Virus record (IMG/VR): IMGVR_UViG_3300045996_002710
Coordinates: 1-52,185 of that record
Length of the DNA: 52,185 nucleotides
Reading direction: 5' to 3' (one strand)
From: a virus
Part shown: one piece after another, positions 1-52,185 of the stretch
How the letters are laid out: the number at the start of each line of letters is the position of its first letter
How positions within the stretch are numbered: the first letter of the stretch is position 1
Program-made: the position numbers and the translations under genes
The notes under the pieces: generated by a model
What the model saw: only the letters and a program-made list of their open reading frames with translations
Databases searched by the model: none
What the model was told of the DNA's origin: nothing

Positions 1-127
1 TCCAGCGCCGCCACCGAAGCAACGATGCGTCGAGGCGACTCGTTGGCGGTGACGACGGAGCGGTTCGGTGTCGTCTGCCACGGACCGGACGTAGCCGCCC
101 GCGCTACCACCTCATCGGCAGCGAGGC
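1..127. repeat. Terminal direct repeat, copy 1 (identical to 52059-52185)
   Basis: Base-by-base comparison of both window ends: tccagcgccgccaccgaagcaacg...catcggcagcgaggc. Confidence 0.97.
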
Positions 128-158
128 GGGCCTTGATGAACTCCAGCAGGTCACTCAC
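1..158 (-). other. 5' portion of the DUF6221-like gene split by linearisation (GTG at 158; codons at 111-158 encode VSDLLEFIKARLAADE)
   Basis: Reading the minus strand from 158 is in frame with position 110, which equals 52168. The GTG lies in a GTGAGTGA overlap with the stop of 151..441. Confidence 0.7.
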
Positions 159-441
159 GGTTGCCTCCCAAGTCGATCGTCATCCGGACAGCGCCGAGCG
201 GCTTCGCCCACGGTGAGCCCCAGTCCACGCGACGGTCGGTCTTCGCCACCACGTAGAAGCCGCCACGGACCCTGCGGACCCGGTGCTTCCAGCCCGACGA
301 ACCGGCGTAGGCGCGGGCGTTCGTCATCGCCCGACTCCATGAGGCGTACACCCGACGCGGCGGCTGGAAGGCGTCCCCAGCGGCCACCGCGGCGGCGTGC
401 ATCTCCTCGACGGTGGCCGGGCGCGCACGACGACGGGTCAC
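151..441 (-). CDS. Hypothetical protein (96 aa)
   Basis: Minus-strand ORF with a GTG start in a GTGA overlap with the stop of 438..725. No family recognised. Confidence 0.6.
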   Translation of the reverse strand: MTRRRARPATVEEMHAAAVAAGDAFQPPRRVYASWSRAMTNARAYAGSSGWKHRVRRVRGGFYVVAKTDRRVDWGSPWAKPLGAVRMTIDLGGNRE

Positions 442-725
442 GGCTCCTCCTGGGGCGGGAAGAGGTGGTGCCGGTGGAGCGGCACCACCGGCCGAGCCAG
501 CAGGCCAGCTTCAGAGAGGGCATCGAGGACGTACCGGGCTGCGGTCCGGTCGTCGTCGCGGCCACCGCACGCCTTTGCTACGGCACCCTCGGCGAGGTCG
601 AGGGTCTCTTCGGTGTAGGGGCAGGCCAGTGGCGCCGGGACGCTGAAGTCGGCTCGGACCCGTGGCCTCCCGCCCACCGGGCCGCCGCCCGCATCGATCG
701 CGCGCTGCAACGTTTCGTCGCTCAT
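438..725 (-). CDS. Hypothetical protein (95 aa)
   Basis: Minus-strand ORF. The ATG shares one base with the upstream stop (TGATG). Confidence 0.6.
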   Translation of the reverse strand: MSDETLQRAIDAGGGPVGGRPRVRADFSVPAPLACPYTEETLDLAEGAVAKACGGRDDDRTAARYVLDALSEAGLLARPVVPLHRHHLFPPQEEP

Positions 726-1105
726 CAGTCCTCATCCCTCTCCGACAGGTCCACGCCGGCCAACCAGCCACCCACACGACGCCCTACACGCTCACGCCAC
801 AACTGCCAACGCCAGCGGGCACGACGGTGCCACGGCACGGGTGGAGGGACGTACGGTGTCCAGCCCTGTGCCCTTGCCTGCTCCTCGGTGATGAGACCCG
901 CGTCAAGCATCTGCTCAGTACTCATCGGGAGGAAGGCGGAGACGCGGTGAGCTGTGATGGTCGGCTGCGGCTCCGCCTTCGGGCCGCCGAACGCCTCGCC
1001 GAGCATGGGCGGGGCCATGTCGGCGTAGGCGTCGGCGAGTATGCGGGTGATGTCGTCCTGGAAGGTCACGGCGGCCGTCAGTTCGTCGGCCAGAGCACGA
1101 TGCAC
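725..1105 (-). CDS. Hypothetical protein (126 aa; alternative GTG start at 1069)
   Basis: Minus-strand ORF. The longest start overlaps the upstream gene by 28 nt, so a shorter start is possible. Confidence 0.55.
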   Translation of the reverse strand: MHRALADELTAAVTFQDDITRILADAYADMAPPMLGEAFGGPKAEPQPTITAHRVSAFLPMSTEQMLDAGLITEEQARAQGWTPYVPPPVPWHRRARWRWQLWRERVGRRVGGWLAGVDLSERDED

Positions 1106-1377
1106 GGCACACCCGGCTCGTCGGGTGCCTCGTAGTCCGGGTCGGCCGTGACCACGTCGTCCTCGCCCGGCTCGTCGTCGTCCTCACCCTCGTCGGCGAG
1201 GTAGCCGGACCACGACGACTCCGCGACGTACCGGCCGTCACCCCACTCGCTGAACGGGGAGAAGCCGTTGCCCTCGCTGTCCTTCGACATGACGACCAGC
1301 GCGTCATCGGGAGCGCCGGCGAGCAGCTCGCGCAGCTTCGCGACGGTGATGTAGTGGTCGGTGTTGATCTCGCTCAC
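1078..1377 (-). CDS. Hypothetical acidic protein (99 aa)
   Basis: GTG start in a GTGA overlap. Asp/Glu-rich C-terminal half. Confidence 0.65.
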   Translation of the reverse strand: MSEINTDHYITVAKLRELLAGAPDDALVVMSKDSEGNGFSPFSEWGDGRYVAESSWSGYLADEGEDDDEPGEDDVVTADPDYEAPDEPGVPCIVLWPTN

Positions 1378-1631
1378 TTCGTCAGCTCCTTCACGAGAGG
1401 ACGGTCGAGGCGCACCTCGGTTTCGATCGGCTGGTCCTTCGCAGCGTGGTGGCCGGTGACGATGCCGCTGCCGCTGTAGCAGGAGTCGCCACGGTGGACA
1501 CGGAACGTGATCGTCTTGCCGAGGAGGCCCAGCAGGTCTACGTCGATGACCATGTGGCCGGTCGTGTAGTCGAGGTCGAGGCGGTGAGCGACGTGCTCCA
1601 CGCCGTTGATGACGATCGGAACGCCGCTCAC
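1374..1631 (-). CDS. Hypothetical protein (85 aa)
   Basis: Trimmed from track ORF 1374..1784 to the GTG at 1631, which forms a GTGA overlap with the stop of 1628..2671. Confidence 0.6.
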   Translation of the reverse strand: MSGVPIVINGVEHVAHRLDLDYTTGHMVIDVDLLGLLGKTITFRVHRGDSCYSGSGIVTGHHAAKDQPIETEVRLDRPLVKELTK

Positions 1632-2671
1632 GCCGCCTCCTTCTGTTTCACCGGGGTGAGAATGCCCGCAGCCCGAGCCAGGCGCTGGAGGGCAGGGATG
1701 CCGTTGGCCGCGACCCAGTCGACGCTCACCGAGAGCGCGATCCCGGGCTCGTCGTGGATCGGGGCGTACCAGACGGAGTCGCACGGGGCGCCTCCGTCGA
1801 AGTACGTCCAGTACTCGATGACCTCCTCAGAACGGCGCCAACGGTGGATGCGGTACCCCTCGTGGTCGGGTGCGCCGTCCGGATCGCGCCCAGACGACGC
1901 GTAGTCGATGCCGTGCCGCCACCCGGCGCCGCGGAGCGCCTCCACCACCCGCCGGACCGCCTTGACCTTCGCCACTCTCGCTCTCCTCACCGGCGCCAAC
2001 GCGGCAGCCAACGCTCGGACATGGTCGTCGTACTCCAGGAAGGACAGCAGGGCGTCGCAGGAGCCACACTCGATGCGGTCGGCGCCCGGCTGGTGGACGA
2101 GGGTCAGCGCGCCGCAGCGCGGGTTCGCGCACGGCACCCCGCGCTTGTAGTCGGGGACGTCGACCTGGCCGAGCTGGTGCCTGAGGGCGGCGTGGAGGCG
2201 GCGGACGGCTTCGAAGAACTCGACGACGGCGGAGCCGTGGTCGCAGGCGTCGTCGAGCCTGTCCAGCAGCCACCGGGCAAGCTCAGGGACCGTCGCCGAC
2301 GGGCGGCGCTCGCCGGAGCCGCGCTCAGCCCGCCAGTCCTCGACCCAGAAGTCCAGCGTCGACGCCACCGAGGTGTGGCCGACCGCGTCCTCGTCCAGCA
2401 CCGCCACGCCGCCGGCGCGTACCGGCCCGGTCAGGTCCACGGCGTCCGTGTCGATCGGCAGACGCCGCTCCGACGACCCCGACACCCGACCACCCGTCGA
2501 CGCGCCCTTCAAACCGTCGTACTCCCGGCCCGCCAGCTCGGCGTAGAGCGAGGGGATGTCGAACACCCACGACCTCAGGCGGCTACGGCAGACGTCGCAA
2601 CACCTTGGCGTGCGGGCATCCCTCCGTTGGCAGCAGACGCAGTCGCCAACCGGATGTTCCGGCGTACTCAT
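1628..2671 (-). CDS. Cys-rich (zinc-ribbon-like) hypothetical protein (347 aa)
   Basis: Cysteine clusters CVCCQ..CCDVC and CANPRC..CGSC. High GC3. Confidence 0.7.
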   Translation of the reverse strand: MSTPEHPVGDCVCCQRRDARTPRCCDVCRSRLRSWVFDIPSLYAELAGREYDGLKGASTGGRVSGSSERRLPIDTDAVDLTGPVRAGGVAVLDEDAVGHTSVASTLDFWVEDWRAERGSGERRPSATVPELARWLLDRLDDACDHGSAVVEFFEAVRRLHAALRHQLGQVDVPDYKRGVPCANPRCGALTLVHQPGADRIECGSCDALLSFLEYDDHVRALAAALAPVRRARVAKVKAVRRVVEALRGAGWRHGIDYASSGRDPDGAPDHEGYRIHRWRRSEEVIEYWTYFDGGAPCDSVWYAPIHDEPGIALSVSVDWVAANGIPALQRLARAAGILTPVKQKEAA

Positions 2672-3258
2672 ATGAGGCTCTCCTTGGTTGCGCGGTCGAG
2701 AAGTCGCCGAATCTGCGACTTACTCAGGCAGAACTCCGCCGCGAGGAGCCGCACGCTGGCGCCGGCCTGTCGGCGCATGGCAATTTCCCGAATGCGGTCG
2801 ACCGAGGTGCTCGGCTTCCGCCCTCGGGCAAACATCTGCAGCATGCTCTCGGATTGAGTACCTACGGACAGGTGGTCAGGATTGACGCACTGCGGGTTGT
2901 CGCAGGAGTGGAGGACGCACATCCCGGCGGGAATGGCACCGACGTGCAGCTCGTACGAGACCCGGTGGGCGTATGCCCGCCTAGATCTCCGATGACCATC
3001 CGTTTCGACGGTGATCGTGCCGTAGCCGTTGTTGTTGAGGTTGCCCTGCCAGAGCCAGCAGCCTTCACCCTTCGTTACCCACCGCGCCCAGCGCTCAGCC
3101 AACGGCGCTTCGCTGTAGCGAGTCGGCGCCGCAGTGCCCTTGCGGCGCAACCGTGCCTCGTGCATCGAGCACGTCCGGCTGGTCTTCCGTCGAGGCTTGA
3201 TGCAGCCGTCGATCTCGCAGGGCACAACGCCGAGCGCTGGGGTATCGGAGTCAGCCAC
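2668..3258 (-). CDS. HNH homing-type endonuclease with C-terminal HTH
   Basis: Motifs GCWLWQG..NGYG..AHR..VLHSCDNPQCVNPDHL. The GTG at 3258 lies in a GTGGCTGA overlap with the upstream stop. Confidence 0.8.
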   Translation of the reverse strand: MADSDTPALGVVPCEIDGCIKPRRKTSRTCSMHEARLRRKGTAAPTRYSEAPLAERWARWVTKGEGCWLWQGNLNNNGYGTITVETDGHRRSRRAYAHRVSYELHVGAIPAGMCVLHSCDNPQCVNPDHLSVGTQSESMLQMFARGRKPSTSVDRIREIAMRRQAGASVRLLAAEFCLSKSQIRRLLDRATKESLI

Positions 3259-3634
3259 GGCCCTGCTCCTCGCCGTAGAGCTTCCAGCCGCCCTCACGCA
3301 GGTGCGGGACCGGATCGCCGTCGCGTTCAGTCCACCAGATGCTCCACGACGGGCCGGACGTCATCGAGGAGGTGTGGGTGCGCATGATGTAGTCCCGGGC
3401 TGTCTCGCTCGGGTCGACGGCCATCCGGGACAACTCCACATGCCAGCCGCCGGCGGCGTCCATGTAGCGCCGGCGGACCTGCCAGTTCGGGCCGTCGTCG
3501 GCCCACAGGTAGACGTAGTCGTGCACCGTGGGAACGGCGCCCGTCTCCACCTGCTTCGTCCACACGGCGTCGGGCCCGCCGGGCATCGCCCCGGTCGGCC
3601 TATCCAGCAGTGATAGCCACAGGGTCAGGATCAT
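3251..3634 (-). CDS. Hypothetical protein (127 aa)
   Basis: ATG preceded by GGGGAG. High GC3. Confidence 0.65.
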   Translation of the reverse strand: MILTLWLSLLDRPTGAMPGGPDAVWTKQVETGAVPTVHDYVYLWADDGPNWQVRRRYMDAAGGWHVELSRMAVDPSETARDYIMRTHTSSMTSGPSWSIWWTERDGDPVPHLREGGWKLYGEEQGRG

Positions 3635-3671
3635 TCGGTGCTCCCCTCGGAGGGCTTGAGGATGGTCGACT

Positions 3672-3705
3672 GAGAGCGCTCTCTTGTTCCATTCGGAACA
3701 AGCTG
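3672..3705. promoter_or_regulatory. Composite palindromes in the 130-bp early intergenic gap
   Basis: Read directly: GAGAGCGCTCTC at 3672-3683, then CTTGTTCC-attc-GGAACAAG at 3683-3702. The second element recurs at 18509-18531. Confidence 0.5.
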
Positions 3706-3764
3706 GGAGCGAACTAGCAGGTCAGAAATTTGCTGGGCGGCAAATACGTGCGCTGTCGAGCTGC

Positions 3765-4634
3765 TCACCGGTCGCCGCCGAGCATCCGACGCCACCACGG
3801 CACCGGCTTCGGGCAGTCACACGGCGTCTCGGGCATCGACTCGCCAGCACCGATCAGGTGGAAGCTGCCAGCGGCAGTGTCGACGTGGTGAGGGGAAGGC
3901 CCATCGGACAGGCGGGCGAGTGCCTCGTCGTTCTCCTCGATGAACGTCGTGAGCTGGCCCCTGAAGTGCTCATCGACAGGAGGTGCGGGCGGGTCGGCCT
4001 GCTCGCATCGCGTCAGGCACGGGCACGGCGTGCCGTCCAAGTGCCGACCGTGCGGATCCACTCCATGCTCGTGGGCGTGCTCATGCCAGGACTCCTCGCC
4101 GAAACCCTGCTGGCAGGCGCAGATGGTCCGCCACCCGGTGATCCCGCCCCAGTGGGTGGTACTGAAGCCATGGCGGCGGGCTCGGACTGCGGCTGATGCC
4201 GCGTTCATCTCAGCGAGCGAGGGTGCGACGCGGCGCGGCGCGTCACCGTTGACCGGGATCTCCCACACGCCTCCAGCACCGTCGCAAAGCGTTGTGGATG
4301 TCCCCGGGTCGTAGCGGAGCCCAGCAAGCAGCTCGGCGCGGCCCACGGCCCTGACTGGTGCGGACTCCTCTTCGATGCCGCTCTTGCCCTTGAACTGATC
4401 GCAGTCATGCTCGGCGTCCGCGTGTTCCCTGCATGCCAGCCGGTCACACCACAGGTGGAAGAACACCTCCCCTCGGTTGGGGCAGTCACAGTCGAGCTGG
4501 CGCCGGCGGAGTGCGGCTTCTTTGCGTCCGATCCATTCGCGGTGGTTGGTGACTGCGAAGGCGCTGGGTTCGGGCAGGGTCATGGTGTGCTCCTGGGGGC
4601 GTGCGTGTTGGAGCGCGGTCGGGTCGACGGTCAC
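3765..4634 (-). CDS. His/Cys-rich hypothetical protein (289 aa; alternative ATG start at 4583)
   Basis: The GTG at 4634 forms a GTGA overlap with the stop of 4631..4945. Many His/Cys residues. Confidence 0.65.
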   Translation of the reverse strand: MTVDPTALQHARPQEHTMTLPEPSAFAVTNHREWIGRKEAALRRRQLDCDCPNRGEVFFHLWCDRLACREHADAEHDCDQFKGKSGIEEESAPVRAVGRAELLAGLRYDPGTSTTLCDGAGGVWEIPVNGDAPRRVAPSLAEMNAASAAVRARRHGFSTTHWGGITGWRTICACQQGFGEESWHEHAHEHGVDPHGRHLDGTPCPCLTRCEQADPPAPPVDEHFRGQLTTFIEENDEALARLSDGPSPHHVDTAAGSFHLIGAGESMPETPCDCPKPVPWWRRMLGGDR

Positions 4635-4945
4635 GGCGCGGCTCCCGCCATGCCGCAGCGCTGGCACGTGAAGCCGAGCGGCGGTAGGCCCTGGCATGTC
4701 GCGCACTCGTCGGCCCGCATCAGCGGGTCCGGCTCAACGCCGAGGGCGACGATGAGCGCGTAGTACGCCTCGATCGTCAAGGACTGGCGGCCGGTCTCGA
4801 ACTTGGCGACAGTGATGCGGCCGATGCCCGCCCTCGTCGCCAAGGCCTCCGCCGAGAGGCCGAGCGCCTTGCGTCGGGCCCGGAGCCGTTCGCCGACTCG
4901 CTGCCGCAGTTCGAGATCCACCTTCGCGCTACCGGGCACAGTCAC
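4631..4945 (-). CDS. XRE-family HTH DNA-binding protein with C-terminal Cys pairs
   Basis: LRARRKALGLSAEALATRAGIGRITVAKFETG helix-turn-helix motif, followed by CATCQ..CQRC. Confidence 0.75.
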   Translation of the reverse strand: MTVPGSAKVDLELRQRVGERLRARRKALGLSAEALATRAGIGRITVAKFETGRQSLTIEAYYALIVALGVEPDPLMRADECATCQGLPPLGFTCQRCGMAGAAP

Positions 4946-5216
4946 CGTCCTGGACTCCGAGCTCGCGGGCGATGGCCTGGACGGTCGAGCACCGCGCGGT
5001 CGAGTCGGGGTCGCCGATGACGTACGGCTCGGACGGCCCGCAGATGCCGCACACGTTGTGGGTGTCGAGGTGGAAGCACGCATCGACGGGAAAGCCTGCG
5101 CAGGGTCGCGGCGCGTGCAGCTCGACGACTGCGCGGAGGGCTGCGACCGGGGCGGGCGGAGTCCAGCTGCCCACGTAGTCGTCGAGCGCTTCGATCAGCT
5201 GCTGGTGGAGGCTCAC
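4929..5216 (-). CDS. Hypothetical protein (95 aa)
   Basis: Trimmed to the GTG at 5216 (GTGA overlap). The upstream part of the track ORF is Arg/Pro-rich shadow. Confidence 0.6.
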   Translation of the reverse strand: MSLHQQLIEALDDYVGSWTPPAPVAALRAVVELHAPRPCAGFPVDACFHLDTHNVCGICGPSEPYVIGDPDSTARCSTVQAIARELGVQDGDCAR

Positions 5217-5404
5217 CGGCCGTCTCCGTCCCGCTCGGCGACGCTCTCCGCCACCAGGCCCTCGTTGACTGCCCACCGTTGGTAGACCCGCCGGGCACGG
5301 TGCGCTGGGCACCCCGCGACCGCGCGTGGCGTCGGGTCCGGCGGGTCGAACACGTCGGCCGGGTCGCAGATGCACCGGAACGGGTCCGGGTGTGGCTGGC
5401 TCAC
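5213..5404 (-). CDS. Hypothetical protein (63 aa)
   Basis: Trimmed to the GTG at 5404 (GTGA overlap with the stop of 5401..5865). Confidence 0.55.
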   Translation of the reverse strand: MSQPHPDPFRCICDPADVFDPPDPTPRAVAGCPAHRARRVYQRWAVNEGLVAESVAERDGDGR

Positions 5405-5865
5405 CGTGCACCGTCCTGGGTCTGCTCGGCGGGTTCCCACGGGCCGACGAGGCGGCTGACAAGGCGCCCGGTCTCCTCGCCCGCCGCCTGACGCTGGGCG
5501 ATCATCGCCTCGAACCGCAGCACGTCGTCCCCGGCGATCGGGATGGTGAGGTTGGCGCGGTTCTCGAACGCCCACTCGCGGTCCCAGCCCTCGGTGGCCT
5601 GGCGTCGGCCCTCGGCGACACCACGCTCGTAGGCGGCGTCCACGTCGCCCTGGGTCGGGCTGAGCGGGATCATGTCAGCGAACCGGACCACCGAACCGGC
5701 GGCGGGAAAGCCGGGCCGGTCGGTCCAGCTCATGCCGTCGTCGGCGCGGTGCCAGCCGGTGTGTCCGGCGAGCAGCGTGCACAGGCCGCCGCGGGTGGAC
5801 TCGGTGAGGGTGGGTGCGTCGGTGCCGCAGATGCCGCGGTCGCCGGGCTGGTCGGGTGTGGTCAC
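5401..5865 (-). CDS. Hypothetical protein (154 aa)
   Basis: Minus-strand ORF coupled to neighbours on both sides. Confidence 0.65.
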   Translation of the reverse strand: MTTPDQPGDRGICGTDAPTLTESTRGGLCTLLAGHTGWHRADDGMSWTDRPGFPAAGSVVRFADMIPLSPTQGDVDAAYERGVAEGRRQATEGWDREWAFENRANLTIPIAGDDVLRFEAMIAQRQAAGEETGRLVSRLVGPWEPAEQTQDGAR

Positions 5866-6116
5866 GTGGTGCCTCCTGGCTGGTCGGCGGGAACCGAGGA
5901 CATCGGCCGGATGAGCGCCTGCTCCATCTCCTCGTGGACGTCGTCGAACGTTGAAGAACTCACCGGGGACCGTAGGAGCCAGGCTTCGAAGTAGTCGGCG
6001 AGGTTCGTCGAGTCGAGCTGTACTTGGATCCCGTGGAGCGGCATGGTGGCGCCGACAGCGAGGGTGAGGGCGTGCATGCGCACGTCGAGGAGCTGCTGAT
6101 CGGGTCGGTCAGCCAT
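5862..6116 (-). CDS. Hypothetical protein (84 aa)
   Basis: Trimmed to the ATG at 6116 (ATGGCTGA overlap with the upstream stop). Confidence 0.6.
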   Translation of the reverse strand: MADRPDQQLLDVRMHALTLAVGATMPLHGIQVQLDSTNLADYFEAWLLRSPVSSSTFDDVHEEMEQALIRPMSSVPADQPGGTT

Positions 6117-6534
6117 CGCTGGCGTCCTCCTTCTCGGTGATGGATCGGTTCCGGTCGGCACGGCTGACGTTGGCGAGCCGGATCCGGGCGATGTGGAACC
6201 TCATGTACCTGCCGTCCCCGGACAGGCAGCCGGTGCCTTTCGGTGCGTCACAGGTGGGGCAGTCGAAGTCCTTCGGCACGGCCGGGTTCGCCTCTGTCGT
6301 CCCGCCGGGTGAGGCGAGGCCGAGCGCGAACAGGATCTCGGCGGCGCCGGCGAAGTCGACAGCGCCCTGCTGCCGCTGGAACTCGACCGCCCGGACAGCG
6401 TCGAACTGCTGCTCCGGGGTCGGCGGCGGCACGTACAGCCCTTCGGTGCTGAGGCCCTTCTGCAGGGTCGGGGCGCTCTCGGGCCGTGCTGAGGCTCGGT
6501 CTGCCGGGAGCCGACCGGACGGGCGGCGGGCCAT
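6109..6534 (-). CDS. Hypothetical protein with C-terminal zinc-finger-like motif (141 aa)
   Basis: Trimmed to the ATG at 6534. Motif DFDCPTCDAPKGTGC..H. Confidence 0.6.
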   Translation of the reverse strand: MARRPSGRLPADRASARPESAPTLQKGLSTEGLYVPPPTPEQQFDAVRAVEFQRQQGAVDFAGAAEILFALGLASPGGTTEANPAVPKDFDCPTCDAPKGTGCLSGDGRYMRFHIARIRLANVSRADRNRSITEKEDASDG

Positions 6535-6710
6535 CACGCGTCCGCCCTCGTGCCGTACCACTTCCCGCAACCGGGGTCGCAGCAGCGGACCCGGTCGGGC
6601 GTGAGACTCTTCCAGTGGTGCCGGCCCTCGTCGCAGCGGGCGGCCTGGTTCCATTCGCGACCGAGCGCGCGGTCCATACGCCATCGGCGGAAGCGCTCGG
6701 CGAGACTCAC
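6534..6710 (-). CDS. Small Cys-rich protein (58 aa; below the ORF-track size cutoff)
   Basis: My own translation: VSLAERFRRWRMDRALGREWNQAARCDEGRHHWKSLTPDRVRCCDPGCGKWYGTRADA. Start is a GTGA overlap and the stop shares a base with the next ATG. High GC3. Confidence 0.5.
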   Translation of the reverse strand: MSLAERFRRWRMDRALGREWNQAARCDEGRHHWKSLTPDRVRCCDPGCGKWYGTRADA

Positions 6711-7258
6711 GCTGCACCGCCGAGCACGGCGTCATAGAGGTCGCGGGCCATGCGGGCGTTACCGAGGGCGGTGTGCCGGTCGGCCTCGTCGTAGGTCAGC
6801 CCGTACGCGGCGAGGACCTCATCGAAGGACCACGGCGGCGCCATCTTCAGCGCACCGGCGGCAAGGGTCTCGACGTCGACGAGGTGGTAGTGCCAGCTGG
6901 GGCAGATGTCGTGCCAGCGCATCCGGGTGGCCAGCACCTCGGTGTCGAAGTTCGGCACGGCGCCGACGATCGTGGCGCCGCGGGTGAGCACCTCAACCTC
7001 TTCGAGGACCTCGGACTCGTCCATCCAATCGGGCCAGTCGGTCTCCACGTCGACGCGCGCCTGCGGGTGCCGGTCGTAGAACCGGCCGATCTTCAGGGCG
7101 ATGAGGTCCGCGTTGCCGAGGTCCAGTTCGGGCATCGGGATGAACCACTGCCGCTCGACCTCCTTGCCGTCGCTGTCACGGCGGATGAGGCCGATGTCCC
7201 AGGCGCGACGGTCGGGACGGAGGGACGTCGTCTCGGTGTCGATGAAGACGGTGATCAT
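6707..7258 (-). CDS. DnaQ-like DEDDh 3'-5' exonuclease
   Basis: FIDTETT (Exo I), NFDTEVL (Exo II) and HTALGNARMARD (Exo III, H-x4-D). Confidence 0.85.
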   Translation of the reverse strand: MITVFIDTETTSLRPDRRAWDIGLIRRDSDGKEVERQWFIPMPELDLGNADLIALKIGRFYDRHPQARVDVETDWPDWMDESEVLEEVEVLTRGATIVGAVPNFDTEVLATRMRWHDICPSWHYHLVDVETLAAGALKMAPPWSFDEVLAAYGLTYDEADRHTALGNARMARDLYDAVLGGAA

Positions 7259-7545
7259 GCTGGCTTCTCCTTGTCGGTGCGCTTTTGAGCGGCCTCGGCG
7301 AGTACTGCCCGGGCTCGGCGGGCGCCGCGGCGTGCGGTGCGCGGCGAGACCCGCTGCACGTTCCGCCAGTCCCTGGACGGGCCGAGCTGGCAGGTGTGGA
7401 TCCGGAAGCTGAACCGGTCGACGTCCCGCAGTGGGATGACGGCGATGTTCTTGGCGATGTGGTGGACGTAGATCCAGGTAAGCGGCTCGTTACAGGTGCT
7501 GCAGGCGAGCGGCACTGGGGATGGGAGGTCCTCGATCTCGATCAC
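7255..7545 (-). CDS. Hypothetical protein (96 aa)
   Basis: GTG at 7545 preceded by AAGGAGGA. GTGA overlap with the upstream stop. Confidence 0.65.
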   Translation of the reverse strand: MIEIEDLPSPVPLACSTCNEPLTWIYVHHIAKNIAVIPLRDVDRFSFRIHTCQLGPSRDWRNVQRVSPRTARRGARRARAVLAEAAQKRTDKEKPA

Positions 7546-8069
7546 GCACTCCTCCTTGGGGAGCAGTTGGCGCAGGGCACCGATCGGTTGGAGTCGTCGA
7601 CTTCGGTGCGGGTGTCCTTGTGGCATCGCCCGCACCAGTCAGGTACGAGCCGCAGGCCCCTTCCCTCCCCTTTAGGGGAGGAGGGAAGGGTAGGGGCGCT
7701 GTGACTGACGCGTGAGTCACGTGTGACATCACCGTGACTGCGGCGTGACCGGCTCTTCCGCTGCCGTTCAGCCGCCGCGTCCTTCCGTTCCTTGAGCTGC
7801 GCGGGCGTCGGGTTCAGCTCGAAGTACCGGGTGTCGCGGTACCCGTCCCCTTCGACCGCCCACAGCCCGACATCGACCAGCCGCTGTATCCACTCCGATG
7901 TGCCGTAGGCGCGCGCCAGAGCACCGGGGATCACCGCATCGGCGAGCTTTCCGGTGGCGATCTGACGTGCAACCCACGCGCCACAACGCGTGTAGAGACC
8001 AGCGGGAGCCGTGCCGACCATGATGGTCTCGGGCCAGGTGTCGAACCCGTCGTCGAGCCAGTAGGCCAC
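7542..8069 (-). CDS. Putative replication-associated DNA-binding protein carrying internal iterons (175 aa)
   Basis: GTG start. Trp-rich N-terminal domain, basic linker and C-terminal CGRC..CANC. Contains the 7657-7755 repeat array. Confidence 0.6.
   Translation of the reverse strand: MAYWLDDGFDTWPETIMVGTAPAGLYTRCGAWVARQIATGKLADAVIPGALARAYGTSEWIQRLVDVGLWAVEGDGYRDTRYFELNPTPAQLKERKDAAAERQRKSRSRRSHGDVTRDSRVSHSAPTLPSSPKGEGRGLRLVPDWCGRCHKDTRTEVDDSNRSVPCANCSPRRSA
7657..7755. repeat. Origin-like array: polypyrimidine/polypurine imperfect palindrome followed by five 11-bp phased GTGAC iterons
   Basis: The palindrome lies at 7657-7697. The iterons are gtgactgacgc/gtgagtcacgt/gtgacatcacc/gtgactgcggc/gtgaccggctc, starting at 7701, 7712, 7723, 7734 and 7745. 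An 11-bp period is not a codon multiple. Confidence 0.6.
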
Positions 8070-8336
8070 CTACTGCTCCTTCCTGTACGCCCTGCAGTCC
8101 GGCCCGCACACCGCTGCTGCTTTGCCGGAACCCCACTTCTTCATCGGTTCGCCGTCGTCGTCGAACGCGACCCCACCCATCACCCCGGAAGTGGTGGCGC
8201 CGGGAACGATCGCTGTGTGGCATTCCTTGACGACGGGGCAGTGGTGCCGGCAGATGTGGACCGCGGCGACACGGTCAGCGCTGGTGAACCACATGTCGGG
8301 GTCGTACCGGCACACGGCACGGTCGCGCCACGTCAT
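8070..8336 (-). CDS. whiB: WhiB-family Fe-S transcription factor
   Basis: C-x..-DPDMWF..C..CPV..C..GVMGG cysteine pattern. ATGA overlap at 8336. Confidence 0.85.
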   Translation of the reverse strand: MTWRDRAVCRYDPDMWFTSADRVAAVHICRHHCPVVKECHTAIVPGATTSGVMGGVAFDDDGEPMKKWGSGKAAAVCGPDCRAYRKEQ

Positions 8337-8548
8337 GCCGCCTCCCGGCCGAGGGTCCGCCACCACGCCATCACCGGCAGCTTCACGTTCGGGTCGACCA
8401 TCGCGGCGAGGACGCAGCAGACCTGCTCGAGGTGGAGCCGGTCCATCTGCCGCAGCCGGAGGTGAGCGGCTCGGAGGTCTTCCCGCATGTCCATGGCGAC
8501 GGTGATCGCCTCGACGAGCAGCTGGTCCTCCTGTTCTGGGGTCAGCAT
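8333..8548 (-). CDS. Hypothetical protein (71 aa)
   Basis: Minus-strand ORF in the coupled early operon. Confidence 0.55.
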   Translation of the reverse strand: MLTPEQEDQLLVEAITVAMDMREDLRAAHLRLRQMDRLHLEQVCCVLAAMVDPNVKLPVMAWWRTLGREAA

Positions 8549-9375
8549 GCGAGGGCCAGTCGGCGGCGGATGTGGGAGATCTGCCGCGGCATGCTGCGTG
8601 CCAGCACTGCGACTTCACTCACCGGCGTGTCAGGTAGCCGGCGAGTGATCTCACACCGGATCTCGTTGGTGACCTCGACTTCATGCCCGGCCACAACGTG
8701 CTGCACGGCGAGCTCCAGGTCGCGGGCGACGGGTTCGATCGGGGGCAGGAGGCACGGCAGGGCGTCTGGGTCGTCGATCGCCGTGTCGTCCCAGGCGAGC
8801 GGTGGGAACCACCTCGACCGACGGGCGCGGGCCTTGGCCCGCAGCATCCCCGTCGACCACTCCGGAACCTGCATCGACAGGTCGTCGTACATGCGGGCGA
8901 TCGCCTGGCGTGTGTCCGGCAACGCGTCGCACCGGAACAGCCGGCTGAAGTTCGGTTCCCGCACGCCGAGCGCGTCGGCCATGACCCGGTTCTGCCAGCC
9001 GAGCGCGACGAGCGCCTGGAGGCGCCGGCGGAAAGCGGAGCCGGGCGCCGGCGGCACGACGACCGGTGTTGCGGGGTCGTGGGCCAGGAGACGTGCGGCG
9101 AGGTCCGCGCGGACGTCCCGCTGGTCCCGGTTACGCCAGTCCCGCAGAAGACGGACGGGCAGGCCGGTCAACGCGGCGACGGCAGCGTCGGTGACACCAG
9201 CCGCGGTGAACGAGTCGAGCCGCTCGCAGACCACGGCAACCGGGACGCGCAGGGTGACCCGGTCGGCCCGACCTTCACGGCACGCCTTCGAATACTCGGC
9301 GTACGCACGGCGGCAGGTGAAGCACCGGCAACGGTCGAGCTTGTACCGCCACCGACCGTGAGGGCGCTCGGTCAC
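8542..9375 (-). CDS. Putative DNA-binding protein (277 aa)
   Basis: Trimmed to the GTG at 9375 (GTGA overlap). N-terminal RCRCFTCRRAY zinc-like motif. Confidence 0.6.
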   Translation of the reverse strand: MTERPHGRWRYKLDRCRCFTCRRAYAEYSKACREGRADRVTLRVPVAVVCERLDSFTAAGVTDAAVAALTGLPVRLLRDWRNRDQRDVRADLAARLLAHDPATPVVVPPAPGSAFRRRLQALVALGWQNRVMADALGVREPNFSRLFRCDALPDTRQAIARMYDDLSMQVPEWSTGMLRAKARARRSRWFPPLAWDDTAIDDPDALPCLLPPIEPVARDLELAVQHVVAGHEVEVTNEIRCEITRRLPDTPVSEVAVLARSMPRQISHIRRRLALAC

Positions 9376-9608
9376 GAGGCCACCACCCGCATCGACCGGG
9401 GGATCCGCGGTGTCCGGGTGATCCGGCCGGCCGCCTCGAGCTCGGCCAGGTGGTGCGCCGCCGACGACGGGACGCACCCGACGAGCCGGGCAACGTCCCT
9501 GACCGTCGGTGCGTACCCGTACGAGGTCCAGTAGTCGCCGATGACCTCGAGGACGAGCCGCTGCCGGACGGTGAGGACACCGCGGTCGACGAGCCGGCGG
9601 GCGGTCAC
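9372..9608 (-). CDS. LexA-type winged-HTH DNA-binding domain protein with no peptidase domain (78 aa)
   Basis: LTVRQRLVLEVIGDYWTSYGYAPTVRDVARLVG..SSAAHHLAELEAAGRI matches the LexA N-terminal pattern. GTGA overlap at 9608. Confidence 0.7.
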   Translation of the reverse strand: MTARRLVDRGVLTVRQRLVLEVIGDYWTSYGYAPTVRDVARLVGCVPSSAAHHLAELEAAGRITRTPRIPRSMRVVAS

Positions 9609-10243
9609 GAACTGCTCCGGCAGGTGCAGGTGTCGCAGTGGCGCCGGGCAGCCGCAGTGGTCGGGGCAGGCCAAGCCTGGCGGTTGCCGGCACCTGCGGC
9701 GAATGCCCGGCGTTGCGCGACCGTGTTCACCGCGACGGAGACCGACAGCGTGCCCTTCGCGACGGACTGCTGTTCGTCGTCGTCCAGCTGGAGCAGGTCA
9801 AGGCGGGACTTCACCCAGCCCGGCGAGCGGGCCAGCGACGCGGCGACCTCCTCGCGGGACATCTTCACCGGCGCCTCGAACATCAGCCACTCCACCGCGC
9901 GGGCCTCGGCCATCGGGTCGAACGGCCTGGCGGTCGAGTGCATCGCCAGCTGCCGCAGGGTCCGCTGGACGTCGGTGAACGGGCTGTTCCGTGGGATCGC
10001 CATCAGCGAGCCGAGCCCGGCCAGGCGGGCGGCCTTGAGCCGGCGGTTCCCATCCCAGACCGGCCAGCGCCCGTCGATGGCCGGCTCGACGAGGACCGGC
10101 TGCTGCTGGCCGTGACGCTTCAGGCTCGCCGCCAGCTCGGTGACGTCGCCCAGGTCGCCGCGGGCGTTCACACCGTGGACGAGGTCGGCGATCGGGATAC
10201 GCAGGACACCGGCGACGATCTCCGGGCTCTTCGTGGTCGTCAC
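9605..10243 (-). CDS. ParB-like N-terminal (ParB/Srx nuclease-type) domain protein
   Basis: PVLV..DGNRRLKAARLAG box typical of the ParB N-terminal domain. Confidence 0.75.
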   Translation of the reverse strand: MTTTKSPEIVAGVLRIPIADLVHGVNARGDLGDVTELAASLKRHGQQQPVLVEPAIDGRWPVWDGNRRLKAARLAGLGSLMAIPRNSPFTDVQRTLRQLAMHSTARPFDPMAEARAVEWLMFEAPVKMSREEVAASLARSPGWVKSRLDLLQLDDDEQQSVAKGTLSVSVAVNTVAQRRAFAAGAGNRQAWPAPTTAAARRHCDTCTCRSSS

Positions 10244-10746
10244 GATGCGCCCTCCTTCCTGACGTCGTGGTAGAGACCGGTCGAGGTGAGGTAGACGAGC
10301 CGCCGCTCGATCGGCAGGAGCACCGGGATGGCGAGCGGCTCCGCGCGGCCGCGGATCAGCCAGCCGCCCTCGCGAGACGCGGCAGGGTTGGCGTGCACGA
10401 CCTGATGGCAGCCGTCGACCTCGGACCCGCCGCAGAGCAGGATGCAGTTCTGCACCGTGTGCTGGACCTGCTGCCCGCGGCGCAGCCGGTGATGGATCGA
10501 CCAGCGGCGGCCGCGCTCGTTCGGGCCCACGCCGTACCCGCAGATCAGGCAGGACTCCCGCTCGCGCTCTACTACGGCAGCGACGACATCAGCGGGCGGT
10601 CCGACCGGACCGCTCACCTTCCTCGGTGCGCTCTTCCGGGCCCCGGGCTGCTCCCGGCCGGCCTTCTGCTGCATCGGGGTAACCCGGCGCAGGCCGGTCT
10701 TCGCCACGAGGGGCGTGTACCGCTGGAGTGGGCCGCCGCGCTTCAT
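10240..10746 (-). CDS. HNH endonuclease (168 aa)
   Basis: CLICG..IHHRLRRG..NCILLCG..GCHQVVH. Trimmed to the ATG at 10746 (ATGA overlap). Confidence 0.75.
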   Translation of the reverse strand: MKRGGPLQRYTPLVAKTGLRRVTPMQQKAGREQPGARKSAPRKVSGPVGPPADVVAAVVERERESCLICGYGVGPNERGRRWSIHHRLRRGQQVQHTVQNCILLCGGSEVDGCHQVVHANPAASREGGWLIRGRAEPLAIPVLLPIERRLVYLTSTGLYHDVRKEGAS

Positions 10747-11138
10747 GACGCCGCCAGGTCGAACAGGGTGGGCTGGTCGACGACCGCGGCGCGGCCGGGC
10801 GGCTGCTCGCCGTGCCGACGCGAACCCCGAGCCGCCGAGTCGACCGCGAACAGGCCCGGGCTGTCGGCGCGGCACGAGCACGGGCACACCCACCGGCACG
10901 GCTTGCCGGCCAGCCACACCTGGGTCCGGGCGCCGCCGCGGCGGTCGATGACGTACGTCTCGCAGGTCGGCGGCGGGGTCCACACCGTGTGCGCGCACTT
11001 CAGGTGCTCACCGCTGACGCAGTACCCGCACCGGCCCCACTGGCAGGGGCAGTGGGTGATCAGCGCGTTGTGGGTGAAGTCGTCGACGCGCGCCAGGACG
11101 ACAGTCCTGACCCACGCAGCAGCGTCGGCATCCATCAC
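10743..11138 (-). CDS. Cys-rich hypothetical protein (131 aa)
   Basis: HCPCQWGRCGYCVSGEHLKC and CRWVCPCSC clusters. Confidence 0.65.
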   Translation of the reverse strand: MMDADAAAWVRTVVLARVDDFTHNALITHCPCQWGRCGYCVSGEHLKCAHTVWTPPPTCETYVIDRRGGARTQVWLAGKPCRWVCPCSCRADSPGLFAVDSAARGSRRHGEQPPGRAAVVDQPTLFDLAAS

Positions 11139-11383
11139 GGGAGCCTCCTCGGCGGGTTCTGCTCCTCGGCCAGCCGGCGCCGCTGCCGCAGAGCGGTGCG
11201 AACGAACTCGGCAGCCTTGTACGTCGCCAGGTCGGCGACAAGGCGGGCGTTGGCGTGCTCCAGCTCGGCGATCCGCTCCGCCCTGGCCTCCAACAAGCCG
11301 TCCCGGTAGTCGATCTGCGCCTCGGTAACAAGCTCATCGACAGGACGGAGTGGCCAGCGGAGACGACGGAACCAGCGGGTCAC
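11135..11383 (-). CDS. Hypothetical coiled-coil protein (82 aa)
   Basis: Minus-strand ORF in the coupled operon. Confidence 0.55.
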   Translation of the reverse strand: MTRWFRRLRWPLRPVDELVTEAQIDYRDGLLEARAERIAELEHANARLVADLATYKAAEFVRTALRQRRRLAEEQNPPRRLP

Positions 11384-11667
11384 GACGGCTCACCGACGTA
11401 ACGGGCGTAGATCCGGCCGGTGCCGTCGTTCATCCGCGAGGCGATTTCGAAGGCGCCGATGGGCAGGAATGCCCCAGTGCGGCCCCTACGGAACTGATTG
11501 GCGAGGGACGTCGCGGATTTGTCTCCGCCCTCGAACACGACCGCCCAGCGCTGCGGATTGGCGCGCAGCTGTGCAGCAACGAACTCGTAGAGGCTCGGGC
11601 GGGACTTGGGACCGGGACGGCCGGTCCTCGACGGGGGCGGGTCTTCCCACCGCAGGACACCAGTCAT
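11380..11667 (-). CDS. Hypothetical protein (95 aa)
   Basis: Minus-strand ORF in the coupled operon. Confidence 0.6.
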   Translation of the reverse strand: MTGVLRWEDPPPSRTGRPGPKSRPSLYEFVAAQLRANPQRWAVVFEGGDKSATSLANQFRRGRTGAFLPIGAFEIASRMNDGTGRIYARYVGEPS

Positions 11668-12029
11668 CGGTCTACCTCCGGAGCGACGTACAACCCGACC
11701 AGCGCATCAGCAGTCGACCGAAGCCCGGACAGCTCCGGGTCGGCGTCGACCATCAACCGCAGCTGCAGGTTCACGAGGGACATCGGCTGGTGGGCTCGGT
11801 CAAGGTCAGAACCGGCAACGACGAAGGGGCCCGCCTCGGTCAGCGGCCGTGCACGCTCGTACGCGACGTCGGGCTCGGCGGACCCCTCTTCGATGCCGTC
11901 CTTCGGGACCTCAGCTGCTTCGGGCGGGTACGGTCCGGTCTCGCGGTCGAAGAGCAGCACGAGGCCGAACAGCCCAGCCATGGCTCCGACGACCACCACG
12001 ACGAGCACGGCTGCTATGAGGGCGGTCAC
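11664..12029 (-). CDS. Membrane-anchored hypothetical protein (121 aa)
   Basis: Trimmed to the GTG at 12029 (GTGA overlap). N-terminal hydrophobic helix ALIAAVLVVVVVGAMAGLFGLVLLF. Confidence 0.6.
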   Translation of the reverse strand: MTALIAAVLVVVVVGAMAGLFGLVLLFDRETGPYPPEAAEVPKDGIEEGSAEPDVAYERARPLTEAGPFVVAGSDLDRAHQPMSLVNLQLRLMVDADPELSGLRSTADALVGLYVAPEVDR

Positions 12030-12874
12030 GTGAGCACCTCGCGGACCTCGCCCAGCTCGCGGACCTCGCGCCAGTAGTAGAGGACGTTGTCCTTGTCGAC
12101 CCACCCGTCGCGATGCTCGGGGTGCCGCCGTAGTACGCCAGCGTCTCCGGCCTCGACCGCCTCCAGGTCGTCCGGCGCGGCGTCGAGCTTCGGCCAGGTG
12201 CGTGGCTCGCGCGGCGGGGCGAACTCGACGGTGACGGTGCCCTCGCGCTCAAGTAGGCCGCTGAGGGTATACAGGTAGTCCGTCCCCGGGCCATCGCCGG
12301 TCCAGTGCTCGCCGAACAGCTTGTAGCGCCGCCCGCTCTCGCCACCGACCAGCGCGACCGCACCGTCCGGCACCTGCGGCAGGGACAGCACGACCGAGCC
12401 GGACTCGGCGGCCCTCGGCCGCGCTGGGCCGGGCGGCCGGTGTGACGGTTCGGACAGCAGCGGACGCCAGTCGCCGCGCTGCGGGTATCCGCTGTCGCAC
12501 TCGTCGCAGCCGCCGCCCGCGTGGTCGTACGTCTTCTCCAGCACGCCGATCGGGAACGCCTCGACGTAGCCGCAGAGGTGCTGCCACAGCGGCACGCCGT
12601 CCTCGTTGTGGGCCTGTGCGATGCACGGCTCGGCGGGCTGCGGTTCGGGGTCGACCTCGACCACCGTCATCGGGAACCACCGCTCGCACTTGGTCAGCTC
12701 GTCCCACCGGCAGCCACGCCCGGTCGAGGGGCCGCGGTCGAGCTGCTCCCAGCCGCCCTGTGTGGTGCGCACCCAGCGGTCGGTGTCGGCATCGCGCAGC
12801 ACGGTGACGTTGGCCGGGATGGGCTGGCCGTGCTCGATGACGTCGCCCACCCGGGCGAGAGTCTGATCGGTCAT
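12026..12874 (-). CDS. Hypothetical protein (282 aa)
   Basis: Long high-GC3 ORF. No family recognised. Confidence 0.7.
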   Translation of the reverse strand: MTDQTLARVGDVIEHGQPIPANVTVLRDADTDRWVRTTQGGWEQLDRGPSTGRGCRWDELTKCERWFPMTVVEVDPEPQPAEPCIAQAHNEDGVPLWQHLCGYVEAFPIGVLEKTYDHAGGGCDECDSGYPQRGDWRPLLSEPSHRPPGPARPRAAESGSVVLSLPQVPDGAVALVGGESGRRYKLFGEHWTGDGPGTDYLYTLSGLLEREGTVTVEFAPPREPRTWPKLDAAPDDLEAVEAGDAGVLRRHPEHRDGWVDKDNVLYYWREVRELGEVREVLT

Positions 12875-13248
12875 GACGTCACCTCAGGCTCACGCAGGAC
12901 GGTGCGGGCGAGCTTCACAGCGGCGGTCCAGTCGAACCGTGTGGTGCCGTACTCGTTGCGGACGAAGCCGTCGGGCTCGATCCGATCCCCGGCGTCCGAG
13001 ATGTCGTCAGCGACATGGTCGAGCAGCTCGGCCATGGCGAGCGCAACCGGCGGGTGCATCAGGGCGATGTACGAGGCGTCGGGACGCGTCCCGGCCAGCT
13101 CCATCGTGTCGGCGATCATCATGCCGCCGTCGGAGGTGGTGACCTCGCTGTCCTTCAGGTCAACGGCCCAGCCGTCGGCGCCGAAGTTCGTGGCGTTGGC
13201 GTGCTCGCGGAGCTTCGCGGCCGCGCGGCGCAGGAGATCACTGCTCAT
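12871..13248 (-). CDS. Hypothetical protein (125 aa), loosely DUF6221-like
   Basis: SYIALMHPPVALAMAELL segment resembles the conserved core of the gene at 51830. Confidence 0.6.
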   Translation of the reverse strand: MSSDLLRRAAAKLREHANATNFGADGWAVDLKDSEVTTSDGGMMIADTMELAGTRPDASYIALMHPPVALAMAELLDHVADDISDAGDRIEPDGFVRNEYGTTRFDWTAAVKLARTVLREPEVTS

Positions 13249-13402
13249 CGGTGCTGTCCTTCAAAGCCGGGTCGGGCAGGGTCGGGAAATTGGTTGAGCG
13301 CGGGAACGTCCAGTCGGCGTCGGGTTCCCGGGCGGGAAGCCACCACGGGAGCCGGGCGGGGACGTCGTCGATGAGGTCTGAGTCGACGAGGAAAAGGCTC
13401 AT
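13238..13402 (-). CDS. Small hypothetical protein (54 aa; below the ORF-track cutoff)
   Basis: My own translation: MSLFLVDSDLIDDVPARLPWWLPAREPDADWTFPRSTNFPTLPDPALKDSTDEQ. ATGA overlap at 13402. Better GC3 than the Arg-rich track ORF 13245..13433. Confidence 0.5.
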   Translation of the reverse strand: MSLFLVDSDLIDDVPARLPWWLPAREPDADWTFPRSTNFPTLPDPALKDSTDEQ

Positions 13403-13881
13403 GACGTCTCGCTCCACTTCGGGAAGAGCGCATCGAAGAGGTGTGACAGGTCAGCCGCCGTGATCGTCTTGCCGTCGGCGAGCAGGTTGACCAAGCCGTC
13501 GTGGGCCTGCTGCGCCTGCTGGACCTGCTTGCCGAGCTGGACGACTTCGGCGCGCGCCTCGTCCCGCTCGGCGGTCAACTCGGCCACTTGGCGAAGGTGG
13601 GCCTCGAAGATTGCGCGGTGCCGCTCGGCATGCGCGGCTGCCGACGCCCGCACGCTGGCCAACTGGGCGCGCAGGGCGTTGTTGATGTCCGTCGCCGCCT
13701 GTGCCTGCTCCCGCATCGACTCAATGAAGATCTCGAAACTGCTCGCCGTCATCGCGTGGCTGCCACGCTCGTTCATTGCTCGCCAGCGGGCGGACATCCA
13801 GGCCAGTCGGTACCGCGCGGCGTAGCGCGCGTCCTCGTCGCCGAAGATCTCATCGACGGTCCACGTCGGCATGTCGCTCAC
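13399..13881 (-). CDS. Coiled-coil hypothetical protein (160 aa)
   Basis: Long Ala/Gln/Glu heptad-like stretch. Confidence 0.65.
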   Translation of the reverse strand: MSDMPTWTVDEIFGDEDARYAARYRLAWMSARWRAMNERGSHAMTASSFEIFIESMREQAQAATDINNALRAQLASVRASAAAHAERHRAIFEAHLRQVAELTAERDEARAEVVQLGKQVQQAQQAHDGLVNLLADGKTITAADLSHLFDALFPKWSETS

Positions 13882-14393
13882 CGGGATACCCCTGCCTTGC
13901 CGCGGGCGAGGATGGCGGCCATCTCCGCCTTGGTCCAGCCCGTTGTGAAGCCTTCGGGTTCGAACGGCTCGGGCTCAGAGAGCGGCACCGAGGTGAGCGG
14001 CACGGCAGGCTCTGTGGGGTGTGTCCAGGTGAACCTGGACAGCCAGCCGGCGGTGACGTCGTTCCACAGGTCCGGTTCGGCGACGGGCCGGTCGTCGGGG
14101 ATCGGAGCGGCGAGCGGGTCGATGTCGAACGCCATCACCATCAGCTGTTCGCCGGTGCCGATCTCTTCGAAGTAGGCGACCAGTTCGGCGGCCTCTTCCT
14201 CTTCGGCCTGCGAAAGCGGCTCGTCCCGGGCGGCTTCGGCTTCGCTGCGCGCGTGGCCACGGTCGACGTTGCGCGGCTGCTCGGGGTCCCGTTCGTCTTT
14301 CACCTCGGTGCCGCTCTTGCGGACGCGGACGGCCACGGCCACACCGACACCGAGGAGGACGAGGATGCCGATTGCGATCAGGACGTCAGCCAT
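13878..14393 (-). CDS. Membrane-anchored acidic protein (171 aa)
   Basis: N-terminal helix VLIAIGILVLLGVGVAVAV followed by an acidic region. Confidence 0.65.
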   Translation of the reverse strand: MADVLIAIGILVLLGVGVAVAVRVRKSGTEVKDERDPEQPRNVDRGHARSEAEAARDEPLSQAEEEEAAELVAYFEEIGTGEQLMVMAFDIDPLAAPIPDDRPVAEPDLWNDVTAGWLSRFTWTHPTEPAVPLTSVPLSEPEPFEPEGFTTGWTKAEMAAILARGKAGVSR

Positions 14394-14655
14394 GGTCGAT
14401 CACCCGGCCCTCGATGCGCCCGTTCGACACCAGCTCAGACGGGCCTCGGAAGCCCTCCATCTCGACGAGCAGTTCGAACCAGGCGAGCGGGTCTTGGTCA
14501 CCCTGGCCGTAGTCGGCGATGTACCAGCGGTACTGCTCACCGCCCGGCTCGACGTGCTGATCGGTCCGGTGAGCGACGGCCCACAGGTCGTCGTGCTGGT
14601 CCCACCAGGCGACGATGGTGCCTTCGGGCGGCTCCGGAAGGGTGTGCTCAGGCAT
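14386..14655 (-). CDS. Hypothetical protein (89 aa)
   Basis: Minus-strand ORF in the coupled operon. Confidence 0.6.
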   Translation of the reverse strand: MPEHTLPEPPEGTIVAWWDQHDDLWAVAHRTDQHVEPGGEQYRWYIADYGQGDQDPLAWFELLVEMEGFRGPSELVSNGRIEGRVIDHG

Positions 14656-15016
14656 TGCTCGCCTCCATGTCGAGGTCGGAGTAGCCGCCCTTGTCGAAGA
14701 CGCCGACGAAGGCGACGACCGCAGCGGGCAGGTTGACGACGAGCGCAGGTTGGGCGAGGTCCAGGTCGTAGCCCTCGACGTGGCCGCTCACGGTCCGGTT
14801 GTCCGTCTCGCTGAACGCCTCGCTCCACACGCTCACCGACGCCATGTCCGGCACCGATGCGAGCAGGTAGTGGGCGATCGGGCAGTTCGACTCCTGATCG
14901 CGGCAGCCCCGGAAGCCCATCGCTGACAGGTTGGTGGCGACAGCGTTCGGTGTGGTGCCGAGAGCGGCGAGGGCGGAGGTCAGGCCCTCTTCGGTGAAGG
15001 GGTATGTGGTCGTCAT
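14648..15016 (-). CDS. Hypothetical protein (122 aa)
   Basis: Trimmed to the ATG at 15016 (ATGA overlap). Confidence 0.6.
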   Translation of the reverse strand: MTTTYPFTEEGLTSALAALGTTPNAVATNLSAMGFRGCRDQESNCPIAHYLLASVPDMASVSVWSEAFSETDNRTVSGHVEGYDLDLAQPALVVNLPAAVVAFVGVFDKGGYSDLDMEASNA

Positions 15017-15231
15017 GACCGCACCGCCGCAACGGTCAGCGGGGCGAACTTGGCGGGGTCCTGCGTCTGGCCGCCAACACACCGGCCCTCGACGCAGCGC
15101 TGCACACCGGTGGCGCTCCCGTGCCAGTGACCGTTCACGAGGAACCAAGGGTCGTCTTCGTTGTCGAATAGGCCGGTGACGTCTTCGGGGATCGTGTCGC
15201 CCTCTTCGATGACTGTGCCGATGGCGGTCAC
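15013..15231 (-). CDS. Hypothetical protein (72 aa)
   Basis: Minus-strand ORF in the coupled operon. Confidence 0.55.
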   Translation of the reverse strand: MTAIGTVIEEGDTIPEDVTGLFDNEDDPWFLVNGHWHGSATGVQRCVEGRCVGGQTQDPAKFAPLTVAAVRS

Positions 15232-15464
15232 GCGGTCACGTCCTCGATGAGCTTGTAGCCGGTGGACGACGGCCGGAAGCGGTCCAGCCGGACGCGACCC
15301 GTGCGGCTGTTGACGCCGATGTCGCCGTCGTACCAGGTCTCGACCTGCGCGTGCGTGTCGCCGACGACGGTGACGCGGACCAGCCGCTTGCCCCTCTTCA
15401 TCTCGGCGATTCGGGGGTCGTTGTCCTGCCAGAGCTGACCGGCGCGGACTTCGATGTCGCTCAT
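15228..15464 (-). CDS. Hypothetical protein (78 aa)
   Basis: Minus-strand ORF in the coupled operon. Confidence 0.6.
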   Translation of the reverse strand: MSDIEVRAGQLWQDNDPRIAEMKRGKRLVRVTVVGDTHAQVETWYDGDIGVNSRTGRVRLDRFRPSSTGYKLIEDVTA

Positions 15465-15553
15465 GCCTTCGGTCCTTCCGGTGAGTTCTTCAGGGCGTAG
15501 CCCGTGACGCCGAGGACGAGCGCCCAGAGCAGCAGCAGGGAGATGCCGTTCAC
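15461..15553 (-). CDS. Micro-ORF encoding a 30-aa single-pass membrane peptide
   Basis: My own translation: VNGISLLLLWALVLGVTGYALKNSPEGPKA. GTGA overlap upstream and ATGA overlap downstream. Confidence 0.45.
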   Translation of the reverse strand: MNGISLLLLWALVLGVTGYALKNSPEGPKA

Positions 15554-15918
15554 GACTGCGCCCCGTATCGCTTCATGCAGCGGTAGCAGTACGACTGGTG
15601 TCCGCCTGCAGGCCAGCGCTTCGCCCGGGGCGAGATCTCCTGCTCGCAGGCGCAGCAGAAGGCGTCGCGCTCGAATCGGTCGGCGAGCCGCTCGTACTGG
15701 TGGTCACCCAGCAGCGACCGCGCCATCGGGTCGAACCGGTCGGGCGTGAGGTGCTCCCGGAGCTGGACGAGGACGCCCCGAGCGCCCTCGCCGAACTCGC
15801 ACTGCCAGTTCAGGGCGTTGATGCACAGCCGGAAGATGTCCTGCCCGCCGTCGATGGTGATCGTGGCCTTGCTGTCGCGGTGGGTGTCGCCGCCGGCGAA
15901 CTCGAACTTGGCGTTCAC
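15550..15918 (-). CDS. Cys-containing hypothetical protein (122 aa)
   Basis: GTGA-coupled start. C-terminal CCAC..CYRC. Confidence 0.6.
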   Translation of the reverse strand: MNAKFEFAGGDTHRDSKATITIDGGQDIFRLCINALNWQCEFGEGARGVLVQLREHLTPDRFDPMARSLLGDHQYERLADRFERDAFCCACEQEISPRAKRWPAGGHQSYCYRCMKRYGAQS

Positions 15919-16106
15919 GACTGCTCCCGGGCCATCTCGTCGAGCTGCTCGGCGGCGGACCGCTTCGCGCCGGCGACCGCGCTGAGGCTGGACGCCGCGT
16001 CGAGGAGGTTGACGGCACCGAAGACGACGCCTGCGATGAGGTCGAGGAGGTCGGCTTCGTCGCGGAGGCGGGCGGCGGTGGCGGCGTGCTGGACAGCGGT
16101 GGTCAT
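15915..16106 (-). CDS. Hypothetical protein (63 aa)
   Basis: Trimmed to the ATG at 16106 (ATGA overlap). Confidence 0.5.
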   Translation of the reverse strand: MTTAVQHAATAARLRDEADLLDLIAGVVFGAVNLLDAASSLSAVAGAKRSAAEQLDEMAREQS

Positions 16107-16390
16107 GCCTGGCTCCCTCTGTGCTCGGCCAGGACCTGCATGCCGAGCGGCTCGATGCGGTAGTAGGTGCGGTTGGGCTGTTCGCGGCTGCCGCGCTGCT
16201 CGCCCGGCGTCAAAGCCCTCACCCACCCGTGCTTGACCAGCTCCCTGACCCGCTCGGTGACCCGCATCCCGAGGGCGAGGTCCCAGACGACGTGGTCTTC
16301 GAGGTAGACCCGGGCCGGGTCGGAGTGGATGGCCCGGAGTAGGGCGAGGCGGGTGCGGGTCGGGTAGAGGCCGTTCACGGCGCCGCTCAT
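16103..16390 (-). CDS. Winged-helix-like hypothetical protein (95 aa)
   Basis: Trimmed to the ATG at 16390 (ATGA overlap). Contains RVRELVKHGWVR..YYRIEPLG. Confidence 0.55.
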   Translation of the reverse strand: MSGAVNGLYPTRTRLALLRAIHSDPARVYLEDHVVWDLALGMRVTERVRELVKHGWVRALTPGEQRGSREQPNRTYYRIEPLGMQVLAEHRGSQA

Positions 16391-16713
16391 GAGGCACCGC
16401 CGATGACCTCGACGTGGTACTGCGCGAGCCCCGACAGGCGGGAGCCGGACAGCGAAGGCGCGTCGAGCAGGACCACCATCTCGATGTCGGGCTTGCCGTA
16501 CGTCAGGGACCACGCCGAGTTGGGCTTCTCGGTGATGGCCACCACGCCGCCGGTGCCGTTCTCGTACGCCTCCGGCCACCGGTGACCGACGTGGCGGACG
16601 CGGACGCCGGCGCGGAGCTTCCCGTGCTGCTCGACGTCGCGGTAGCCGCGCTCGTGCAGCTCGGCGAGCATCTCCTCGGCGCGCTTCTGCTCTTCTGGCG
16701 TCATCTCGCTCAT
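16387..16713 (-). CDS. Hypothetical protein (108 aa)
   Basis: Trimmed to the ATG at 16713. The upstream part of the track ORF is Arg-rich shadow. Confidence 0.6.
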   Translation of the reverse strand: MSEMTPEEQKRAEEMLAELHERGYRDVEQHGKLRAGVRVRHVGHRWPEAYENGTGGVVAITEKPNSAWSLTYGKPDIEMVVLLDAPSLSGSRLSGLAQYHVEVIGGAS

Positions 16714-16814
16714 CGGGCTGTCACCACCGCGATAGCCGTGGCACCGAGGTAGAGCAGGACAGCCACGATGGCGATGCCGGCGGCGACGGCGAGGTTGCGG
16801 GCGAGGCGCTTCAC
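16710..16814 (-). CDS. Micro-ORF encoding a 34-aa single-pass membrane peptide
   Basis: My own translation: VKRLARNLAVAAGIAIVAVLLYLGATAIAVVTAR. GTGA overlap upstream and ATGA overlap downstream. Confidence 0.45.
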   Translation of the reverse strand: MKRLARNLAVAAGIAIVAVLLYLGATAIAVVTAR

Positions 16815-17200
16815 GACTGCTCACCCCGGATCCACAGAGCGATGCGGTCCAGGCGACGCAGGACCACGGGGTCTGCGAACGGCGACCCGGATGCGACGTA
16901 CGCCCGCAGCGATGCGACCTCTGTCGCGACGGCCGCCATCACGTCGCTTACTCCGGTGCGCAGGGCAGCGGGCGTCATCCCGGCGACGATGCAGTCCCCG
17001 GTGCCCCGGTAGTGCGGCCGAGCCGGGTTCTTGCACCAGCAGTCCGCGTTGCCCCACGGGTCCGCTCCGGTGCGCTCTTCAGCCGGCGTGACGGGCTGCT
17101 TGACGGGTTCGTTGACGGGCTGGTTGGCGGCGCGGTCGGCTGCGAGGCGGGCCGCGTGCGCGGCGACGTGGACGTTGAAGTCCTGCCCGGCGTCGGTCAT
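16811..17200 (-). CDS. Hypothetical protein (129 aa)
   Basis: Trimmed to the ATG at 17200 (ATGA overlap). Confidence 0.6.
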   Translation of the reverse strand: MTDAGQDFNVHVAAHAARLAADRAANQPVNEPVKQPVTPAEERTGADPWGNADCWCKNPARPHYRGTGDCIVAGMTPAALRTGVSDVMAAVATEVASLRAYVASGSPFADPVVLRRLDRIALWIRGEQS

Positions 17201-17466
17201 GACGGGTTCCCTTCGGTGTCGGGGCCGACGAGCGCCTCGGCGAGCCCGAGGGCGAGCGCTTCGAGGCGGCACCACTCGTCGAAGCCGATGACCCGGATGC
17301 GGTTGCTGGAGTGCGGGTGGAACACGGGCCGGGCGGACTCGACGACGCCGGTGAAGATGCGCAGGGCGGCGTCACGGTCGACGGGCTTGCTGACGTGGAG
17401 GTCGGGGCCGGCGAGGGTCGTGACGGTCTGGACGACCACGTACTGCTGCTGGGTGAGGAGGTTCAC
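17197..17466 (-). CDS. Hypothetical protein (89 aa)
   Basis: Minus-strand ORF in the coupled operon. Confidence 0.6.
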   Translation of the reverse strand: MNLLTQQQYVVVQTVTTLAGPDLHVSKPVDRDAALRIFTGVVESARPVFHPHSSNRIRVIGFDEWCRLEALALGLAEALVGPDTEGNPS

Positions 17467-17696
17467 AGCGCCACCAGCGCAGCCTCGGCACGCGCGGCCG
17501 TCGCGTCGAAGGTGGCGCCGTACGTGCGGGCCCAGCCGTGCGCGGCGTCGGCGAGGGTCACACCGGCCGGCATGTCGGCCTCGGTGGCGCAGACCTTCAC
17601 CAGGTCGCCGTTGAACCGCTCGACGACCGCCATCTGCTGCTCGCCGCCGGTCCGTCCGACGGCCTCGATCGTGATGGTGTGTTTGTCGGTGAGCAC
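17463..17696 (-). CDS. Hypothetical protein (77 aa)
   Basis: GTG start preceded by GAAGGAGAG. Confidence 0.6.
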   Translation of the reverse strand: MLTDKHTITIEAVGRTGGEQQMAVVERFNGDLVKVCATEADMPAGVTLADAAHGWARTYGATFDATAARAEAALVAL

Positions 17697-17778
17697 TTGG
17701 TACTCTCCTTCTCGTCTGGGCGGTCCGCGCTTCGTGATGGGAGAGGCGGGCCGCTTTGCTGTGTCCCGGCAGGGCCGG

Positions 17779-18933
17779 CTATCGCTGGGTGCGCTCGTTC
17801 CAGAGCGCGAGGAGGTTGACGACCTCGGCGATGCGCCCGAGGGCGTCGCCGATGCGGGTCATCTCGTCCTCGGTCATGAGCGGGCCGAGGACGTCAGAGT
17901 CGATGCGGTCGAACACGTCGGCGAGCGCTTCGATCGCGGCGACGGGGTCGGGGCGGTCGAGCTCGTCCAGCTGCTCGCCGAGTTCTTGGGGGTCTCCCGC
18001 AGGAGCAGCGACGGACACCCCTGTCGCCGACTGCTCCTGCGGGAGTTCGACCGTGTCGGAGGACTGCCGGGGGGCTTCGTCCTGGACCTCGGTCTCATCG
18101 CCGTCGGCGTCGTTCGAGACGTCGCCGACTAGCGGCTGTGCGTCGGACGGCGCTGGCACGCCGTCCTCATCACCCGGGCCAGCAGTGCCCAGGTGGTCTG
18201 TGGTCTGGTGCTGGGCGCGGATCGCCTCGGCTTCGGCGATCGTGTTGAAGCCGTCGAAGACGACGCCGCATGAGCACTCGACGCCGCACTCGCCTGGTGT
18301 GCCGCCCCAGCCGGCGCGCTGGGTGTGCGCGGCGGGGGTGACGGCCGCCCCGTCCCCGTCGAAACCGGGGGCGGGGACGGCCGCTGGGGTGCCAGCATTG
18401 GCGGGCCGCGCCCCATCTGCCGCAGGGACAAGATCCGCGGCAGCCGTCTTCGTCAGGTGCGCCTCGACCGCGGCCTTCGCCGCCGGCACGAGGTCAAGCG
18501 GGTCCCCGCTTGTTCCATTTGGAACAAGCTGACCCGGGTTGAGCTGCCGGTTCACGGTGGCGACCCCGACACCGACCATGTCGGCGATCTGCCGCTGCGT
18601 CCGCCGCTGGTCCCGCGGCAGCTGCTGCTGCTCCGCGGCGACCATCTCGACGACGGTGCGCGCGACCTCCTTCGTCGGGCGCATCCCGAGGCCCGCGGCG
18701 ACAGGCGCGACCCGCTCGTCCCACCAGTCGGCGAACGTGCCGAACCCCAGTTCGACCCACGCGGCGTGCTCGACGATCCAGTCGAAGTCGGCCTTGGCCG
18801 TCGCCATCGACCGCAGGAACGACCGCTCATGGCGGGCTGCTTCGTCCGCTGGGTCGGTGACGGCCTCCAGGCGCTGGTCCCGCAGGGCACGCAGCGCGGA
18901 CCCGGAGTAGGTGTGGTGCCGGTTCTTCGCCAT
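17779..18933 (-). CDS. Early DNA-binding protein with internal HTH (384 aa)
   Basis: Trimmed to the ATG at 18933. RTQRQIADMVGVGVATVNRQL HTH-like segment. Contains the CTTGTTCCA-tt-TGGAACAAG palindrome at 18509-18528. Confidence 0.7.
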   Translation of the reverse strand: MAKNRHHTYSGSALRALRDQRLEAVTDPADEAARHERSFLRSMATAKADFDWIVEHAAWVELGFGTFADWWDERVAPVAAGLGMRPTKEVARTVVEMVAAEQQQLPRDQRRTQRQIADMVGVGVATVNRQLNPGQLVPNGTSGDPLDLVPAAKAAVEAHLTKTAAADLVPAADGARPANAGTPAAVPAPGFDGDGAAVTPAAHTQRAGWGGTPGECGVECSCGVVFDGFNTIAEAEAIRAQHQTTDHLGTAGPGDEDGVPAPSDAQPLVGDVSNDADGDETEVQDEAPRQSSDTVELPQEQSATGVSVAAPAGDPQELGEQLDELDRPDPVAAIEALADVFDRIDSDVLGPLMTEDEMTRIGDALGRIAEVVNLLALWNERTQR

Positions 18934-18935
18934 GG

Positions 18936-19145
18936 CTACGCCGCCTCGATGTCGAGGTCGCCGGCGGGCTCGTCGAGGAACCACAGGCGGAGTGCCTCGT
19001 CGGAGAACTGGACGTCGGTGCGCTCGCGGAGCTTCCGGCCGATGTAGGCCCAGCTGCGCTCGTCGGCGCGGAGGTTGCGGACGAAGTCGGCCAGCGGTTC
19101 ACCGAGCTTCGCTTCGAGGAGGAGGACCGTCGGCGTTTGCTTCAC
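18936..19145 (-). CDS. First early-lytic gene; Cro-like/early regulator candidate (69 aa)
   Basis: The GTG at 19145 lies about 7 nt downstream of a -10-like CAAGAT, so the transcript looks leaderless. Divergent from the repressor gene. Confidence 0.55.
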   Translation of the reverse strand: MKQTPTVLLLEAKLGEPLADFVRNLRADERSWAYIGRKLRERTDVQFSDEALRLWFLDEPAGDLDIEAA

Positions 19146-19152
19146 GACCCAT

Positions 19153-19269
19153 ATCTTGGTCTCTCGCCAACTTTCTCGTCAAGCTCCCAGACCTAGTCCG
19201 TTCGGCCAGATGTCGGGGTGAGGTTGGCATGGGTTGCCGTTGGCAAATATGTTGGCGATACGCCAAGAT
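19153..19269. promoter_or_regulatory. Immunity switch: divergent promoter-like elements with an inverted pair of 19-bp operator-like elements
   Basis: GTTGGCGATACGCCAAGAT (19251-19269, plus strand) and GTTGGCGAGAGACCAAGAT (reverse complement of 19153-19171) match at 16/19. -35-like TTGGCA at 19240-19245 and TTGACG on the minus strand at 19177-19182. Confidence 0.55.
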
Positions 19270-19275
19270 GTGCGC

Positions 19276-19812
19276 ATGACCGCGAACCCTGACGAAGGCG
19301 CGATCGGGGCAGCAACTGCCGCCGGGCCGCGGGTCGGACGCATCCCCGCCGACACCTTCAGCAACCGGCTCGTGCTCGCGCGAAGACTCGCCGGCATGAC
19401 GATCGAGGAAGCCGCCGAAGCTGCGAATCTCAGCAAGTCCAGCTGGGCGAACTGGGAGAACGGCAGACGCCCACAAGGTCAGGTCGACGTGTGCCAGGCC
19501 ATCGCGAGCGCGCTCGACGTCGACTTCAACTGGCTTCTGCTCGGCGGGGCACTGGAGTCCAGCAGGGGCAGACCCACCAAACGGTCAGTGCCGGGCGCCG
19601 GACGGGGTGATGCCGAGGGAAAAGCGGGCGACGTCAGTAACCTTGCAGTTTCAGCTGATGCCTGGTCGGCCGAGCCGATCGGCGAACTCGGAAACCGTCG
19701 CGGATCTGTTTCGACCGTTCGGCCATCCGACACTCGGCCGAAGGTGCGAAGCGATTCGTCTCGCTCGAAATCACCGTCTGTAGCGGGTAGACGAGCGGCC
19801 CCCATCTGGTGA
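19276..19812 (+). CDS. XRE/cI-like immunity repressor (178 aa)
   Basis: FSNRLVLARRLAGMTIEEAAEAANLSKSSWANWENG HTH. Trimmed to the ATG at 19276. Directly upstream of the integrase, overlapping it. Confidence 0.8.
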   Translation: MTANPDEGAIGAATAAGPRVGRIPADTFSNRLVLARRLAGMTIEEAAEAANLSKSSWANWENGRRPQGQVDVCQAIASALDVDFNWLLLGGALESSRGRPTKRSVPGAGRGDAEGKAGDVSNLAVSADAWSAEPIGELGNRRGSVSTVRPSDTRPKVRSDSSRSKSPSVAGRRAAPIW

Positions 19813-20723
19813 GCCGGAACGATGAGCAGGTGCCGTCTTGGATGCCGAGGCGATCAACGGAACGTGAGGCCACGATCGCATATATGAGAGATCTTATCGA
19901 TCGGCACGTCAGGCACTGCTTAGCCACCGGCCTCGCGGAGACCACCATCGACAAGCGGCAGGAGCTGCTCCACCGGCTCGACCGCACGCTGCCGATGGGC
20001 CTCGGCCAAGCCACCACCGAGGAGCTCCAGGACTTCCTCGCCCGCTACCGGAAAGCCGAGACGAAAGCGTCCTACTACGGGCACATCGTCGGGTTCTTCC
20101 GCTGGGCATGCGACCCGCACGCACCAAAGATCGACTACAACCCGGCGATCGGGCTCAGCCGGCCCCGGACTCCGCGAGGCCTACCGAAACCGGCCACCGA
20201 CGATCAGGTCGCATTCGCGCTCGCGACCCTGCCCTACCCGTGGCTCGCCTACGTCGCACTCGCCGCGTACGAGGGCGCCCGCTGTATCGAGATCGCTCGG
20301 CTGCGCCGGGAGGACGTCACGGAGCAGGAGACCAGGCTGCACGGCAAGGGCGACAAGGTCCGCGTACTCAAGACCCACGCCGAGGTGTGGCGCATCGTCC
20401 GAGGCCTGCCGCCCGGGCCGATCGCCCACCGCGCCGCCGGCCGTGAACCGGTCGACGCCGACTACGTCTCCGCCAGCACCCGCGGCAAGCTGATCCGCAT
20501 CGGCCTCGAAGGGATGACCCTCCACCGGTTCCGGCACTGGTACGCCACGACGCAGCTGAAGCCGGTGAAGTACGGCGGCGCCGGCGCCAGTATCCGGACA
20601 GTCCAGGAAAACATGGGCCACGCCAACCTGGCCAGCACCGCGATCTACACCCTCGTCACCAACGAGGAGCGAGCCGACGCTATCGACTCGCTCCCCACCT
20701 TCCGAGCCCCGGCATCCTGGTAG
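19809..20723 (+). CDS. int: Tyrosine recombinase / phage integrase
   Basis: Catalytic pattern ARCIEIARL (R), GKGDKVR (K), HRFRHWYAT (H-x-x-R), GHANLASTAIYT (H..Y). GTGA overlap with the repressor stop. Confidence 0.9.
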   Translation: MSRNDEQVPSWMPRRSTEREATIAYMRDLIDRHVRHCLATGLAETTIDKRQELLHRLDRTLPMGLGQATTEELQDFLARYRKAETKASYYGHIVGFFRWACDPHAPKIDYNPAIGLSRPRTPRGLPKPATDDQVAFALATLPYPWLAYVALAAYEGARCIEIARLRREDVTEQETRLHGKGDKVRVLKTHAEVWRIVRGLPPGPIAHRAAGREPVDADYVSASTRGKLIRIGLEGMTLHRFRHWYATTQLKPVKYGGAGASIRTVQENMGHANLASTAIYTLVTNEERADAIDSLPTFRAPASW

Positions 20724-20748
20724 AAGTCGAAGCTTGCGCACAGTGTGA

Positions 20749-20780
20749 ACCGCCCCGGATGCAGATGCATCCGGGGCGGT
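20749..20780. terminator. Bidirectional hairpin between convergent int and 20808..21230
   Basis: ACCGCCCCGGATGCA-ga-TGCATCCGGGGCGGT with perfect 15-nt arms. Confidence 0.6.
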
Positions 20781-20807
20781 CTGCTGTACCGGGAAATCGA
20801 CGCAGAG

Positions 20808-21230
20808 TCAGTGCGATCGGCCGGGGTCCTCGCCATACCTTCGGAGGATCGCCCTCACGTCCGTGGTGTCGCCATCGACATCGGCCGCGATCTCCTGCAC
20901 CGTCCTGCCCTTCTGGAACCAGCGGAGAATCAGCTCGCCGAGAGTACCAAGGCCGTGCTTCGGCGGCTCGACCAACCGCGGCTCCGGATGGACGACGACG
21001 ACATCGGCCTTACCTTCGACGTCGGCGGCGAGTTGCTGCACTGCCCGGGAGTCGAACGCAGCAACGACGTGCCGGATCCGGCCGGCCCGGGCGAGGTGGA
21101 CGACGTCCTCTGGCTGCCAGTGCGGGACGATCGCGAGCACCGACCAGCGCTGACTCAGGGCGTAATCGATACAGGCGAGCCGCTGCTTGTCGGCTGGGGC
21201 GCCACGCTGGATGAAGATGACGGCTGGCAC
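20808..21230 (-). CDS. Resolvase-fold-like N-terminal domain lacking the catalytic Ser, plus a C-terminal HTH (140 aa)
   Basis: VIFIQRG..CIDYALSQRWSV..ARAGRIRHVV resembles a serine-recombinase N-domain without the YxRxS serine. C-terminal LILRWFQKGRTVQEIAADV. GTG preceded by GGGAGGAG. Confidence 0.45.
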   Translation of the reverse strand: MPAVIFIQRGAPADKQRLACIDYALSQRWSVLAIVPHWQPEDVVHLARAGRIRHVVAAFDSRAVQQLAADVEGKADVVVVHPEPRLVEPPKHGLGTLGELILRWFQKGRTVQEIAADVDGDTTDVRAILRRYGEDPGRSH

Positions 21231-21439
21231 GTTCTCCTCCCGCTCCCCCAGAGTGGGCAGGCAAGGGGAAGCGGCGAGGGGCGCCGTTGCCTACACGGTC
21301 GGTTGAAACATTCCGGGGTGTCGGATCAAGGACAGTTAACCGACCGTACAGCGGACCGTAATGGATGCGTAATGTTCTGACCCATCCCCTGATCGGATGA
21401 TCTCGCACCGTCAGTCCGCCAATACTTAGCGTCCGGAAA

Positions 21440-21667
21440 CTACGTCGGTGGTCGATCCGCCACGAACACCGCCTGGCCAGGCTGGCCGCGGGTCCACCCC
21501 TCGACGCGCAGGATGCGCATCGCCGAGACGATGGCGTTCTGCTTCCACCCGTCGGCCTTCAACGCCGACGTCGACGGCAGGCGGTCGCCCGGCCTGAGTT
21601 CGCCGGATCGGATCTTCGCGCGGTACAGCTCGGCGAGCTGCTCGTACAAGGGCATGGCTGTAGGCAT
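21440..21667 (-). CDS. Stand-alone GntR-type winged-HTH regulator (75 aa)
   Basis: LYEQLAELYRAKIRSGELRPGDRLPSTSAL..AIVSAMRILRVEGW..GQAVFV. Trimmed to the ATG at 21667 (GGGAG upstream). Confidence 0.75.
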   Translation of the reverse strand: MPTAMPLYEQLAELYRAKIRSGELRPGDRLPSTSALKADGWKQNAIVSAMRILRVEGWTRGQPGQAVFVADRPPT

Positions 21668-21709
21668 GGTCAAACTCCCTGGGTCGCACCCCAAGGTGAC
21701 CATCGCGGT

Positions 21710-21765
21710 GTTGACCATGTCAACCATGTCGAGCAGCTTACTACCTACTCGACTATGTCGAGTAG
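21710..21765. promoter_or_regulatory. Operator-like palindromes in the divergent region upstream of the GntR-like gene
   Basis: GTTGAC-cat-GTCAAC at 21710-21724 and CTACTCGAC-tat-GTCGAGTAG at 21745-21765. ATGTCGAG occurs twice. Confidence 0.55.
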
Positions 21766-21904
21766 GTGCGCTACGGTCGAGCCGAGCCCCGCTCCCTGGG
21801 TCGCACCGGGACGGGGGCTCGCCCCGGTGGACGCGGGACCAGCTGCGAGCCGCGGGCCGGCACCTGCGGCCCCGCGTCCACCCCCACACCTCCGGGGAGG
21901 AACC

Positions 21905-22039
21905 GTGGTCACCGACAGCGGTATCAGGCACCGGCGGTGCTGGTGGCGGCTCGACCGGCACTGCGCCGGCTGCGCCCAGCCCTGGCCCTGCTACGTCGTC
22001 ATCGCCGCCCGCGCACGCAGCTGGTGGCGGTGGGCATGA
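21905..22039 (+). CDS. Small Cys/Trp-rich protein (44 aa; alternative ATG start at 21755)
   Basis: GTG preceded by GGGGAGGAACC. Motif CAGCAQPWPC. The stop overlaps the next ATG (ATGA). Confidence 0.5.
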   Translation: MVTDSGIRHRRCWWRLDRHCAGCAQPWPCYVVIAARARSWWRWA

Positions 22040-22281
22040 CCTCCGTCGACGTCGAGGCCATCACGACCTTGACCGCCCAGCACGTCGTCGGCCGGACCGT
22101 CGAGGACGACGGCGAGCTGAGCTTCTGGGTCGAGGACGGCGGCGGGACAGCGGTGGAGCTGACCCACGAGATCGGCAACCCGGAACTCGCCGCACGGCGG
22201 ATCACCGAGTTGGCGAACGCGCTGCACCTGCACGCCGAGCGGATCCGCGGCCGGAACCGGGTCGAGGTGTCCTGGACCTGA
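22036..22281 (+). CDS. Hypothetical protein (81 aa)
   Basis: High GC3. ATGA-coupled to 21905..22039. Confidence 0.6.
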   Translation: MTSVDVEAITTLTAQHVVGRTVEDDGELSFWVEDGGGTAVELTHEIGNPELAARRITELANALHLHAERIRGRNRVEVSWT

Positions 22282-22406
22282 ACCCGCGGGTGCAGGCGCT
22301 GCTGATCGCGGTGGCCGGTGCTGGTCGTGGTCTTCACGGTGAACGCAGTACTGATGGTCGGGCTGGCAATGGCGGCTCGGTAGGGGTCATCCGTTCGGGG
22401 GATGCG

Positions 22407-22424
22407 AACGCAAGCGCTTGCGTT
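22407..22424. promoter_or_regulatory. Perfect 18-bp palindrome AACGCAAGCGCTTGCGTT, 14 nt upstream of the ATG at 22438
   Basis: Read directly from the sequence. Confidence 0.55.
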
Positions 22425-22437
22425 GCATGATGGACGC

Positions 22438-22656
22438 ATGACACAGAGACCGCGAGACCCACTCGGAGCCCGAGTCGACCTCACCGTCCGCGGCCGGCGC
22501 GTCCTGATCGTTGAGGACCTCGCCGAGAAGCTCGGCAAGACCCCGAGCGCGATCCGCTCGACCATCCACCGGCAGCAGGTCGTGCCGGCCGGTTACGTCA
22601 CCCGGAACGTCCCCGTCTACTACCCCGAAGACCTCGGCATCAAGGAGGAGCAGTGA
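22438..22656 (+). CDS. Small HTH DNA-binding protein (72 aa)
   Basis: VEDLAEKLGKTPSAIRSTIHRQ segment. Trimmed to the ATG downstream of the palindrome. Confidence 0.6.
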   Translation: MTQRPRDPLGARVDLTVRGRRVLIVEDLAEKLGKTPSAIRSTIHRQQVVPAGYVTRNVPVYYPEDLGIKEEQ

Positions 22657-22907
22657 CCGTCCAGCTCAGCACCGAGAACGCAACGCTCCTCGCCCAGATC
22701 GGCGTCAAGAACGCGCTCAAGGCACGCGCTGCGTGGGAGCAGGCGCAGGAGTCGGCCTACGAGATGGCGAAGCTGGCCATCAACGCGGGAGCGGACCCGG
22801 ACGAGATCATCCGGCCCCTCAACGACGTCCTCGGCTCCGACCACCTCGGCGAGCTGGCCATGCTTGGCAACTACGTCCAGGACCAGCAGATGGTCGCGAC
22901 TGGTTGA
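22653..22907 (+). CDS. Hypothetical helical protein (84 aa)
   Basis: GTGA overlap with 22438..22656. High GC3. Confidence 0.6.
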   Translation: MTVQLSTENATLLAQIGVKNALKARAAWEQAQESAYEMAKLAINAGADPDEIIRPLNDVLGSDHLGELAMLGNYVQDQQMVATG

Positions 22908-22931
22908 ACGAGTCATCTTGCAACGCCGAAA

Positions 22932-22962
22932 AGCGCCCCACCCGAAGACCGGGTGGGGCGCT
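22932..22962. terminator. Bidirectional intrinsic terminator between the plus-strand operon and the end of the late operon
   Basis: 13-bp stem AGCGCCCCACCCG-aagac-CGGGTGGGGCGCT. A T-run follows on the minus strand (cttttcgg). Confidence 0.8.
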
Positions 22963-22999
22963 CTCGTTGATCCCGTTGGACCCGGGAAGCGGCAGGGGG

Positions 23000-23287
23000 T
23001 CAGTAGCCGCGGGCCTGCCGGACCGTCTCCGGGACGGACGGCGGGTACTCCGGTGCCTTGCCGGCGCCCAGGCCGACCAGCAGCTTCCCGAGCCACGGGT
23101 ACGCCTTCTCCACCGCGCGGGCGACGGCGTAGTAGACCGCCGTGACGAGCGCGGCCACGCCGACGACGAGGGAGCTGGAGGCGTCCTCGGGGACGACGAC
23201 GTTGTAGTTGGTGGCGAGCCAGGTCAGGAACGCGCCGACACCGATCGGCACCCAGGTCCGAACGAGGCTGGTGATGAAGTCGTTCAT
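23000..23287 (-). CDS. Holin-like two-TM membrane protein (95 aa)
   Basis: Trimmed to the ATG at 23287 (GAAGGAG upstream). Hydrophobic segments TWVPIGVGAFLTWLA and LVVGVAALVTAVYYAV. Last gene of the late operon. Confidence 0.65.
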   Translation of the reverse strand: MNDFITSLVRTWVPIGVGAFLTWLATNYNVVVPEDASSSLVVGVAALVTAVYYAVARAVEKAYPWLGKLLVGLGAGKAPEYPPSVPETVRQARGY

Positions 23288-23358
23288 GGGGCACTCCTTC
23301 GTGGAGCTGTTCAGGGGAACCGGCGATTGCCTGAATGGCGGCCGGGGTGGTTCAGGGT

Positions 23359-23628
23359 TCAGGCGGTGACCCAGTCCTCGGCGAGGATGTCGGTCTGCGA
23401 GGCGACCCACGGCACGTACTCGCCGTCGACGGTCCGCATCGCCAGATAGGGGCGGATCACGATGGTGTCGCCCTCGTTGACGTGGAAGGCCTTGGCCGAG
23501 TTCGCGTTGGCCGGCACGCCCTGCGGGTAGCCCGGCTGCAGCGCGATCCACATGCCCTTGCCGTTCCAGCCGTCGCGGGCTGCGCGGCCGCCAGCCTTCA
23601 ACGCGTTCAGAACTGCTCCGAAATCCAC
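23359..23628 (-). CDS. DUF2829 / Tad2-like protein (anti-Thoeris gcADPR-sponge family)
   Basis: FGAVLNALKAGGRAARDGWNGKGMWI ... PYLAMRTVDGEYVPWVASQTDILAEDW matches the DUF2829 hallmark pattern. GTG preceded by GAAGGAG. Confidence 0.75.
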   Translation of the reverse strand: MDFGAVLNALKAGGRAARDGWNGKGMWIALQPGYPQGVPANANSAKAFHVNEGDTIVIRPYLAMRTVDGEYVPWVASQTDILAEDWVTA

Positions 23629-23660
23629 ACGATCTCCTTCAGGGGTATTAGGGATAGACC

Positions 23661-23760
23661 GCGCCCCGGCCCGCGTGCTACCCGCTACCCCTAGACGGGG
23701 ACGCAGGCCGGGGCACGACAGAACGCCCGCGGCCTGTCCGGCCTACGGGCTAACTTGAGG
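23661..23760 (-). other. Structured leader upstream of the Tad2-like gene (nested GC-rich hairpins)
   Basis: GCCCCGGCC (23663-23671) pairs with GGCCGGGGC (23706-23714), enclosing CCCC-taga-c-GGGG. A further GCCCG..CGGGC hairpin lies at about 23722-23747. Confidence 0.4.
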
Positions 23761-23767
23761 GGAGTGG

Positions 23768-23795
23768 AAGAGCAGAAAGCACCGAAGTGCGGTGC
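23768..23795 (-). terminator. Intrinsic terminator after the endolysin/membrane-protein pair
   Basis: On the minus strand: GCACCG-cactt-CGGTGC followed by TTTCTGCTCTT. Confidence 0.6.
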
Positions 23796-23921
23796 GATCA
23801 AGCTACGACCGACCGCGACCGGTGACGTCGAGGTGCGATGCACGAAGGCGCCGGGGCATGTCGAGCGCGGCGACCCGGACCACTACGGGAAGACGGGGCT
23901 GTTCCCGTTGACCTGGACCGA

Positions 23922-24248
23922 CTAGGGCGTCGGCGGCCGGCCGCGGAGGAGCGCGTCGTGCTCGCGCAGGCTCGCCTCTATCCGGCCGACAGAGTCCTTC
24001 ATCGACCCGCCGCCGTTCGGGGTGACCTCGGCCCGGACCCGTGCCATGTCGGACTCGACGGCGGCGAGCCGGTCCATGATGCCGGGACGGGCGGGGACGC
24101 CGGGTCGGGCTGGTTCACCGCGGAGGTCGTCGAGGAGGTACCCGACGCTCCGGATTCCACGCCACGCCTTCTGCACGAGCCACCCCAATGCCGTCAGGCC
24201 GGCGACGATGCCGGCGATCGTTGCCGCGAGGCTTGTCACGTGGTTCAC
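23922..24248 (-). CDS. Lysis-associated membrane protein (108 aa; holin/spanin-like candidate)
   Basis: N-terminal TM helix LAATIAGIVAGLTALGWLV followed by a coiled-coil-like segment. Immediately downstream of the endolysin. Confidence 0.6.
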   Translation of the reverse strand: MNHVTSLAATIAGIVAGLTALGWLVQKAWRGIRSVGYLLDDLRGEPARPGVPARPGIMDRLAAVESDMARVRAEVTPNGGGSMKDSVGRIEASLREHDALLRGRPPTP

Positions 24249-24270
24249 CTATACCCCGCGTTCGTGTGGT

Positions 24271-25158
24271 TCAGACGGACAGGTGGGTGGCGTTGATCGC
24301 CGCTTTCACCTTGGCGTCGATGATCTCTTCGATGTCGGCGAGCGTCGGCAGCAGCGGGCCGAGCTGCTCGACGACGAGCGCTGCGACGGCGGCGGGGTCG
24401 ACACCGCCGGACTTGAGCGCAGCGACGTCTCCGGCGACCGCGGTCAGGTCACGGCGCAGCGCGAGGAGCGGGTTCGGGTAGCCGACCTTTGCCTGCTCGT
24501 TCCACGGGTAGTCGAACTTGATGACCTCCGTGCCGGCGACGAGGGCGGTCGCGGCGCGTTCGGCGTTGGCGATGAGCTGTGAGTCAGCCACGGAGTAGCT
24601 CCCTCCGGCGGCGGTGCCGCCGATCGCGGCGCTGACCGCGCCGAGGAGTCGGTCCCAGGGGAAGTTGCCGCCCGGGTCGGTGTGGTCGGTGCCGCCCCAG
24701 GCGAGGCGCATGTCGTTGTGCCCGTAGAAGGCTCTGACCTTGGGGTTGGCTTTCATCTCCGCGACGCTGGCCCGCCGGACCTGGAACCCGGCGAGGTCCG
24801 GGTCGTTGCGGATCAGCCACGCGAGGCAGTAGCCGAGCCGGTCCCACGCAACCCGGTCCAGCCACTGTTGCCGGGTCCAGCTGTTCAGGCCGGTGATCTC
24901 GACCGCGTACGCGTTCTCGTTCCCGGTGCCGCTGCCGGCGTGGCCGGCTTTCGCCTCGGTGTCGAGGGACTGGGTGACGCTGTCGGCGTCGGCGTACAGG
25001 TGCGCGGACGTGCCGTCGGGCCGGCGGGTCGCGTAGCTCGCCTCGTTGCTGTCGGAGGCCGTGTTCGCGGTGGCGTGGATCGCGATGCCGAACTTCCGGT
25101 CGTCGGCGTCGCGGTAGCTGTTGCGGCCCTGCACGTACGGGATGCCGGGGATTCTCAT
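24271..25158 (-). CDS. Endolysin: N-acetylmuramoyl-L-alanine amidase (Amidase_2/PGRP type) with a C-terminal extension
   Basis: GIAIHATAN..., AYAVEITG and GGTDHTDPG motifs. Confidence 0.85.
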   Translation of the reverse strand: MRIPGIPYVQGRNSYRDADDRKFGIAIHATANTASDSNEASYATRRPDGTSAHLYADADSVTQSLDTEAKAGHAGSGTGNENAYAVEITGLNSWTRQQWLDRVAWDRLGYCLAWLIRNDPDLAGFQVRRASVAEMKANPKVRAFYGHNDMRLAWGGTDHTDPGGNFPWDRLLGAVSAAIGGTAAGGSYSVADSQLIANAERAATALVAGTEVIKFDYPWNEQAKVGYPNPLLALRRDLTAVAGDVAALKSGGVDPAAVAALVVEQLGPLLPTLADIEEIIDAKVKAAINATHLSV

Positions 25159-25412
25159 GCGACCCCCTCCGGTAGGTGCACGACCGTCACCGGCCGGCCA
25201 GCCGGGTGGTCTTCGCCGACGAACCCGAGCTCGTCCGCGTACCAGGCCCTGCCGACCTTCGCCTGCTCGGTGACGTCCTCCGCGGTGAAGCTGTCGACGC
25301 CGTGGGCGGCGAGCCAGTCCCGGGCCGAGTCGCGCGGGCCGCTCAGGCCGGCCGCGTGCCCGTCGAGGATCAGGCCGTGGCCGGGGAGGTGGAACGGGTC
25401 ACGCGGGCTCAT
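25155..25412 (-). CDS. Hypothetical protein (85 aa)
   Basis: ATG start overlapping the upstream gene by 14 nt. Confidence 0.55.
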   Translation of the reverse strand: MSPRDPFHLPGHGLILDGHAAGLSGPRDSARDWLAAHGVDSFTAEDVTEQAKVGRAWYADELGFVGEDHPAGRPVTVVHLPEGVA

Positions 25413-25857
25413 AGAGGATCACCCCGTGGATCTGGTCGTTGGTCGCGAAGGTCTGCGGGATCGTCGGGGTCGCCACACCGACGGTGGCAGTGACGATCTT
25501 CAGCTTGGTGTTGTCCTGGAACTTGCAGACAGCGGCCTTGTCGAGGGTGCCGGAGTCGAGGATGTAGCAGGCCCCGACCGCGTACGCCACAGACGTCACC
25601 GAGGGCGTGACCGGCACCGAGATGAAGTACGTACCGGTGCCGTACGTCGTCGTGCCGCCCATGATGAGCCCGAACTCGAAGAGGATCAGGTCCGAGTCCG
25701 TCGGCTGCCGGTAGCGGCCGACGAGCGTCCCGTTGTTGACGACCGGCTGAGTGCCTGAACTGGACCACGCGATCGAGGCGTAGTTGTCCCAGCCGGGCTC
25801 GTTCAGCTCATTGAACTCGGCGTCGGTCGGTTCCTGGCCGGCGTTGAAGAGGCTCAC
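25399..25857 (-). CDS. Minor tail protein / receptor-binding candidate (152 aa)
   Basis: GTGA-coupled to the 917-aa tail protein. Beta-rich sequence of the kind seen in small actinophage minor tail proteins. Confidence 0.6.
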   Translation of the reverse strand: MSLFNAGQEPTDAEFNELNEPGWDNYASIAWSSSGTQPVVNNGTLVGRYRQPTDSDLILFEFGLIMGGTTTYGTGTYFISVPVTPSVTSVAYAVGACYILDSGTLDKAAVCKFQDNTKLKIVTATVGVATPTIPQTFATNDQIHGVILYEPA

Positions 25858-28607
25858 AGCGCGACCACCCCCGCCTTCCAGAGACCGACCGCGGTGGCGG
25901 CGAGGTGCGATTTGACGACACCGTTCACGGACCTGGTGACGGTGAACGTCTGCGGCGAGCTCGCGCCGGTGATGTTCGTGACGGTCATCCGTTCACCGCC
26001 GACCCCGATGTCGAAGCTTGTCGCGCCGGTCTTCCACAGCGACCCGCCGGTGCTCGCGACCGACAGCGACGTTGTGCTGGAGTTGATACCGGCGTTGAGC
26101 GTCGACCCGGCCGACGCGAGCCGGCCGCGGTTCCCGCCGCCGGCGATCGTGAAGACGTTCCAGGGCCGGGCGGGCCCGGTGTTGATCGCGACCCGCCAGG
26201 TGAAGCTGTCGAAGACCTCGGTGTACCCCTCGACGATCAGGTCCAGGTCGTCCGGTGGCAGTCCGGGCGGGACGTTGGTGATGGCGAGGCGGGACCCGAC
26301 GTCCGTGTCCAGCCAGTCACCGACGAGGTCGGAGTTGCGGGTGAGGTCGAGGCTGATCTGCGGGTAGCGGATCTCCCGGACCTTGCCCATGCCGAGCCGC
26401 CAGTCCGCCCGCGGCCGCATGTCCGCGTCGGTGTTGCTGTTGATCGTGACGGAGTCGGAGTAGATGCCGACGAGCCGGGCGATCTCCAGGTCGGTCGCGA
26501 CCGCGGCACGGGAGCCGCCGGACCGGTTGATGGTGACCTCGGTCCGGAGCAGGTAGTCGTCGCGGATCCCGGAGAAGCCAGCGCCGACCTGCCCCTGGTC
26601 GTGGTCGAGGGTGAGCGCGACGGTGGCGTTCTGCCGCATCGTCCGCGGCAGCAGGATCAACTGGCCCTGCTTGCCGTCGAAGAGCACACCCTCCTCGGTG
26701 AGCTCACAGTCGCGGAGCTGCTGCAGCAGCGTCGTCTGCCGCTGCTCACCCATCGCCTGTACGGTGGAGCCGTTCGTCGCGCCGTCGGCGCTGCCGAAGA
26801 ACACCGGGATGTTCTCCTCGGTGGCCAGCCGCGCGAACCGCGCCGACGTCAGCTCGCCGGCGTAGCCGGAGGCGAGCTCCGCCCCGTTCGTGAGGATGAG
26901 GCTGTTGCTGGCGGCGAGGAGGTGGCCGATGACCTGCCCGCCGTTGGTGAACTGCAACGCGTCGTGGCTGAAGAGGCTGATGTTGCCGTTCGTGCCGGCG
27001 ACGGACCCGACGAGGAGGGCGCTGGCGTCGCTGTCGTCGGTGTTGACGGTGATGTCCCACTCGATGTTCCCGGCGAGCTCGTACGCGTTCACCGCGACGT
27101 ACAGCTGCCGGTCGAGGATGTCGCCGTACGGCAGTGCACCGGTGCCGGCGCCGAGGACGTTGACGTTCGCGGCGTTGAACCCGCCGATCGTGAACGTCCC
27201 GTCGGTGTTGATGTAGACCGCCCACAGCCGGACGGTGCTCGTCGGGCACGCCCAGGCGATGACCGCGGTCTGAGCAGCCGGCGCCGGGACCTGCAGCGCG
27301 AACCGCACACCCCACTCGGTGGAGGCGGCGTACGCGGGGACGGGCGCCCGCCACGACGCCGCCGGACCGCCGGTCGGCAGTGACTCCGACCCGGCGAACC
27401 CCGACGCTGACCCGGGCCGGACGTCGGTGAACTGGACCGCCGGGCCTCCGGACACACCGGACGCGAACATCGTCGCGCCGGAGTCGTCCTCCATCGGCCA
27501 GTACGCGACGACCGGTGGGGTGGTCGCGTACGTCTCCTTGGTGCTCGCCCGGTACAGGGCGGACTTGAGGGCCTTGCCCAGGCCGAGGCGGCGGAGCTGC
27601 CCGGATGCGGTGATGTCGGCGAACGCGACGGTCTCCGACTCGTCGGCCCAGCTGGTGGGCCACTGGTCGACGTAGCCGGTGAACTGGTACCGCGGCCCGT
27701 CGACCATCGAATAGCTGTCGAAGTCGATGCTCGCATTGGCGTTGGTGTTGCCGGTCTCCCGGATCGACGTCAGGCCGAGCGTCCCGGTGTTCGCGGCGAG
27801 GGTCGCGTCGTCGGTGCCGTCGAGCTGCCACGTGGTCGGCTCGTCGGTGCCGTCCTGCCACGCCTTGACCCGGACGGCCTGCAAAAACGTCTGCACCCGG
27901 ATCCACACCCACGTCGACGTGGAGTGGGTGAGGCCCGTGTCTTCGGACGCGACGACCGTGTCAAGCGCCGCGGCCCGCTCGACGAGCCGGACCGTGATCG
28001 CTCCGGACGTCGCGAACTGCAGCTCAGCGCGGGCACTGGCGGCGCTGCTCACGTACCGCAGCAGCAGGCCGGCGGACTGCGCTGCACCGGTCGACAGCGC
28101 GTTGACGCGGACCTTCACCGTCTGGTCAGAACGCAGGATCGACAGGCCGAGCTGCGAGTGGTGCCGGGTCGCTGCCGCGGTGTGGAGGTGCCGGCCGCCG
28201 GACGCCGCGGCGACGGAGTAGTCCGACGCGGCTCCACCGGTGTTCGTCCATGCCCCGCCCGAGTCGGCGTTGCCCCAGCTCGACGCCTCGGTCCGGTTGA
28301 AGCTGTCGGACAGCTGGTTGTCGTTCGGCCGATTCAGCACCCGCAACGGGGTGTTCTGGTCGATGAGCCCGTAGTACGGCGACATCGGGTTGTCGGGGAC
28401 CCAGATGCCGTCGGGGTTGAGCAGCACCAGGGAGCAGCTTGACGGACCGGTGGTCGCGTACCGGTCGCGGCGGCCGCGGGTGATGCTGATCTTCGACGGT
28501 GCGTGGGTGTAGGACGTGATGTCGGTCCATGACCACCCGGTCGGGTTCGCGCCGGGGAGGTCGGCGCCGGGGGCGAGTTCGACTGTTGGATGGAAGCGGA
28601 CGGACAC
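25854..28607 (-). CDS. Large minor tail protein with a Dit-like (siphovirus distal tail) N-terminus (917 aa)
   Basis: Located immediately after the tape-measure region. N-terminal WSWTDITSY..ISITRGRRD..CSLVLLNPDG pattern typical of distal tail proteins. Confidence 0.8.
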   Translation of the reverse strand: MSVRFHPTVELAPGADLPGANPTGWSWTDITSYTHAPSKISITRGRRDRYATTGPSSCSLVLLNPDGIWVPDNPMSPYYGLIDQNTPLRVLNRPNDNQLSDSFNRTEASSWGNADSGGAWTNTGGAASDYSVAAASGGRHLHTAAATRHHSQLGLSILRSDQTVKVRVNALSTGAAQSAGLLLRYVSSAASARAELQFATSGAITVRLVERAAALDTVVASEDTGLTHSTSTWVWIRVQTFLQAVRVKAWQDGTDEPTTWQLDGTDDATLAANTGTLGLTSIRETGNTNANASIDFDSYSMVDGPRYQFTGYVDQWPTSWADESETVAFADITASGQLRRLGLGKALKSALYRASTKETYATTPPVVAYWPMEDDSGATMFASGVSGGPAVQFTDVRPGSASGFAGSESLPTGGPAASWRAPVPAYAASTEWGVRFALQVPAPAAQTAVIAWACPTSTVRLWAVYINTDGTFTIGGFNAANVNVLGAGTGALPYGDILDRQLYVAVNAYELAGNIEWDITVNTDDSDASALLVGSVAGTNGNISLFSHDALQFTNGGQVIGHLLAASNSLILTNGAELASGYAGELTSARFARLATEENIPVFFGSADGATNGSTVQAMGEQRQTTLLQQLRDCELTEEGVLFDGKQGQLILLPRTMRQNATVALTLDHDQGQVGAGFSGIRDDYLLRTEVTINRSGGSRAAVATDLEIARLVGIYSDSVTINSNTDADMRPRADWRLGMGKVREIRYPQISLDLTRNSDLVGDWLDTDVGSRLAITNVPPGLPPDDLDLIVEGYTEVFDSFTWRVAINTGPARPWNVFTIAGGGNRGRLASAGSTLNAGINSSTTSLSVASTGGSLWKTGATSFDIGVGGERMTVTNITGASSPQTFTVTRSVNGVVKSHLAATAVGLWKAGVVAL

Positions 28608-28650
28608 GTCATCACCTCTTCACCCGATGTGATGTTGGCGCGTGTCCGTC
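28599..28650. promoter_or_regulatory. Mirror-symmetric divergent start region
   Basis: 10-bp perfect inverted repeat GACGGACACG (28599-28608) / CGTGTCCGTC (28641-28650), with nested CATCAC (28610-28615) / GTGATG (28629-28634). Both arms contain a GTG start codon. Read directly. Confidence 0.6.
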
Positions 28651-29157
28651 ACACTGCGGAACGTGTCCACCCCTGACGCACCGATCCGGCCCGCCGAGAT
28701 GTCCCCCCGCCGCCCGTTCGGCCTGGCCTGGCTCCTGATCGCCGCAGTGCTCGCCGGCGGCGGCATCGTCGCGTACATGGCGGCGACCGGCGAGGCGCCA
28801 CCGGTGCACGCCGAGCCGGCCCAGTCGGCGAACGCGCCGACATCCGCAGCGACATCCGCGGTGGCACTGCTGACAGAGCGCGAGACGTGCGAGAGGCTCA
28901 ACCCGCCGCTCCGGAAAGCGTCGGCGATGTACACCGCCTACATGCGGGACGGCACGACGCCGACGAGCGAGGCTGCGGCAGCGCTGCGGGCCGAGCTCCG
29001 CGAGGTGCAGAAGGTCGCCTACGCCGACATGAGCCCTCACATCGGCCAGGTCATGAAGGGCGTGTCGCTGCTCCCAGCGGGCGGTGCCGGCATCAGCTTC
29101 CGGGACTGGGACTACGCCGGCCAGCACCTGACCACCCGGTGTGCCGGCGTGAGTTAG
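28642..29157 (+). CDS. Opposite-strand secreted/membrane-anchored protein (171 aa; alternative ATG start at 28699)
   Basis: High GC3 in this frame. N-terminal RR + FGLAWLLIAAVLAGGGIVAYMAA hydrophobic segment, with two Cys in the mature part. The antisense ORF 28612..29127 is Arg-rich shadow. Confidence 0.7.
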   Translation: MSVTLRNVSTPDAPIRPAEMSPRRPFGLAWLLIAAVLAGGGIVAYMAATGEAPPVHAEPAQSANAPTSAATSAVALLTERETCERLNPPLRKASAMYTAYMRDGTTPTSEAAAALRAELREVQKVAYADMSPHIGQVMKGVSLLPAGGAGISFRDWDYAGQHLTTRCAGVS

Positions 29158-31301
29158 CGGGCCGTGACTGCCTGGCCGTTCACGAACAGCTGGATCTGGC
29201 CGGTGTCGACGAGCTTCTGGATGAACGTGCCGAATTCGCCGCCGCCGGAGACGACGAGCCTTGACGGCACGCCCGCCGTTTGCCCGGCGGCCGGGCCGCT
29301 CCGGGACATCTGGCTGACGAGCCGCTGCGTCTGTGCAGCGGTCGACACGAACTGGCCCATGTTGCCCCAGACGATCTCGGGGCCCTCTTCACCGACGAGC
29401 ATCGGGCCGGTGCCGGTGACGGTGCCGCCCTCGGCGTAGGCGCTGCCGGCGTTGCGGCGCTGATCACCGCCGGAGACCACGCCCTCGACACTGACGTTGC
29501 CGACCTGGCGGACTCTGACCGTGACGGTGACTTCCTTGCTGTAGTAGCTCTCCATCAGCCGGCGGGCCGCCTCAGCACCGATGCCGGTCTTGGCGATCAA
29601 CCGCTCGAGGTTCGCGAGCTGCTGGTTGTAGGCCGCGGTGGCAGCGTCGTACGCCTCCTGGGTGCCGCCGCCGGCCGCGATCGCCGCGTCACGCTGCCGC
29701 TTCAGGTCTTCGATGGTCCGGTTGATCATCGACAGGTTGTCGGCGCCCTTTTGCGTGTTGATGTCGATCGTGGCGCCGTTCTCCCGGAACGCCTCGGTCA
29801 GGTCGCGGAGGTCGTTCGCCACCGCGATCTCAGCGTTGCTGACACCGAGCAGCACGTCGCGGGTTTCGTTGAACTCGTCGTTGAGCCGTTCGACGGTGGC
29901 CAGCGCGTCGCGTTCCGCCTGGTCGATGCCGTAGAACGCGGTCGTGCCCGATTCGCCGACGCTGTCGAGGGTCGGGCCGAGACGCGACGCCTGGTCCTCG
30001 AACTGGCCGAGCAGGGTGATCCCGAGACTTATCCCGCCCGAGCCGATCGCGGCCTCAACAGGGTGGTCCTGGATGTAGGTGTACGTGTCTTCCGCTGCCT
30101 CGGTGATCGCGCCGAAGGCACGGACGATGCCGGCCACGACGGTGATCGTGTCCCGCAGGGCAGCTGCGCCGCCCTCCGCCCCGTCAGCGATGTCGGAGAA
30201 CGCGTCCCCCGCGGCGTCGCCGAGTTCGATGAGGCCTTCCGACAGCGCGAGCACGGCCGGTTCGCCCTTGTCGACCATCGCCGATACGCCGCGCAGGATG
30301 CCTGACGCGAGGCCGCCGAGCCCGTCGACGAGCGGATCCACATACTTCGCCGCGTTGGCGAACATGTCGTCCAAGTCCCACGACTCGACCAGCGGACCGA
30401 TGTCGCGGATCGCCTCGAGCGTCGGGCCGGTGAACACCTCGGTCGCGCCGAGGAACTCTTCCTTGACCGTGTCGGCAGCGCTGGCCCACTCGGCCTTGAA
30501 CTTGTCAGGGTCGCCCATGATCGCACCGGCGATGCCAGCGCCGGCGACACCGAACCCGGCAAGGCCGGTGAGCGCGCCGCCGAGGGCGGACAGCAGCGGC
30601 ACGGCGGCCGCGGCACCGAGCGCGGCCCCGGCCGAGCCGAGCACCGGGGTCGGCATGCCCTGCAGTCCGTTGCCGACTCCGTTGCCGGCGCCGAGCGCCC
30701 GCCGGCCGAGCCGGGCCAGGAGGGAGTTGTTCTCGTTGTTGCGGCGTTCTTCCTCGTCGCGGCGTAGCTGCGCACGGTGTGCTTCCTCGGCGAGCCTGGC
30801 CAGGCGGTGCTGGTTTTCGACGTCCTCGTCGGCGATCCGCCGGCGGGTCGCCTGGAGCCGGGCCAGTTCCTGCTGCTGCCGCTCGATCTGCCGCAACACG
30901 GCCGGGTCGCCGCTACGCGCGTACTCGCTGTTGAGCCGCTGCAACTCGCGGCGCACGTCGCCGAGCTGATTGTCGAGCTGCGCGGCCGCGGCGGTGGAGT
31001 TCCGGAACCCGGCCCGCAGCCGCTCCGCGTCGAACCGCTCGTTGGAGACGTCGGCGAGGCGCCGCTGCAGCCGCTCCAGCTCGGCGCTGAGCTCCGCGGA
31101 CGGGCCGTTGTTCGCGATCTCGTCGTTGACCCGGTCGAGGGCCCGCTGCGCTTCGTTGGCCTCGGATTCGAGATGATCAAACGACCGCGCGAGCTGGTCG
31201 GTGATCCGGGCGGCGCGGGCGGACCCTGATGCGACATCGTTGAGTGCCGCCTGGGCGCGGCGAGCATCACCGCGGATGTTGAGGTCGAGATCGCTCGCCA
31301 C
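29154..31301 (-). CDS. Tape measure protein (715 aa)
   Basis: Position after the G/GT chaperones. Coiled-coil N-terminus and a Gly/Ala-rich hydrophobic central segment. Confidence 0.9.
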   Translation of the reverse strand: MASDLDLNIRGDARRAQAALNDVASGSARAARITDQLARSFDHLESEANEAQRALDRVNDEIANNGPSAELSAELERLQRRLADVSNERFDAERLRAGFRNSTAAAAQLDNQLGDVRRELQRLNSEYARSGDPAVLRQIERQQQELARLQATRRRIADEDVENQHRLARLAEEAHRAQLRRDEEERRNNENNSLLARLGRRALGAGNGVGNGLQGMPTPVLGSAGAALGAAAAVPLLSALGGALTGLAGFGVAGAGIAGAIMGDPDKFKAEWASAADTVKEEFLGATEVFTGPTLEAIRDIGPLVESWDLDDMFANAAKYVDPLVDGLGGLASGILRGVSAMVDKGEPAVLALSEGLIELGDAAGDAFSDIADGAEGGAAALRDTITVVAGIVRAFGAITEAAEDTYTYIQDHPVEAAIGSGGISLGITLLGQFEDQASRLGPTLDSVGESGTTAFYGIDQAERDALATVERLNDEFNETRDVLLGVSNAEIAVANDLRDLTEAFRENGATIDINTQKGADNLSMINRTIEDLKRQRDAAIAAGGGTQEAYDAATAAYNQQLANLERLIAKTGIGAEAARRLMESYYSKEVTVTVRVRQVGNVSVEGVVSGGDQRRNAGSAYAEGGTVTGTGPMLVGEEGPEIVWGNMGQFVSTAAQTQRLVSQMSRSGPAAGQTAGVPSRLVVSGGGEFGTFIQKLVDTGQIQLFVNGQAVTAR

Positions 31302-31311
31302 CGGTCACCCC

Positions 31312-31943
31312 CTACAGACCGCGGTCCATCCACGCCTTGATCATGCTTTTGCCGAAGTCCCACCGGTCGGCCGGAAAGCCGTTCGGGGTCTCGAAGTCGG
31401 CGAGGCGCAGGCCAGGGAAGTACCGCAGGAACAACATCTCCATCGCCCGGTCGGGGATCTCTACGGACTCGTCGTAGCTGCCGAATCCGTCGGAGCTTTT
31501 CCCTCGTCGTCCTCTTCCTCGCCGTCTTCTTCGGTCTCGTCGGCGCCGTAGTTGATCCGGAGACCGTCGGCGATCAGGTCGAAGACGACCTCACCGTCCT
31601 TGTCGTCCCACGGCACCCTGATCCCGTGGCCCCACAGCGCCAGCCAGACGAGCATCGGCAGAGCGTCGGGGTGGCGGGTCAGCCGCATCCGCACGACCGG
31701 CTCGTTGTTCTCGTCGAGCTTCGGCGAGCTGTCCTCGTTGAGGACCGGCACCGGGATCGGGTTGTTGTGCTCGTCGAGCTCGGGCACGCCGCGGAGCTGG
31801 TCGATCAGCCAGCCGTACGGCCGCTTCGTCGCGGTCTCGAACGCTGTCCGCTGACGGATGCCGACCTCGACGAGGTTGAACGGGATCGGGCCGGTGACGC
31901 CGAGCCTCGCGCAGTCTTTCGGGTGCAGGGTGATGGTGCCCAT
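31312..31943 (-). CDS. Tail assembly chaperone GT-like fusion made by a programmed -1 frameshift
   Basis: The -1 frame after G GGA AAA reads GKSSDGFGSYDESVEIPDRAMEMLFLRYFPGLRLADFETPNGFPADRWDFGKSMIKAWMDRGL and stops at 31312, 8 nt before the tape-measure GTG. Confidence 0.7.
31461..31943 (-). CDS. Tail assembly chaperone (G-like, 160 aa)
   Basis: Immediately upstream of the tape measure. Acidic C-terminus. Contains the GGGAAAA slippery site near its 3' end. Confidence 0.8.
   Translation of the reverse strand: MGTITLHPKDCARLGVTGPIPFNLVEVGIRQRTAFETATKRPYGWLIDQLRGVPELDEHNNPIPVPVLNEDSSPKLDENNEPVVRMRLTRHPDALPMLVWLALWGHGIRVPWDDKDGEVVFDLIADGLRINYGADETEEDGEEEDDEGKAPTDSAATTSP
31497..31503 (-). promoter_or_regulatory. 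Slippery heptamer G GGA AAA (-1 programmed ribosomal frameshift site)
   Basis: Plus strand ttttccc, which is minus strand GGGAAAA in X XXY YYZ phase of the chaperone frame. Confidence 0.7.
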
Positions 31944-31950
31944 AGGGGTA

Positions 31951-32457
31951 TTAGCCTCGCTCGATAGATTGGATGGTCTTGTCGATGGCCGCCTGGCACT
32001 TCGCCTCGAAAATGGCCCGGTCCGACCGGATTTCCTCGTAGAACCAGGGCTTGCCGGAGCTCGCGGCCCATTTGCTGCGGTTGCCCATGATCGGGTGCCG
32101 CCACCGCTTCCCGGAGTCCATGTGGAACGGCAGGTTCCGGGCGTCGCCGAGCCGACCCGTCTTGACGACGAACCGGACCCGCGGCGTGTCCGACCCGGTC
32201 CGGACCTCCAGCTCGGTGACCGCCGCGATCCGCCGCCGCAGACCCTTGCCGGCGCGTCGCTCGCGGAACGGGCGGCCGCCGGCGCGGTAGCCCTTGACGT
32301 CCATCGACGTCATGTTGCGTTTGACCCGCTTCAGCGTGTCCTGGCCGGCGTCGCGGAACGCCTTCGTCAGCTCCGCGCGGAGGACGCCCCTCGCCCGCCG
32401 CAGGCGCCGGGACAGGTCCTGCAGCTGCCCGGCGCCCACGATGGTGAGGGAGAGCAT
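31951..32457 (-). CDS. HK97 gp10-like tail/neck component (168 aa, tentative)
   Basis: Trimmed to the ATG at 32457. Overall pattern (N-terminal helices, GLRRRIA, central strand block, PWFYEEI) resembles the HK97 gp10 family. Its position after the tube gene is atypical. Confidence 0.45.
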   Translation of the reverse strand: MLSLTIVGAGQLQDLSRRLRRARGVLRAELTKAFRDAGQDTLKRVKRNMTSMDVKGYRAGGRPFRERRAGKGLRRRIAAVTELEVRTGSDTPRVRFVVKTGRLGDARNLPFHMDSGKRWRHPIMGNRSKWAASSGKPWFYEEIRSDRAIFEAKCQAAIDKTIQSIERG

Positions 32458-32461
32458 CGGG

Positions 32462-32863
32462 TCAGCCGACCTTCGCGATGGTCGAGGCGGCGTTCCACTG
32501 CGAGGAGATGGCGACCGCGCCGGCGACACCACCGTTGATCGAGAAGTCGGGCAGGATCGTGCCCCAGAAGTACTTCACGACCGACAGCAGGTTCGGGTAC
32601 AGGTAGAACTTCCGTGCGAGCCCGTCCGTCGCCGCGGTGTACGTCTGGGCGGTGGAGTCGTCGTGGAACCCGTCGAAGTTGCCCGAGGCGTCGGCCAGGC
32701 CGGCGACATAGACCTTGTTGCTGTCGCCCATCGCGCTGACGTCGATCTTCTCGACCGTGAAGTTGATGGACCAGCTGGCGAGGTACGGCACCGGCTCGGC
32801 GACGGCGGTGTCGCTGGCGATGCCGAGGTAGACCCGGCCGTTGCGCCCGTGGTAGCGACCCAT
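32462..32863 (-). CDS. Major tail (tube) protein candidate (133 aa)
   Basis: GRVYLG...WSINFTVEKIDVSAMGD...GLADASGNFDGFHDD pattern typical of siphovirus tube proteins. Confidence 0.6.
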   Translation of the reverse strand: MGRYHGRNGRVYLGIASDTAVAEPVPYLASWSINFTVEKIDVSAMGDSNKVYVAGLADASGNFDGFHDDSTAQTYTAATDGLARKFYLYPNLLSVVKYFWGTILPDFSINGGVAGAVAISSQWNAASTIAKVG

Positions 32864-32867
32864 GCGG

Positions 32868-33893
32868 CTACTCCTTCTCCATGAGCCGCATCAGCGCGGC
32901 GGCGTTGTTGTCGAACGTGCGGTCTTGCACTGCCGTGCGCGCCGCGAGGGCGAGTTCGGCACGCTGGTCGGGGTGGTCGAGGTAGTAGCGGAGCAGCGCG
33001 GACGCTTCCTCCGGCGACCCGAAGCGGGGCAGCATGTGCAGGACCTCGTCGCCCTCGCCGCGCGGGTCCCGCAAGAAAAACGCGCCGCACGCCGCGAGCT
33101 CAAGCTCCCGCGGGCCCATCGACCAGCCGGCCGACAGCTCGGGACGGTTCGCCTCGCGCCGGTAGAGGTTCATGCACACCGCGGTGGAGCGGTAGATGGC
33201 GGCGGCGTCCTCGTTGTCGAGGCACTCCTCAACGTCGCCGGGGACGTACTTCCGCAGCGGCGAATCCTCGGCGAGGCGCTGCCAGTTGCCGGCGAGGAGC
33301 ACGTCGATGCCGTCGAGGTTCATCTGCTCGAGGAAGTGGATCCGCGACTCGTAGCCGGTGCCGACGAAGCTGAAGTCGCAGGCCAGCATCGGGTCGGCCG
33401 GACCTGGGTGGTGGATCGACGGCCGGTACGCCTTCGGCATGTAGACCGTGCGCGTGAGCGCCCGCAGCGCGGCGAGGTTCGTCGGGTCGTCGGCCAGCAC
33501 CAGGTCGACGTGCGGCGCCAGCTTCAGGTGCCGATCGTGCTCGTACGGCTCCTCGGTGCACAGCAGCACGACCTTCGTACCGTCGCGGCGCGCCTGCTCG
33601 AGCACGTCGGTGTCGGTAAAGAACCCGCTGACGATGAACAGGACGTCCGGCCGGATCTTCCACAGCGCCGCGGCCAGCCGGTCGACGGCGAGGTGGGTCG
33701 CCTGCTCGCCGGTAAGGGCCTTCCGGAACGTGTCGGGTCCGGCCTGCAGCAGGACGTTGTCGTAGAAGGTGAGCGCGTCGCCGAGCGGGAACGGTGCGAC
33801 CTTCTCACCGGCGGCGCGGAGCGCCTCGAGCCAGCCGGCGTACGTGTCGTGCACGCTGAACGCGGGCCCGGGATGGACAGCGAGCCACCTCAC
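32868..33893 (-). CDS. CgeB-type / GT1-like glycosyltransferase (341 aa) embedded in the neck module
   Basis: Trimmed to the GTG at 33893 (GTGA overlap). C-terminal RELELAACGAFFLRD...FGSPEEASALLRYYLDHPDQRAELALAARTAV resembles the Glyco_trans_1_2 (CgeB) family. Confidence 0.7.
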   Translation of the reverse strand: MRWLAVHPGPAFSVHDTYAGWLEALRAAGEKVAPFPLGDALTFYDNVLLQAGPDTFRKALTGEQATHLAVDRLAAALWKIRPDVLFIVSGFFTDTDVLEQARRDGTKVVLLCTEEPYEHDRHLKLAPHVDLVLADDPTNLAALRALTRTVYMPKAYRPSIHHPGPADPMLACDFSFVGTGYESRIHFLEQMNLDGIDVLLAGNWQRLAEDSPLRKYVPGDVEECLDNEDAAAIYRSTAVCMNLYRREANRPELSAGWSMGPRELELAACGAFFLRDPRGEGDEVLHMLPRFGSPEEASALLRYYLDHPDQRAELALAARTAVQDRTFDNNAAALMRLMEKE

Positions 33894-34312
33894 AGGAGCA
33901 CCTCCACGGGGAACTCGGCGCCGAGGTATCGGGTGGCGCCGTACGTGTAGGGGCCGGGGTTGCGGGGTTGGCCGAGGCGGGTGGAGTCGACGAGCCCGCC
34001 GAGGGTCGGGTCGGCGTTGACCGCGGCGACGAGCGATGAGGCGCCGGTCGGGGCGAGGAACGGTGTGAGGCGTGACCATGCGGCGCGGTTGTCGCCCCAC
34101 TGGACGAAGACGTTGACGATGAGGTCGAGGTCGGTGACGTCGCCCATGGCCACGTCGTAGTCGGCGATGCCACCTTCTCCCTCGCCGAGGGATACGACGA
34201 TCGCCGGGACCGTGCCGAGGTCGCCGGGCGGGAACGCGTGCCGTTTCGCCAGACCGTCGACGTCGACGAACCGGGCGGCGAGGGCTTCCATGACGTCGAG
34301 GAAGTCGGTCAT
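33890..34312 (-). CDS. Neck protein (head-closure/tail-terminator class, 140 aa)
   Basis: ATGA-coupled directly after the head-tail adaptor. Confidence 0.55.
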   Translation of the reverse strand: MTDFLDVMEALAARFVDVDGLAKRHAFPPGDLGTVPAIVVSLGEGEGGIADYDVAMGDVTDLDLIVNVFVQWGDNRAAWSRLTPFLAPTGASSLVAAVNADPTLGGLVDSTRLGQPRNPGPYTYGATRYLGAEFPVEVLL

Positions 34313-35202
34313 GCGACGAGCACCGCGTCACGCCGGTACGGCTTGAGAAACTTCAGCGCCCGGGCGTTCTCGCCGACCTGAACGGTGAACTCGCCCTCGC
34401 CGGCGACGCCGAACGGGCTGTCCTTGAGCCGGAACGTGTCGGCGGCGATGATCCGGGCAGCGGTCCGGATGGCCGGCGGGACCTTCGGCCAGCCCCACAC
34501 GCCGGTGATCTGGACGGTGTCGAGGCGTCCCTGCGTACCGGTCGGGAAGGTGCCGGTGGTGAGGACGAGCTCGTCGTACGGGCGCCGCTCGGGCGCCGCG
34601 CCCGGGTTGTAGGGCAGGAGCCGGTAGCCGCCGCTGAGGGTGGTGGCGAACGTCCCGTCGCCGGCGGTGTCCGTCTTGACGGCGGACGCCGACACGAGGT
34701 CGCAGAACGCGGGCAGCCGCACCGTGGTGTAGCAGTCGGCCGGCTCGAACGTCCGCGCCTCTGAGAGGCCACGCCAGAACACCCGGTCGCAGTGCGTCTC
34801 GATCCACCGTGACGCGGCGAAGCATGCGGCGTGCAGCTCGTCGTCGTCCTCGGTGGAGTCGATCGACAGCCGCGACTTCAGGGTGGACACGGGGCAGTAC
34901 AGGTGCCCGAGCTGGGTCTCCTGGACGTCCCAGGTGCCGACCTCGGTGTCGACCGCGGTGCCGGTACCGACCCATTCGTAGGTCCAGGTGCCGTCCTCGC
35001 TGCAGGCGATGTCCTTGCGGTAGACGCCCGTTCCGGTGCGGGTGATCTCCGCCGCGGCGTACGTGTAGGTCGTTTCCGCGCCGAGCGGGTCGGTGATGAT
35101 CAGCGACACTGTCGTCGGGTCGGTTGCTGTGCCGCTGACCGTGAAGGTGTTCGAGACCGTCGCCAGTTCGGACGCCGAGGAGAAGAACACGCTGGCGCTC
35201 AC
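34309..35202 (-). CDS. Head-tail adaptor (gp6-like) with an N-terminal Ig-like domain (297 aa)
   Basis: Trimmed to the GTG at 35202 (GGAGGTG upstream, GTGA overlap). LKSRLSIDSTEDDDELHAACFAASRWIETHCDRVF matches the gp6-like connector motif. Confidence 0.75.
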   Translation of the reverse strand: MSASVFFSSASELATVSNTFTVSGTATDPTTVSLIITDPLGAETTYTYAAAEITRTGTGVYRKDIACSEDGTWTYEWVGTGTAVDTEVGTWDVQETQLGHLYCPVSTLKSRLSIDSTEDDDELHAACFAASRWIETHCDRVFWRGLSEARTFEPADCYTTVRLPAFCDLVSASAVKTDTAGDGTFATTLSGGYRLLPYNPGAAPERRPYDELVLTTGTFPTGTQGRLDTVQITGVWGWPKVPPAIRTAARIIAADTFRLKDSPFGVAGEGEFTVQVGENARALKFLKPYRRDAVLVA

Positions 35203-36536
35203 GTGACACCTCCGCTCGATGTGGCACGGGCCGTGACGGCCGCGGTGGAGGTCCGACCTGCGGAAACCGCGGACGAGCTGTCGACGGCCTCGGTGACCGC
35301 AGCGGTGGACGTGGCCCGGACCGGGTCGGTGCCCGGTGTCACGACCGTCGCGGTTGCGGTCAGCACTGCTACGGCGGTGAGCGTGGCCTGTGCGGCAGCG
35401 GCGACAGCGGCGGCCGCCGAGACGCTCGCCGTGGTCGTGAGTGCTGCTGCAGCGTCGGAAGGGCTGAGAACGTCGGCGGTGGCGGTGATGGTCGCCGTGA
35501 CGGTTGCCGCCGCGGTCGTGGGCCGGTCCGCCGCAGCGGCTGCCGTGAGCGTGGCGGTGACGGTCTGAGCGGCGGTCGTGGGTCGGTCGACGGCACCTGC
35601 CGCGGCGATCGAGGCAGTTGCGGTCACAGTGCCGGCTGCGGCCCGGTCGACCGCGGCCGCCGCCGTGCGGGTCGCGGTCGCTGTCACTACGGCAGCTGCC
35701 GCGGCCGTGACTGCGGCGGCTGCGGTGACCGTCGCCGTGATGGTCCGCGCTGCAGCTGCGGCCCGGTCGACGCTGCCGGCGGCTGTGAGCGTGGCTGTTG
35801 TCGTCGCGGCGGCGTCCGCGCTGTGCGTGGTGCCGCCGCCAGAGCGGCCGACCGCCACGCTCGCGCCGAGACCGTAGCTCCACACCGGCACCGAGGACGA
35901 CGCCACCGACGTGTTCGTGAGCGACGTCTGGTTGGCGCCGTTGCCGGTGAGGTCGATCATCGACTGGCCGGTGGCGTGCTGGTCGAGGAGCCACAGGCCG
36001 TCGGGCGCCATGCCCAGTGCGGCGAGCAGCGTGTAGGGCAGCTGCTCCCACTCGGGATCGGACAGTGCCCGCTTCACGGCGCCGTTGAGGAGGATGTCGC
36101 CGTTGAAGAAGTCGGTGGTCTGCCAGCGGCCGATTTGGATCCGGCCGCCGGTCAGGTCTGTCGAGTCGCCGCCGGTGCCCGCGGCGGCGTCCGCGTGCGT
36201 CCACGTATTGGTGTCGAACACATACTTGTGGCCGCGGGGAACCGAGGTGCCGGATGCCCGGCTGACGCCCGCGAGGACCCAGTTGTCGGAGGTGGTGATT
36301 CCGACGGTGGTGTCCTTGTTGCTGGTGCCGATGATCAGTTGGATGGTGTTGGTGTTCGAGAACTGCAGCGCCAACTTGGAGCTGTTCGCCGATGTCTCGA
36401 TGCTCAACGGGGTGTGCCAGGCGCCGTTCGCGCCGCGGCGGCAGATCGTCCACAGGGAGTGCCCGGACGAGCCGATCCCGACGAGCCCGCCGATGCTGCC
36501 GGTGATGTAGTCAGCGCCGGCGAAGGTGCGGGCCAT
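35199..36536 (-). CDS. LamG/ConA-like jelly-roll domain protein with an approximately 220-aa Ala/Thr tandem-repeat C-terminus (445 aa)
   Basis: N-terminal W..AGVSRASG..HKYVFDTNTW..IGRW..FFNGDI..RALSDPEWEQL pattern. C-terminal repeats of the form VDRxxxAAxTVTATxTAAAA. Confidence 0.75.
   Translation of the reverse strand: MARTFAGADYITGSIGGLVGIGSSGHSLWTICRRGANGAWHTPLSIETSANSSKLALQFSNTNTIQLIIGTSNKDTTVGITTSDNWVLAGVSRASGTSVPRGHKYVFDTNTWTHADAAAGTGGDSTDLTGGRIQIGRWQTTDFFNGDILLNGAVKRALSDPEWEQLPYTLLAALGMAPDGLWLLDQHATGQSMIDLTGNGANQTSLTNTSVASSSVPVWSYGLGASVAVGRSGGGTTHSADAAATTTATLTAAGSVDRAAAAARTITATVTAAAAVTAAAAAVVTATATRTAAAAVDRAAAGTVTATASIAAAGAVDRPTTAAQTVTATLTAAAAADRPTTAAATVTATITATADVLSPSDAAAALTTTASVSAAAAVAAAAQATLTAVAVLTATATVVTPGTDPVRATSTAAVTEAVDSSSAVSAGRTSTAAVTARATSSGGVT
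35230..35860. repeat. Imperfect in-frame tandem repeats (GC-rich, Ala/Thr codons) inside 35199..36536
   Basis: Recurring gtcgaccg(g/a)(g/c)cc...acggcgacggtcaccgc-type units. They generate long shadow ORFs on both strands. Confidence 0.7.
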
Positions 36537-36539
36537 CGG

Positions 36540-36818
36540 CTACTGCCCTTCGATGACGGTCCTTCCGGCCCGCCACCAGCACACCAGGGCGAGCAGTGCC
36601 GCTTTCTGGTTGGCGGTCGCGGCCGTGCGGAAGGCGACGTTGAGAGCGGCGTTGAACGACGTCGCAGGCACCGACGAACCGGCGGATTCCGCCCAGTCGT
36701 CGACGTTGTCGACCGCGGTCCGCAGCACGCTCTTCACGAACGCGCACGGCTCCCCGACGACGGTGCGCATGAACGCCCGGGCGACCGCGTCCCTCTGCTG
36801 GGTTGTGAGTACCGCCAT
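36540..36818 (-). CDS. Hypothetical structural-module protein (92 aa)
   Basis: Minus-strand ORF between structural genes. Confidence 0.6.
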   Translation of the reverse strand: MAVLTTQQRDAVARAFMRTVVGEPCAFVKSVLRTAVDNVDDWAESAGSSVPATSFNAALNVAFRTAATANQKAALLALVCWWRAGRTVIEGQ

Positions 36819-36828
36819 GGCCCGCTCC

Positions 36829-37350
36829 CTACGTGGTCGTGTAGGTGAGAGCGGCCCCGACGAACTCGGCGTCGCCGGTTGCGGTGTCGCCGCCGGCGGC
36901 GCCCTGCCGGGCGATCCGGACGACGACGAAGTCCCCGGCGGCGACGCTGTCGGCGTTCGTCATCGTGATGCTCGCCTCGTCGAGGTGGCCGGCCGTGCCG
37001 GGCACGGTGACGGTGGCGGTGTTCGCGGTGGCGAAGACCTTCGCGTCGACGTCGGTGCTGTCGCCGTCGGTGACCGCGGCGATTGACCCGGCCCAGATGA
37101 CGTCGCCGGTCGTCGCTGACGCCATCTTGTACTGGACCTTCAGCACCGGAGCTGACGCGTAGTCGGCCGGCATCCGGAACGACCAGCTGGCCCATTCCTC
37201 GGTGGCCGCGTCGAACCACAGCTCCAGGAAGTACGGCGCCGGCGCGCTGCCGGACGACTTGCGGCGCTGCAGGGCCGGCGCGAGGTTCGTCGCCGAGCCG
37301 TCCGGCAGCACGGCGCCGCCGACGGGCAGGAGGATCGTCCCGGTGGCCAT
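36829..37350 (-). CDS. Hypothetical virion-module protein (173 aa; beta-rich, possible decoration protein)
   Basis: High-GC3 ORF in the head/neck module. No family recognised. Confidence 0.6.
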   Translation of the reverse strand: MATGTILLPVGGAVLPDGSATNLAPALQRRKSSGSAPAPYFLELWFDAATEEWASWSFRMPADYASAPVLKVQYKMASATTGDVIWAGSIAAVTDGDSTDVDAKVFATANTATVTVPGTAGHLDEASITMTNADSVAAGDFVVVRIARQGAAGGDTATGDAEFVGAALTYTTT

Positions 37351-37353
37351 GCG

Positions 37354-37746
37354 CTACGCCGCGATCGGCGTGAACGCGAACGTCAGCGACGTCAGGTTCA
37401 ACGTGTCACCGTTCGTGATCGACTTCGACGACGTCAGCGCGACGGAGAACAGGAAGTTCCCGGCGGAGATGTTGTCCCACACACTGATGTGCGAGATGGT
37501 CTCCGAGCCGGCCGACCAGCTGGTCCAGGACGGCAGCGTCGAGGTGATCGCCTTCGACCCTGCCGAGGCAGCCGACCACGTGAGCGCCTTGCGCGTCGTC
37601 TCGGCGGAGGCGTTCGATGTGCCGGCCGAGCCGGGGTCGCCGGTGTGGAGCTTTACGTTCGCTGACGACGGCGCGGTGAACGCCGTTCCGGCGAGCATGT
37701 CCAGCCACTTGTTGGCGAGGTTGACCGCGTGCAGGCCGACCGTCAT
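37354..37746 (-). CDS. Hypothetical virion-module protein (130 aa)
   Basis: VKLHTGDPGSAGTSNA...SHISVWD...GDTLNL pattern recurs in phage structural regions. Function unknown. Confidence 0.6.
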   Translation of the reverse strand: MTVGLHAVNLANKWLDMLAGTAFTAPSSANVKLHTGDPGSAGTSNASAETTRKALTWSAASAGSKAITSTLPSWTSWSAGSETISHISVWDNISAGNFLFSVALTSSKSITNGDTLNLTSLTFAFTPIAA

Positions 37747-37850
37747 GACTGCTGCTCCTCGGGCTCTTCGGTGTGCTCGGTTTCAGGCGGGTCGCCGGGG
37801 ATGACTTCCGCCGAGGCGGAGATCGTGAGTTCCCACCGCGTGTCGGGCAT
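37743..37850 (-). CDS. Small acidic protein (35 aa; below the ORF-track cutoff)
   Basis: My own translation: MPDTRWELTISASAEVIPGDPPETEHTEEPEEQQS. ATGA overlap with the next gene. Confidence 0.4.
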   Translation of the reverse strand: MPDTRWELTISASAEVIPGDPPETEHTEEPEEQQS

Positions 37851-37852
37851 GG

Positions 37853-38428
37853 TCACCACCGATCGGGTCTGCCGCGGGTTGATCCCGGGGCGAGGTTCCA
37901 CCGCCACGTCTTCTGCGGCAGGTGGTAGAAGCGGGCACCTTGTCGGTGCATGGCCAGCCACAGGCCCCAGTCCTCGCACGGGTCTCCGTGCTCGTCGGGG
38001 CGTGCCTGGAAGCCGCCGGCCTCGCGCACGAGCGCGGTTCGGGCGAGGACGGTGACGGGGATGAAGTTCCGCCGCTGCAGCAGGTCGCCGTCGAACGGGA
38101 TCCCGAAGCACCCGACCGGGTCGTCGCCGCCGGCCGTGTCGTAGCCCGGGTAGACGACGTCAGCGCCGTTGAGCCGCGCCGCCCGCGCGCACAGGCGCAG
38201 GTGGTCCGGGTACAGCTCGTCGTCGTCGTCGAGGAACGCGACCCATTCGGTGTCCACTGCCTCGAGGGCGCGGTTGCGGGTCGCGGCCGCGCCCTCTCGG
38301 TCGGCGTCGAGTTGCGCCAGGATTCGGTGCGGCTTGAGCGTCTGCGTCTGCGCGCTCTGCAGCGCCCGTGCGAACGGTCCGTCGCACCCGGTTCGCGGCT
38401 CGATCGTCGGGATGGCGACCGTGATCAC
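37853..38428 (-). CDS. GT2-family (GT-A fold) glycosyltransferase (191 aa)
   Basis: ITVAIPT N-terminus and the FLDDDDE DxD motif. GTGA overlap with the epimerase stop. Confidence 0.8.
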   Translation of the reverse strand: MITVAIPTIEPRTGCDGPFARALQSAQTQTLKPHRILAQLDADREGAAATRNRALEAVDTEWVAFLDDDDELYPDHLRLCARAARLNGADVVYPGYDTAGGDDPVGCFGIPFDGDLLQRRNFIPVTVLARTALVREAGGFQARPDEHGDPCEDWGLWLAMHRQGARFYHLPQKTWRWNLAPGSTRGRPDRW

Positions 38429-39300
38429 GGTGTGAGCGCCCGGGCGACGCCCTCCTCGAGGGACACCTGCGGCTTGTAGATCGCGTGGAAGCGGGCCGGG
38501 TCACCGACCCGGTACGCGACACCCGCGGGCTTGTCGGTGCGGAGCTCGATGTCGGGTGCGTAGCCAGCCTCGTCACAGAACAGCCCGACCAGCTCGGCCA
38601 TGGACGTGCCGACACCGGTGCACAGGTTGACCGGTTCCCGGACGTCCTGCTCGACGACGGCGAGGGCACCGTTGATGACGTCGGAGACGTGGATCCAGTC
38701 GCGGACCTGCGTCCCGTCGCCCCAGATGACGAACGGGTCCTCGCGGCGGCGGGCCCGGGCTGCGAACGCCCCGAACGGCCAGTTCTCGCCCTGCGTCTCG
38801 CCGTAGCCGCTGAACGGCCGGACGATGTGCGTCGGCAGGCCGGCCGCGTTGGCGTCGATCGCCATCCGCTCGCCGGTGAGCTTCAGCCAGCCGTAGCCGG
38901 CGTCAGGGTACTTGGGGTGCTCGAGGTCGATGTCCACCTCGGACAACGCACGCACGAACGGCAGCGTCTGGACTGCGGTCGGGTACGCCGCTGAGCTGCT
39001 GATGTACAGGACCCGCTTCTGCCCGGTCCGGTGTGCCCAGTCGAACATGCCCGCGTCGAGCGCGAGGTTGGTTGCGAGGTGCATCGGTTTGCCGTCGATC
39101 GCTGCCCGGTGGGGTTCAACGGCGGCGCAGTGCACGACGAGGTCGAACACCGTGCCGACGCAGAGCCGGTCGGCGAAGATCTGGCCGGCGTCGAGCCCGA
39201 GCCGGGTGTCGGAGCGCATCACCTGGTAGCCGCGGGCCTGCAGCTCGCGGGTGAAGTGGCTGCCGAGGAGCCCGGCGGCGCCGGTGACGAGGGCTCTCAC
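38425..39300 (-). CDS. NAD-dependent sugar-nucleotide epimerase/dehydratase (extended SDR, 291 aa)
   Basis: VTGAAGLLGS Rossmann motif, SSSAAY and catalytic YGWLK (YxxxK). Trimmed to the GTG at 39300 (GTGA overlap). Confidence 0.85.
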   Translation of the reverse strand: MRALVTGAAGLLGSHFTRELQARGYQVMRSDTRLGLDAGQIFADRLCVGTVFDLVVHCAAVEPHRAAIDGKPMHLATNLALDAGMFDWAHRTGQKRVLYISSSAAYPTAVQTLPFVRALSEVDIDLEHPKYPDAGYGWLKLTGERMAIDANAAGLPTHIVRPFSGYGETQGENWPFGAFAARARRREDPFVIWGDGTQVRDWIHVSDVINGALAVVEQDVREPVNLCTGVGTSMAELVGLFCDEAGYAPDIELRTDKPAGVAYRVGDPARFHAIYKPQVSLEEGVARALTP

Positions 39301-39848
39301 CTGCACCCCCAGATGCCGAACTCGTACTCGCCGCCGCCGGGGCGCATGTCGAGACCCGCGTACACGGCGACGGTGAACCCGGCCTCGCCGAGCATCTCTT
39401 CGACGTCCCTGCGGGACCACGCCCAGTAGTGCTCCGGGTTGTGGTCGCCCCAGCAGTCGACGGGTGTGGACAGGATCAGCGCCTGCGTCTTCGGCCGGAT
39501 CGACCGGAGCACGAGGTCGGGGTCGTCGACGTGCTCGAGCGTCTCGGTGCACACGAACAGGTCCACGTCGGGGATCTCGTGGATCGTCTGCTCGATCGGC
39601 CCGTGGAACGGGTAGCCGGGTGCGTAGTCGCCGAGGTACATGGTCGGCACGCCGAGCGCTTTGAGCGTCGCGCCGTCGCCGCAGGACAGGTCCGCGGCGG
39701 TGGAGACGCGCCCGACGAGGGCGTGTGCCAGCTGGACGGTGACCGCGATCCGGACCTTGTGGTCGTTCCAGCGGGTGTGGTCGTGCGGGCGGGCGTAGAT
39801 CTCGGCGAGTTTCGCGTCGTCGTACGGGCCGCGGAGCCGCTGCTTCAC
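39297..39848 (-). CDS. Class I SAM-dependent methyltransferase (183 aa)
   Basis: DLSCGDG motif I and CTETLEHV. Trimmed to the GTG at 39848 (GTGA overlap). Confidence 0.8.
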   Translation of the reverse strand: MKQRLRGPYDDAKLAEIYARPHDHTRWNDHKVRIAVTVQLAHALVGRVSTAADLSCGDGATLKALGVPTMYLGDYAPGYPFHGPIEQTIHEIPDVDLFVCTETLEHVDDPDLVLRSIRPKTQALILSTPVDCWGDHNPEHYWAWSRRDVEEMLGEAGFTVAVYAGLDMRPGGGEYEFGIWGCR

Positions 39849-40429
39849 GGCTTCACCGCCAGGAGCACCTGGAACGGGCCGACAGCCTCGTGCCTCTGGA
39901 CGGCGAATCCGCCCTGCCTGACCAGATCGGCGTAGCCGTCGAAATCGAACGCCCACGTGTGGAACTCGTACGCGTGACCCGGTCGTTCCTGCCACGGCGA
40001 GGAGCAGACGAGGACGTCAGCGTGCTCGGCGATGGTGCGGACGAACGCGTGCGGGTCGACGAGGTGCTCGAGCATCTCCGTGGCGACGGCGATGCTGCCC
40101 CATTCGAGGGTGTCGGTGAGGACGTCGCCGTGCCGGACGTCAACACCGCGGCCCTTCGCGGCCTCGATGTTCGCCGGTGCGAGGTCGTACCCCCAGCCGC
40201 GGATCCGCGGGCCGAGCAGCGACAGCAGCCCGCCGTCGCCGGCACCGAGGTCGACGAGCGTGTTGAGCCGCCGCGTGAACGCGGCCTGCCCGACGAGCTC
40301 GGCGGAGCGGATGAGCCGGGCCCGGTGCGCTTCCTGCTCGAGGTGCGGCGCGGTCTCCCGGCCGTTGTACCACTCGGCGGTCGTGAACTCGGGGATGGTG
40401 CCTTCGGGAAACAGCCGCCACTGGCTCAT
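39845..40429 (-). CDS. Class I SAM-dependent methyltransferase (194 aa)
   Basis: VDLGAGDG motif I and ATEMLEHL. ATGA overlap. Confidence 0.8.
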   Translation of the reverse strand: MSQWRLFPEGTIPEFTTAEWYNGRETAPHLEQEAHRARLIRSAELVGQAAFTRRLNTLVDLGAGDGGLLSLLGPRIRGWGYDLAPANIEAAKGRGVDVRHGDVLTDTLEWGSIAVATEMLEHLVDPHAFVRTIAEHADVLVCSSPWQERPGHAYEFHTWAFDFDGYADLVRQGGFAVQRHEAVGPFQVLLAVKP

Positions 40430-41136
40430 GCGGCACCTCGCAGTGCACGGACCTTGGCGATGTCCGCGGCGAGCTCATCGGTGAACGCGGCGTACGCCTG
40501 GCCGTCCCGCTCGTACATGCCGCCGTCGTTGACGCGCACGTACCCGGCGTCCATCGCCGCTTTGCCGGCGAACGGGTGCCGGTGTTCGACGACGACGTCC
40601 GGGAGGTAGCGGATGCAGTCGGCGCCGCGGCCGAGGTCGAGCCAGTAGTTGTCGACGAAGAGGTGGGTGAGGACGGGCGGCGCCATGTAGCCGAGCGCCT
40701 TGACGATGTCGGCGGTCATGGCGACCTGCGTCGGGATCCGCTCGCCCTGCAGCAGGTCGTTGCCGTAGACGATGCCGGTGCCGAGGCCGTGGAGGGCCTT
40801 GAGGTAGGCGGTGTCCCAGCCGACGGTCCGCGGGCAGTGGTCGTCGCCCATGAACCCGACCGCGAACGGTGCGTGGTCGTCGTCGACGAGCATCTCCGCC
40901 GCACCGTTGAGCGCTTCCACCATCGAAGTGCTTGGGCCCGTGCCGTAGCCGATGGCCTGGCCCGTCCGGTGCTCGGCGTCCACCGCAGTCTTGTATGCGG
41001 GCAATGCTGGGTCGCTGTTGTCCACGACGAACAGGAGCACCGTGTCGGCGGTGCACGTCGCCCGGAAGGCCTGCGCGAGCTCGGGCACGGCGGCCGGCCG
41101 CTCGCGCGTGGGGACGATGACGATGAGGTCAGCCAC
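40426..41136 (-). CDS. Glycosyltransferase (GT-A-like, 236 aa)
   Basis: LIVIVPTRERP N-terminus, VVDNSD and MGDDH acidic motifs. Trimmed to the GTG at 41136 (GTGGCTGA overlap). Confidence 0.7.
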   Translation of the reverse strand: MADLIVIVPTRERPAAVPELAQAFRATCTADTVLLFVVDNSDPALPAYKTAVDAEHRTGQAIGYGTGPSTSMVEALNGAAEMLVDDDHAPFAVGFMGDDHCPRTVGWDTAYLKALHGLGTGIVYGNDLLQGERIPTQVAMTADIVKALGYMAPPVLTHLFVDNYWLDLGRGADCIRYLPDVVVEHRHPFAGKAAMDAGYVRVNDGGMYERDGQAYAAFTDELAADIAKVRALRGAA

Positions 41137-41317
41137 GGCGACCACGCCGCTTCGGCTGCTCGGCCTCGACGCCCTCGGGTGCACGCGCGGTGAACCGTTC
41201 CGGCATGTCCTGGACGATCTGGTCGGCGGTGTCGTACTCGTCGCCGGCGTTCAGAGCGACACTCCGGCCGTTCCAGCCGACGAACCCGTAGTCGCCGGCG
41301 ACGTAGACCTTGCTCAT
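41129..41317 (-). CDS. Small hypothetical protein inside the glycosylation cassette (62 aa)
   Basis: ATGA overlap upstream. High GC3. Confidence 0.55.
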   Translation of the reverse strand: MSKVYVAGDYGFVGWNGRSVALNAGDEYDTADQIVQDMPERFTARAPEGVEAEQPKRRGRRG

Positions 41318-42060
41318 GCCGGCACTCCCGGGTGCGTCGGGGAGAGGTAGCCGCGCTGCGCGAGGTAACCGTCCATCGTCAGGGCGTGGTCTTTGATGTG
41401 CCCCAGCTGGACGGCGGTGTTCACGAACACGGGGTATCCGGCGGTGCCGGCGCGGAGGCAGAACGTGATGTCCTCGCCCATGATCCGGCCGTTGAAGTCG
41501 GTCTCCTGGAACCAGGGGAACGCCTTGGAGAAGCCGATCTCTCCGGGCCGGTGGGGGTTCGGGTAGTCACGGATTCGCTCGAGGACGGTGCGGTGGATGA
41601 GCAGGCACGCGGCGCCGGTCGCGAAGACCTGCATCATCGCGTCGGGCTGCCACTCGTCGTACCGGACGAACTGCACGTCGTCCTCGGTGCCGGTGAGGTC
41701 GTACAAGGTCGGGAAGTAGCGGCCGTTGTCGTTGCCGAAGCACAGCCCGCCGACGATCGGCGCCTTCTCCGGGTCCGCCTCGGCGAGGAGCCGCTCGAGC
41801 AGGTCGTAGCCGAACGTCATGTCGGTGTCGAGGAACAGCAACCACTCGGCCTGCGTGTCCTCGAGGAACTTCTTGACCAGCGCGTTGCGGGCGCCGGAGA
41901 CGTTGACGCCGGATCCCCAGCCGAGCGGGCCTCCACCCTCGCGGAGCCGGCGGGTCGTGAATTCGTCGTGCCGGTCCAGGTCGATCAGGCACTCCATGAA
42001 CCGCGACTTGACGTCGGTTCCACAGACATAGCCGATGACGACCTTGCCATTTCCTGACAC
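41314..42060 (-). CDS. GT2-family glycosyltransferase (248 aa)
   Basis: LLFLDTDM DxD motif and EDITFC. Trimmed to the GTG at 42060 (AAGGGA upstream) so that it does not run through the capsid terminator hairpin. Confidence 0.8.
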   Translation of the reverse strand: MSGNGKVVIGYVCGTDVKSRFMECLIDLDRHDEFTTRRLREGGGPLGWGSGVNVSGARNALVKKFLEDTQAEWLLFLDTDMTFGYDLLERLLAEADPEKAPIVGGLCFGNDNGRYFPTLYDLTGTEDDVQFVRYDEWQPDAMMQVFATGAACLLIHRTVLERIRDYPNPHRPGEIGFSKAFPWFQETDFNGRIMGEDITFCLRAGTAGYPVFVNTAVQLGHIKDHALTMDGYLAQRGYLSPTHPGVPA

Positions 42061-42085
42061 TGTGTCCCTTTCCCAGGTAGGCGAA

Positions 42086-42112
42086 AGCCCCGGCACCTGG
42101 GATGCCGGGGCT
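42086..42112 (-). terminator. Hairpin immediately downstream of the major capsid gene (attenuator/terminator)
   Basis: AGCCCCGGCA-7 nt-TGCCGGGGCT, a 10-bp stem. Confidence 0.6.
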
Positions 42113-42153
42113 CTCTTCCCGCCGGAGCTACCGGCGGGCGACGGTTGGTGCTG

Positions 42154-43626
42154 CTACGCCAGCGCGGTCGCCGCGGCGACCTGGTTCAGCTGGAGCAGGC
42201 GGAACGCGTCGACGTCGGTGACGTCGGCGCCGACGCGCCAGAACGCGAACCAGCCGGCCTGGCCGGTCGGACGGCCGTTGCCGGTCGACTTGACCATCGG
42301 CTCGTACATGATCGACATGCCGACGCGGTCGACGATGACGTACTGCTCGAAGTTGCCGGCGAGCAGGATGTTGCCGCCGGTGGTGACGACCGACGCCATG
42401 GTCGACGCCTCGTACTGCGGCTGGCCGAGCAGCTGCGACGGGACGCCCATGCCGAGGTTGGCCCAGAAGGCGGAGCCGCCGGACGTGTCCATCTGCCGGA
42501 TCAGGCTGTAGATGCGCTTGTTGGCGATCCACGAGGCCTTGGCGGCGTCGCGGGGCCGGAGCGCGTCCGCGACCCGGTAGACGTCGCCGGCGACGAACGC
42601 GTTGGTCGTCGCTGCGGTGACGATCGACGCGGTGACGGCCTGGACAGCGGCGACGATACCGCGGGGGATGCTCGCGCCGGTGTTGCCGGTGGCGAACGCC
42701 GCGCCTTCGAGGCGGGCCTTCGCGTCGGCGAGGAGGCCGCTCAGGGACGACGCGAAGCCGGAGTCGGCGAGCATCTCGTAGGAGCCGAATACCCACGCGG
42801 CTGCCTTGCGGGGCGTGATCGTCGGCTGGCCGAACGTCGGGGACTTGTCGGCGGCCTCGACGCCCTCACCGAGCCACTCGGCGGTGACGCCGGCGGAGGT
42901 GACGCCGTTCCAGTCGTCGGTCGCGATCTGCTTGACGGTCGCGACCTGACGGATAGGGTCGGCGATCCCCGAGTTGGTGAGGATGATCGTCGGGTCCAGC
43001 GTAAACGGCACCATATAGCCGCCGTTCGCGGCCGTCAGCGACATCGCGGCACGCAGCGCCTCGCCGACGTAGCGGGTCTCGACGAACTCGCGGAACTCCT
43101 CGTGGTACTGCTCGCTGCCGGTCAGCAGCATGTGCCGGGCGATCAGCGGCGACTGGACGCCCTCCTGCTCGATCAGCTGGGTGACCTGCTGGCGGGCGAC
43201 GTCCTTCATGTGCCGCGGGGCACGCTCGATCGCGGTCTTCGCCCGCTCGATGACCTCGTTCGGCTCGACCATGCCACGCTTGACCTGAATCAGGTCGGCG
43301 TACGGGTCGAGGTTCCGCTTGACCTCGGGACCGCGGTCGCCGAGGTACTTCGCCGGACGGGCACCGTCGCCGGACTCGACGTTCGCCGGGTCGAGCGCAC
43401 GGGAACGGACGGCGTCGAGGCGGGCCTGACGCTCGGCGAGCGGCTTGCGCTCGGTCTCGAGCTCGTCCCAGCGGGCGAGGAGGTCGTCGGTCTCGACGCC
43501 CCGGTCCTCGAAGATCTTCGACCGGGTGGCTTCGTCGCCCTCCGGGTCGGCCAGGCCGGCGAGCTCGTCCAGGCGGGCCCGGATCGCCTCCTGCTCCTTG
43601 ATGACTTCCTGCAGTCGGGTCTTCAT
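42154..43626 (-). CDS. HK97-fold major capsid protein with an N-terminal coiled-coil delta/scaffold domain (490 aa)
   Basis: ANGGYMVPFTLDPTII..., WNGVTSAGVTAEWLGEG and FAFWRVG motifs typical of the HK97 family. Follows the protease. Confidence 0.9.
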   Translation of the reverse strand: MKTRLQEVIKEQEAIRARLDELAGLADPEGDEATRSKIFEDRGVETDDLLARWDELETERKPLAERQARLDAVRSRALDPANVESGDGARPAKYLGDRGPEVKRNLDPYADLIQVKRGMVEPNEVIERAKTAIERAPRHMKDVARQQVTQLIEQEGVQSPLIARHMLLTGSEQYHEEFREFVETRYVGEALRAAMSLTAANGGYMVPFTLDPTIILTNSGIADPIRQVATVKQIATDDWNGVTSAGVTAEWLGEGVEAADKSPTFGQPTITPRKAAAWVFGSYEMLADSGFASSLSGLLADAKARLEGAAFATGNTGASIPRGIVAAVQAVTASIVTAATTNAFVAGDVYRVADALRPRDAAKASWIANKRIYSLIRQMDTSGGSAFWANLGMGVPSQLLGQPQYEASTMASVVTTGGNILLAGNFEQYVIVDRVGMSIMYEPMVKSTGNGRPTGQAGWFAFWRVGADVTDVDAFRLLQLNQVAAATALA

Positions 43627-46337
43627 CGCATCCCTCGGGAGATCTGAGCGGCGCGGATACGCCGCGTGATGTCGATCTGCCGACCGGAGTGCCGCGTCAG
43701 CGGCGGGTCCTCGGCCCCGAGCTCCACGGTGGAGGTGGGGGTGTCGTCGCCCAGTGCGGGCGCTTCGTCCTGCGGGATCTCGGTGTCGGCTCCGTCGAGT
43801 TCGACGCCGAGGGAGCGCAGCAGCTCGAGCCGATCGTCATCGGGGAGCGCTGCGAAGTCTGCAAGCAGGTCCTCGCGTGACCGGATGGCCATGATCGCGG
43901 CCCCGGCGTTGACCGGGATCGGGGTCGGGCCGTAGTCGGTGAGGCCGAGCTCGTGTCGGGTGATGGTCGGGAGGCCGCCGGAGCGGGACCGGGTCGGGAC
44001 CCGGTCCGGGCTGGAACGGATGATCCGGCCGCGGAACGACTGGGAGCGGATGGCGCCGTTGCGGATGGCCTCGAGGACCTCGTCCGCGTACGGGCTCTTG
44101 TTGTAGCGGGTGACCGTGAGCAGGCCCTGACCGTCCGGTTTGATCTCCAGTGGTGTGCCGATCGGGATCTGCGCCATCGGGTCGGGCTTGCCGTCGACGA
44201 CGGACATGCCGTGGTTGTAGAGGCACATCGCCGACTGGCCGGCGCCGCCGGCGAGGGTGCGGTTGAACGCGGCCCGGTCGATGACCTCCATGTAGTGGCC
44301 GTGCTGGTCGCGGACCTCGTACGGCGTGCCGAACATCGCCGCGTACGCCTCGACGGTCCGGCCGTCGCCGCTGCGGCTGATCTGGATGTCGGCCAGCGGG
44401 AACGCACGGTCGAACAGCTGCGGTGCGCGCACAGCGACCCCCATCCTGAGTGCTCGGTCGATCTGATCGAGGAGGAACGCGCGTCGTGCGGACGTCTTCG
44501 CCCTCGCCTTGCGCGCCGGCCTCGGCGACTGGGTGGGCAGCTGCTTGAGGTCGCCGATCCGCTTCAGCAGTTCGGGCGTGACCTTGCCGTCCGCTTCGAC
44601 ACCGAGCGCCTTCTGTAGCTTCTTCACCGCGGACGTGGTCTTCGGCCCGTACTTCCCGTCGGCAGCGAGGGGCTTTCCGTCCGAGTCGGTGACGCCGAGA
44701 CGGGTCAGCGCCGACTGCAGGCCGCGGACCCTCTGGTCGCCGCCCTTGATGCCGTAGCCGGTGCCGGTCTTGCCGTCGAAAGCCAGCGGGCCGGCCGGTG
44801 CAGCGCGTCGGCGGGGACGGCGGGTGGCGGGCTTCTTGCCCTGTCCGCCGACTCGGCCGCCGCCGACCGCGAACTGTCCGCCAGCCGGCGCAGTGTCGCC
44901 GTTCTCCGGGGAGCGGGCACGCTGCGCGTCCTGGAATGCGCGGTCGACGAGACGGAAGAACTTCCGCATGTCGGCCGGGGTGAAGACGCCCCGCCAGTCC
45001 TGATCTTTGCCCCAGTCATCCGGGGCGCCCTTCGGCGTCACACCGATCAGGACGTACGGCTCGTCGTCGCCCATCTCGACCTCGAAGTGGACGTCGCCCC
45101 ACTCGGACCCGGCGACGATTCCCTCGGTGAAGGTGATGTACTCCGTATCGTCCGCTCGTGCGACCCGCCGGAGCTCGGCCATTCGCTCCGGGTCGAAGTC
45201 GCCCGCGGCTTCCAGTCGCTCGATCTCGTCCCAGGCTGCTTGCTCGGTCTTGTACTGCTCAATCGCTTCTTCCAGTGCGGGCCGGATCCGGTCGACGACC
45301 CGGCGGAGGCTGTACTCGTCCAGGTTCGCTGTGCCGTTGAAGCCGATGTCATCGCCGGTGAGCAGCTCCTGGATGTCGGCGAGCCGCGCGTCGGTCTGCG
45401 CTTGACGGCCGTCGTCCCCATCGGCCTCGTCATGATCGTCGATGAGGTCGCGCTGCTCGGCCTTGAGCCGCTCCCGCTCGCCCGGGGGCAGTGGCGGCGG
45501 GGATGCGTTGCCGTCCCATGCGGCGATCCCCGCATCGCGGTCGCGGCGGCCGTACCCTTCACCGCCGGCGCCGAAGCGGATCATTCGCCGCCCAGCCGTG
45601 TCGGTGACCGCGAGCCGGATGCCGCCCTGATCGCTGTCGACCCGGCCGGAGCCGACGAGCCGCTCGCCGGGGCGGAGGTTGATCCGGCCGTCGAGGCGGA
45701 GCGTGTCACGGGTGGCGCCGGTCGACGTCCACTGGCCGCCATCCTCACCACTGCCGACCCGCAGTTGGCCCGGGTTGTACTTCCGCTCGACACTCGCCCG
45801 GTCCATGAATACCCCCTGCAGCACCTCGTCGATGGCCGCGAGCAGGTCCGCTACGTCGTCGGTTGCATCGCTGTCCTCGCCGCCGTCGTCTGGCGGGTCT
45901 AGGTGCAGCGTTGCCGGGTCGTCTTCGTCGGCGCCGAAAGTCACGGTGATGACGCCGTTGCCGAGCAGCTCGACCGTGTGGCTGTCCTGGAAGCCGAACC
46001 GGCGGTCGTCGTAGACGCCGTGTCCGTCGGCGTCGTCGGGCAACTCCGCACGGGCTTCGGCGAGCGCCTCGATCGCATCGCCGAGGCCGGCCACGTCCTC
46101 GCCGTCGAGATCCATCTCGACGACCTGACCGCCGTCGCGGAACGCAAGCCGGACGTCGCCGACCTCGTCGACCCCCATCGCAAGGGCGCCGAACGTTCCT
46201 TCGATCTCGACGACGTCGTGCAGGCCAGTCAGGTTGACTACGTCGCCTGGCAGGCCGCCGTCACCCCATCTGCCGTTTGCGGCTCGCGGCTGTAGCGGGT
46301 TGTACCGGCGGATGATCGTGCGCACGGCCCACCTCAC
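43623..46337 (-). CDS. Fusion protein: unknown about 560-aa N-terminal region + PG_binding_1 domain + HK97-type (S78/U35) prohead protease + C-terminal tail (904 aa)
   Basis: Trimmed to the GTG at 46337 (GTGA overlap with the portal stop). GLQSALTRLGV..DGKYGPKTTSAVKKLQKALGVEADGKVTPELL is a PG_binding_1 pattern (about 44540-44750). EAYAAMFGTPYEVRD..HGHYMEVI..AFNRTL..CLYNHG is a prohead-protease pattern (about 43930-44415). Confidence 0.8.
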   Translation of the reverse strand: MRWAVRTIIRRYNPLQPRAANGRWGDGGLPGDVVNLTGLHDVVEIEGTFGALAMGVDEVGDVRLAFRDGGQVVEMDLDGEDVAGLGDAIEALAEARAELPDDADGHGVYDDRRFGFQDSHTVELLGNGVITVTFGADEDDPATLHLDPPDDGGEDSDATDDVADLLAAIDEVLQGVFMDRASVERKYNPGQLRVGSGEDGGQWTSTGATRDTLRLDGRINLRPGERLVGSGRVDSDQGGIRLAVTDTAGRRMIRFGAGGEGYGRRDRDAGIAAWDGNASPPPLPPGERERLKAEQRDLIDDHDEADGDDGRQAQTDARLADIQELLTGDDIGFNGTANLDEYSLRRVVDRIRPALEEAIEQYKTEQAAWDEIERLEAAGDFDPERMAELRRVARADDTEYITFTEGIVAGSEWGDVHFEVEMGDDEPYVLIGVTPKGAPDDWGKDQDWRGVFTPADMRKFFRLVDRAFQDAQRARSPENGDTAPAGGQFAVGGGRVGGQGKKPATRRPRRRAAPAGPLAFDGKTGTGYGIKGGDQRVRGLQSALTRLGVTDSDGKPLAADGKYGPKTTSAVKKLQKALGVEADGKVTPELLKRIGDLKQLPTQSPRPARKARAKTSARRAFLLDQIDRALRMGVAVRAPQLFDRAFPLADIQISRSGDGRTVEAYAAMFGTPYEVRDQHGHYMEVIDRAAFNRTLAGGAGQSAMCLYNHGMSVVDGKPDPMAQIPIGTPLEIKPDGQGLLTVTRYNKSPYADEVLEAIRNGAIRSQSFRGRIIRSSPDRVPTRSRSGGLPTITRHELGLTDYGPTPIPVNAGAAIMAIRSREDLLADFAALPDDDRLELLRSLGVELDGADTEIPQDEAPALGDDTPTSTVELGAEDPPLTRHSGRQIDITRRIRAAQISRGMR

Positions 46338-47797
46338 CCAGGTACGGCGAGCACTCCGCGCGGATCGGCAGCGCGGGCCGCCTCGCCAGACGGCAGTGCT
46401 GGTGGGGCTTCCTCGCCCTCGATGATGTCGCCTTCGGCTGGCGTTTCGCCGGCGAGCGCCGGGTCGGTCTCCGGGACACCCTCGCCAGGCGGCTGCAGCT
46501 GGACGGACACCATGCCGGAGTGCTCGAGCAGTGTCATGTCCCCGTTGACGACCGCGTTGACGGCGGATTCGGCGGTGAACCCGGCGGTGATGAGGGTGTT
46601 GATGGTGGCCGCGTCGGTCTGCCGGATGACGGCGGCGTCCTTCATATCCTCGCGCAGGAAGGCGATGTCCCTGTCGTCGTACCAGAGCTCGCTGCCGTCG
46701 GGGACCTCGGTAATGCTGGCGAGGGCTGCGCACGCGGAACGCCACTGCGGTCGTGCCCAGTGGTCGCCGAACTTCCGCCGCGCGGACGCGTAGTTGCTGT
46801 ACGTAGCTGCCTGGAGGCCCTCAGACAGGCCGACAATGATCGGTGGGACGCCGCCGGCCGCGCACAGCCGGGTCTCGCCGGCGCCCTGCGTCGCCCGGAA
46901 GTCCAGTTGCCGCAGGTCGGCACCGGCCACAGTGACGTCCGCGCCGCCGGCCAGGTACATGGTCTTGTACGCCTGATCGGTGCCGCCGGTCGAATCGGCC
47001 ATGGCGCGGACGAACTTCTTGAACTGCTCCTCGCGGACGCTCTCTTTGAGGCTCACGACGAGCCGCGGTGAGGCGCCGTTCTTGAAGAACGCGCTCTTGT
47101 GGTCGGTGGCGGCCTGGTCGGCCTGCAGTTCCCTGATCACCGGTGTCAGCCAGCTCATGCCGCGGTACTGGCTCTCCGGGTCCGGGATCGGCGACCAGTG
47201 GCAAACCTCTTCAGGCAGATAGATCTTCGTCTCGCCGCGGCCGAGCCCACCTGGGGTGTACGCGTAGCCGAGGACGTCAACGTCGAACTCTTCGTCCGGG
47301 TCCCCGGAGAGCACGATCGACACCCAGTCGGGGCGGAGCCGGCGCAGCCGGTCACCCTCGTTGACGTCGTAGCTGTTGCCGGCGAAGCTGGCGTCCTGCT
47401 CCATGCGGGCGAGGAGTTCTCCGGTGGTGCCGTTCGGCCACGGCCGCTCCAGCAGCGACAGTTCGCCGTTCTCGCCGCCGAACAGGTCGCCCGGGCGGCC
47501 GTTGATGAGCCGCCGGAACTGGAACCGCGCCTCGGTGAACAGCATCAGCCTGGCGAGGACGATCGCGAAGATCGGACCGTTCGCCTTGTAGCCGGCCCGG
47601 ACGTAGCCGGCGAAGTTGTGCTCGATCTCCTCGACGGTGCGGCCGTGGCGGAGCGTGGAGCCGCCGCCGGTGTACGCGGCGTACGGGTTGTTCAGCTGCT
47701 GCAGGTACCAGTTGACGTCATAGCGGGAGATCCCGGTCGAGGGCTTCGCGCCATTCCCGCGGAACAGCGTCTGGAACAGCTTCGCCACGCGCCTCAA
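46334..47797 (-). CDS. Portal protein (HK97 family; alternative GTG start at 47788)
   Basis: Position after TerL. Contains ANGPIFAIV..RFQFRRL..SYDVNEGD..WLTPVIRE. Confidence 0.9.
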   Translation of the reverse strand: MRRVAKLFQTLFRGNGAKPSTGISRYDVNWYLQQLNNPYAAYTGGGSTLRHGRTVEEIEHNFAGYVRAGYKANGPIFAIVLARLMLFTEARFQFRRLINGRPGDLFGGENGELSLLERPWPNGTTGELLARMEQDASFAGNSYDVNEGDRLRRLRPDWVSIVLSGDPDEEFDVDVLGYAYTPGGLGRGETKIYLPEEVCHWSPIPDPESQYRGMSWLTPVIRELQADQAATDHKSAFFKNGASPRLVVSLKESVREEQFKKFVRAMADSTGGTDQAYKTMYLAGGADVTVAGADLRQLDFRATQGAGETRLCAAGGVPPIIVGLSEGLQAATYSNYASARRKFGDHWARPQWRSACAALASITEVPDGSELWYDDRDIAFLREDMKDAAVIRQTDAATINTLITAGFTAESAVNAVVNGDMTLLEHSGMVSVQLQPPGEGVPETDPALAGETPAEGDIIEGEEAPPALPSGEAARAADPRGVLAVPG

Positions 47798-47939
47798 CCC
47801 TCTCGAACAGGAAGGCCACGGCGGCCAGGCCGAGCATGCCGGCGGCGGCGAGGGCGATGGGGCCGAGCCACCAGGTGAGCCCGGCGACGAACAGGGCGTA
47901 CATCAGGGCGAGCGCGAGCAGTGCCTCTCGGCGGGTCAC
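47718..47939 (-). CDS. Small two-TM membrane protein between TerL and portal (73 aa)
   Basis: Hydrophobic LLALALMYALFVAGLTWWLGPIALAAAGMLGLAAVAFLF. Its 3' end overlaps the portal start by 70-80 nt and GC3 drops there. Confidence 0.45.
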   Translation of the reverse strand: MTRREALLALALMYALFVAGLTWWLGPIALAAAGMLGLAAVAFLFERVEARGEAVPDAVPREWREALDRDLPL

Positions 47940-47949
47940 GGGCTGTCAC

Positions 47950-49461
47950 CTACTCGAAGAACGCCCATGCGGATGCCGCCTCCTGCTGGTAGCCCCAGTC
48001 GGCGAGCGCCGCGGCCATGATCGGGCCGACGTCGGGGCCGTCGTCGGTGCGCCGGTCGAAGATCTTCGCGTCGCCGCGGTCCCGCCACTCCGCGACCCGC
48101 GCCGCGGCGTCGAGCGCCGGATGAGGACGCACGCGCAGGTCACGCGCGGCCGGGTCGGAGCTGGAGATCCCGACGTACAGGGACCCGCACGCCGCGGCGA
48201 CAGCCCGGCTGGAGGGCTTGATGACGTCGACGTCGCAGTGCTTCTGGATGTCGTTGATCAAATAACCGGCCGGGCCGGCGGGGTCGATGACGATGCCGAG
48301 CGGGTCGAACTTCTGGATGCGCTTCTTGAGGCCGCCGATAAGCTTTCCGACGTCGGTGGCGAACCGGTCGACGAGCTCGACGTGGCGCATCTTGTCCTCG
48401 CGCTCGCCCGCGGCGACGATCGAGATCATGGTCATGTCGCGGTTCGACTCGACGCAGTAGACCGGCTGGCCGACGAGCCCCGAGTTGGGGTCCTGCGCGG
48501 CCTTCCAGTCCTCCTCGCGGAACGCGATCCAGCCCATGTCGTCGCGGTCGTGCCACAGGCCGAGGTGCTCGGTGTCGAACTTCGCCGGCCGGCCAGCCTC
48601 GGTGAACGCGTCCAGCTGCTGCTTGAGGAACCACGGCTTGATCCGGATGCCGAGGGCGGGGTTGCAGTCGTACCAGACGTCAGGGTCGGCGCGGTCGAAC
48701 TTGCCTTTCGCCGGCGACCACTCGTACATCGAGGTGCGGCCGCCGCCCTTCATGCCGCGTTTGCGCACGGAGGGCAGCATCGCGTCCTCGGGCATGGGCC
48801 CGGTGTCGTCGTCGGGCGGCGTGCTCGTGTAGATGATCTGCGGGTTCGGCAGGGTCGCAAGGGTCGGGGTCTGCGCAGCGTACTGACCGATCGTCAGCGC
48901 GTACGCCTCGTCGAAGATGTTCTTCGACCCCGTCAGACCACGACCGCTGCCGAGCGTGCGAGCAACAAACTGCAGCCGGCCGCCACCGGCGGCGCGGGTC
49001 AGCTCGATCGACTCGTCGCCCTTGGACCGGCTGATCATCTTGACGCGCTTCGTCAGCCAGTCCGAGCCGTCGATGATGTCCTGCAACCGCCGGAACGCGC
49101 TCGTCGACGTCTTGAACTGGTGCGCCGAGTGCAGCATTAGCGGCTCACGGAACAGGAACAGGCCGCCGAGCTCGATCGCCTCGGTGACGCCGCCCTTGCC
49201 GTTCTGCCGCGCGACGAGCACGACGACCTCGAACGACGCCCACAGGCCGTCCTCACCGAGCCCGAACGCGTCGACGACGATGTTCGCCTGCCACGGGTCG
49301 AGCGGCCGGCCGATCTGGGCCATGAAGTCGACGACCTCGTGCCCGTACGTGCTCACGTAGGGCGGGACTTGGCGAACGCGGGGGATCTGGCTACCCAGCC
49401 GCTCCCTTGGTGGCTCGGCGAGCAGCGAGTTGGTCCGTGATGCCTGCGGCGATGACGTCAA
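47950..49461 (-). CDS. terL: Terminase large subunit (Terminase_1-like)
   Basis: Walker A-like VLVARQNGKGG, FDEAY Walker B-like motif and a C-terminal nuclease region. Confidence 0.9.
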   Translation of the reverse strand: MTSSPQASRTNSLLAEPPRERLGSQIPRVRQVPPYVSTYGHEVVDFMAQIGRPLDPWQANIVVDAFGLGEDGLWASFEVVVLVARQNGKGGVTEAIELGGLFLFREPLMLHSAHQFKTSTSAFRRLQDIIDGSDWLTKRVKMISRSKGDESIELTRAAGGGRLQFVARTLGSGRGLTGSKNIFDEAYALTIGQYAAQTPTLATLPNPQIIYTSTPPDDDTGPMPEDAMLPSVRKRGMKGGGRTSMYEWSPAKGKFDRADPDVWYDCNPALGIRIKPWFLKQQLDAFTEAGRPAKFDTEHLGLWHDRDDMGWIAFREEDWKAAQDPNSGLVGQPVYCVESNRDMTMISIVAAGEREDKMRHVELVDRFATDVGKLIGGLKKRIQKFDPLGIVIDPAGPAGYLINDIQKHCDVDVIKPSSRAVAAACGSLYVGISSSDPAARDLRVRPHPALDAAARVAEWRDRGDAKIFDRRTDDGPDVGPIMAAALADWGYQQEAASAWAFFE

Positions 49462-49681
49462 GGTCCGTCACCTCGCTCGACCCGGGGGTCTTGTCGATGG
49501 CGTCGAGGACGGCGCGGAGCTCGCGGATGACACCGGCGAGCGGCGGGTCGACGCCGCGGGCGCAGGAGCGGCAGGTCAGCTCGCCGTTCATTGCTGCGAC
49601 GAGCCGGTCCCTGGCGGCGCGGAGGAGGTGGAGTCGGTCCTGCGCCTCGTCGACCACGCCATCACCGCCCGGGAATGTCAC
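49391..49681 (-). CDS. terS: Terminase small subunit candidate (96 aa)
   Basis: Called by position only: directly upstream of and overlapping TerL, downstream of the HNH gene and a non-coding gap. Confidence 0.5.
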   Translation of the reverse strand: MTFPGGDGVVDEAQDRLHLLRAARDRLVAAMNGELTCRSCARGVDPPLAGVIRELRAVLDAIDKTPGSSEVTDLDVIAAGITDQLAARRATKGAAG

Positions 49682-49972
49682 TCAGCGTCACTCAAGTCGA
49701 TGTTACGGAGCGTGACTGCACTCGGATTCTCGGAAGGGTCTGAGTCGATACCGCTCGGTAACTTACTGGCCGGTTACGCAGAGAGAGAAATGCCGGGAGA
49801 GGGTGTGGGTCGCGCGGGCGTTGAATCGCGCGAGTACCCCTCCCCCCGCCGCCCGCCTTTGCGTTGTCGCAGGTCAGCGCGTTGCGTGTCACGAGGCAAG
49901 GATTGGGCTTGCGTCAGGCCTGCTTAGCGCTTCGCATGTTGACTACACACCGTGACGTTGCCCTGGGTGGCC
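49682..49972. other. 291-bp non-coding gap between HNH and TerS: candidate cos / packaging-initiation region
   Basis: Lower-GC, repeat-containing stretch (GTCAC..GTGAC inverted repeat) with a C-rich tract cccctccccccgccgcccgcc. The HNH-cos-TerS-TerL order matches HK97-like cos phages. Confidence 0.45.
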
Positions 49973-50263
49973 CTAGCATGTCCCCGATGCCCGAGTGACA
50001 TCACGCCGAGTAGTGGGAGGCTTGATCCTCCTACCATCCCTATACCCTGCGTTACACCCCAGGTGAGACAGTGCCGAGTTGTCCCTCGTCAGCTCGCCCC
50101 CACGCGCATACGGGATCACCATGTCCAGCGATGGACCCCAGCGATGCGTACCAGGCAGAGCCACATCAACAGGCAGGCCACAGCGCAGGCACGTGTCGTA
50201 CGTGCTGAGCACCCACTGGCGTAGCTTGCGGTACGCAGCCCCGGTATGCCCTCGGTCGGCCAT
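49973..50263 (-). CDS. HNH endonuclease (terminase-associated type, 96 aa)
   Basis: CLRCGLPVD...D..IPYARGG...SHLGCN motif next to the packaging genes. Confidence 0.8.
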   Translation of the reverse strand: MADRGHTGAAYRKLRQWVLSTYDTCLRCGLPVDVALPGTHRWGPSLDMVIPYARGGELTRDNSALSHLGCNAGYRDGRRIKPPTTRRDVTRASGTC

Positions 50264-50265
50264 GG

Positions 50266-50562
50266 TCAGTGCTCGGCGTCGTCCTCGGCCGCGAGCGCGT
50301 CGCTGGCCTCGATCTCGGTGGTGAGCCGGTCGATCTGCTGCGTGAACCAGTCGGCGTAGTTGCTGCCTTCGGCCTGGTCGACGAGCAGGTCCAGCAGGGC
50401 GTCGCGGGACAGGTCGGTGAAGTGCTGGTGGTGGAGCATCGCGTTCGCGACGGTGCCGACGAGGTTGAACCGCTTCGTGCGGTTGACCACCAGCATCATG
50501 TAGAGCAGGCGGCGGGTCTCGTCGAGGTCGGTGCGGGCGCTGTCGGTGAGCTTCTTAGCCAT
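50266..50562 (-). CDS. Hypothetical protein (98 aa)
   Basis: ATG preceded by AAGGGA. Confidence 0.6.
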   Translation of the reverse strand: MAKKLTDSARTDLDETRRLLYMMLVVNRTKRFNLVGTVANAMLHHQHFTDLSRDALLDLLVDQAEGSNYADWFTQQIDRLTTEIEASDALAAEDDAEH

Positions 50563-50801
50563 GTTGATCGTCCCTTGTCAGATCTCGATGGGTGGATGGG
50601 TCTACTTGCCGGGATCGCCCGGCTTGGACGGGCTTGTACCAGCACCACCGCCGGGCCGCGTACTCGAACCACCGGACGGGCGGTCACCGGTAGGGCTGCC
50701 AGAGCCGGGCCTTGACGTGTTCGACACGGTGTCGTCCTCCACGGGGGCGATGAAGAGCAGCAGCAAAGAGCCGCAGCGCGGGACCGGGAGGTCTACGAGC
50801 G

Positions 50802-50969
50802 CTACGGCATCGGAGAAGGGGCTGTAGCGGCCGGGTTGGGGTTCACCGGCTTGTGGACGACCCGCCATCGGCCGGCGCTCCTGACCCAGTCGGCGTACGG
50901 CTCACACGAGCAGTCCGGGCGTCGGGTGTGGAGGTCGAGTTCGTCGGCGGGGAGAACGTGAGTGGCCAT
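50802..50969 (-). CDS. Small conserved-looking protein (55 aa; below the ORF-track cutoff)
   Basis: My own translation: MATHVLPADELDLHTRRPDCSCEPYADWVRSAGRWRVVHKPVNPNPAATAPSPMP. The ATG shares a base with the upstream stop. High GC3 in the first 45 codons. Confidence 0.5.
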   Translation of the reverse strand: MATHVLPADELDLHTRRPDCSCEPYADWVRSAGRWRVVHKPVNPNPAATAPSPMP

Positions 50970-51223
50970 CAGGCGGCGACAGAGAGCGACCGGTGGCAGT
51001 GCTCCGGCTTCGCCCGCGTGTCCCGCTCGGCCGCCACGACATCGCCGTAGCGGTACCGGCGGTCCTTCACCCGGACGTGTCGGCGGCGGCCCTGACCGTC
51101 GAGCCAGCCGCGGTAGCGCCAGTTCCGGATCGTGCCCGGGAGGACGCCGAGGTGGTCAGCGACGGCCTTCAACGACACGTAGGCGTCATGATTCACGGGC
51201 GCATCGACCTCCCGGAACGCCAA
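50969..51223 (-). CDS. MerR/excisionase-type HTH DNA-binding protein (84 aa from TTG; alternative GTG start at 51196)
   Basis: LKAVADHLGVLPGTIRNWRYRGWL helix-turn-helix segment. Confidence 0.65.
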   Translation of the reverse strand: MAFREVDAPVNHDAYVSLKAVADHLGVLPGTIRNWRYRGWLDGQGRRRHVRVKDRRYRYGDVVAAERDTRAKPEHCHRSLSVAA

Positions 51224-51225
51224 GA

Positions 51226-51251
51226 AGCGCCCGACCGGTGTGGTGGGCGCT
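51226..51251 (-). terminator. Hairpin after 51351..51833
   Basis: On the minus strand: AGCGCCC-12 nt-GGGCGCT followed by TCTTGG. Confidence 0.4.
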
Positions 51252-51350
51252 CCTGGACAGACTCGTCCTGTACGTGGAGTGTATCGCGGCCGATCATGCC
51301 GTCAAGCAGCGAACGGGTTTGACGCGGCATGGCGTGGGCAACAGGACAGG

Positions 51351-51833
51351 TTACGGCTCGGGGACGGCAGTTCTCGGCGCCTCAGCCACCGTCGCGGCCA
51401 CCACCTCGGGCGGGTAGCAGGTCACCAGCGGCTCCGGATCGTCCCGGAAGCCGTGGAACCGCAGCGACGTGTCCGAGATCCGCAGGTCCGGACCACGGGT
51501 GCACAGCAGCCGTGGCGTGACCCCGGTCAGCTTCGCCAGCAGCAGCACCTGCTCCCACGTCGGGTAGAGCTTGCCCGCCTCCCACAGGTCGACGTCCGGC
51601 TCGGCAGCTCCGCACGCCTCGTCGACCTCAGGGCCGTACAGCTTGGCGGCGTTGAGCGCGATCGTGATCCGGTCTGGGCGCAGCTCACCGGCGCGCCACA
51701 GCTTGTAGGCGACCGCGTCGTCAGCCTCGCGGGCGAGCCTCGCCTTGCCGCGGCGCTGGGCTGCCTCGCGCGTCCTAGCGGCGATCTCACGCTCGTCGAG
51801 CCGCTGGCCAGCCTTGCCCCACCGCCACGTCAT
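51351..51833 (-). CDS. HTH (XRE-like) DNA-binding protein (160 aa)
   Basis: VDLWEAGKLYPTWEQVLLLAKLTGVTPRLL segment. ATGA overlap upstream. Confidence 0.55.
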   Translation of the reverse strand: MTWRWGKAGQRLDEREIAARTREAAQRRGKARLAREADDAVAYKLWRAGELRPDRITIALNAAKLYGPEVDEACGAAEPDVDLWEAGKLYPTWEQVLLLAKLTGVTPRLLCTRGPDLRISDTSLRFHGFRDDPEPLVTCYPPEVVAATVAEAPRTAVPEP

Positions 51834-52185
51834 GGCGCCCAGCCCTCGCTGTAGTCGTCGTGGTCGGCCCAGGCGACAGCCACGGCACGAAGCATCGACT
51901 CGCCGAACCCCACGTAGTACGGGTTCGGGTAGGACGCCTCAAAGCGGAGCAGCGTCTCGGCCAGCCCGAGCAGGCAGCGCTTGCCCTCCACCTCGCGGAG
52001 CACGCGGGCAGGGTCGTGACGGGCGATGTGGGCGGCGTCCTCATGCGTCGGCCACAGTTCCAGCGCCGCCACCGAAGCAACGATGCGTCGAGGCGACTCG
52101 TTGGCGGTGACGACGGAGCGGTTCGGTGTCGTCTGCCACGGACCGGACGTAGCCGCCCGCGCTACCACCTCATCGGCAGCGAGGC
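51830..52185 (-). CDS. DUF6221-like protein, 5'-truncated by the window end (true GTG start corresponds to position 158)
   Basis: AAHIARHDPARVLREVEGKRCLL core. The reading frame is open to the window edge and continues in frame at 111-158. Confidence 0.75.
   Translation of the reverse strand, partial: LAADEVVARAATSGPWQTTPNRSVVTANESPRRIVASVAALELWPTHEDAAHIARHDPARVLREVEGKRCLLGLAETLLRFEASYPNPYYVGFGESMLRAVAVAWADHDDYSEGWAP
52059..52185. repeat. Terminal direct repeat, copy 2 (identical to 1-127)
   Basis: Same 127-nt string as the window start. Consistent with a circular-contig assembly overlap. Confidence 0.97.

What the first reader, a model, noticed from the sequence alone, without database searches (positions are those of the whole stretch)
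23359..23628. DUF2829 / Tad2-like anti-Thoeris candidate embedded in the lysis cassette
Seen: the 89-aa product reads FGAVLNALKAGGRAARDGWNGKGMWI ... RPYLAMRTVDGEYVPWVASQTDILAEDW. This is the hallmark pattern of DUF2829. Established knowledge: DUF2829 proteins (Tad2) sequester the gcADPR signal made by Thoeris ThsB and block that defence. Here the gene lies between the endolysin/membrane-protein pair and the terminal holin-like gene. It has its own strong RBS (GAAGGAG).
Basis: partly seen in the sequence, partly recalled or inferred. Interest (0 to 1): 0.65.

Follow-up and report, generated by a model that had tools for sequence, protein, structure and literature searches.

The report
Tad2-family immune-signal sponge gene in actinophage
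This small phage gene is a clear member of the known Tad2 family, whose proteins soak up the alarm molecules of bacterial Thoeris-type immunity; it is an ordinary new member, carried in a gene slot that holds different accessory genes in related phages.

Summary
The ORF at 23359..23628 (-) encodes the quoted 89-aa protein, has a GAAGGAG ribosome-binding site 5 nt before its GTG start, and has coding-type composition (GC3 0.92).

- **Family:** it matches Pfam PF11195 "Tad2-like" (E 7.9e-26, near full length) and solved Tad2 structures (E 6e-17 to 1e-10).
- **Fold:** the AlphaFold model (pLDDT 95.5) matches only Tad2 structures in the PDB.
- **Ligand pocket:** all ten ligand-contact positions of SPO1 Tad2 are kept or replaced as in HgmTad2. 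The second, cyclic-dinucleotide pocket of HgmTad2 is not kept.

The best reading is a tetrameric sponge for a TIR-made ADP-ribose signal, most likely 3'cADPR. The ligand is not settled, because family members also bind His-ADPR, N7-cADPR, cyclic dinucleotides or cUMP.

The window is a complete, circular, uncultured temperate actinophage genome. The gene lies between the endolysin/holin-like pair and a conserved 95-aa membrane protein. Related phages carry other cargo in this slot: a Bro-N/ANT antirepressor, ANT plus Tad2 (two alleles), or unknown genes. A conserved terminator-like hairpin precedes the slot.

Verdict: a new member of a known family, of modest interest.

The parts
23359..23628 (-). 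Tad2-like (PF11195/DUF2829) gene: 89 aa, GTG start, stop codon included in the coordinates
   Evidence: ORF list. GC3 0.92. PF11195 E 7.9e-26. PDB Tad2 chains E 6e-17 to 1.4e-10. AF2 pLDDT 95.5, and Foldseek hits with E<=1e-3 are all Tad2. Pocket residues W21 N22 G23 M64 T66 D68 V72 W74 S77 T79 D80.
23634..23640 (-). Ribosome-binding site GAAGGAG, 5 nt upstream of the GTG start
   Evidence: Read. The core GGAGATC also precedes the Tad2 genes of L003 and L129, where it lies inside the 3' end of the antirepressor gene.
23714..23750 (-). Terminator-like element on the gene's strand: a GC-rich hairpin (23725..23750) followed by GUUCUGUCGUG (23724..23714). It lies between the lysis genes and the cargo slot.
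   Evidence: Folds at -21.4 kcal/mol, z -2.85. The equivalent places in L086, L003 and L129 fold at -16.8 to -25.5 kcal/mol with different inner-stem sequences. Consensus folding on the MAFFT alignment did not recover it.
23779..23795 (-). Second terminator-like hairpin (GCACCGCACTTCGGTGC + TTTCTGCTCT) downstream of the holin-like gene. It is not conserved in L086.
   Evidence: Pattern scan (2 sites found against 1.4 expected, so weak on its own) and alignment.
23764..23925 (+). Small conserved ORF (53 aa from the GTG at 23764), convergent with the holin-like gene. The two stop codons overlap in CTAG. A TAACTT -10-like hexamer lies 7 nt before the GTG.
   Evidence: Homologues at the same place and orientation in L086 (50% identity) and L129/L137 (73%). 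Codon-position differences 13/10/24 against L086. -10-like hexamer. No Pfam, PHROG or NCBIfam hit.
23288..23358 (-). Conserved 71-nt leader between the cargo gene and the 95-aa membrane-protein gene. It carries CCTGAA...TTCAGG...CCTGAA boxes, a short CCGGC/GCCGG hairpin and the RBS AAGGAGTGC.
   Evidence: Conserved whatever the upstream gene is, in 6 of 7 related sequences. Single-sequence folds are not significant.
23000..23287 (-). 95-aa membrane protein ('mem95') that closes the slot in all related phages
   Evidence: Hydrophobic segment 30-59 plus an amphipathic N-terminal segment. phrog_10742 E 1.7e-22, function unknown. 67-85% identical homologues downstream of the slot in L003, L004, L086, L129, L130, L134, L136 and L138. 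46-49% identical homologues directly after Amidase_2 endolysins in the low-GC phages L087 and L088.
22929..22961 (-). Strong intrinsic terminator after mem95: a 12-13 bp GC stem followed by UUUU on the minus strand. It is shared with the convergent + strand genes.
   Evidence: Fold -46.5 kcal/mol, z -3.5, with none of 200 shuffles as stable.
23922..24248 (-). 108-aa holin-like protein with one N-terminal TM segment and a hydrophilic C-terminal tail
   Evidence: phrog_15431 'holin' E 4.7e-10. tblastn hits to Arthrobacter and Actinomyces phage genes annotated holin or membrane protein. TM segment at residues 3-26.
24271..25158 (-). Endolysin (N-acetylmuramoyl-L-alanine amidase)
   Evidence: PF01510 E 2.1e-11; several endolysin PHROGs.

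Best explanation
The gene encodes a Tad2-family 'sponge'.

**Mechanism, inferred from solved homologues.** Four copies assemble into a tetramer with two pockets at protomer interfaces. Each pocket is built from the W21-N22-G23 loop, strand residues M64/T66/D68/V72, and the W74-V-A-S77-Q-T79-D80 helix. The pockets bind and hide the ADP-ribose-derived alarm molecule made by a host TIR (ThsB-type) enzyme. The most likely ligand is 3'cADPR (1''-3' gcADPR) of type I Thoeris. With the signal hidden, the Thoeris effector is never switched on and the phage can replicate.

**Shown here.** Family membership, the fold, conservation of the contact residues, absence of the HgmTad2-type cyclic-dinucleotide pocket, and phage origin.

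**Inferred, not shown.** Tetramer formation, the ligand, and the in-vivo effect.

**Genomic setting.** The gene is interchangeable cargo. It sits in a variable slot between the endolysin/holin-like genes and a conserved membrane-protein gene, at the end of the late arm of a complete temperate actinophage genome. Relatives carry an antirepressor in this slot, with or without a Tad2 allele or unknown genes. A conserved terminator-like hairpin upstream suggests the slot is not simply read through from the lysis genes. The timing of expression is unknown.
For: - **Pfam:** PF11195 E 7.9e-26, profile positions 1-71 of 73.
- **Solved structures, by sequence:** ModTad2 E 6e-17, SptTad2 1.5e-15, HgmTad2/AcrIIA7 1.1e-14, SPO1 Tad2 1.4e-10.
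- **Fold:** AF2 pLDDT 95.5 and pTM 0.79, with the helix-then-sheet order described for Tad2. All 24 Foldseek PDB hits with E<=1e-3 are Tad2 chains (query-normalised TM 0.64-0.74); the next hit has E 0.69.
- **Pocket positions:** SPO1 W25 N26 I63 T65 D67 H71 W73 S76 T78 D79 (10.1101/2023.05.01.538930) map to W21 N22 M64 T66 D68 V72 W74 S77 T79 D80. Eight are identical, and the other two match HgmTad2 M76 and V84 (PMC10680739).
- **Clade conservation:** these residues are invariant or at least 90% conserved across 62 homologues.
- **Helix motif:** WVASQTD matches the 3'cADPR binders SPO1 (WVPSQTD) and Hgm (WLASQTD) better than ModTad2 (WTPSVSD).
- **Prior from experiments:** four of five tested Tad2 homologues blocked type I Thoeris (10.1101/2023.05.01.538930).
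- **Origin:** the gene is on a complete phage genome, with a 127-bp terminal direct repeat, capsid, portal and integrase.
- **Cargo behaviour:** it behaves like mobile accessory cargo.
Against:
- Overall sequence similarity is about equal (41-46% identity) to all four solved Tad2 proteins. The top hit by score is the His-ADPR binder ModTad2, which does not block type I Thoeris.
- The contact residues tested are shared by binders of different ligands, so they do not fix specificity. The QTD-versus-VSD rule rests on very few proteins.
- The host is unknown, so the presence of a Thoeris system in it was not checked.
- No sigma-70-type promoter was found for the gene.
Confidence: 0.6

Rival explanations
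1. It is a Tad2-family sponge, but its physiological ligand is not 3'cADPR. Candidates are His-ADPR (type II Thoeris), N7-cADPR (type IV Thoeris), a Pycsar or CBASS nucleotide bound at a second site, or a TIR product specific to actinomycetes.
For: - Tad2 homologues inhibit CBASS, Pycsar and Thoeris types I, II and IV, and specificity changes within the family (PMC12393519).
- The best solved hit by sequence and by fold is ModTad2 bound to His-ADPR.
- His-ADPR occupies the same interface pocket, so conserved W/N/W/D residues do not discriminate between ligands (PMC12393519).
- The clade has extra invariant residues (Y34 P35 G37 N41 G53) in the beta2-beta3 insertion. This is the region that forms the second pocket in HgmTad2 (PMC10680739).
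- A second Tad2 allele with a ModTad2-like WAPTVSD motif occupies the same slot in a related phage.
Against: - The helix motif WVASQTD and T79 match the gcADPR binders rather than ModTad2.
- The HgmTad2 cyclic-dinucleotide pocket is not conserved. Only P32 of nine positions is kept, and R31, S47, F70 and N85, whose mutation abolishes binding in HgmTad2, are Q, A, I and P here.
- Most tested homologues block type I Thoeris.
Confidence: 0.22
2. It acts as an AcrIIA7-like anti-CRISPR that inhibits Cas9 rather than as a signal sponge.
For: The DUF2829 protein AcrIIA7 (the same protein as HgmTad2) was first reported as a type II CRISPR inhibitor. PDB entries 8kbi and 9kzr carry that name and match at E 1e-14 and 9e-13.
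Against: - Binding of AcrIIA7 to Cas9 was never shown, and the authors of the Tad2 work argue that the family is anti-Thoeris (10.1101/2023.05.01.538930).
- AcrIIA7/HgmTad2 has a long insertion that this 89-aa protein lacks.
- From general knowledge, not tested here: type II CRISPR-Cas systems are uncommon in high-GC filamentous actinomycetes.
Confidence: 0.03
3. The gene has no counter-defence role in this phage. It could have a lysis-related, regulatory or virion-associated function suggested by its neighbours, or be a decaying passenger gene.
For: - It lies among lysis genes here and directly after an endolysin in a Nonomuraea prophage (L097).
- Close homologues lie inside head-tail connector modules or between the terminase and portal genes.
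- Expression timing is unknown and no promoter was found.
Against: - It is a soluble protein with no TM segment.
- The ORF is intact, with coding-type composition, its own RBS and fully conserved pocket residues, which argues against decay.
- Its changing positions in different phages fit mobile accessory cargo, not a fixed structural or lysis role.
- Relatives do without it (L086, L130, L138), so it is not needed for lysis.
Confidence: 0.12

Closest known systems
Tad2 of Bacillus phage SPO1 (gp34.65; PDB 8SME/8SMF/8SMG, 8WJE)
   Same: Both are 89 aa and single-domain with the same fold (query-normalised TM 0.64-0.73). All ten described ligand-contact positions are conserved or conservatively replaced. 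The helix motif is nearly identical (WVASQTD here, WVPSQTD in SPO1). Neither has the long insertion.
   Different: Identity is only 41%. The beta2-beta3 loop differs (GYPQGVPANANSA here). I63 is M and H71 is V. The SPO1 protein comes from a lytic myovirus of a Firmicute, this one from a temperate siphovirus-type actinophage. The SPO1 gene sits in a long run of small genes, not next to lysis genes.
ModTad2 / MoTad2 of a Myroides odoratus prophage (PDB 8V3E, 9EIB)
   Same: It is the best-scoring solved relative (E 6e-17, 44% identity, TM 0.73-0.74). It is similar in length, prophage-borne, and has the same W-N and W...D pocket framework.
   Different: ModTad2 binds His-ADPR and cUMP and does not block type I Thoeris (10.1101/2024.01.03.573942; PMC12393519). 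Its helix motif is WTPSVSD (V and S where this protein has Q78 and T79), and its beta2-beta3 loop is shorter.
HgmTad2 (= AcrIIA7; PDB 8KBI-8KBM, 8WJC) and SptTad2 (8WJD)
   Same: The gcADPR pocket residues are the same (W21 N22 G23 M T/A V W S T D), with the identical motif W(L/V)ASQTD.
   Different: These proteins carry a longer insertion that forms a second pocket for cGG/cGAMP. That pocket is not conserved here: one of nine positions is kept and two fall in a deletion.
Tad1 and Acb2 sponges
   Same: They work the same way: small phage proteins form homo-oligomers that sequester immune nucleotide signals (PMC12393519).
   Different: They are unrelated in sequence and fold, and this protein has no similarity to them.
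immI-type antirepressor region of phage P22 (comparison from general knowledge)
   Same: In relatives, the slot holding this gene usually contains an antirepressor (Bro-N/ANT or P22_AR_N) embedded at the end of the late genes and bracketed by terminator-like elements.
   Different: This window has no antirepressor gene. No Arc/Mnt-type regulators or antisense RNA were identified. The comparison concerns layout only and was not tested.

Membership tests
Tad2 / DUF2829 (Pfam PF11195) | Significant, near full-length match to the PF11195 profile above the gathering score | tested here: met
   E 7.9e-26, 90.8 bits against a cut-off of 25, profile positions 1-71 of 73, protein residues 1-87.
Tad2 / DUF2829 (Pfam PF11195) | Sequence homology to experimentally solved Tad2 proteins | tested here: met
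   phmmer against the PDB: 8v3e/9eib 6e-17, 8wjd 1.5e-15, 8kbi 1.1e-14, 9kzr 9e-13, 8sme 1.4e-10. No other family scores below E 0.8.
Tad2 / DUF2829 (Pfam PF11195) | Tad2 fold: an N-terminal helix followed by an antiparallel sheet with short helices in the loops | tested here: met
   AF2 pLDDT 95.5, with elements H3-11, E15-18, E27-31, H42-48, E61-65, E71-74, H78-82, E86-88. The 24 Foldseek hits with E<=1e-3 are all Tad2 chains.
Tad2 / DUF2829 (Pfam PF11195) | Conserved ADPR-signal pocket residues (SPO1 W25 N26 W73 S76 T78 D79 plus I63 T65 D67 H71) | tested here: met
   They map to W21 N22 W74 S77 T79 D80 plus M64 T66 D68 V72. Eight are identical and two match HgmTad2. They are at least 90% conserved across 62 homologues.
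Tad2 / DUF2829 (Pfam PF11195) | Encoded by a phage or prophage as a small stand-alone protein | tested here: met
   89 aa and single-domain, on a 52-kb circular contig that also encodes capsid, portal, tail, endolysin and integrase.
Tad2 / DUF2829 (Pfam PF11195) | Homotetramer with two interface pockets | not testable with these tools
   Only monomers can be modelled here. Testing needs a multimer prediction or SEC-MALS/crystallography.
Tad2 / DUF2829 (Pfam PF11195) | Binds and sequesters 1''-3' gcADPR (3'cADPR) without degrading it | not testable with these tools
   Needs a biochemical assay.
Tad2 / DUF2829 (Pfam PF11195) | Restores phage infection of Thoeris-expressing cells | not testable with these tools
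   Needs an infection assay. The host and its defence repertoire are unknown.
HgmTad2/SptTad2-type dual sponge (gcADPR plus cyclic dinucleotides) | Long beta2-beta5 insertion carrying the cyclic-dinucleotide pocket residues R31 P32 D34 L36 K46 S47 F70 T71 N85 | tested here: not met
   Only P32 is kept. R31 is Q, S47 is A, F70 is I and N85 is P, and D34 and L36 fall in a deletion.
ModTad2-type His-ADPR sponge (type II Thoeris) | Close relationship to ModTad2/CcaTad2/TmoTad2. The helix motif W-T-P-S-V-S-D is used here as a heuristic marker; it is not an established rule. | tested here: inconclusive
   ModTad2 is the best solved hit, but at only 44% identity, similar to the other solved Tad2 proteins. 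The motif here is WVASQTD, as in gcADPR binders. A ModTad2-like motif (WAPTVSD) occurs in the allele of the related phage L129/L136.
Phage lysis cassette component (holin, antiholin or spanin) | Membrane-spanning segment(s) or a lysis-protein domain | tested here: not met
   No hydrophobic segment: the maximum Kyte-Doolittle 19-residue mean is 0.29. The only domain found is PF11195. Relatives with the same lysis genes lack this gene.

The most novel reading that the evidence does not exclude
The stretch between the holin-like gene and the conserved 95-aa membrane-protein gene may be a counter-defence hot spot of this uncultured actinophage group. It would be an antirepressor-linked slot, set off by a terminator-like hairpin, in which immune-evasion genes are swapped.

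On this reading:
- The two Tad2 alleles found in the slot (SQTD motif here and in L003; TVSD motif in L129/L136) would target different TIR signals.
- The unknown cargo genes in the same position would be new anti-defence proteins. These are the 183-aa gene in L130, the 139 + 60 aa genes in L134, and the 87 + 122 aa genes in L138.
- The clade-invariant loop GYPxGxxxNxN (Y34 P35 G37 N41) could form a second ligand pocket of unknown specificity.
Probability: 0.2. Interest if true: 0.5.

Novelty: new member of a known kind. Interest (0 to 1): 0.25.

Why it matters
The gene adds one more member to a family with thousands of catalogued homologues, so it changes little by itself. It has three modest points of value.

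1. It indicates that TIR/Thoeris-type signalling immunity is a barrier for phages of high-GC filamentous actinomycetes. Its closest relatives lie in Spirillospora, Actinomadura and Actinoplanes genomes. No isolated actinophage in GenBank carries a close homologue.

2. Its clade is only about 41-46% identical to every solved Tad2 and has its own conserved loop. It is therefore a reasonable candidate for testing ligand specificity.

3. The variable slot it occupies gives a concrete short list of neighbouring unknown genes in related phages to screen as counter-defence candidates.

Tried and rejected
**Searches that found nothing**
- Megablast of 10 kb around the gene against GenBank phages gave no match.
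- An exact-sequence look-up of the protein found it not on record.
- tblastn of the 95-aa membrane protein against GenBank phages gave no match. A search of the large protein collection returned 35 unnamed metagenomic homologues.
- NCBIfam has no model matching the Tad2-like protein or its neighbours.
- Rfam found nothing in 22800..24300.
- There are no tRNA genes that might point to an attachment site.

**Promoter and RNA structure**
- The sigma-70 promoter scan found none. My own TANNNT/TTGACA scan found no convincing promoter for the Tad2 gene.
- RNAalifold on the upstream hairpin did not recover a consensus, because the MAFFT alignment does not put the stems in register. I relied on single-sequence folds instead.
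- Folds of the 71-nt leader were not better than shuffles.

**Literature**
- The supplementary tables listing the experimentally typed Tad2 homologues are not held, so the protein could not be placed relative to them.
- Searches for Thoeris in actinomycetes gave nothing usable.

**Ideas considered and rejected**
- The + strand ORF at 23755..23925 is chance: rejected, because it is conserved in relatives.
- The Tad2 gene and the antirepressor are generally linked: rejected, because ANT was found only in this phage group.
- The HgmTad2-type cyclic-dinucleotide pocket is present: rejected.

Full report
**1. The observation**

The minus-strand ORF 23359..23628 exists as described. It starts with GTG and encodes 89 aa containing both quoted peptides. 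GAAGGAG lies at 23640..23634, 5 nt before the start.

Base composition by codon position (0.66/0.48/0.92 GC) is that of a real gene in this 69.5% GC sequence. The start agrees with the MDFG... N-termini of homologues. There is a single copy in the window.

**2. What the protein is**

- **Pfam.** PF11195, now named "Tad2-like", matches at E 7.9e-26 and 90.8 bits over 71 of 73 profile positions. PHROGs 1048 and 872 (function unknown) match equally well. NCBIfam has no model for it.
- **Solved structures, by sequence.** Only Tad2 proteins match: ModTad2 (8V3E/9EIB) E 6e-17, SptTad2 1.5e-15, HgmTad2 = AcrIIA7 1.1e-14, and SPO1 Tad2 1.4e-10.
- **Predicted fold.** An AlphaFold2 model built on 62 homologues has mean pLDDT 95.5. 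In a Foldseek search of the PDB, the 24 hits with E<=1e-3 are all Tad2 chains (query-normalised TM 0.64-0.74), and the next hit has E 0.69.

**3. Ligand pocket**

Yirmiya et al. (10.1101/2023.05.01.538930) list the SPO1 Tad2 residues that hold 1''-3' gcADPR: W25, N26, W73 and D79, plus T78, I63, T65, D67, H71 and S76. Li et al. (PMC10680739) list the HgmTad2 residues: W21, N22, G23, M76, A78, T82, V84, W87, L88, S90, T92 and D93.

I fetched SPO1 gp34.65 and aligned it with this protein and the solved sequences. The SPO1 positions map to W21, N22, M64, T66, D68, V72, W74, S77, T79 and D80. Eight are identical, and the other two carry the HgmTad2 residue. All are invariant or at least 90% conserved among 62 homologues of 54-87% identity.

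The second pocket of HgmTad2, for cyclic dinucleotides, is not conserved. One of nine positions is kept. The four residues whose mutation abolishes binding there (R31, S47, F70, N85) are Q, A, I and P here.

**4. Which ligand**

Family membership does not settle the ligand.

- Tad2 homologues have been shown to block type I, II and IV Thoeris, CBASS and Pycsar (PMC12393519).
- ModTad2, the best solved hit here, binds His-ADPR in the same interface pocket and does not block type I Thoeris (10.1101/2024.01.03.573942).

Identity to the four solved proteins is similar (41-46%), so this protein belongs to a clade of its own. That clade has extra invariant loop residues (Y34 P35 G37 N41 G53).

The only discriminating hint is the helix motif:

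| Protein | Motif |
|---|---|
| This protein | WVASQTD |
| SPO1 Tad2 | WVPSQTD |
| HgmTad2 / SptTad2 | WLASQTD |
| ModTad2 | WTPSVSD |

T79 corresponds to the SPO1 T78 that hydrogen-bonds the adenine. On this basis, and because four of five homologues tested first blocked type I Thoeris, I take 3'cADPR as the most likely ligand (about 0.6). Another signal gets about 0.2.

**5. The genome**

The window is the whole contig and carries an exact 127-bp terminal direct repeat. It is therefore a circular assembly and a complete genome of about 52 kb.

It encodes an HK97-type capsid protein, a portal, a 917-aa tail protein, an endolysin, a tyrosine integrase and a GntR-type HTH protein. It has no nucleotide match among GenBank phages. 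Its capsid protein is about 36% identical to those of Gordonia, Mycobacterium and Rhodococcus phages.

The nearest Tad2 homologues in named genomes are in Actinoplanes italicus (66%), Spirillospora sp. (65%), Actinomadura sp. (63%) and Streptomyces anandii (59-61%). The best match among isolated phages is 49%, in Bacillus phages. The phage is thus an uncultured temperate actinophage whose host is unknown.

**6. The neighbourhood**

In the direction of transcription (minus strand) the order is:

1. Tail gene.
2. Two small genes.
3. Amidase_2 endolysin (24271..25158).
4. A 108-aa protein with one TM segment, whose homologues are annotated holin in Arthrobacter and Actinomyces phages (23922..24248).
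5. A 293-nt gap.
6. The Tad2-like gene.
7. A 71-nt spacer.
8. A 95-aa membrane protein (23000..23287).
9. A strong terminator.

The immunity/integrase region follows on the other strand.

Homologues of the 95-aa protein in two low-GC phages lie directly after the endolysin.

**7. A variable slot**

I used the 95-aa protein as an anchor and collected related sequences. The frame is conserved: tail, a protein of about 160 aa, Amidase_2 endolysin, small membrane protein(s), the slot, the 95-aa protein, then a GntR HTH gene (with an integrase where the locus shows one). The slot content differs:

| Sequence | Slot content |
|---|---|
| This window | Tad2 only |
| L086 | Bro-N/ANT antirepressor only |
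| L003 / L004 | ANT plus a Tad2 88% identical to this one |
| L129 = L137, L136 | ANT plus a Tad2 allele only 49% identical, motif WAPTVSD |
| L130 | ANT plus an unknown 183-aa protein |
| L134 / L135 | P22_AR_N antirepressor plus 139-aa and 60-aa unknowns |
| L138 / L139 | 87-aa and 122-aa unknowns |

The Tad2 gene carries its own RBS core (GGAGATC) in each context.

Further from this group, Tad2-like genes sit in quite different places:
- Among head-tail connector genes (L001, L002).
- Between the terminase and portal genes (L005).
- At the end of an early-type operon (L090, L091).
- Directly after an endolysin (L097).

This is the behaviour of mobile accessory cargo, not of a lysis component.

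**8. Regulation: partly resolved**

Upstream of the slot, on the cargo strand, four related sequences each form a 10-11 bp GC-rich hairpin at the same position. The inner-stem sequences differ, and a U-containing tract follows (-16.8 to -25.5 kcal/mol; z -1.9 to -4.3). In the window it lies at 23725..23750.

The hairpin looks like a terminator that closes the lysis transcript before the slot. Alignment-based consensus folding did not recover it, and no sigma-70-type promoter was found downstream of it. When and from where the Tad2 gene is transcribed therefore remains unknown.

The frequent company of an antirepressor suggests a separately controlled unit, as in the immI region of P22. That comparison comes from general knowledge and was not tested.

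**9. Verdict**

It is a new member of a well-known family. Interest is modest (0.25). The variable slot and the second allele are the most useful leads.

Noticed in passing
window 23764..23925 (+): A small ORF (53 aa from the GTG at 23764) runs convergent to the holin-like gene, and the two stop codons overlap in CTAG. It is conserved at the same place in L086 (50% identity) and L129/L137 (73%), with an excess of third-position changes (13/10/24). A TAACTT hexamer 7 nt before the GTG would fit a leaderless transcript. It matches no known family.
   Followed up: partly
window 23288..23358 (-); also L086:5924-6000, L003:4040-4111, L136:3931-4000, L138:3932-4000, L130:2855-2932: The roughly 70-nt leader of the 95-aa membrane-protein gene is conserved whatever gene lies upstream. 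It has two CCTGAA boxes about 45 nt apart, an inverted TTCAGG between them, and a short CCGGC/GCCGG hairpin with some compensatory changes. It could be an operator or an RNA control element. The folds are not better than shuffled sequence.
   Followed up: partly
L129:2108-2386 (same contig as L137:2108-2389); L136:3649-3930: A related phage carries a different Tad2-like allele in the same slot, after a Bro-N/ANT gene. It is 49% identical to this one and matches PF11195 at E 1e-20. Its helix motif WAPTVSD resembles that of the His-ADPR binder ModTad2 (WTPSVSD). Two alleles with different pocket motifs in one slot may mean different target signals.
   Followed up: partly
L130:2303-2854; L134:3291-3886; L138:3300-3931: Unknown genes occupy the same slot in related phages: one of 183 aa, a pair of 139 and 60 aa, and a pair of 87 and 122 aa. 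The 183-aa protein has no Pfam match. By position they are candidates for further counter-defence or accessory functions.
   Followed up: partly
window 1..127 and 52059..52185: The first and last 127 bases are identical. The contig is therefore a circular assembly and most likely a complete phage genome of about 52.06 kb.
   Followed up: yes
window 41314..42096 (-): A family 2 glycosyltransferase gene (PF13632 E 1.9e-6, PF00535 E 1.1e-4) lies directly downstream of the major capsid gene, inside the structural module.
   Followed up: no
window 21443..21652 (-): A 70-aa stand-alone GntR-type winged-helix protein lies in the immunity region. GntR-domain genes occur at the corresponding place in relatives (L133, L134, L136, L138), so it may be the repressor or a Cro-like regulator of this phage group. 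Longer overlapping ORFs on both strands (21440..21961 on the minus strand, 21766..22281 on the plus strand) make gene calls here uncertain.
   Followed up: no
L005:12805-14598 (Actinoplanes italicus prophage, PVMZ01000003.1): The prophage carrying a 66%-identical Tad2-like gene (between the terminase and portal genes) also encodes a minor capsid protein (Phage_min_cap2) that also hits an ADP-ribosyltransferase toxin domain (PF03496).
   Followed up: no
L097:5228-6333 (Nonomuraea purpurea): A Tad2-like gene (52% identity) directly follows, and overlaps the end of, a 258-aa amidase-type endolysin gene. This is a second, independent case of a Tad2-like gene placed next to lysis genes.
   Followed up: no

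What the first reader, a model, noticed from the sequence alone, without database searches (positions are those of the whole stretch)
28599..29157. Opposite-strand secreted/membrane-protein gene between tape measure and tail-tip gene, with a mirror-image start region
Seen: the only plus-strand gene in 29 kb of late genes is 28642-29157 (possibly starting at 28699). It has high GC3 and an RR + FGLAWLLIAAVLAGGGIVAYMAA signal/anchor, with two Cys in the mature part. Its stop overlaps the tape-measure stop tail-to-tail (ttagcgggc). Its GTG and the GTG of the 917-aa tail gene sit in the two arms of a perfect 10-bp inverted repeat, GACGGACACG at 28599-28608 and CGTGTCCGTC at 28641-28650. A nested CATCAC/GTGATG pair lies inside. 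Both genes therefore begin Val-Ser-Val. Inference: this is a moron expressed from the prophage, for example for superinfection exclusion or envelope modification. On the late mRNA the same palindrome could fold over the tail-gene start codon and modulate its translation.
Basis: partly seen in the sequence, partly recalled or inferred. Interest (0 to 1): 0.7.

Follow-up and report, generated by a model that had tools for sequence, protein, structure and literature searches.

The report
Reverse-strand membrane-protein cassette beside tape measure
A temperate phage of a high-GC (actinobacterial-type) host carries a real backwards-facing gene between its tape-measure and tail-tip genes; it encodes a membrane-anchored four-helix-bundle protein of an undescribed family and sits in a conserved slot where related phages carry other membrane proteins, which fits a prophage accessory gene, possibly for excluding rival phages.

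Summary
The plus-strand ORF is a real gene. It has five close and about 17 more distant homologues, dN/dS of 0.1-0.6, and stop codons in the competing minus frames. It encodes a short cytoplasmic tail, one strong TM helix, a Pro/Ala/Ser/Thr linker and a confidently modelled four-helix bundle (pLDDT ~98) with two invariant Cys. The bundle has no Pfam, PHROG, PADLOC, NCBIfam or structural match.

All close relatives share the layout tail gene(-) | ORF(+) | TMP(-). In 10 of 13 contexts the family gene converges on a TMP homologue or a TMP-position gene.

GTG 28663 is conserved in all 11 loci. It lies 7 nt after an invariant CACACT, inside a conserved ~50-bp block that also holds the tail gene's Shine-Dalgarno. 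That block precedes at least three other, unrelated membrane-protein cargos in other phage contigs. It therefore looks like a promoter plus leaderless-start slot with exchangeable cargo.

The perfect 10-bp inverted repeat exists but is not statistically unusual and is kept in only about 5 of 11 loci.

Best reading: a moron-like accessory cassette of a temperate phage (integrase present), plausibly for superinfection exclusion. Expression and function are untested.

The parts
25854..28607 (-). 917-aa tail-tip / minor tail protein gene (GTG start at 28607)
   Evidence: phrog_5313 E 3e-147. Distant homologues are the gene right after the TMP in Streptomyces phages Dubu and Dagobah, and 'minor tail protein' in Rooney, Dryad and Lizz. 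The N-terminus is conserved from codon 1 in L003 and L006-L008.
28612..28621 (-). Shine-Dalgarno of the tail gene (GAAGAGGTGA; its GAGG core lies 7 nt before the GTG)
   Evidence: Read from the sequence. Conserved as CCYCTTCACC in 8 of 11 loci, with one or two changes in L007, L012 and L019.
28599..28650 (.).
   Evidence: Present. Not rare. Outer arms conserved in about 5 of 11 loci, and the inner ATCAC/GTGAT in 9-11 of 11. Fold z = -1.74.
28626..28655 (+). Conserved core of the intergenic block: invariant GATGTGATGTTGGC (-35-like GTGATG 28629-34), a variable 10-11 nt stretch, then invariant CACACT (28650-55, -10-like nAnnnT). It also reads as the dyad TGTGA-N16-TCACA.
   Evidence: Alignments A2 and A5. 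Unique in the window. Found in front of unrelated cargos in L017, L018, L019, L022 and L027. GTGATC-N15-CACACT-N8-ATG is kept in the distant locus L024.
28663..29157 (+). Cargo gene, 164 aa, from the conserved GTG (probably a leaderless start) to TAG.
   Evidence: GTG 28663 is conserved in 11 of 11 loci and is in frame with every cargo. No SD precedes any candidate start. dN/dS is 0.10-0.63 and variable sites by codon position are 64/61/114. Homologues P0002-P0023.
28717..28785 (+). Transmembrane helix (residues 19-41), preceded by RR
   Evidence: AF2 helix 19-41. Kyte-Doolittle maximum 2.21 at residues 19-37; 3 K/R before it and 0 K/R in the 15 residues after it.
28786..28875 (+). Pro/Ala/Ser/Thr-rich flexible linker (residues 42-71)
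   Evidence: pLDDT 54-72 with no secondary structure. Variable in length and sequence in A4.
28876..29151 (+). Four-helix-bundle ectodomain (residues 72-163) with invariant Cys76 (28888-90) and Cys160 (29140-42)
   Evidence: AF2 pLDDT about 98, helices 72-96, 102-118, 121-139 and 146-163. Invariant C, P, C in A4. No Foldseek hit with E<=1e-3.
29154..29157 (.). Overlapping convergent stop codons (TTAG: + TAG, - TAA), leaving no room for a terminator
   Evidence: The same 4-nt overlap occurs in L003-L008, L012, L019, L024, L025 and the P0019 locus.
29154..31301 (-). 715-aa tape measure protein gene
   Evidence: Weak PHROG TMP hits. Synteny with the annotated Dubu TMP. Homologous to the convergent partner genes in L024, L025 and L010.

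Best explanation
The ORF is a real accessory ('moron-like') gene of a temperate siphophage of a high-GC, probably actinobacterial, host. It lies antisense inside the late operon, between the tape-measure gene and the tail-tip gene.

Expression (inferred). A conserved ~50-bp intergenic block supplies two things. On the minus strand it carries the strong Shine-Dalgarno of the tail gene. On the plus strand it carries a weak sigma-70-type promoter (GTGATG, 15 nt, CACACT) whose transcript would start at or next to GTG 28663. The mRNA would therefore be leaderless.

Product. The protein is 164 aa. It should insert N-in/C-out through a single TM helix. A ~30-residue flexible linker then holds a four-helix bundle, clamped by a Cys76-Cys160 disulfide, outside the membrane.

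Function (inferred). In the lysogen the ectodomain most likely interferes with the tail tip or tape-measure step of genome injection by incoming related phages, i.e. superinfection exclusion.

Shut-off (inferred). During lytic growth, late transcription runs antisense through the gene. There is no terminator between the converging genes, so late transcription would silence it.

The slot is a hotspot. Related phages keep the block, the start codon and sometimes the N-terminal anchor, but carry other ectodomains.

Shown here: the gene is real, its architecture, the conservation of the slot, and the cargo exchange. Inferred: promoter activity, the leaderless start, topology, prophage expression and the exclusion function.
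For: Gene is real:
- GC3 is 0.90 and the competing frames contain stops.
- There are 5 close homologues and 18 HMM hits.
- dN/dS is 0.10-0.40 in the bundle and 0.24-0.63 in the N-terminal part.

Accessory cassette:
- Dubu and Dagobah have the tail gene directly after the TMP.
- In L005 the flanks are diverged but the ORF and the block are conserved, and homology ends at the stop codon.
- The same block plus GTG precedes unrelated membrane proteins in L017/L018, L019, L022 and L027.
- The L027 cargo combines a family-like anchor with the L019-type ectodomain.

Start and promoter:
- GTG 28663 is conserved in 11 of 11 loci.
- GTG 28642 and ATG 28699 are not conserved.
- Synonymous variation in the codons between 28663 and 28699 suggests they are translated.
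- GTGAYS-N15/16-CACACT-N7/8-start recurs in L012 and L024, where the ectodomains are only about 25% identical.

Temperate phage: integrase.

Protein: TM helix, linker and four-helix bundle at pLDDT ~98. Member P0018 replaces the TM anchor with a lipobox, which argues that the domain is extracytoplasmic.

Link to the TMP: the family gene converges on a TMP homologue or TMP-position gene in 10 of 13 contexts, including TMPs only 27-31% identical.

Precedents:
- Sie proteins are typically tethered outside the cytoplasmic membrane by an N-terminal helix or lipid anchor, and Ltp targets the TMP (PMC3952083).
- The HK97 gp15 moron lies next to the TMP gene (PMC3594210).
- Antisense genes inside phage operons give reciprocal regulation (PMC11087260).
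Against: - There are no expression data of any kind. The promoter hexamers are poor matches: the E. coli-type scan finds none and the -35 spacing is only 15-16 nt.
- The block could instead, or also, serve the tail gene on the minus strand, or be an operator (TGTGA-N16-TCACA dyad).
- Two classical moron hallmarks are missing. There is no terminator and GC does not deviate (0.72 against 0.70).
- The ectodomain matches no known Sie, defence or other family, so the exclusion function rests only on architecture and location.
- A PWM of the block does not recover the sites I had eyeballed in the most distant loci L009 and L010.
- No cultured phage or sequenced genome carries the family, so the host is unknown.
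Confidence: 0.6

Rival explanations
1. Lysogenic-conversion or host-fitness factor unrelated to phage exclusion. The surface-exposed four-helix bundle would modify or bind a cell-envelope component (cell wall, lipoglycan or secretion machinery), or act in entry exclusion of other mobile elements.
For: It has the same architecture as the best explanation. Distant family members also occur beside repressor, integrase and DUF2637 genes in elements that do not look like complete phages (P0011 and P0015). One member is fused to an Rv1352/Rv1906c secreted-protein domain.
Against: The gene keeps converging on TMP genes (10 of 13 contexts), and the ectodomains in the slot turn over. Both fit a phage-phage arms race better than housekeeping envelope functions. 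Neither observation is decisive.
Confidence: 0.2
2. Lytic-cycle membrane protein. One option is a single-TMD lysis regulator like LysF1b/LysA2b, which in Cluster A mycobacteriophages is embedded among the minor tail genes. The other is an early 'lytic conversion' protein like T5 Llp, which is encoded next to the receptor-binding protein gene.
For: [quoted passage not shown] T5 Llp is adjacent to pb5 (PMC9586334). The gene here lies about 3.5 kb from the endolysin and holin genes.
Against: LysF1b is predicted N-out/C-in with a cytoplasmic C-terminus (PMC13056207). Here the charge bias, the two invariant Cys and a lipoprotein variant all point to an extracytoplasmic C-terminal domain. The gene is on the strand opposite to the late and lysis genes. 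The window already has a holin-like gene next to the endolysin. Unrelated ectodomains substitute in the slot.
Confidence: 0.12
3. The locus is mainly regulatory. The inverted repeat or conserved block, together with antisense transcription, tunes translation or transcription of the tail-tip gene, and the ORF's product is secondary.
For: In the window the minus-strand RNA can fold so that the GUG and part of the SD are paired (-29.8 kcal/mol). The inner ATCAC/GTGAT pairing is kept in 9-11 of 11 loci, and the given structure beats slid controls (72% against 23-48% of cells paired). A 546-nt untranslated antisense spacer precedes the tail gene.
Against: z is only -1.74. The outer arms are absent or different in about half of the loci. 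RNAalifold finds no covariation. The structure was derived from one of the aligned sequences, which inflates the comparison with controls. Purifying selection on the ORF, a 21-member protein family and a pLDDT-98 fold show that the protein itself is under selection.
Confidence: 0.06
4. Spurious ORF: a shadow frame in GC-rich DNA within a non-coding spacer.
For: High-GC genomes generate long antisense ORFs. The GC3 phase is shared with one minus frame.
Against: The minus frame that shares the GC3 phase carries stops in all loci, and the other two do in most. dN/dS is below 1. Homologues down to about 25% identity keep the two Cys and the predicted fold.
Confidence: 0.02

Closest known systems
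HK97 gp15 moron (superinfection exclusion)
   Same: A small membrane protein gene inserted in the tail operon next to the tape-measure gene of a temperate siphophage. It is expressed from the prophage and blocks genome entry in a manner that depends on the tail of the incoming phage (PMC3594210).
   Different: gp15 lies between the chaperone and TMP genes; morons in general are described as having their own promoter and terminator and a deviating GC content (PMC3594210; gp15's strand is not stated there). The gene here is antisense, lies after the TMP, has no terminator and has normal GC. No sequence relationship was detected (no direct comparison was run): gp15 is YebO-like, and this protein is a TM anchor plus a four-helix bundle.
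Ltp-type Sie lipoproteins (S. thermophilus TP-J34)
   Same: An ectodomain tethered to the outer face of the cytoplasmic membrane of a Gram-positive host. Prophage-expressed. The target is the tape measure protein (PMC3952083, citing Bebeacua 2013). One family member here (P0018) is a lipoprotein variant.
   Different: Ltp sits in the lysogeny module, is lipid-anchored, and has (from my own recollection of Bebeacua 2013) an ectodomain built of helix-turn-helix repeats. The protein here is TM-anchored with a disulfide-clamped four-helix bundle, is encoded beside the TMP gene, and shows no detectable homology.
T5 Llp / T1-phi80 Cor receptor-blocking lipoproteins
   Same: A small envelope protein encoded adjacent to the tail-tip or receptor-binding gene and used for exclusion (PMC9586334).
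   Different: They are outer-membrane lipoproteins of Gram-negative hosts that bind FhuA. Llp is expressed early in lytic infection. No homology.
Noncontiguous operons (antisense gene nested in a phage operon, e.g. ith/tha in 80alpha)
   Same: [quoted passage not shown]
   Different: In 80alpha the nested gene sits in the cI operon and encodes an inhibitor of a defence system. Here it sits in the late structural operon and encodes a membrane protein. Regulation is untested here.
LysF1b / LysA2b single-TMD lysis regulators of mycobacteriophages
   Same: A single N-terminal TMD protein encoded among the minor tail genes downstream of the TMP (10.64898/2026.08.27.747656).
   Different: Those are predicted N-out/C-in and belong to the lysis genes. 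The protein here is on the opposite strand and is predicted N-in/C-out with a Cys-bonded ectodomain.

Membership tests
Moron (Juhala/Hendrix sense) | An extra gene between two genes that are adjacent in related phages | tested here: met
   In Dubu and Dagobah the homologous tail gene directly follows the TMP. In the close lineage the slot holds different cargos.
Moron (Juhala/Hendrix sense) | Own promoter | tested here: inconclusive
   There is a conserved block with a -10-like CACACT 7 nt before the conserved GTG. No consensus sigma-70 promoter was found by scan, and there are no expression data.
Moron (Juhala/Hendrix sense) | Own terminator | tested here: not met
   The stop codons of the ORF and the TMP overlap. 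No terminator-like hairpin lies downstream.
Moron (Juhala/Hendrix sense) | Base composition different from the neighbours | tested here: not met
   GC is 0.723 against 0.699 and 0.700 for the flanking genes.
Moron (Juhala/Hendrix sense) | Expressed from the repressed prophage | not testable with these tools
   Only the temperate lifestyle can be shown (integrase).
Ltp-type Sie lipoprotein | Lipobox signal peptide | tested here: not met
   There is no Cys at the end of the hydrophobic segment (LAGGGIVAYMAA). Only the distant member P0018 has LVATGC.
Ltp-type Sie lipoprotein | Sequence or fold similarity to Ltp | tested here: not met
   No PHROG or Pfam hit. Foldseek against PDB and BFVD returns only generic four-helix bundles with E of 0.08 or more.
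Superinfection exclusion proteins in general | Tethered to the external face of the cytoplasmic membrane | tested here: inconclusive
   Supporting signs are the TM helix 19-41, RR on the N-terminal side, two invariant Cys in the C-terminal domain and a lipoprotein variant. No topology predictor or experiment was available.
Superinfection exclusion proteins in general | Blocks DNA entry of incoming phage | not testable with these tools
   Needs plating and DNA-entry assays.
LysF1b-like 1-TMD lysis regulator | N-out/C-in topology and co-expression with the lysis genes | tested here: not met
   The gene is on the strand opposite to the endolysin and holin genes. The charge bias and Cys pattern point to C-out. 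Direct sequence comparison with LysF1b was not run.
Leaderless actinobacterial mRNA | Transcription start at the A/G of the start codon, a -10 element about 7 nt upstream, and no SD | tested here: inconclusive
   CACACT-N7-GTG occurs in 11 loci, -N8-ATG in L024, and no SD precedes any candidate start. The TSS has not been mapped.
Known defence systems (PADLOC) | Profile match | tested here: not met
   The window protein has no hit. Three distant members hit PD-T4-6 weakly, best E 2e-4.

The most novel reading that the evidence does not exclude
The TMP/tail-tip junction of this actinophage lineage is a dedicated hotspot for exclusion genes. It consists of a fixed promoter, leaderless start and anchor module that displays interchangeable ectodomains on the cell surface. 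The four-helix-bundle family would be a new class of TMP-directed superinfection-exclusion protein. Its long-standing physical linkage to the 3' end of TMP genes (TMPs from 27% to 74% identical) would reflect co-evolution with its target. The antisense, terminator-less arrangement would switch it off automatically when late transcription starts.
Probability: 0.25. Interest if true: 0.65.

Novelty: new variant of a known kind. Interest (0 to 1): 0.45.

Why it matters
- Few superinfection-exclusion proteins have been described in actinobacterial phages (to my knowledge), and the searches here found no annotated relative of this family.
- A conserved expression slot with swappable surface domains, tied to the tape-measure gene, would give a compact, testable set of candidate exclusion factors. 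The tests are simple: clone each cargo and plate related phages.
- It would also give a candidate natural example of an antisense gene silenced by late transcription.
- Practical point for annotation: gene callers picked several different starts for this family. Comparative data point to a leaderless GTG that they chose in only some loci.

Tried and rejected
1. Near-identity and tblastn searches of 50,697 phage records with the region, the ORF and a central family member found nothing. The lineage is uncultured.
2. Protein-pattern scans of GTDB genomes and IMG/VR with A1 found nothing. The diverse alignment A4 could not be used for this scan.
3. The DNA-motif scan of genome contigs gave only chance hits in low-GC MAGs. 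L021, L023 and L026 were likewise chance hits.
4. The first relaxed motif scan used a wrong gap length and returned nothing. It was corrected.
5. I thought L009 and L010 shared the block. A PWM built from the 11 loci does not rank those sites first, so that claim is dropped. Only the generic 'nAnnnT-N7-start' resemblance remains there.
6. The block as a repeated operator: the 15-mer, TGTGA-N14-18-TCACA and GTCAC-N8-12-GTGAC have no other copy in the window.
7. Function by homology: Pfam, PHROGs, PADLOC, NCBIfam, PDB sequences and Foldseek (PDB, BFVD) gave nothing for the bundle. NCBIfam hits (CU044_5270, Rv0361 and others) cover only the RR-TM-linker region, at 15-19 bits against cut-offs of 37-450. 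The single PHROG 'moron membrane protein' hit belongs to an extra C-terminal domain of P0012.
8. A second plus-strand late gene (37202-37804) was considered and rejected as the shadow of 37354-37746(-).
9. A minus-strand gene in the spacer was rejected: the GC3-phase minus frame has stops in every locus, and the other frames lack a coding GC pattern.


Full report
**1. Context**

The window is a 52,185-bp, 70% GC metagenome contig (JGI). The exact product of the ORF, P0001, lies on a contig of that same length. Nearly all genes are on the minus strand. The contig carries:
- a tyrosine integrase (19809-20723, +; phrog_1, E 1e-33);
- a holin-like gene and an amidase endolysin (23922-24248 and 24271-25158);
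- a large terminase whose best relatives are Rhodococcus, Arthrobacter and Gordonia phages at about 32% identity.

It is therefore a temperate siphophage-like genome of an uncultured lineage with a high-GC, probably actinobacterial, host.

The 715-aa gene at 29154-31301(-) gives weak tape-measure PHROG hits. It occupies the TMP position by synteny with Streptomyces phage Dubu. The 917-aa gene at 25854-28607(-) matches phrog_5313 (E 3e-147). It is distantly related to the protein that directly follows the TMP in Dubu and Dagobah, and to 'minor tail proteins' of other Streptomyces phages.

- the ORF 28642-29157;
- GC3 of 0.90;
- the RR plus hydrophobic segment;
- two Cys;
- the TTAG stop overlap with the TMP;
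- the perfect 10-bp inverted repeat 28599-28608 / 28641-28650;
- the nested CATCAC/GTGATG pair.

GC3 alone cannot assign the strand, because one minus frame shares the third position. That frame has five stops. All three minus frames carry stops in most related loci. The ORF is the only non-shadow plus-strand gene in the late region; a second candidate, 37202-37804, is the shadow of 37354-37746(-).

The inverted repeat is not statistically remarkable. Perfect 10-bp inverted repeats with a loop of 40 nt or less occur at about 15 places in the window. About 9 k-mer hits are expected in Markov-1 simulations.

**3. The gene is real and conserved**

A search of 5.8 billion proteins found five homologues at 52-75% identity. 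A profile search of 1.84 billion cluster representatives found 18 hits with E<=1e-3.

All six close loci (window, L003=L004, L005, L006, L007, L008) have the same layout: tail gene(-) | ORF(+) | TMP(-), with a 4-nt YTAG stop overlap.

Nei-Gojobori dN/dS is 0.10-0.40 in the C-terminal domain and 0.24-0.63 in the N-terminal part. Variable sites by codon position are 64/61/114.

**4. The protein**

AlphaFold2, run on the 21-sequence alignment A4, gives these elements:
- a TM helix at residues 19-41, numbered from GTG 28663;
- a low-confidence Pro/Ala/Ser/Thr linker at residues 42-71;
- a four-helix bundle at residues 72-163 with pLDDT about 98.

The only invariant residues across the family are Cys76, Pro81 and Cys160. 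Cys76 lies near the start of helix 1 and Cys160 near the end of helix 4. In an up-down bundle these are neighbouring ends. A disulfide clamp is therefore a reasonable inference, though I could not measure the distance.

The hydrophobic segment has a mean Kyte-Doolittle value of 2.21. There are three K/R before it and none in the 15 residues after it. One distant member, P0018, replaces the TM anchor with a lipobox, LVATGC. Together these features point to an N-in/C-out protein with an extracytoplasmic domain. Cleavage after a VHA-type site cannot be excluded.

The bundle has no match in Pfam, PHROGs, PADLOC, NCBIfam or PDB sequences, nor by Foldseek in PDB or BFVD. The weak NCBIfam hits cover only the anchor and linker.

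**5. The start codon and the 'mirror-image' idea**

- The ATG 28699 used by the JGI gene call is ACA in L007.
- GTG 28663 is present in all 11 loci that share the junction.
- The codons between 28663 and 28699 (PDAPFRLAD) vary partly at synonymous positions, which suggests they are translated.
- No candidate start has a Shine-Dalgarno. The divergent tail gene has a strong one: GAAGAGGTGA, with the GAGG core 7 nt before the GTG.

The shared Val-Ser-Val beginning is therefore an accident of this genome.

**6. The conserved block and cargo exchange (main new result)**

Alignment of the junction (A2 and A5) shows a conserved ~50-bp block. Its elements, in order, are:
- CCYCTTCACC, the tail gene's SD on the other strand;
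- the invariant GATGTGATGTTGGC;
- 10-11 variable bases, present in two 'alleles';
- the invariant CACACT;
- seven bases;
- the GTG.

Scanning IMG/VR and JGI metagenomes for the two invariant boxes returned four further 68-70% GC phage loci: L017, L018=L020, L019 and L022. A relaxed scan returned L027. In all of them the parts of the block that were not in the search pattern are also conserved: the SD region, GCGTG, and the first codons VT(D/P)T. All have the layout tail gene | block | plus-strand ORF. The converging minus-strand ORF of TMP size was seen in L017, L018, L019 and L027. L022's contig ends about 130 nt after the cargo ORF.

The ORFs that open at the GTG are different proteins:
- a 130/160-aa pair with a central TM segment (L017, L018);
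- a TM protein with a beta-rich two-Cys ectodomain (L019);
- a 177-aa RR-TM protein with a Ser/Thr-rich domain (L022).

The L027 cargo joins an N-terminal anchor like that of the window protein (PFRLAMSRRR plus TM; E 0.001) to the L019-type ectodomain (36% identity, E 8e-19). None of these cargos has a Pfam or PHROG annotation.

The left neighbour also varies. There are three unrelated tail-gene N-termini: the window type, the L005/L019/L024 type and L012.

In L005 the TMP is only 43% identical and the tail N-terminus is unrelated. The ORF there is still 57-70% identical, and homology stops exactly at its stop codon.

The constant element is therefore the block plus the start codon. The cargo is exchangeable.

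In L012 and L024 the ectodomains are only about 25% identical to the window's. Both keep GTGAYS-N15/16-CACACT-N7/8-start in frame. I read this as a weak sigma-70-type promoter with a leaderless start.

This reading is inference, with four caveats:
- An E. coli-type scan finds no promoter.
- The block is also a dyad, TGTGA-N16-TCACA. This is unique in the window, with 0.1 copies expected by chance. It could be an operator.
- Part of the block may serve the tail gene.
- A PWM of the block does not recover the sites I had eyeballed in the most distant loci L009 and L010.

**7. Where the family occurs**

Contexts of distant members:
- L024 has the same TMP|tail slot, with a TMP 31% identical.
- L025 converges with a 4-nt overlap on a TMP homologue (27% identity) and lies next to a repressor-like gene and an integrase.
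- L010/L011 converges on a TMP homologue.
- L012 is in the same slot.
- L009 and the P0019 locus are antisense inside the late operon, but between the head-tail genes and the major tail protein.
- P0015 sits among DUF2637, HTH and AAA_25 genes.

In 10 of 13 contexts the family gene abuts the 3' end of a TMP gene. It is always opposite to the structural genes when it lies in a structural operon.

No member was found in cultured phages, GTDB species genomes or IMG/VR by protein pattern.

**8. The hairpin hypothesis**

- In the window the minus-strand RNA folds to -29.8 kcal/mol, with the GUG and part of the SD paired. The z-score is -1.74, and 11 of 200 shuffles fold as well.
The outer helix pairs 64.5% and the inner helix 84.8%. 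Six of 500 shuffles reach the observed values.
- The structure was derived from one of the aligned sequences, and the sequences are related. Both inflate these numbers.
- RNAalifold prefers a different fold built from invariant bases, with no covariation.
- Only the window has the perfect outer stem. L006 and L007 have 9/10, L022 has 7/10, L003 uses another 8-bp pairing, and the rest have none.

I rate a conserved translational hairpin as possible but weak.

**9. Mechanism proposed**

- Shown: a selected gene for a TM-anchored four-helix bundle, in a temperate phage, antisense to the late operon. It sits in a conserved junction where cargo is exchanged, it has no terminator, and it is persistently linked to TMP genes.
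- Inferred, step 1: the block drives a leaderless transcript from GTG 28663 in the lysogen.
- Inferred, step 2: the protein inserts N-in/C-out and displays the disulfide-clamped bundle on a flexible linker.
- Inferred, step 3: the bundle interferes with the tail-tip or TMP step of DNA injection by related phages.
- Inferred, step 4: late transcription across the gene silences it during lytic growth, as described for antisense genes nested in staphylococcal phage operons (PMC11087260).

Step 3 rests on analogy. Sie proteins are commonly tethered to the outer face of the cytoplasmic membrane by an N-terminal helix or lipid anchor. Ltp targets the TMP (PMC3952083). The HK97 gp15 moron lies next to the TMP gene and acts in a tail-dependent way (PMC3594210). 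T5 Llp is encoded beside the receptor-binding protein (PMC9586334).

**10. Rivals**

- An envelope or host-fitness factor unrelated to exclusion (0.2).
- A lytic-cycle membrane protein, such as a LysF1b/LysA2b-type single-TMD lysis regulator. These are embedded among the minor tail genes in Cluster A mycobacteriophages (10.64898/2026.08.27.747656; PMC13056207). Strand, predicted topology and cargo exchange argue against this (0.12).
- A mainly regulatory locus (0.06).
- A spurious ORF (0.02).

**11. Novelty and verdict**

The kind is known: an accessory 'moron' in a tail operon. This case differs in several respects:
- it is antisense and has no terminator;
- its composition is normal (GC 0.72 against 0.70);
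- it sits in a fixed promoter/start/anchor slot with swappable ectodomains;
- it encodes an unannotated protein family.

I file it as a new variant of a known kind, with interest 0.45.

Noticed in passing
L025:6595-6871 (contig logan SRR26268938_57246): Between a repressor-like HTH_31 gene and the family gene lie five copies of a ~29-nt GC-rich hairpin repeat (GTGCGCCCCGCGGGCGCGCGGGGCGAGAA) at 61-63-nt spacing, which is CRISPR type I-E-like in form and period. The ~32-nt 'spacers' are each a different near-perfect AT-richer palindrome, for example ACTGTAAACGCGTTTACAGT and GGTTATGACTAGTCATAAC. This is odd for a CRISPR array. It may be a string of distinct operator sites separated by hairpins.
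   Followed up: partly
window 28628-28653: The two invariant boxes of the junction form a dyad, TGTGA-N16-TCACA, with half-sites 21 bp apart centre to centre. It is unique in the window (0.1 expected by chance). The half-sites match the CRP/GlxR type, but the spacing does not. It could be an operator overlapping the putative promoter.
   Followed up: partly
window 32868-34331 (-) and 37853-38428 (-); L003 14040-20366: Glycosyltransferase-like genes are embedded in the structural operon. The 487-aa protein hits Pfam Glyco_trans_1_2. The 191-aa ORF was not scanned; I read a GT2-like DDDD motif in its translation by eye. The related locus L003 carries GT1, GT2, an epimerase and methyltransferases in its structural operon. 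This suggests virion glycosylation.
   Followed up: no
window 25854-28607 (-): The 917-aa tail protein matches phrog_5313 only from profile position 156 onward. Dubu gp16 and its Dagobah homologue are about 1273 aa, with about 300 extra N-terminal residues. Close relatives are 1065-1128 aa (L003, L017, L018). The lineage seems to lack the N-terminal module that is fused in the Streptomyces phages, and no separate Dit-like gene lies between the TMP and this gene.
   Followed up: no
P0012 (281 aa, metagenome): One family member carries an extra C-terminal Rv1352/Rv1906c domain (NCBIfam E 1.5e-26). The same domain matches phrog_17706, annotated 'moron ... membrane protein'. This shows that the four-helix bundle can be combined with another secreted mycobacterial-type domain.
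   Followed up: partly
window 34309-36453 (-): This 714-aa ORF has only its C-terminal 275 residues matching a head-tail adaptor (phrog_442). Either the longest-ORF start is over-extended, or the adaptor is fused to a large N-terminal region.
   Followed up: no
A5 columns 78-100 (window 28640-28662): The variable stretch between the two invariant boxes comes in two linked 'alleles'. GCGTGTCSGT goes with CACACTGCGGGGC, and GTGACTGCGT goes with CACACTCGCGGGC. Most loci can form a GTCAC...GTGAC hairpin that spans the putative transcription start. This may be co-variation, or it may reflect two recombining lineages.
   Followed up: no

Follow-up and report, generated by a model that had tools for sequence, protein, structure and literature searches.

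A LamG-headed repeat protein as a candidate rope subunit of a beads-on-a-string neck fibre in an actinophage

We analysed a 52,185-nucleotide stretch of viral DNA (IMG/VR record IMGVR_UViG_3300045996_002710, positions 1 to 52,185; hereafter the window) and focused on a 445-residue protein encoded beside its head-tail adaptor. On balance, we favour the interpretation that this protein is the rope subunit, tipped with a LamG domain, of a neck fibre built like beads on a string. Its eight to ten 20-residue repeats would form an extended chain of short β-strands, each of which would insert into and complete the open β-sandwich of a Gp80-like subunit, whose gene lies three genes upstream. With one strand per Gp80-like bead, the number of repeats would set the number of beads and the length of the fibre. 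The conserved, S/T-rich last 45 residues would attach the rope to the head-tail adaptor, and the free carbohydrate-binding tip would consist of the N-terminal LamG-like jelly roll, probably joined by the partner protein p173. We infer the threading, orientation, stoichiometry and glycan binding of the proposed fibre.

Results

A predicted jelly roll is followed by a 20-residue repeat tail

The target is an ATG-initiated ORF (35199..36536, minus strand) that contains every motif quoted in the initial annotation (AGVSRASG, HKYVFDTNTW, IGRW, FFNGDI and RALSDPEWEQL). GC3 is 0.94 over residues 1-225; the tail values, 0.80 for GC3 and 0.79 for GC2, match the expectation for GCN and ACN codons. Alternative open frames translate into Arg-rich junk, and the ORF listing shows the shadow ORFs that had been described on both strands. 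The target has no Pfam (E ≤ 0.1), NCBIfam (E ≤ 1) or PHROG (E ≤ 0.01) family and no meaningful match in a PDB sequence search. Among 50,697 records of cultured phages, megablast and tblastn matched neither the region nor the target nor the consensus-like family member P0003. Three segments can be distinguished:

35871..36536, minus strand: LamG/ConA-like jelly-roll domain (residues 1-222; AF2 and Foldseek)
35346..35825, minus strand: eight 20-aa repeats, the proposed rope (residues 238-397; periodicity and in-register stack)
35199..35345, minus strand: S/T-rich C-terminal motif, the proposed neck anchor or, alternatively, a glycosylation tag (residues 398-445 and the stop codon)

A jelly roll had been predicted for the N-terminal ~220 residues, and structure prediction agrees. 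Using a 35-sequence alignment, AF2 models residues 1-222 as all-β with a pLDDT of ~95; a single-sequence run on the full target was uninformative (pLDDT 38). Foldseek matched this model in the PDB to pentraxins, the thrombospondin N-terminal domain, neurexin LNS, the PAPP-A LamG domain and CBM40 (E down to 2e-6, prob 1.0, target TM 0.5-0.64), and the top match in BFVD is a "LamG-like jellyroll fold domain-containing protein" (E 4.5e-9). At the sequence level, the target matched no curated LamG-type model (e.g., Pfam Laminin_G_3) at threshold, nor did the N-domain family profile match a PDB sequence. The predicted model thus places the N-domain in the ConA-like lectin/glucanase superfamily (LamG/pentraxin/LNS) at the level of fold only, and with this fold the alternative role raised in the initial annotation, glycan binding by the lectin-like domain, is plausible.

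The N-domain family comprises 3,038 clusters and has no member in Pfam, PHROGs or cultured phages. Its proteins are between 245 and 1830 aa long and differ in their C-terminal domains, and the N-domain is conserved on different platforms: at the neck, behind the tape measure gene, in the baseplate region of contractile tails and after lysis genes.

The Ala/Thr repeat tail reported in the initial annotation is well supported. Residues 226-445 are 78% A/T/V/S (A 36%, T 23%, V 11%, S 8%), with T+S at 30% and proline at ~3% by residue count. Identity at lag 20 is 0.45, compared to 0.21 in 500 composition-preserving shuffles (z=9.4), and there is an i/i+2 alternation at lag 2 (z=3.4). Residues 238-397 stack as eight in-register units of the form xxxxAAxT[VIL]TATxTAAxxVD. 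The corresponding DNA tandem array is weak, as TRF recovers only 2.2 copies of a 60-nt unit (74% match, 35497-35625) along with further short arrays. The predicted variation in repeat number was found in the closest same-type relative, L017/P0013 (405 aa), which has six units where the target has eight; a single clean 40-aa gap, equal to two units, separates them. Across the family, 62 of 85 long members have a significant tail period, mostly 18-23 aa or twice that. AF2 models the tail as low-confidence periodic strands (pLDDT 30-50) and gives it no confident fold, even with same-type relatives in the alignment. A pLDDT in this range is also compatible with disorder.

The target lies in a compact module with a Gp80 homologue

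The neighbouring genes form a tightly packed module in the order Gp80-like protein, p173, p92, target and head-tail adaptor:

37354..37746, minus strand: Gp80-like "bead" protein, 130 aa, the proposed threaded subunit (PF23140, E 2.2e-27; phrog_240)
36829..37350, minus strand: p173, a constant partner protein with the C-terminus ...LTYTTT (conserved position)
36540..36818, minus strand: p92, a small partner protein with subfamilies p92 and p89 (conserved; immediately precedes the family gene in many loci)
34309..35202, minus strand: head-tail adaptor (phrog_442, E 9e-26)

The Gp80-like gene (GC3 0.93) encodes a protein 31% identical to gp80 of phage GP4, a protein with 10 chains in PDB 8JOU; the match to the 8JOU chain has an E value of 7e-9. 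In most loci, p173 lies directly upstream of the family protein or of p92 and the family protein, and it is 95% identical in L007 even though the L007 tail is of a different type. It has no match in Pfam, PHROG, NCBIfam or the PDB by sequence or profile, and only one weak partial match among cultured phage records. Likewise, p92 has no family or PDB match (Pfam, PHROG, NCBIfam, PDB profile) and is not detectably homologous to Gp77. PF23148 Gp77, an Ig-like collar or fibre-tail adaptor, is present in the relative L011 (E 4.5e-26) and was found in none of the module ORFs scanned in the window, p92 included. Anchoring would therefore need the phrog_442 adaptor directly. The GTG start of the adaptor overlaps the TGA stop of the target (a GTGA junction, read from the sequence). 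The tail genes of the window (tail terminator, tail tube) are siphophage-type, and the genome is that of a high-GC actinophage.

The repeat type co-varies with the upstream bead gene

In about 50 related loci, about 25 of them distinct, the period and motif of the repeats track the family of the upstream bead gene. Repeats of 20-21 aa accompany an upstream Gp80 in 11 loci and repeats of 18 aa accompany phrog_5417 in five; with phrog_644 upstream, the repeats are 22 aa in three loci and 20 aa in two. The pairing of phrog_644 with two different periods is a point against strict matching of bead and repeat. Bead types are interspersed in the N-domain tree, including within sister pairs such as L006/L017, L041/L040 and L026/L025, and the N-domain, p173 and p92 all separate the bead gene from the rope segment. 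This co-variation points to a protein-protein role for the tail.

One pair of loci illustrates the mosaic. When L017 is compared to L015, neither the bead gene nor the rope segment shows similarity, while the intervening 1.5 kb is 84% identical and the downstream block 99.4% identical. The target tail likewise has no DNA similarity to the L015 tail, and the flanks align. We considered two independent swaps in L017/L015 and downgraded this reading because of the difference between the intervening (84%) and downstream (99.4%) blocks; exchange of one contiguous block fits too, in which case linkage contributes to the co-variation of bead and repeat.

Not every locus follows the pattern, as P0033 (L011) has Gp80 and Gp77 neighbours yet lacks clear repeats. 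The non-Gp80 families that occupy the bead slot have no demonstrable homology to Gp80 (hhalign prob <1%), and the bead-slot proteins p235 and p160 could not be linked to it by iterated HMM searches or hhalign. A 160-aa protein in L009 has only a weak Pfam match (E 0.009). The idea of a bead superfamily is based on this match and on motifs seen by eye. Outside the family, 20-aa repeats also occur in genes adjoining Gp80, namely GP4 gp79, with ~11 units compared to 10 gp80 chains, and mycobacteriophage Faith1 gp24 (lag-20 z=5.7).

Many fibre shafts are built from short sequence repeats, as in the triple β-spirals of adenovirus and reovirus, and such repeats are common in the shafts of phage fibres. 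The repeats could thus be a self-sufficient fibrous β-structure, such as a trimeric β-helix or β-spiral shaft, that involves no threading, with the small upstream proteins acting independently in decoration or assembly. The periodic β-strand propensity and i/i+2 alternation of the tail would suit such a shaft, as would the wide size range and varied C-terminal domains of the family. However, a shaft of this kind accounts neither for a repeat type and period that follow the upstream gene family through repeated reshuffling nor for the 20-aa-repeat proteins that follow Gp80 genes outside the family, and the tail acquires no confident AF2 fold when same-type relatives are aligned. We consider this explanation unlikely.

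The C-terminal motif co-varies with the adaptor type

The C-terminal motif of the target ends ...AGRTSTAAVTARATSSGGVT. An ending of the type (R)TSxxxVTA...GG occurs in all 10 distinct proteins that precede a phrog_442 adaptor and is absent from all others, such that the motif co-varies with the type of adaptor. Between L017 and L015, the motif stays with the 99.4%-identical adaptor block. The motif is confounded with the presence of glycosyltransferases (GTs), since it occurs only in GT-bearing loci. In L044, immediately downstream of a Gp80 gene, a single ORF runs from a LamG domain through ~5 repeats into a complete head-tail adaptor domain (phrog_783, E 6.5e-57). As none of 76 long representatives carries an adaptor fusion, L044 is a single case, found on one contig.

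These observations bear on the orientation of the fibre. A typical phage fibre is anchored by its N terminus and binds its receptor through its C terminus. By this precedent, the LamG domain and p173 could be the virion-proximal anchor of a rope-and-bead fibre and the C terminus its distal, host-facing tip. Some family members do carry enzyme-like or β-helix-like C-terminal domains (P0033) or long extensions, and domain-only members of ~245 aa occur with p173 (L051). Against this, the N-domain is retained on very different virion platforms, whereas the C-terminal end varies with the adaptor; the L044 fusion has its adaptor domain at the C terminus; the stop codon of the target overlaps the adaptor start; and in phage Bas63 the collar domain lies on the C-terminal side of the rope. 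The reversed orientation therefore seems quite unlikely to us.

The glycosylation cassette is a lineage trait

The initial annotation noted a neighbouring glycosylation cassette, which Pfam and PHROG matches substantiate, and proposed that the tail is its acceptor:

37853..42096, minus strand: five-gene sugar-modification cassette (GT2, GT, methyltransferase, NAD epimerase/dehydratase, GT2; Pfam and PHROG)
32868..33893, minus strand: GT1/CgeB-like glycosyltransferase following the tail terminator (PF13524, E 5.4e-18), conserved in all loci of the window lineage

According to this proposal, the neighbouring phage GTs add O-glycans to the tail, an intrinsically disordered, mucin-like stalk, and so produce a glycan-decorated virion appendage. 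Six sugar-modification genes inside the virion operon, the T+S content of the tail, its pLDDT below 50 and the restriction of the S/T-rich C-terminal motif to GT-bearing loci are all consistent with such a stalk. In the mycobacteriophages Che8, Corndog and Myrna, glycans are reportedly present on the C termini of capsid and tail-tube proteins. A shared C-terminal glycosylation tag was sought in the MCP and tail tube; their C termini lack the motif, which counts against the proposal.

Comparison of tail types, GT presence and composition gave no support for a mucin-like acceptor. The cassette is present in every locus of the lineage, whether the tail is of the A/T type (period 20), the TPxGALxRQTAK type (18) or the LPAATISAGST type (22), and hence is a lineage trait that is independent of tail type. 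Conversely, the Dactylosporangium prophage L010 encodes a comparable A/T/S-rich tail (62% A+T+S), yet no GT lies within 10 kb. Loci with GTs are not enriched in T+S, which is roughly 0.28 compared to 0.26 in loci without them. The tail also lacks the composition of PTS domains, which have no fixed period; its Pro content is low and its Ala and Val contents are high. The low Pro, strict 20-aa period and i/i+2 alternation fit a structural β-strand repeat rather than a PTS stalk, and a strict period of 18-22 aa is kept across unrelated repeat sequences that co-vary with the bead gene. The disordered-stalk proposal is therefore improbable in our view.

Phage-encoded O-glycosylation of virions is documented in mycobacteriophages (Freeman et al., 2023, Cell Host Microbe, cited in PMC11256854). 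The window likewise belongs to an actinophage with its own glycosyltransferases, which makes glycosylation of virion proteins plausible. The cassette here lies inside the structural operon, and nothing ties it specifically to the target.

Discussion

We favour a rope that is threaded through Gp80-like beads, anchored through its C terminus and tipped with a lectin-like domain. More tentatively, and with some doubt, we suggest that LamG-headed proteins could be a large class of modular phage fibres in which the repeat rope serves as a molecular ruler and adaptor, its unit length (18, 20-21 or 22 aa) matched to interchangeable bead families (Gp80, phrog_5417, phrog_644, phrog_26662 and phrog_3758). 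Rope and bead would move between phages together, as a matched pair, with the lectin head, p173 and a platform-specific C-terminal anchor left in place; in the window lineage, the assembled fibre might also be glycosylated by the embedded cassette.

Rope-and-bead fibres are so far known only from a few cryo-EM structures. If our interpretation is correct, a small bead gene next to a gene for a protein with 18-22-aa repeats would be a sequence rule for finding them. Such a rule would account for low-complexity, A/T-rich phage ORFs that resemble junk or disorder, and would provide an annotation for a family of ~3,000 clusters that lacks a Pfam, PHROG or cultured-phage member. GP4 gp79 would become the candidate rope protein of GP4, and Faith1 gp23/gp24 a candidate bead-chain fibre of the cluster L mycobacteriophages, which are of interest for phage therapy. 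Changing the repeat count would be a simple genetic means of controlling fibre length, and the lectin head would be a candidate adhesin for actinobacterial cell-wall glycans.

The closest known system is fibre I of the Ralstonia podophage GP4, in which gp80 dimers are arranged on a "rope" anchored by the fibre-tail adaptor gp77, a 15-mer (Zheng et al., 2023, J Mol Biol; PDB 8JOU). In both GP4 and Bas63, Gp80-type dimers have incomplete sandwiches, which are completed by the rope that they wrap "like beads on a string" (PMC12609058, PMC11445570). The window module resembles GP4 in its PF23140 Gp80 homologue, its location at the head-tail junction and its nearby repeats with a 20-aa period (~11 units in gp79, eight to ten in the target), and the relative L011 has the full order Gp80, family protein and Gp77. 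It differs in that the target has a LamG-like head, which GP4 gp79 and gp78 lack, in its two extra constant partners (p173 and p92), in the lack of a Gp77 homologue among the module ORFs scanned and in belonging to a high-GC actinophage with siphophage-type tail genes rather than a podophage. The N-domain family has no sequence homology to gp79 or gp78 by hhalign, and neither GP4 protein was found in the PDB by sequence.

A related arrangement is the collar-whisker complex of the Escherichia myophage Bas63 and Shigella phage Sf14 (PMC12609058, PMC11821841). The whisker dimers of Bas63 are structurally related to GP4 fibre 1 and are strung on an extended rope (PMC12609058). The C-terminal side of the Bas63 rope joins a neck-bound domain, an arrangement mirrored by the LamG-rope-adaptor fusion of L044. 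In contrast to the target, the Bas63 rope is an N-terminal extension of an Ig-like collar, holds only two dimers and has no lectin head.

The Anabaena myophage A-1(L) has bead-chain neck fibres composed of gp82-gp81-gp80 (PMC10966104). These proteins are unrelated to those of the window, and the A-1(L) beads are head-to-tail trimers that have no rope. Like the fibre we propose, however, the A-1(L) fibres are bead chains attached at the neck with a distal carbohydrate-binding module, and their genes form a separate mobile operon.

A LamG-like domain with a periodic tail

The 445-aa ORF at 35199-36536 (minus strand, ATG start) is genuine. GC3 is 0.94 over its first 225 codons, a usual value for genes in a window of 70% GC, and drops to 0.80 (with GC2 at 0.79) over the last 220, as expected since nearly all tail codons are GCN or ACN. 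Other open frames over the repeat translate to Arg-rich nonsense and are thus shadow ORFs, as the initial annotation supposed. The A/T-rich repeat tail it described is also present: the composition is 36% A, 23% T, 11% V, and 8% S, and lag-20 identity is 0.45, compared to 0.21 when shuffled (z = 9.4; 500 composition-preserving shuffles), with an additional i/i+2 alternation (z = 3.4). Residues 238-397 stack as eight in-register units, xxxxAAxT[VIL]TATxTAAxxVD, followed by a degenerate S/T-rich 48-residue end. The proposed GC-rich imperfect tandem array exists in the DNA but is weak (2.2 copies of a 60-nt unit, 74% match).

The N-terminal domain (residues 1-222) had no match in any sequence library searched. 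AlphaFold2 (35-sequence alignment) modeled it as all-beta, with pLDDT about 95. Foldseek matched the model to pentraxins, the thrombospondin N-terminal domain, neurexin LNS, PAPP-A LamG modules, and CBM40 in the PDB (prob 1.0, E down to 2e-6, target-normalised TM 0.5-0.64) and to viral "LamG-like jellyroll fold" and "Concanavalin A-like lectin" proteins in BFVD (E 4.5e-9). Thus, the LamG/ConA-like jelly roll was called correctly at the level of fold, where membership lies; by sequence, the domain is outside every curated LamG family. The best-conserved family motif, LWLLDQ..T.Q.V.DLTGNGANQ, is at the domain end (target residues 180-205, window 35922-35999) and resembles the one that usually opens Pfam Laminin_G_3 domains. 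Its late position hints at a circularly permuted jelly roll.

An exhaustive profile search placed 3,038 clusters at 50% identity in the domain family (850 with E <= 1e-30), with no member among 50,697 cultured-phage records. The domain is almost always N-terminal, and family proteins are either about 225-265 or 400-1800 aa long. It is kept on differing platforms: some members lie at the neck, others behind the tape measure gene or the lysis genes, and others in a contractile-tail baseplate region. Two paralogues on a Solirubrobacterales MAG contig (L004/L005 9389-10726 and 13954-15828) sit in a contractile-tail baseplate region beside Tail_P2_I and Collar, indicating use on very different virion platforms.

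Relatives with an about 80% identical N-terminal domain carry entirely different C-terminal repeats:

Period 20, A/T type: the target and P0013 (encoded by locus L017)
Period 18, TPxGALxRQTAK: P0012, P0016
Period 20, ETDTAxALGRxKTR: P0014, P0025
Period 22, TPAAIAAxAxLPAATISAGST: P0015, P0017, P0018

Tails were significantly periodic in 62 of 85 evaluable long members, nearly all with a period of 18-23 aa or double that. Repeat number varies among relatives, as had been anticipated: eight in-register units in the target stand against six in P0013, with one clean 40-aa gap between them, and P0012 and P0016 are a single 18-aa unit of their repeat apart.

Repeat type is paired with an upstream bead gene

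On the minus strand, the gene order is TerL, portal, a protease fusion, MCP, five sugar-modification genes, a Gp80-like protein (PF23140, E 2.2e-27), p173, p92, the target, a head-tail adaptor (phrog_442), tail terminator, CgeB-like glycosyltransferase (GT), tail tube, and further genes. From the Gp80-like gene to the adaptor, gaps are 3-10 nt, and the target TGA and adaptor GTG overlap as GTGA. The portal shares about 49% identity with its counterparts in Rhodococcus and Gordonia phages; Dactylosporangium, Streptosporangium, and a Jiangellaceae MAG carry related prophage copies.

36540-37350, minus strand: p173 and p92, constant partners of the domain family
43623-46337, minus strand: 904-aa PG-binding/S78 protease fusion

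The fusion has about 530 uncharacterised N-terminal residues, PG_binding_1 at residues 535-593, and the S78 prohead protease at residues 657-819; a peptidoglycan-binding domain within a head-maturation protease is unusual. Searches of Pfam, PHROG, NCBIfam, and PDB gave no relative of p173, which is up to 95% identical across differing tail types, or of p92/p89. The p92 and p89 subfamilies share about 40% identity and do not track with tail type, adaptor type, or N-terminal domain.

The beads of GP4 fibre I are Gp80-family proteins (ten chains in PDB 8JOU). In GP4 and Bas63, an extended rope carries Gp80-type dimers "like beads on a string"; it runs through the monomers, completing their incomplete beta-sandwiches (PMC12609058; PMC11445570). 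We therefore tabulated repeat type against the gene upstream of p173 over about 50 loci.

Repeat type by bead gene
Gp80-like: 20-21-aa repeats with an L/V-T-A-T-x-T core (the window, L017, L010, L026, L040, L033, L032/34, L044, L031, L021, and weakly L001)
phrog_5417: 18-aa repeat (L006, L020, L041, L043, L050)
phrog_644: 22-aa repeats (L019, L025, L036) or 20-aa repeats (L024, L052)
phrog_26662: ETDTA repeat (L009)

The N-terminal domain, p173, and p92 separate the bead gene from the rope segment. Since bead types are interspersed on the N-domain tree, with sister pairs L006/L017, L041/L040, and L026/L025 differing in bead type, the pairing has survived repeated reshuffling. The near-isogenic L017 and L015 have no detectable similarity in either bead gene or rope segment, and the 1.5 kb between is 84% identical. 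As this is below the 99.4% identity that runs from the last ~23 codons of the family gene onward, the exchange of a single continuous block accounts for L017 and L015 as well; the pattern over the whole tree carries more weight. On balance, we favor a role for the target as a rope subunit in a neck fibre built like beads on a string and tipped by the LamG domain. That the tail is instead a self-folding beta-fibre shaft we consider unlikely.

Orientation of the proposed fibre

The C-terminal ending (R)TSxxxVTA...GG occurs in 10 of 10 distinct proteins preceding a phrog_442 adaptor and in no others, although it is confounded with GT presence. In L017 versus L015, the C-terminal end goes with the adaptor block. 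One related locus carries a fusion, with a Gp80 gene immediately upstream:

L044 9806-11554: single 582-aa ORF in which a LamG-like N-terminal domain is joined to some five repeats of 21 aa and an entire head-tail adaptor domain (phrog_783, E 6.5e-57)

This fusion, unique (0 of 76 long representatives), could be real or an assembly frameshift artefact. Together with the varied platforms of the N-terminal domain, these observations suggest that the C terminus would attach at the neck, with the LamG head, probably together with co-encoded p173, as the free tip. The same rope and beads in reversed orientation are slightly less credible than a self-folding shaft; the pairing of the motif with the phrog_442 adaptor and the C-terminal place of the L044 adaptor domain speak against that orientation.

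Glycosylation

Six sugar-modification genes lie inside the virion structural operon:

37853-42096 and 32868-33893, minus strand: two GT2, one further GT, a methyltransferase, an NAD epimerase/dehydratase, and the CgeB-like GT1

The cassette noted near the target is real, and it is kept in all loci of this phage lineage, which makes glycosylation of these virions likely. Such glycosylation is also plausible by analogy with Che8-type phages, in which Freeman et al. reportedly described it in 2023. The target itself may be glycosylated, but a glycosylated disordered stalk is the least probable reading of it, and the mucin-like O-glycan acceptor initially proposed is not the best explanation of the repeat. 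The cassette accompanies all tail types in the lineage, a Dactylosporangium prophage has a similar A/T/S-rich tail with no GT within 10 kb, and T+S content is the same in family loci with and without GTs. The MCP and tail-tube C termini share no motif with the target's, and low Pro, high Ala/Val, and a fixed period mark the tail as a predicted strand repeat. The initial observation is confirmed, and its interpretation is supported in part.

Comparison with known fibres

Repeats also adjoin Gp80 genes outside the family:

L014 8948-9925, minus strand (MH638294 57947-58924): gp79 of Ralstonia phage GP4
L012 6001-8676: genes 23-24 of Mycobacterium phage Faith1

GP4 gp79, which adjoins gp80, has 325 aa and stacks into about eleven 20-aa units (lag-20 z = 5.1), compared to ten gp80 chains per fibre. 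It was not found in the PDB by sequence and is a candidate fibre I rope protein. The Gp80 homologue in Faith1 is gp23, which carries the annotation "head protein". The gene after it encodes gp24, a structural "minor tail protein" by annotation; residues 440-700 of gp24 hold about twelve 20-aa units (lag-20 z = 5.7), and its N-terminal part has no lag-20 periodicity. The pair suggests that cluster L mycobacteriophages have bead-chain fibres; 675 Mycobacterium phage records contain a Gp80-like gene.

New here are a family of proposed ropes with a lectin-type head, the large number of its members, the lack of any of them in curated libraries or cultured phages, and the matching of rope to bead within cassettes. 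The rope-and-bead architecture itself is already known from GP4 and Bas63. In L011, the order of Gp80-like protein, family protein, and Gp77-like fibre-tail adaptor (PF23148, E 4.5e-26) is that of gp80...gp77 in GP4. In Bas63, the rope is an N-terminal extension of the neck-bound collar (PMC12609058), a rope-then-collar layout mirrored by the LamG-repeat-adaptor ORF of L044.

Follow-up and report, generated by a model that had tools for sequence, protein, structure and literature searches.

A seven-gene cassette directly after the major capsid gene of the phage studied here probably represents a virion-glycosylation module that is expressed together with the late structural genes, a reading to which we assign a probability of roughly 60%. 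The window, a stretch of 52,185 nucleotides, is the complete metagenome-derived genome of a temperate siphovirus of ~52 kb with a GC content of 70%. Comparisons with relatives indirectly favour glycosylation of the virion, and probably of the capsid, over conversion of the host envelope or modification of the phage DNA, both of which are less likely. An earlier note had proposed that the phage decorates its own virion with a methylated sugar. The late-operon position, the adjacency of the first glycosyltransferase gene to the capsid gene, and the covariation between the capsid tail and the downstream genes agree with this proposal, while virion modification itself is what we infer from them.

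The capsid-adjacent cassette and its enzymes

All seven open reading frames were present at positions 37853 to 42060, on the minus strand and co-directional, after the major capsid gene (Table 1). As described previously, they encode 3 GT-A glycosyltransferases, here called GT1, GT2, and GT3, 2 class I methyltransferases (MT1 and MT2), an extended-SDR nucleotide-sugar enzyme, and a protein of 62 amino acids (orf62). The motifs FLDTDM, IVIVPTRERP, MGDDH, FLDDDDE, VDLGAGDG, DLSCGDG, TGAAGLLGS, and YGWLK were all seen in the translations, and the third-position GC content of 0.86 to 0.96 is typical of real genes in a 70% GC genome. ATGA or GTGA overlaps had been claimed for every junction; this was true for 5 of the 6 internal junctions, which overlap by 4 nucleotides, but the genes for orf62 and GT2 overlap by 8 nucleotides (GTGGCTGA) when the start codon given in the earlier note is used. 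The cassette had also been placed between the capsid and neck genes. It does follow directly upon the capsid gene in the late structural operon, but it does not abut the neck, being separated from the gene for the head-tail adaptor by 4 genes of the head-decoration type, which encode a Gp80-like head protein, p173, p92, and an Ala/Thr-rich protein of 445 amino acids.

Table 1. Positions of the genes and other features discussed in the text
Feature	Position	Strand	Match or remark
Major capsid protein, HK97 fold, 490 aa	42154..43626	-	PF05065 1.4e-41
Two GC-rich hairpins, 93-nt capsid-GT1 spacer	~42118-42138 and ~42083-42115	-	Second followed by UUUC
GT1, GT-A glycosyltransferase, DTD motif	41314..42060	-	PF13632 28.5 bits (cut-off 27)
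orf62, 62-aa protein, basic C-terminus	41129..41317	-	Usually after GT1
GT2, GT-A glycosyltransferase, DDH motif	40426..41136	-	PHROG glycosyltransferase family phrog_14945, 2e-47
MT1, class I SAM-dependent methyltransferase	39845..40429	-	Methyltransf_23 5.7e-10, 39.6 bits (cut-off 27)
MT2, probable second methyltransferase	39297..39848	-	Methyltransf_23 23.4 bits, below cut-off
Extended-SDR nucleotide-sugar epimerase/reductase	38425..39300	-	PF01370 (Epimerase) 2.2e-35, 122.6 bits
GT3, GT2-family GT-A glycosyltransferase, DDDD motif	37853..38428	-	PF00535 2.1e-11, 44.5 bits; phrog_14775 1.5e-32
Gp80-like head protein or head-fibre protein, Ser/Thr-rich	37354..37746	-	PF23140 2.2e-27; phrog_240 'head protein' 2.7e-27
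p173, p92, 445-aa protein	35199..37350	-	No family matches
Head-tail adaptor	34309..35202	-	phrog_442 8.6e-26; downstream boundary of variable region
Connector gene	33890-34312
GT-B-like glycosyltransferase	32868..33893	-	PF13524 5.4e-18; between connector and major tail protein genes
Major tail protein (133-aa tail tube) gene	32462-32863
Tyrosine integrase	19884-20723		Basis for temperate lifestyle

RNA folding of the spacer between the capsid gene and GT1 yielded hairpins of -60.9 kcal/mol (z=-3.5), a stability reached by none of 200 shuffled sequences. The spacer was absent from the terminator-scan listing and its U-tract is weak; the hairpins probably act as a partial terminator or as an attenuator and keep the expression of the enzymes below that of the capsid protein.

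The proposed GT-A, methyltransferase, and SDR folds were borne out by family matches and, for GT1 and GT2, by AlphaFold models and Foldseek searches. The AF2 model of GT1 (pLDDT 88) adopted a GT-A fold and matched GlfT2, STIV A197, ppGalNAc-T2, and LH3/COLGALT1 with E-values of about 1e-7. Its structural neighbours in Foldseek include the polypeptide GalNAc-transferases and the collagen glycosyltransferases, which glycosylate proteins directly, with TM-scores to protein-glycosylating GT-A enzymes of only ~0.55, that is, evidence at the level of the fold. The GT2 protein, which had no Pfam match, was modelled as a GT-A fold (pLDDT 95) with Foldseek matches to AvpGT, the fucosyltransferase WrtF, SpsA, and TarS, and it probably extends the glycan. 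GT3 was 35% to 40% identical to glycosyltransferases of Streptomyces and Arthrobacter phages.

MT1 is probably a sugar O-methyltransferase, and MT2 is its paralogue, with 28% identity over 151 amino acids (BLASTP, E=1e-10). The SDR enzyme matched MoeE5, GDP-mannose 3,5-epimerase, and GDP-fucose synthase in the PDB at about 1e-17, and the best curated model (NCBIfam Fcl, GDP-fucose synthase) scored 74 bits where the cut-off is 500; no specific reaction can be assigned to it by such comparisons. Since the cassette also contains no 4,6-dehydratase, the earlier suggestion of a possibly deoxygenated sugar was not retained. The orf62 protein had no matches in Pfam, PHROG, or NCBIfam, and its family was present in 17 of 30 complete related islands.

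Conservation and exchange among relatives

The phage has many uncultured relatives, which come from Micromonosporaceae and allied families, either as prophages or as contigs. Among 70 unique loci that were sampled from the GT1 side and had 2.5 kb or more of sequence upstream, the capsid gene ended 89 to 2,273 nucleotides upstream of GT1 in 69. This adjacency holds even where capsid identity falls to 33%, and over a GC range of 53% to 70%. Judged by gene order, the conserved core of the system is GT1, the enzyme encoded beside the capsid gene. The genes after GT1 and GT2 constitute a hypervariable island, with 73 families in 30 islands. The GT2 family itself, which comprises 2,254 clusters, was present in 29 of these islands.

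The capsid protein of the window extends beyond the conserved fold end (...AFRLLQL) by a tail of 10 residues, NQVAAATALA (positions ~42157 to 42186), in which a single Thr is the only hydroxyl residue. Tails of 10 to 11 residues with Thr, Ala, Ser, and Pro were found in the island-bearing clade, and L036 has a tail of the same length but no island. In relatives that lack GT1 (Eyre, L029, L038, L040, L041, L042, L045, and L046, all with 5 kb or more of sequence available downstream), the capsid protein ends 0 to 4 residues past the fold. The tail N-x-VAA(A/S)TAL(A/G) accompanied 23 of 23 islands of the GT2-MT-SDR type versus 0 of 14 other islands, with at least 3 independent switches on the capsid tree. 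These figures ignore phylogenetic non-independence and derive from neighbour-joining trees that carry no support values, together with our own GC3-based gene calls. The GT1 protein follows the core phylogeny (77% identity between L049 and the window, 56% between L049 and L012). Because GT1 physically separates the variable genes from the tail and yet tracks the core phylogeny, the covariation does not reflect one contiguous recombination block.

It was also noted that recognition of the tail by GT1 would predict covariation of the tail with GT1, but the tail covaries with the downstream genes.

The genes for p173, p92, and the 445-aa protein are located where the relatives L050 and L051 hold DUF4082 genes, and by this synteny they likely encode capsid decoration proteins. 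The C-terminal half of the 445-aa protein, ~200 residues, is Ala/Thr-rich and repetitive; its previous label as a LamG protein could not be confirmed in Pfam, PHROG, NCBIfam, or the PDB, none of which gave a match.

A fourth glycosyltransferase-like gene, missed in the earlier note, encodes a GT-B-like protein and immediately precedes the tail-tube gene. In 13 loci, representing 11 unique contigs, the GT-B gene was followed by the gene for the 133-aa tail tube; none of the 17 loci (14 unique) with the alternative tube type contained it. This linkage makes GT-B a candidate tail-tube glycosyltransferase.

Acceptors and alternative roles

The tail cannot be the universal acceptor, since GT1 is present in L023, where the tail contains neither Ser nor Thr, and in a distant clade, where the tail is absent. 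It is nevertheless unlikely that the virion is glycosylated mainly elsewhere, whether on the Gp80-like protein, which is a possible alternative acceptor, on the 445-aa protein, or on surface residues of the capsid body. The L023 tail is in line with such an acceptor, as is the distant clade, where the tailless capsid is only 33% identical and GT1 is directly followed by a Gp80-like gene with 61% to 62% identity to that of the window; the Thr/Ala-rich repeat of the 445-aa protein resembles actinobacterial O-glycosylated linkers. However, the Gp80-like and 445-aa genes are missing in many island-bearing relatives (in L009, L019, L020, and L026 the SDR gene is directly followed by the adaptor gene) and therefore do not encode a general acceptor, and either of them would leave the perfect covariation of tail and island unexplained.

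Modification of a host cell-envelope glycopolymer, either as lysogenic conversion against superinfection or as late masking of receptors that would keep progeny from attaching to lysed cells, is more doubtful still. It would suit a temperate phage with a tyrosine integrase and with prophage copies in Micromonospora genomes, and the structural neighbours of GT2 include two soluble GT-A glycosyltransferases of wall teichoic acid, TarS and, encoded by a prophage, TarP. However, the cassette is translationally coupled within the late operon, and a simple scan identified no internal sigma-70-like promoter between positions 32000 and 44000. Furthermore, the cassette enzymes have no membrane segments, partners of the GtrA/GtrB type or flippases are absent, and neither the GT1-capsid adjacency nor the island-tail covariation would be explained.

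Hypermodification of the phage DNA with sugars for restriction evasion is very improbable. Glycosylation of 5-hydroxymethylpyrimidines in DNA is known for phage enzymes of both the GT-A and the GT-B type, in some cases alongside sugar epimerases (bioRxiv 10.1101/2023.12.21.572611), and some relatives carry 2OG-Fe(II) or PhyH dioxygenases in their islands. However, such pathways need a thymidylate-synthase-like hydroxymethylase, or a C5-methyltransferase with a 5mYOX/TET enzyme, neither of which was found when the other proteins of the window were scanned against Pfam, and the genes are located in the head-morphogenesis block, away from the replication genes.

Related systems and a proposed mechanism

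A precedent exists in mycobacteriophages, whose structural operons contain O-methyltransferase and glycosyltransferase genes and whose capsid and tail-tube subunits bear glycans at their C-termini (PMC4351075, PMC11600133, PMC12619734, citing Freeman et al. 2023). The earlier note had such genes downstream of the capsid genes in characterised phages, which is not the arrangement described: those of Corndog are located between portal and protease (PMC4351075) and those of F1 phages near the 3' end of the genome (PMC11256854), unlike the cassette of the window. Che8, Corndog, and Myrna (Freeman et al. 2023, Cell Host Microbe; PMC11600133, PMC11256854, PMC12619734, PMC4351075) resemble the window in being siphoviruses of actinobacterial hosts with glycosyltransferases and an O-methyltransferase, in Corndog also inside the virion structural operon; the capsid and tail-tube C-termini are their targets, whereas the target in the window is proposed from the genes. 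The window adds a nucleotide-sugar SDR enzyme and 2 methyltransferases, and its lineage differs in having a hypervariable island that covaries with the capsid tail and a separate GT-B gene linked to one tail-tube type. No sequence similarity was detectable between the cassette enzymes and the validated ones of Che8, Corndog, and Myrna, for which virion glycosylation is proven; tblastn gave no mycobacteriophage matches for GT1, GT3, GT-B, or MT1, and phage matches to GT2 occurred only in Streptomyces, Arthrobacter, Actinoplanes, and Pelagibacter phage records.

The Actinoplanes phage phiAsp2 (NC_005885), whose host also belongs to the Micromonosporaceae, contains 3 translationally coupled genes, pas33 to pas35, for a glycosyltransferase, a fusion of a glycosyltransferase and an O-methyltransferase, and a glycosyltransferase. 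The N-terminal domain of the fusion is 40% identical to GT2 of the window. Unlike the capsid-adjacent cassette, these genes come after the tail genes, where the late structural genes end; a GT1 homologue was not found in the record, and no SDR was annotated in the 14.7-kb stretch examined. The large Arthrobacter phages Mimi and Racecar and Streptomyces phages of ~130 kb contain mutually adjacent homologues of GT3 and GT2 (35% to 41% identical). There, the pair is accompanied by a sugar nucleotidyltransferase and surrounded by genes for tRNAs and nucleic-acid metabolism, away from the capsid gene. The islands share their enzyme repertoire (GT-A, NDP-sugar 4,6-dehydratases/epimerases, C-/O-methyltransferases, LicD, TylF, and RGP-type mutase) and a similar swapping of modules between conserved flanks with bacterial O-antigen, capsule, and natural-product deoxysugar clusters. 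Unlike these clusters, they are located in a phage head-morphogenesis operon, encode soluble enzymes only, and lack a polyprenyl-phosphate transferase, flippase, or polymerase.

Under virion glycosylation, the soluble GT1 would act in the cytoplasm and place the first sugar of a glycan on one of the virion proteins. Its most likely acceptor would be the major capsid protein, and in the clade of the window the likely site would be on or near the C-terminal tail. GT2 and GT3 would extend the glycan, the SDR enzyme would convert a host nucleotide-sugar to the required donor, and MT1 and MT2 would methylate the sugar. The hairpins after the capsid gene would lower read-through, so that the enzymes would be produced at catalytic levels and not at those of structural proteins, and the tail tube may be glycosylated likewise by GT-B, whose gene lies just ahead of the tail-tube gene. 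As for the biological role, the antibody shielding suggested previously is an unlikely natural function in a soil actinobacterial phage. Exchange of the modules after GT1 and GT2 would give different glycan types across the relatives, and a gene set that is swapped in step with the capsid tail suggests particles coated with interchangeable glycans.

Phage type, gene content and the cassette enzymes

The window had a GC content of 70% over its 52,185 bp, and almost all of its genes were located on the minus strand. Since it contained a full phage gene set, including a tyrosine integrase, it is a temperate siphovirus. Its capsid protein shared only about 35% identity with the counterparts in Gordonia phage Eyre and cluster-I mycobacteriophages, and when 50,697 sequenced phage genomes were searched by megablast with the cassette, no match was obtained. 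The assemblies in which relatives were identified belonged to the Micromonosporaceae, Jiangellaceae, and Pseudonocardiaceae. A literature search on this lineage and on glycosylation in Micromonospora phages returned nothing specific.

Features of the window and of related loci
Feature	Location	Strand	Remarks
Large terminase	47950-49461		
Portal	46334-47797		
904-aa protein	43623-46337	-	Large N-terminal region, PG_binding_1 (peptidoglycan-binding), C-terminal S78 prohead protease
Major capsid protein	42154-43626		HK97 fold
GT1	41314-42060	-	GT-A glycosyltransferase
GT2	40426-41136	-	GT-A glycosyltransferase
445-aa protein	35199-36536	-	C-terminal ~200 residues Ala/Thr-rich, imperfect low-complexity repeats (…TATLTAAGSVDRAAAAARTITATVTAAAAV…)
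Head-tail adaptor	34309-35202		
Connector protein	33890-34312		
GT-B-like glycosyltransferase	32868-33893	-	PF13524; between connector and major tail protein genes
Major tail protein	32462-32863		133 aa
Tape-measure-like protein	29154-31301		
917-aa tail-region protein	25854-28607	-	phrog_5313, full length, 3e-147
Amidase	24271-25158		
Tyrosine integrase	19884-20723	+	
L051	JAUALB010000001.1, ~5.40-5.42 Mb		Prophage, chromosome of cultured Micromonospora sp. WMMA1363
Homing endonucleases, capsid-GT1 spacer	L049 8779-9090; L050 2036-2635; L051 9200-9730		

Some observations concern genes outside the cassette. The 904-aa protein was unusually long, and relatives encoded the protease separately, as a protein of about 240 to 616 aa. 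Residues 664 to 825 of the 917-aa protein matched a PHROG annotated as phosphodiesterase (2e-58); the protein is a possible enzyme of the tail with a polymer of the host surface as its target. A Tad2-like domain (PF11195, Thoeris anti-defence 2; 7.9e-26) was matched in a pooled scan, which reports a match without its protein, and we tentatively take it to belong to the small ORF at 23359-23628 (minus strand) next to the lysis genes, based on a family signature of the ...ALKAGGRAARDGWNGKGMWI... type. The 445-aa protein had no match in any library; its gene filled the slot occupied by DUF4082 proteins in relatives, and long spurious ORFs were present on the opposite strand.

Counted from the capsid side, the cassette (37853-42060) encodes GT1, the 62-aa protein Orf62, GT2, the methyltransferases MT1 and MT2, the nucleotide-sugar enzyme SDR and GT3. 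The earlier note had described an ATGA or GTGA overlap at every junction and a position between the capsid and neck genes. Five of the 6 internal junctions were 4-nt overlaps, while the sixth was an 8-nt overlap; the cassette did adjoin the capsid gene, but on its other side the genes for a Gp80-like head protein, 2 small unknown proteins and the 445-aa protein intervened before the neck genes. The glycosyltransferase and methyltransferase genes were co-located with structural genes, between those for the capsid and the adaptor, and translationally coupled. The 93-nt spacer between the capsid gene and GT1 was filled by 2 strong hairpins, and the 106-nt gap between GT3 and the gp80-like gene showed no significant structure (z=+0.37). 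A scan of positions 32000 to 44000 for the sigma-70 consensus gave no promoter, a negative result of little weight since actinobacterial promoters depart from this consensus.

The 7 reading frames were confirmed as real and have the folds previously proposed for them. Searches of the PDB with the sequences of GT1, GT2, MT1, the GT-B-like protein and the 445-aa protein yielded matches at chance level only, and structures were therefore predicted for GT1 and GT2, both of which adopted a GT-A fold. The GT1 sequence barely passed the threshold for PF13632. Its AlphaFold model, built from an alignment of 45 sequences, had a pLDDT of 88 and a pTM of 0.86, and residues D78 and D80 of the DTD motif were invariant across 45 homologs. 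The Foldseek neighbors of GT1 were the GT-A enzymes GlfT2, STIV A197, the polypeptide GalNAc-transferases and the collagen-modifying LH3/COLGALT1 (E~1e-7, TM~0.55). The GT2 protein matched PHROG glycosyltransferase families at 2e-47, and no Pfam domain was found either in GT2 or in 120 listed members of its family, which comprised 2,254 clusters. The GT2 model (pLDDT 95) was most similar to AvpGT, the fucosyltransferase WrtF, SpsA and TarS, and the motif D98-D99-H100 was invariant. With GT3, which scored above the cut-off for PF00535 and contained a DDDD motif, all 3 enzymes combine a Rossmann-like fold with a DxD-type motif for binding metal and nucleotide sugar, as is characteristic of GT-A glycosyltransferases.

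The MT1 protein matched Methyltransf_23 with 39.6 bits against a cut-off of 27 and contained the glycine-rich motif DLGAGDG, whereas MT2 (motif DLSCGDG) remained under the threshold with 23.4 bits but was paralogous to MT1 (E=1e-10), and both are assigned as putative class I SAM-dependent methyltransferases. A PF01370 match of 122.6 bits, the N-terminal dinucleotide motif TGAAGLLGS (TGxxGxxG) and a catalytic YxxxK in YGWLK place the SDR protein in the extended SDR class, with the epimerases, dehydratases and reductases of nucleotide sugars. It reached no specific NDP-sugar enzyme equivalog, GDP-L-fucose synthase (Fcl) included, in searches of NCBIfam and the PDB: the best NCBIfam model, GDPFucSynFcl, gave 74.4 bits where 500 are required, GalE gave 51.8 against 262, and the PDB matches, all near 1e-17, included epimerases as well as reductases and dehydratases. 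Because these searches gave no definite reaction, we do not endorse the previous idea of a deoxy sugar. The Orf62 protein had no library match, and its family recurred in 17 of 30 related islands.

Linkage of glycosyltransferase genes to capsid and tail-tube genes

To compare the cassette among relatives, we used 30 IMG/VR contigs retrieved with the capsid protein, 15 genomic loci and 3 contigs retrieved with GT1, in which genes were called with our own GC3-based script. The order capsid, GT1, (Orf62), GT2, a variable set of genes, adaptor, and connector was retained. A second sampling through GT1, which countered the bias of the capsid-based selection, yielded 188 IMG/VR contigs with a GT1 relative, in a lineage whose GT1 proteins form 727 clusters at 90% identity. 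Among unique loci whose upstream sequence reached 2.5 kb or more, 69 of 70 had the capsid gene ending 89 to 2,273 nt upstream of GT1, and the adjacency was kept where the capsid proteins were only 33% to 46% identical and the GC content was as low as 53%. Longer spacers carried insertions, which in L049, L050 and the WMMA1363 prophage (L051) were homing endonucleases of the Endonuclease_7 or HNH_3 families; the spacer in the window contained none. Such repeated insertion may make the capsid-GT1 junction a recombination hot spot. It was also noted that a distant relative (L099, 5348-8236) had the permuted order capsid, GT2, MT, SDR, and GT1, so that the capsid gene is not followed first by GT1 in every case.

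A GT-B-like gene upstream of the tail-tube gene had been overlooked in the earlier note. This gene was followed by the gene for a 133-aa tail-tube protein in all 13 loci with continuing sequence (11 unique contigs), and none of the 17 loci (14 unique) encoding an alternative tube protein of about 240 aa contained it. The strict linkage parallels that of GT1 to the capsid gene and suggests that the tail tube may be glycosylated. No homolog of the GT-B-like protein was found in the 50,697 phage genomes (tblastn, E<=1e-3), and a comparison of tail-tube C-termini across relatives revealed no covarying tail.

A variable gene island and the C-terminus of the capsid protein

The region from the end of GT1 to the start of the adaptor gene, here called the island, was complete in 30 loci, where it spanned 2.3 to 8.5 kb and contained 2 to 15 genes. 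The 214 island proteins were sorted into 73 families, 53 of which were singletons. The island type in the window (GT2, MT, MT, SDR, with or without GT3) was one variant among several. Other islands encoded Glyco_tranf_2_5 transferases, an RmlB-like 4,6-dehydratase, a GDP-mannose-dehydratase-like (GMD-like) SDR, an NDP-hexose C-methyltransferase (Methyltransf_13/14), O-methyltransferases of the TylF and Methyltransf_3 types, LicD, an RGP-type mutase, PhyH and 2OG dioxygenases, an FAD oxidoreductase and a polysaccharide deacetylase. The gene set of L050, with a GT1 protein 87% identical to that of the window, was the same as in the window. In L049, also a near relative (TerL 94%, GT-B 83%, GT3 80%, and GT1 77% identical), a C-methyltransferase and a GMD-like enzyme replaced GT2, both methyltransferases and the SDR. 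The island was wholly absent from several prophage relatives, including L036 in Micromonospora sp. RTGN7, L041, and L042. No prophage copy other than L051 was found in a cultured strain; in its island, an IS element with a DDE transposase (12430-13872) was located between the MT and SDR genes and may alter the expression of the genes downstream.

Capsid proteins of the island-bearing clade extended 10 to 11 residues past the conserved end of the fold (...AFRLLQL) in a tail rich in Thr, Ala, Ser, and Pro, whereas those of relatives without GT1 mostly ended within 0 to 4 residues. The tail N-x-VAA(A/S)TAL(A/G) was present in all 23 window-type islands with a readable capsid end and in none of 14 islands of other types, these being raw counts uncorrected for shared ancestry; tails beside the other types included NTTAAFTAKAS, HTTPGFTALG, NTTVAITALG, and HATATAIPLA. 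On a neighbor-joining tree of the capsid core, inferred without support values, the association was seen in at least 3 independent contrasts: L049 versus the window and L050, L012 versus L010 and L034, and L018 and L014 within a window-type clade. L049 and L012, though from different capsid clades, both combined a ...TVAITALG tail with an island containing the C-methyltransferase, the GMD-like enzyme and GT3. At the DNA level, what set L049 apart from the window and L050 was exactly the codons of the tail, with conserved flanks.

Since the tail is encoded only about 100 nt upstream of the island, hitch-hiking of the 3' end of the capsid gene was considered. The GT1 gene in between, however, tracked the core phylogeny (77% identity between L049 and the window, 79% between L012 and L010, but 56% between L049 and L012). 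A single contiguous recombination block therefore fails to explain the pattern, and hitch-hiking was rejected as its sole cause. Functional coupling between the tail and the island is the simpler reading. In the window, the C-terminal peptide ...LLQLNQVAAATALA has a single hydroxyl residue in the tail, the threonine T487, which is the predicted site of glycan attachment.

Tentatively, and with doubts that outweigh our confidence, we propose that the virions of this lineage come in glycan "serotypes", in which a conserved, capsid-adjacent initiating enzyme, GT1, would act with a recombining, O-antigen-like island of sugar-tailoring genes that co-evolves with the short acceptor tail, its exchange perhaps promoted by the homing endonucleases found in the capsid-GT1 spacer of relatives. 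If so, the particle surface would be under diversifying selection in soil from causes other than antibodies, for example defences by which the host senses capsids, adsorption to debris, or grazers.

Target of the cassette and relation to known virion glycosylation

Glycosylation of the virion is in our view the best explanation for the cassette, with a probability of roughly 0.6, and we hold it to be distinctly probable once acceptors elsewhere in the virion are included. The location between capsid and adaptor genes, the GT1-capsid linkage and the covariation of the tail lend indirect support to this part of the earlier reading, but the sequence does not specify the sugar chemistry that came with it. 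A serious alternative, which leaves the general mechanism unchanged, is that another virion protein is the acceptor. The tail in the window offers just one hydroxyl residue, that of L023, a relative with GT1, contained neither Ser nor Thr, L036 had a tail of equal length and no island, and a distant clade had GT1 but no tail, often with a well-conserved Gp80-like gene directly after GT1. For these reasons, the tail is the acceptor in one clade at best, and GT1 must recognize something more general.

Modification of the host envelope, by way of lysogenic conversion, would suit a temperate phage and the resemblance of the modeled GT2 to TarS and TarP. Yet it leaves the links to the capsid gene unexplained, and the genes are coupled within the late operon, where a simple scan shows no promoter-like site. 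Nor did any of the cassette enzymes or the GT-B-like protein contain a hydrophobic segment that could span a membrane (maximum 19-residue Kyte-Doolittle mean <=1.44). Serotype conversion of the Gtr type employs the flippase GtrA, the bactoprenol glucosyltransferase GtrB and the integral-membrane protein GtrC, and no such families were found in the cassette with Pfam and NCBIfam. Hypermodification of the phage DNA with sugars needs a thymidylate-synthase-type hydroxymethylase, or a C5-methyltransferase with a 5mYOX/TET enzyme (bioRxiv 10.1101/2023.12.21.572611), neither of which appeared in those proteins of the window that were scanned with Pfam.

Virion glycosylation as proposed here resembles the O-glycosylation of mycobacteriophage virions, the closest known system (Freeman et al. 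2023, via PMC11600133, PMC11256854, PMC12619734), in logic but not at the sequence level. That system places O-linked glycans on capsid and tail-tube subunits at their C-termini; for the present lineage, the covarying capsid tail gives indirect evidence only, and the tube C-termini show no such signal. Phage Corndog encodes an O-methyltransferase and 3 glycosyltransferases between its genes for portal and protease (PMC4351075), and the cassette likewise places such genes among those for virion structure. A tblastn search with GT1, GT3, the GT-B-like protein and MT1 against the 50,697 phage genomes gave no mycobacteriophage match at E<=1e-3, and the matches of GT2 were confined to records of Streptomyces, Arthrobacter, Actinoplanes, and Pelagibacter phages. 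Among the best 50 BFVD matches listed for GT1, several of them unnamed, there was no named mycobacteriophage protein, and the nearest viral structures were from uncultured Caudovirales. The glycosyltransferases here lack detectable sequence similarity to the validated enzymes of Che8, Corndog, or Myrna. The nearest analog in an isolate is pas33-35 of Actinoplanes phage phiAsp2, where a glycosyltransferase-O-methyltransferase fusion is 40% identical to GT2. In large Arthrobacter and Streptomyces phages, GT3-like and GT2-like genes are adjacent, beside a nucleotidyltransferase gene and in a non-structural context.

In the cited literature, experimentally documented glycosylation of phage virions is confined to a few mycobacteriophages, and antibody shielding, its known benefit, is irrelevant in soil. 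If borne out, our reading would extend virion glycosylation to uncultured phages of the Micromonosporaceae and related actinobacteria, by means of enzymes without detectable sequence similarity to those of the mycobacteriophages. The size of this uncultured lineage, its hypervariable island and a covarying tail with a concrete acceptor prediction add to the interest. The lineage offers a natural experiment in which the initiating enzyme is conserved, the tailoring modules can be swapped and a 10-residue tail on the capsid protein covaries; it is this combination that led to the acceptor-site prediction, which the WMMA1363 prophage in culture makes testable. The system may also provide a toolkit with which phage capsids could be made to display defined glycans of the methylated or deoxy kind. 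For the phages themselves, our results suggest that the type of glycan is under diversifying selection.
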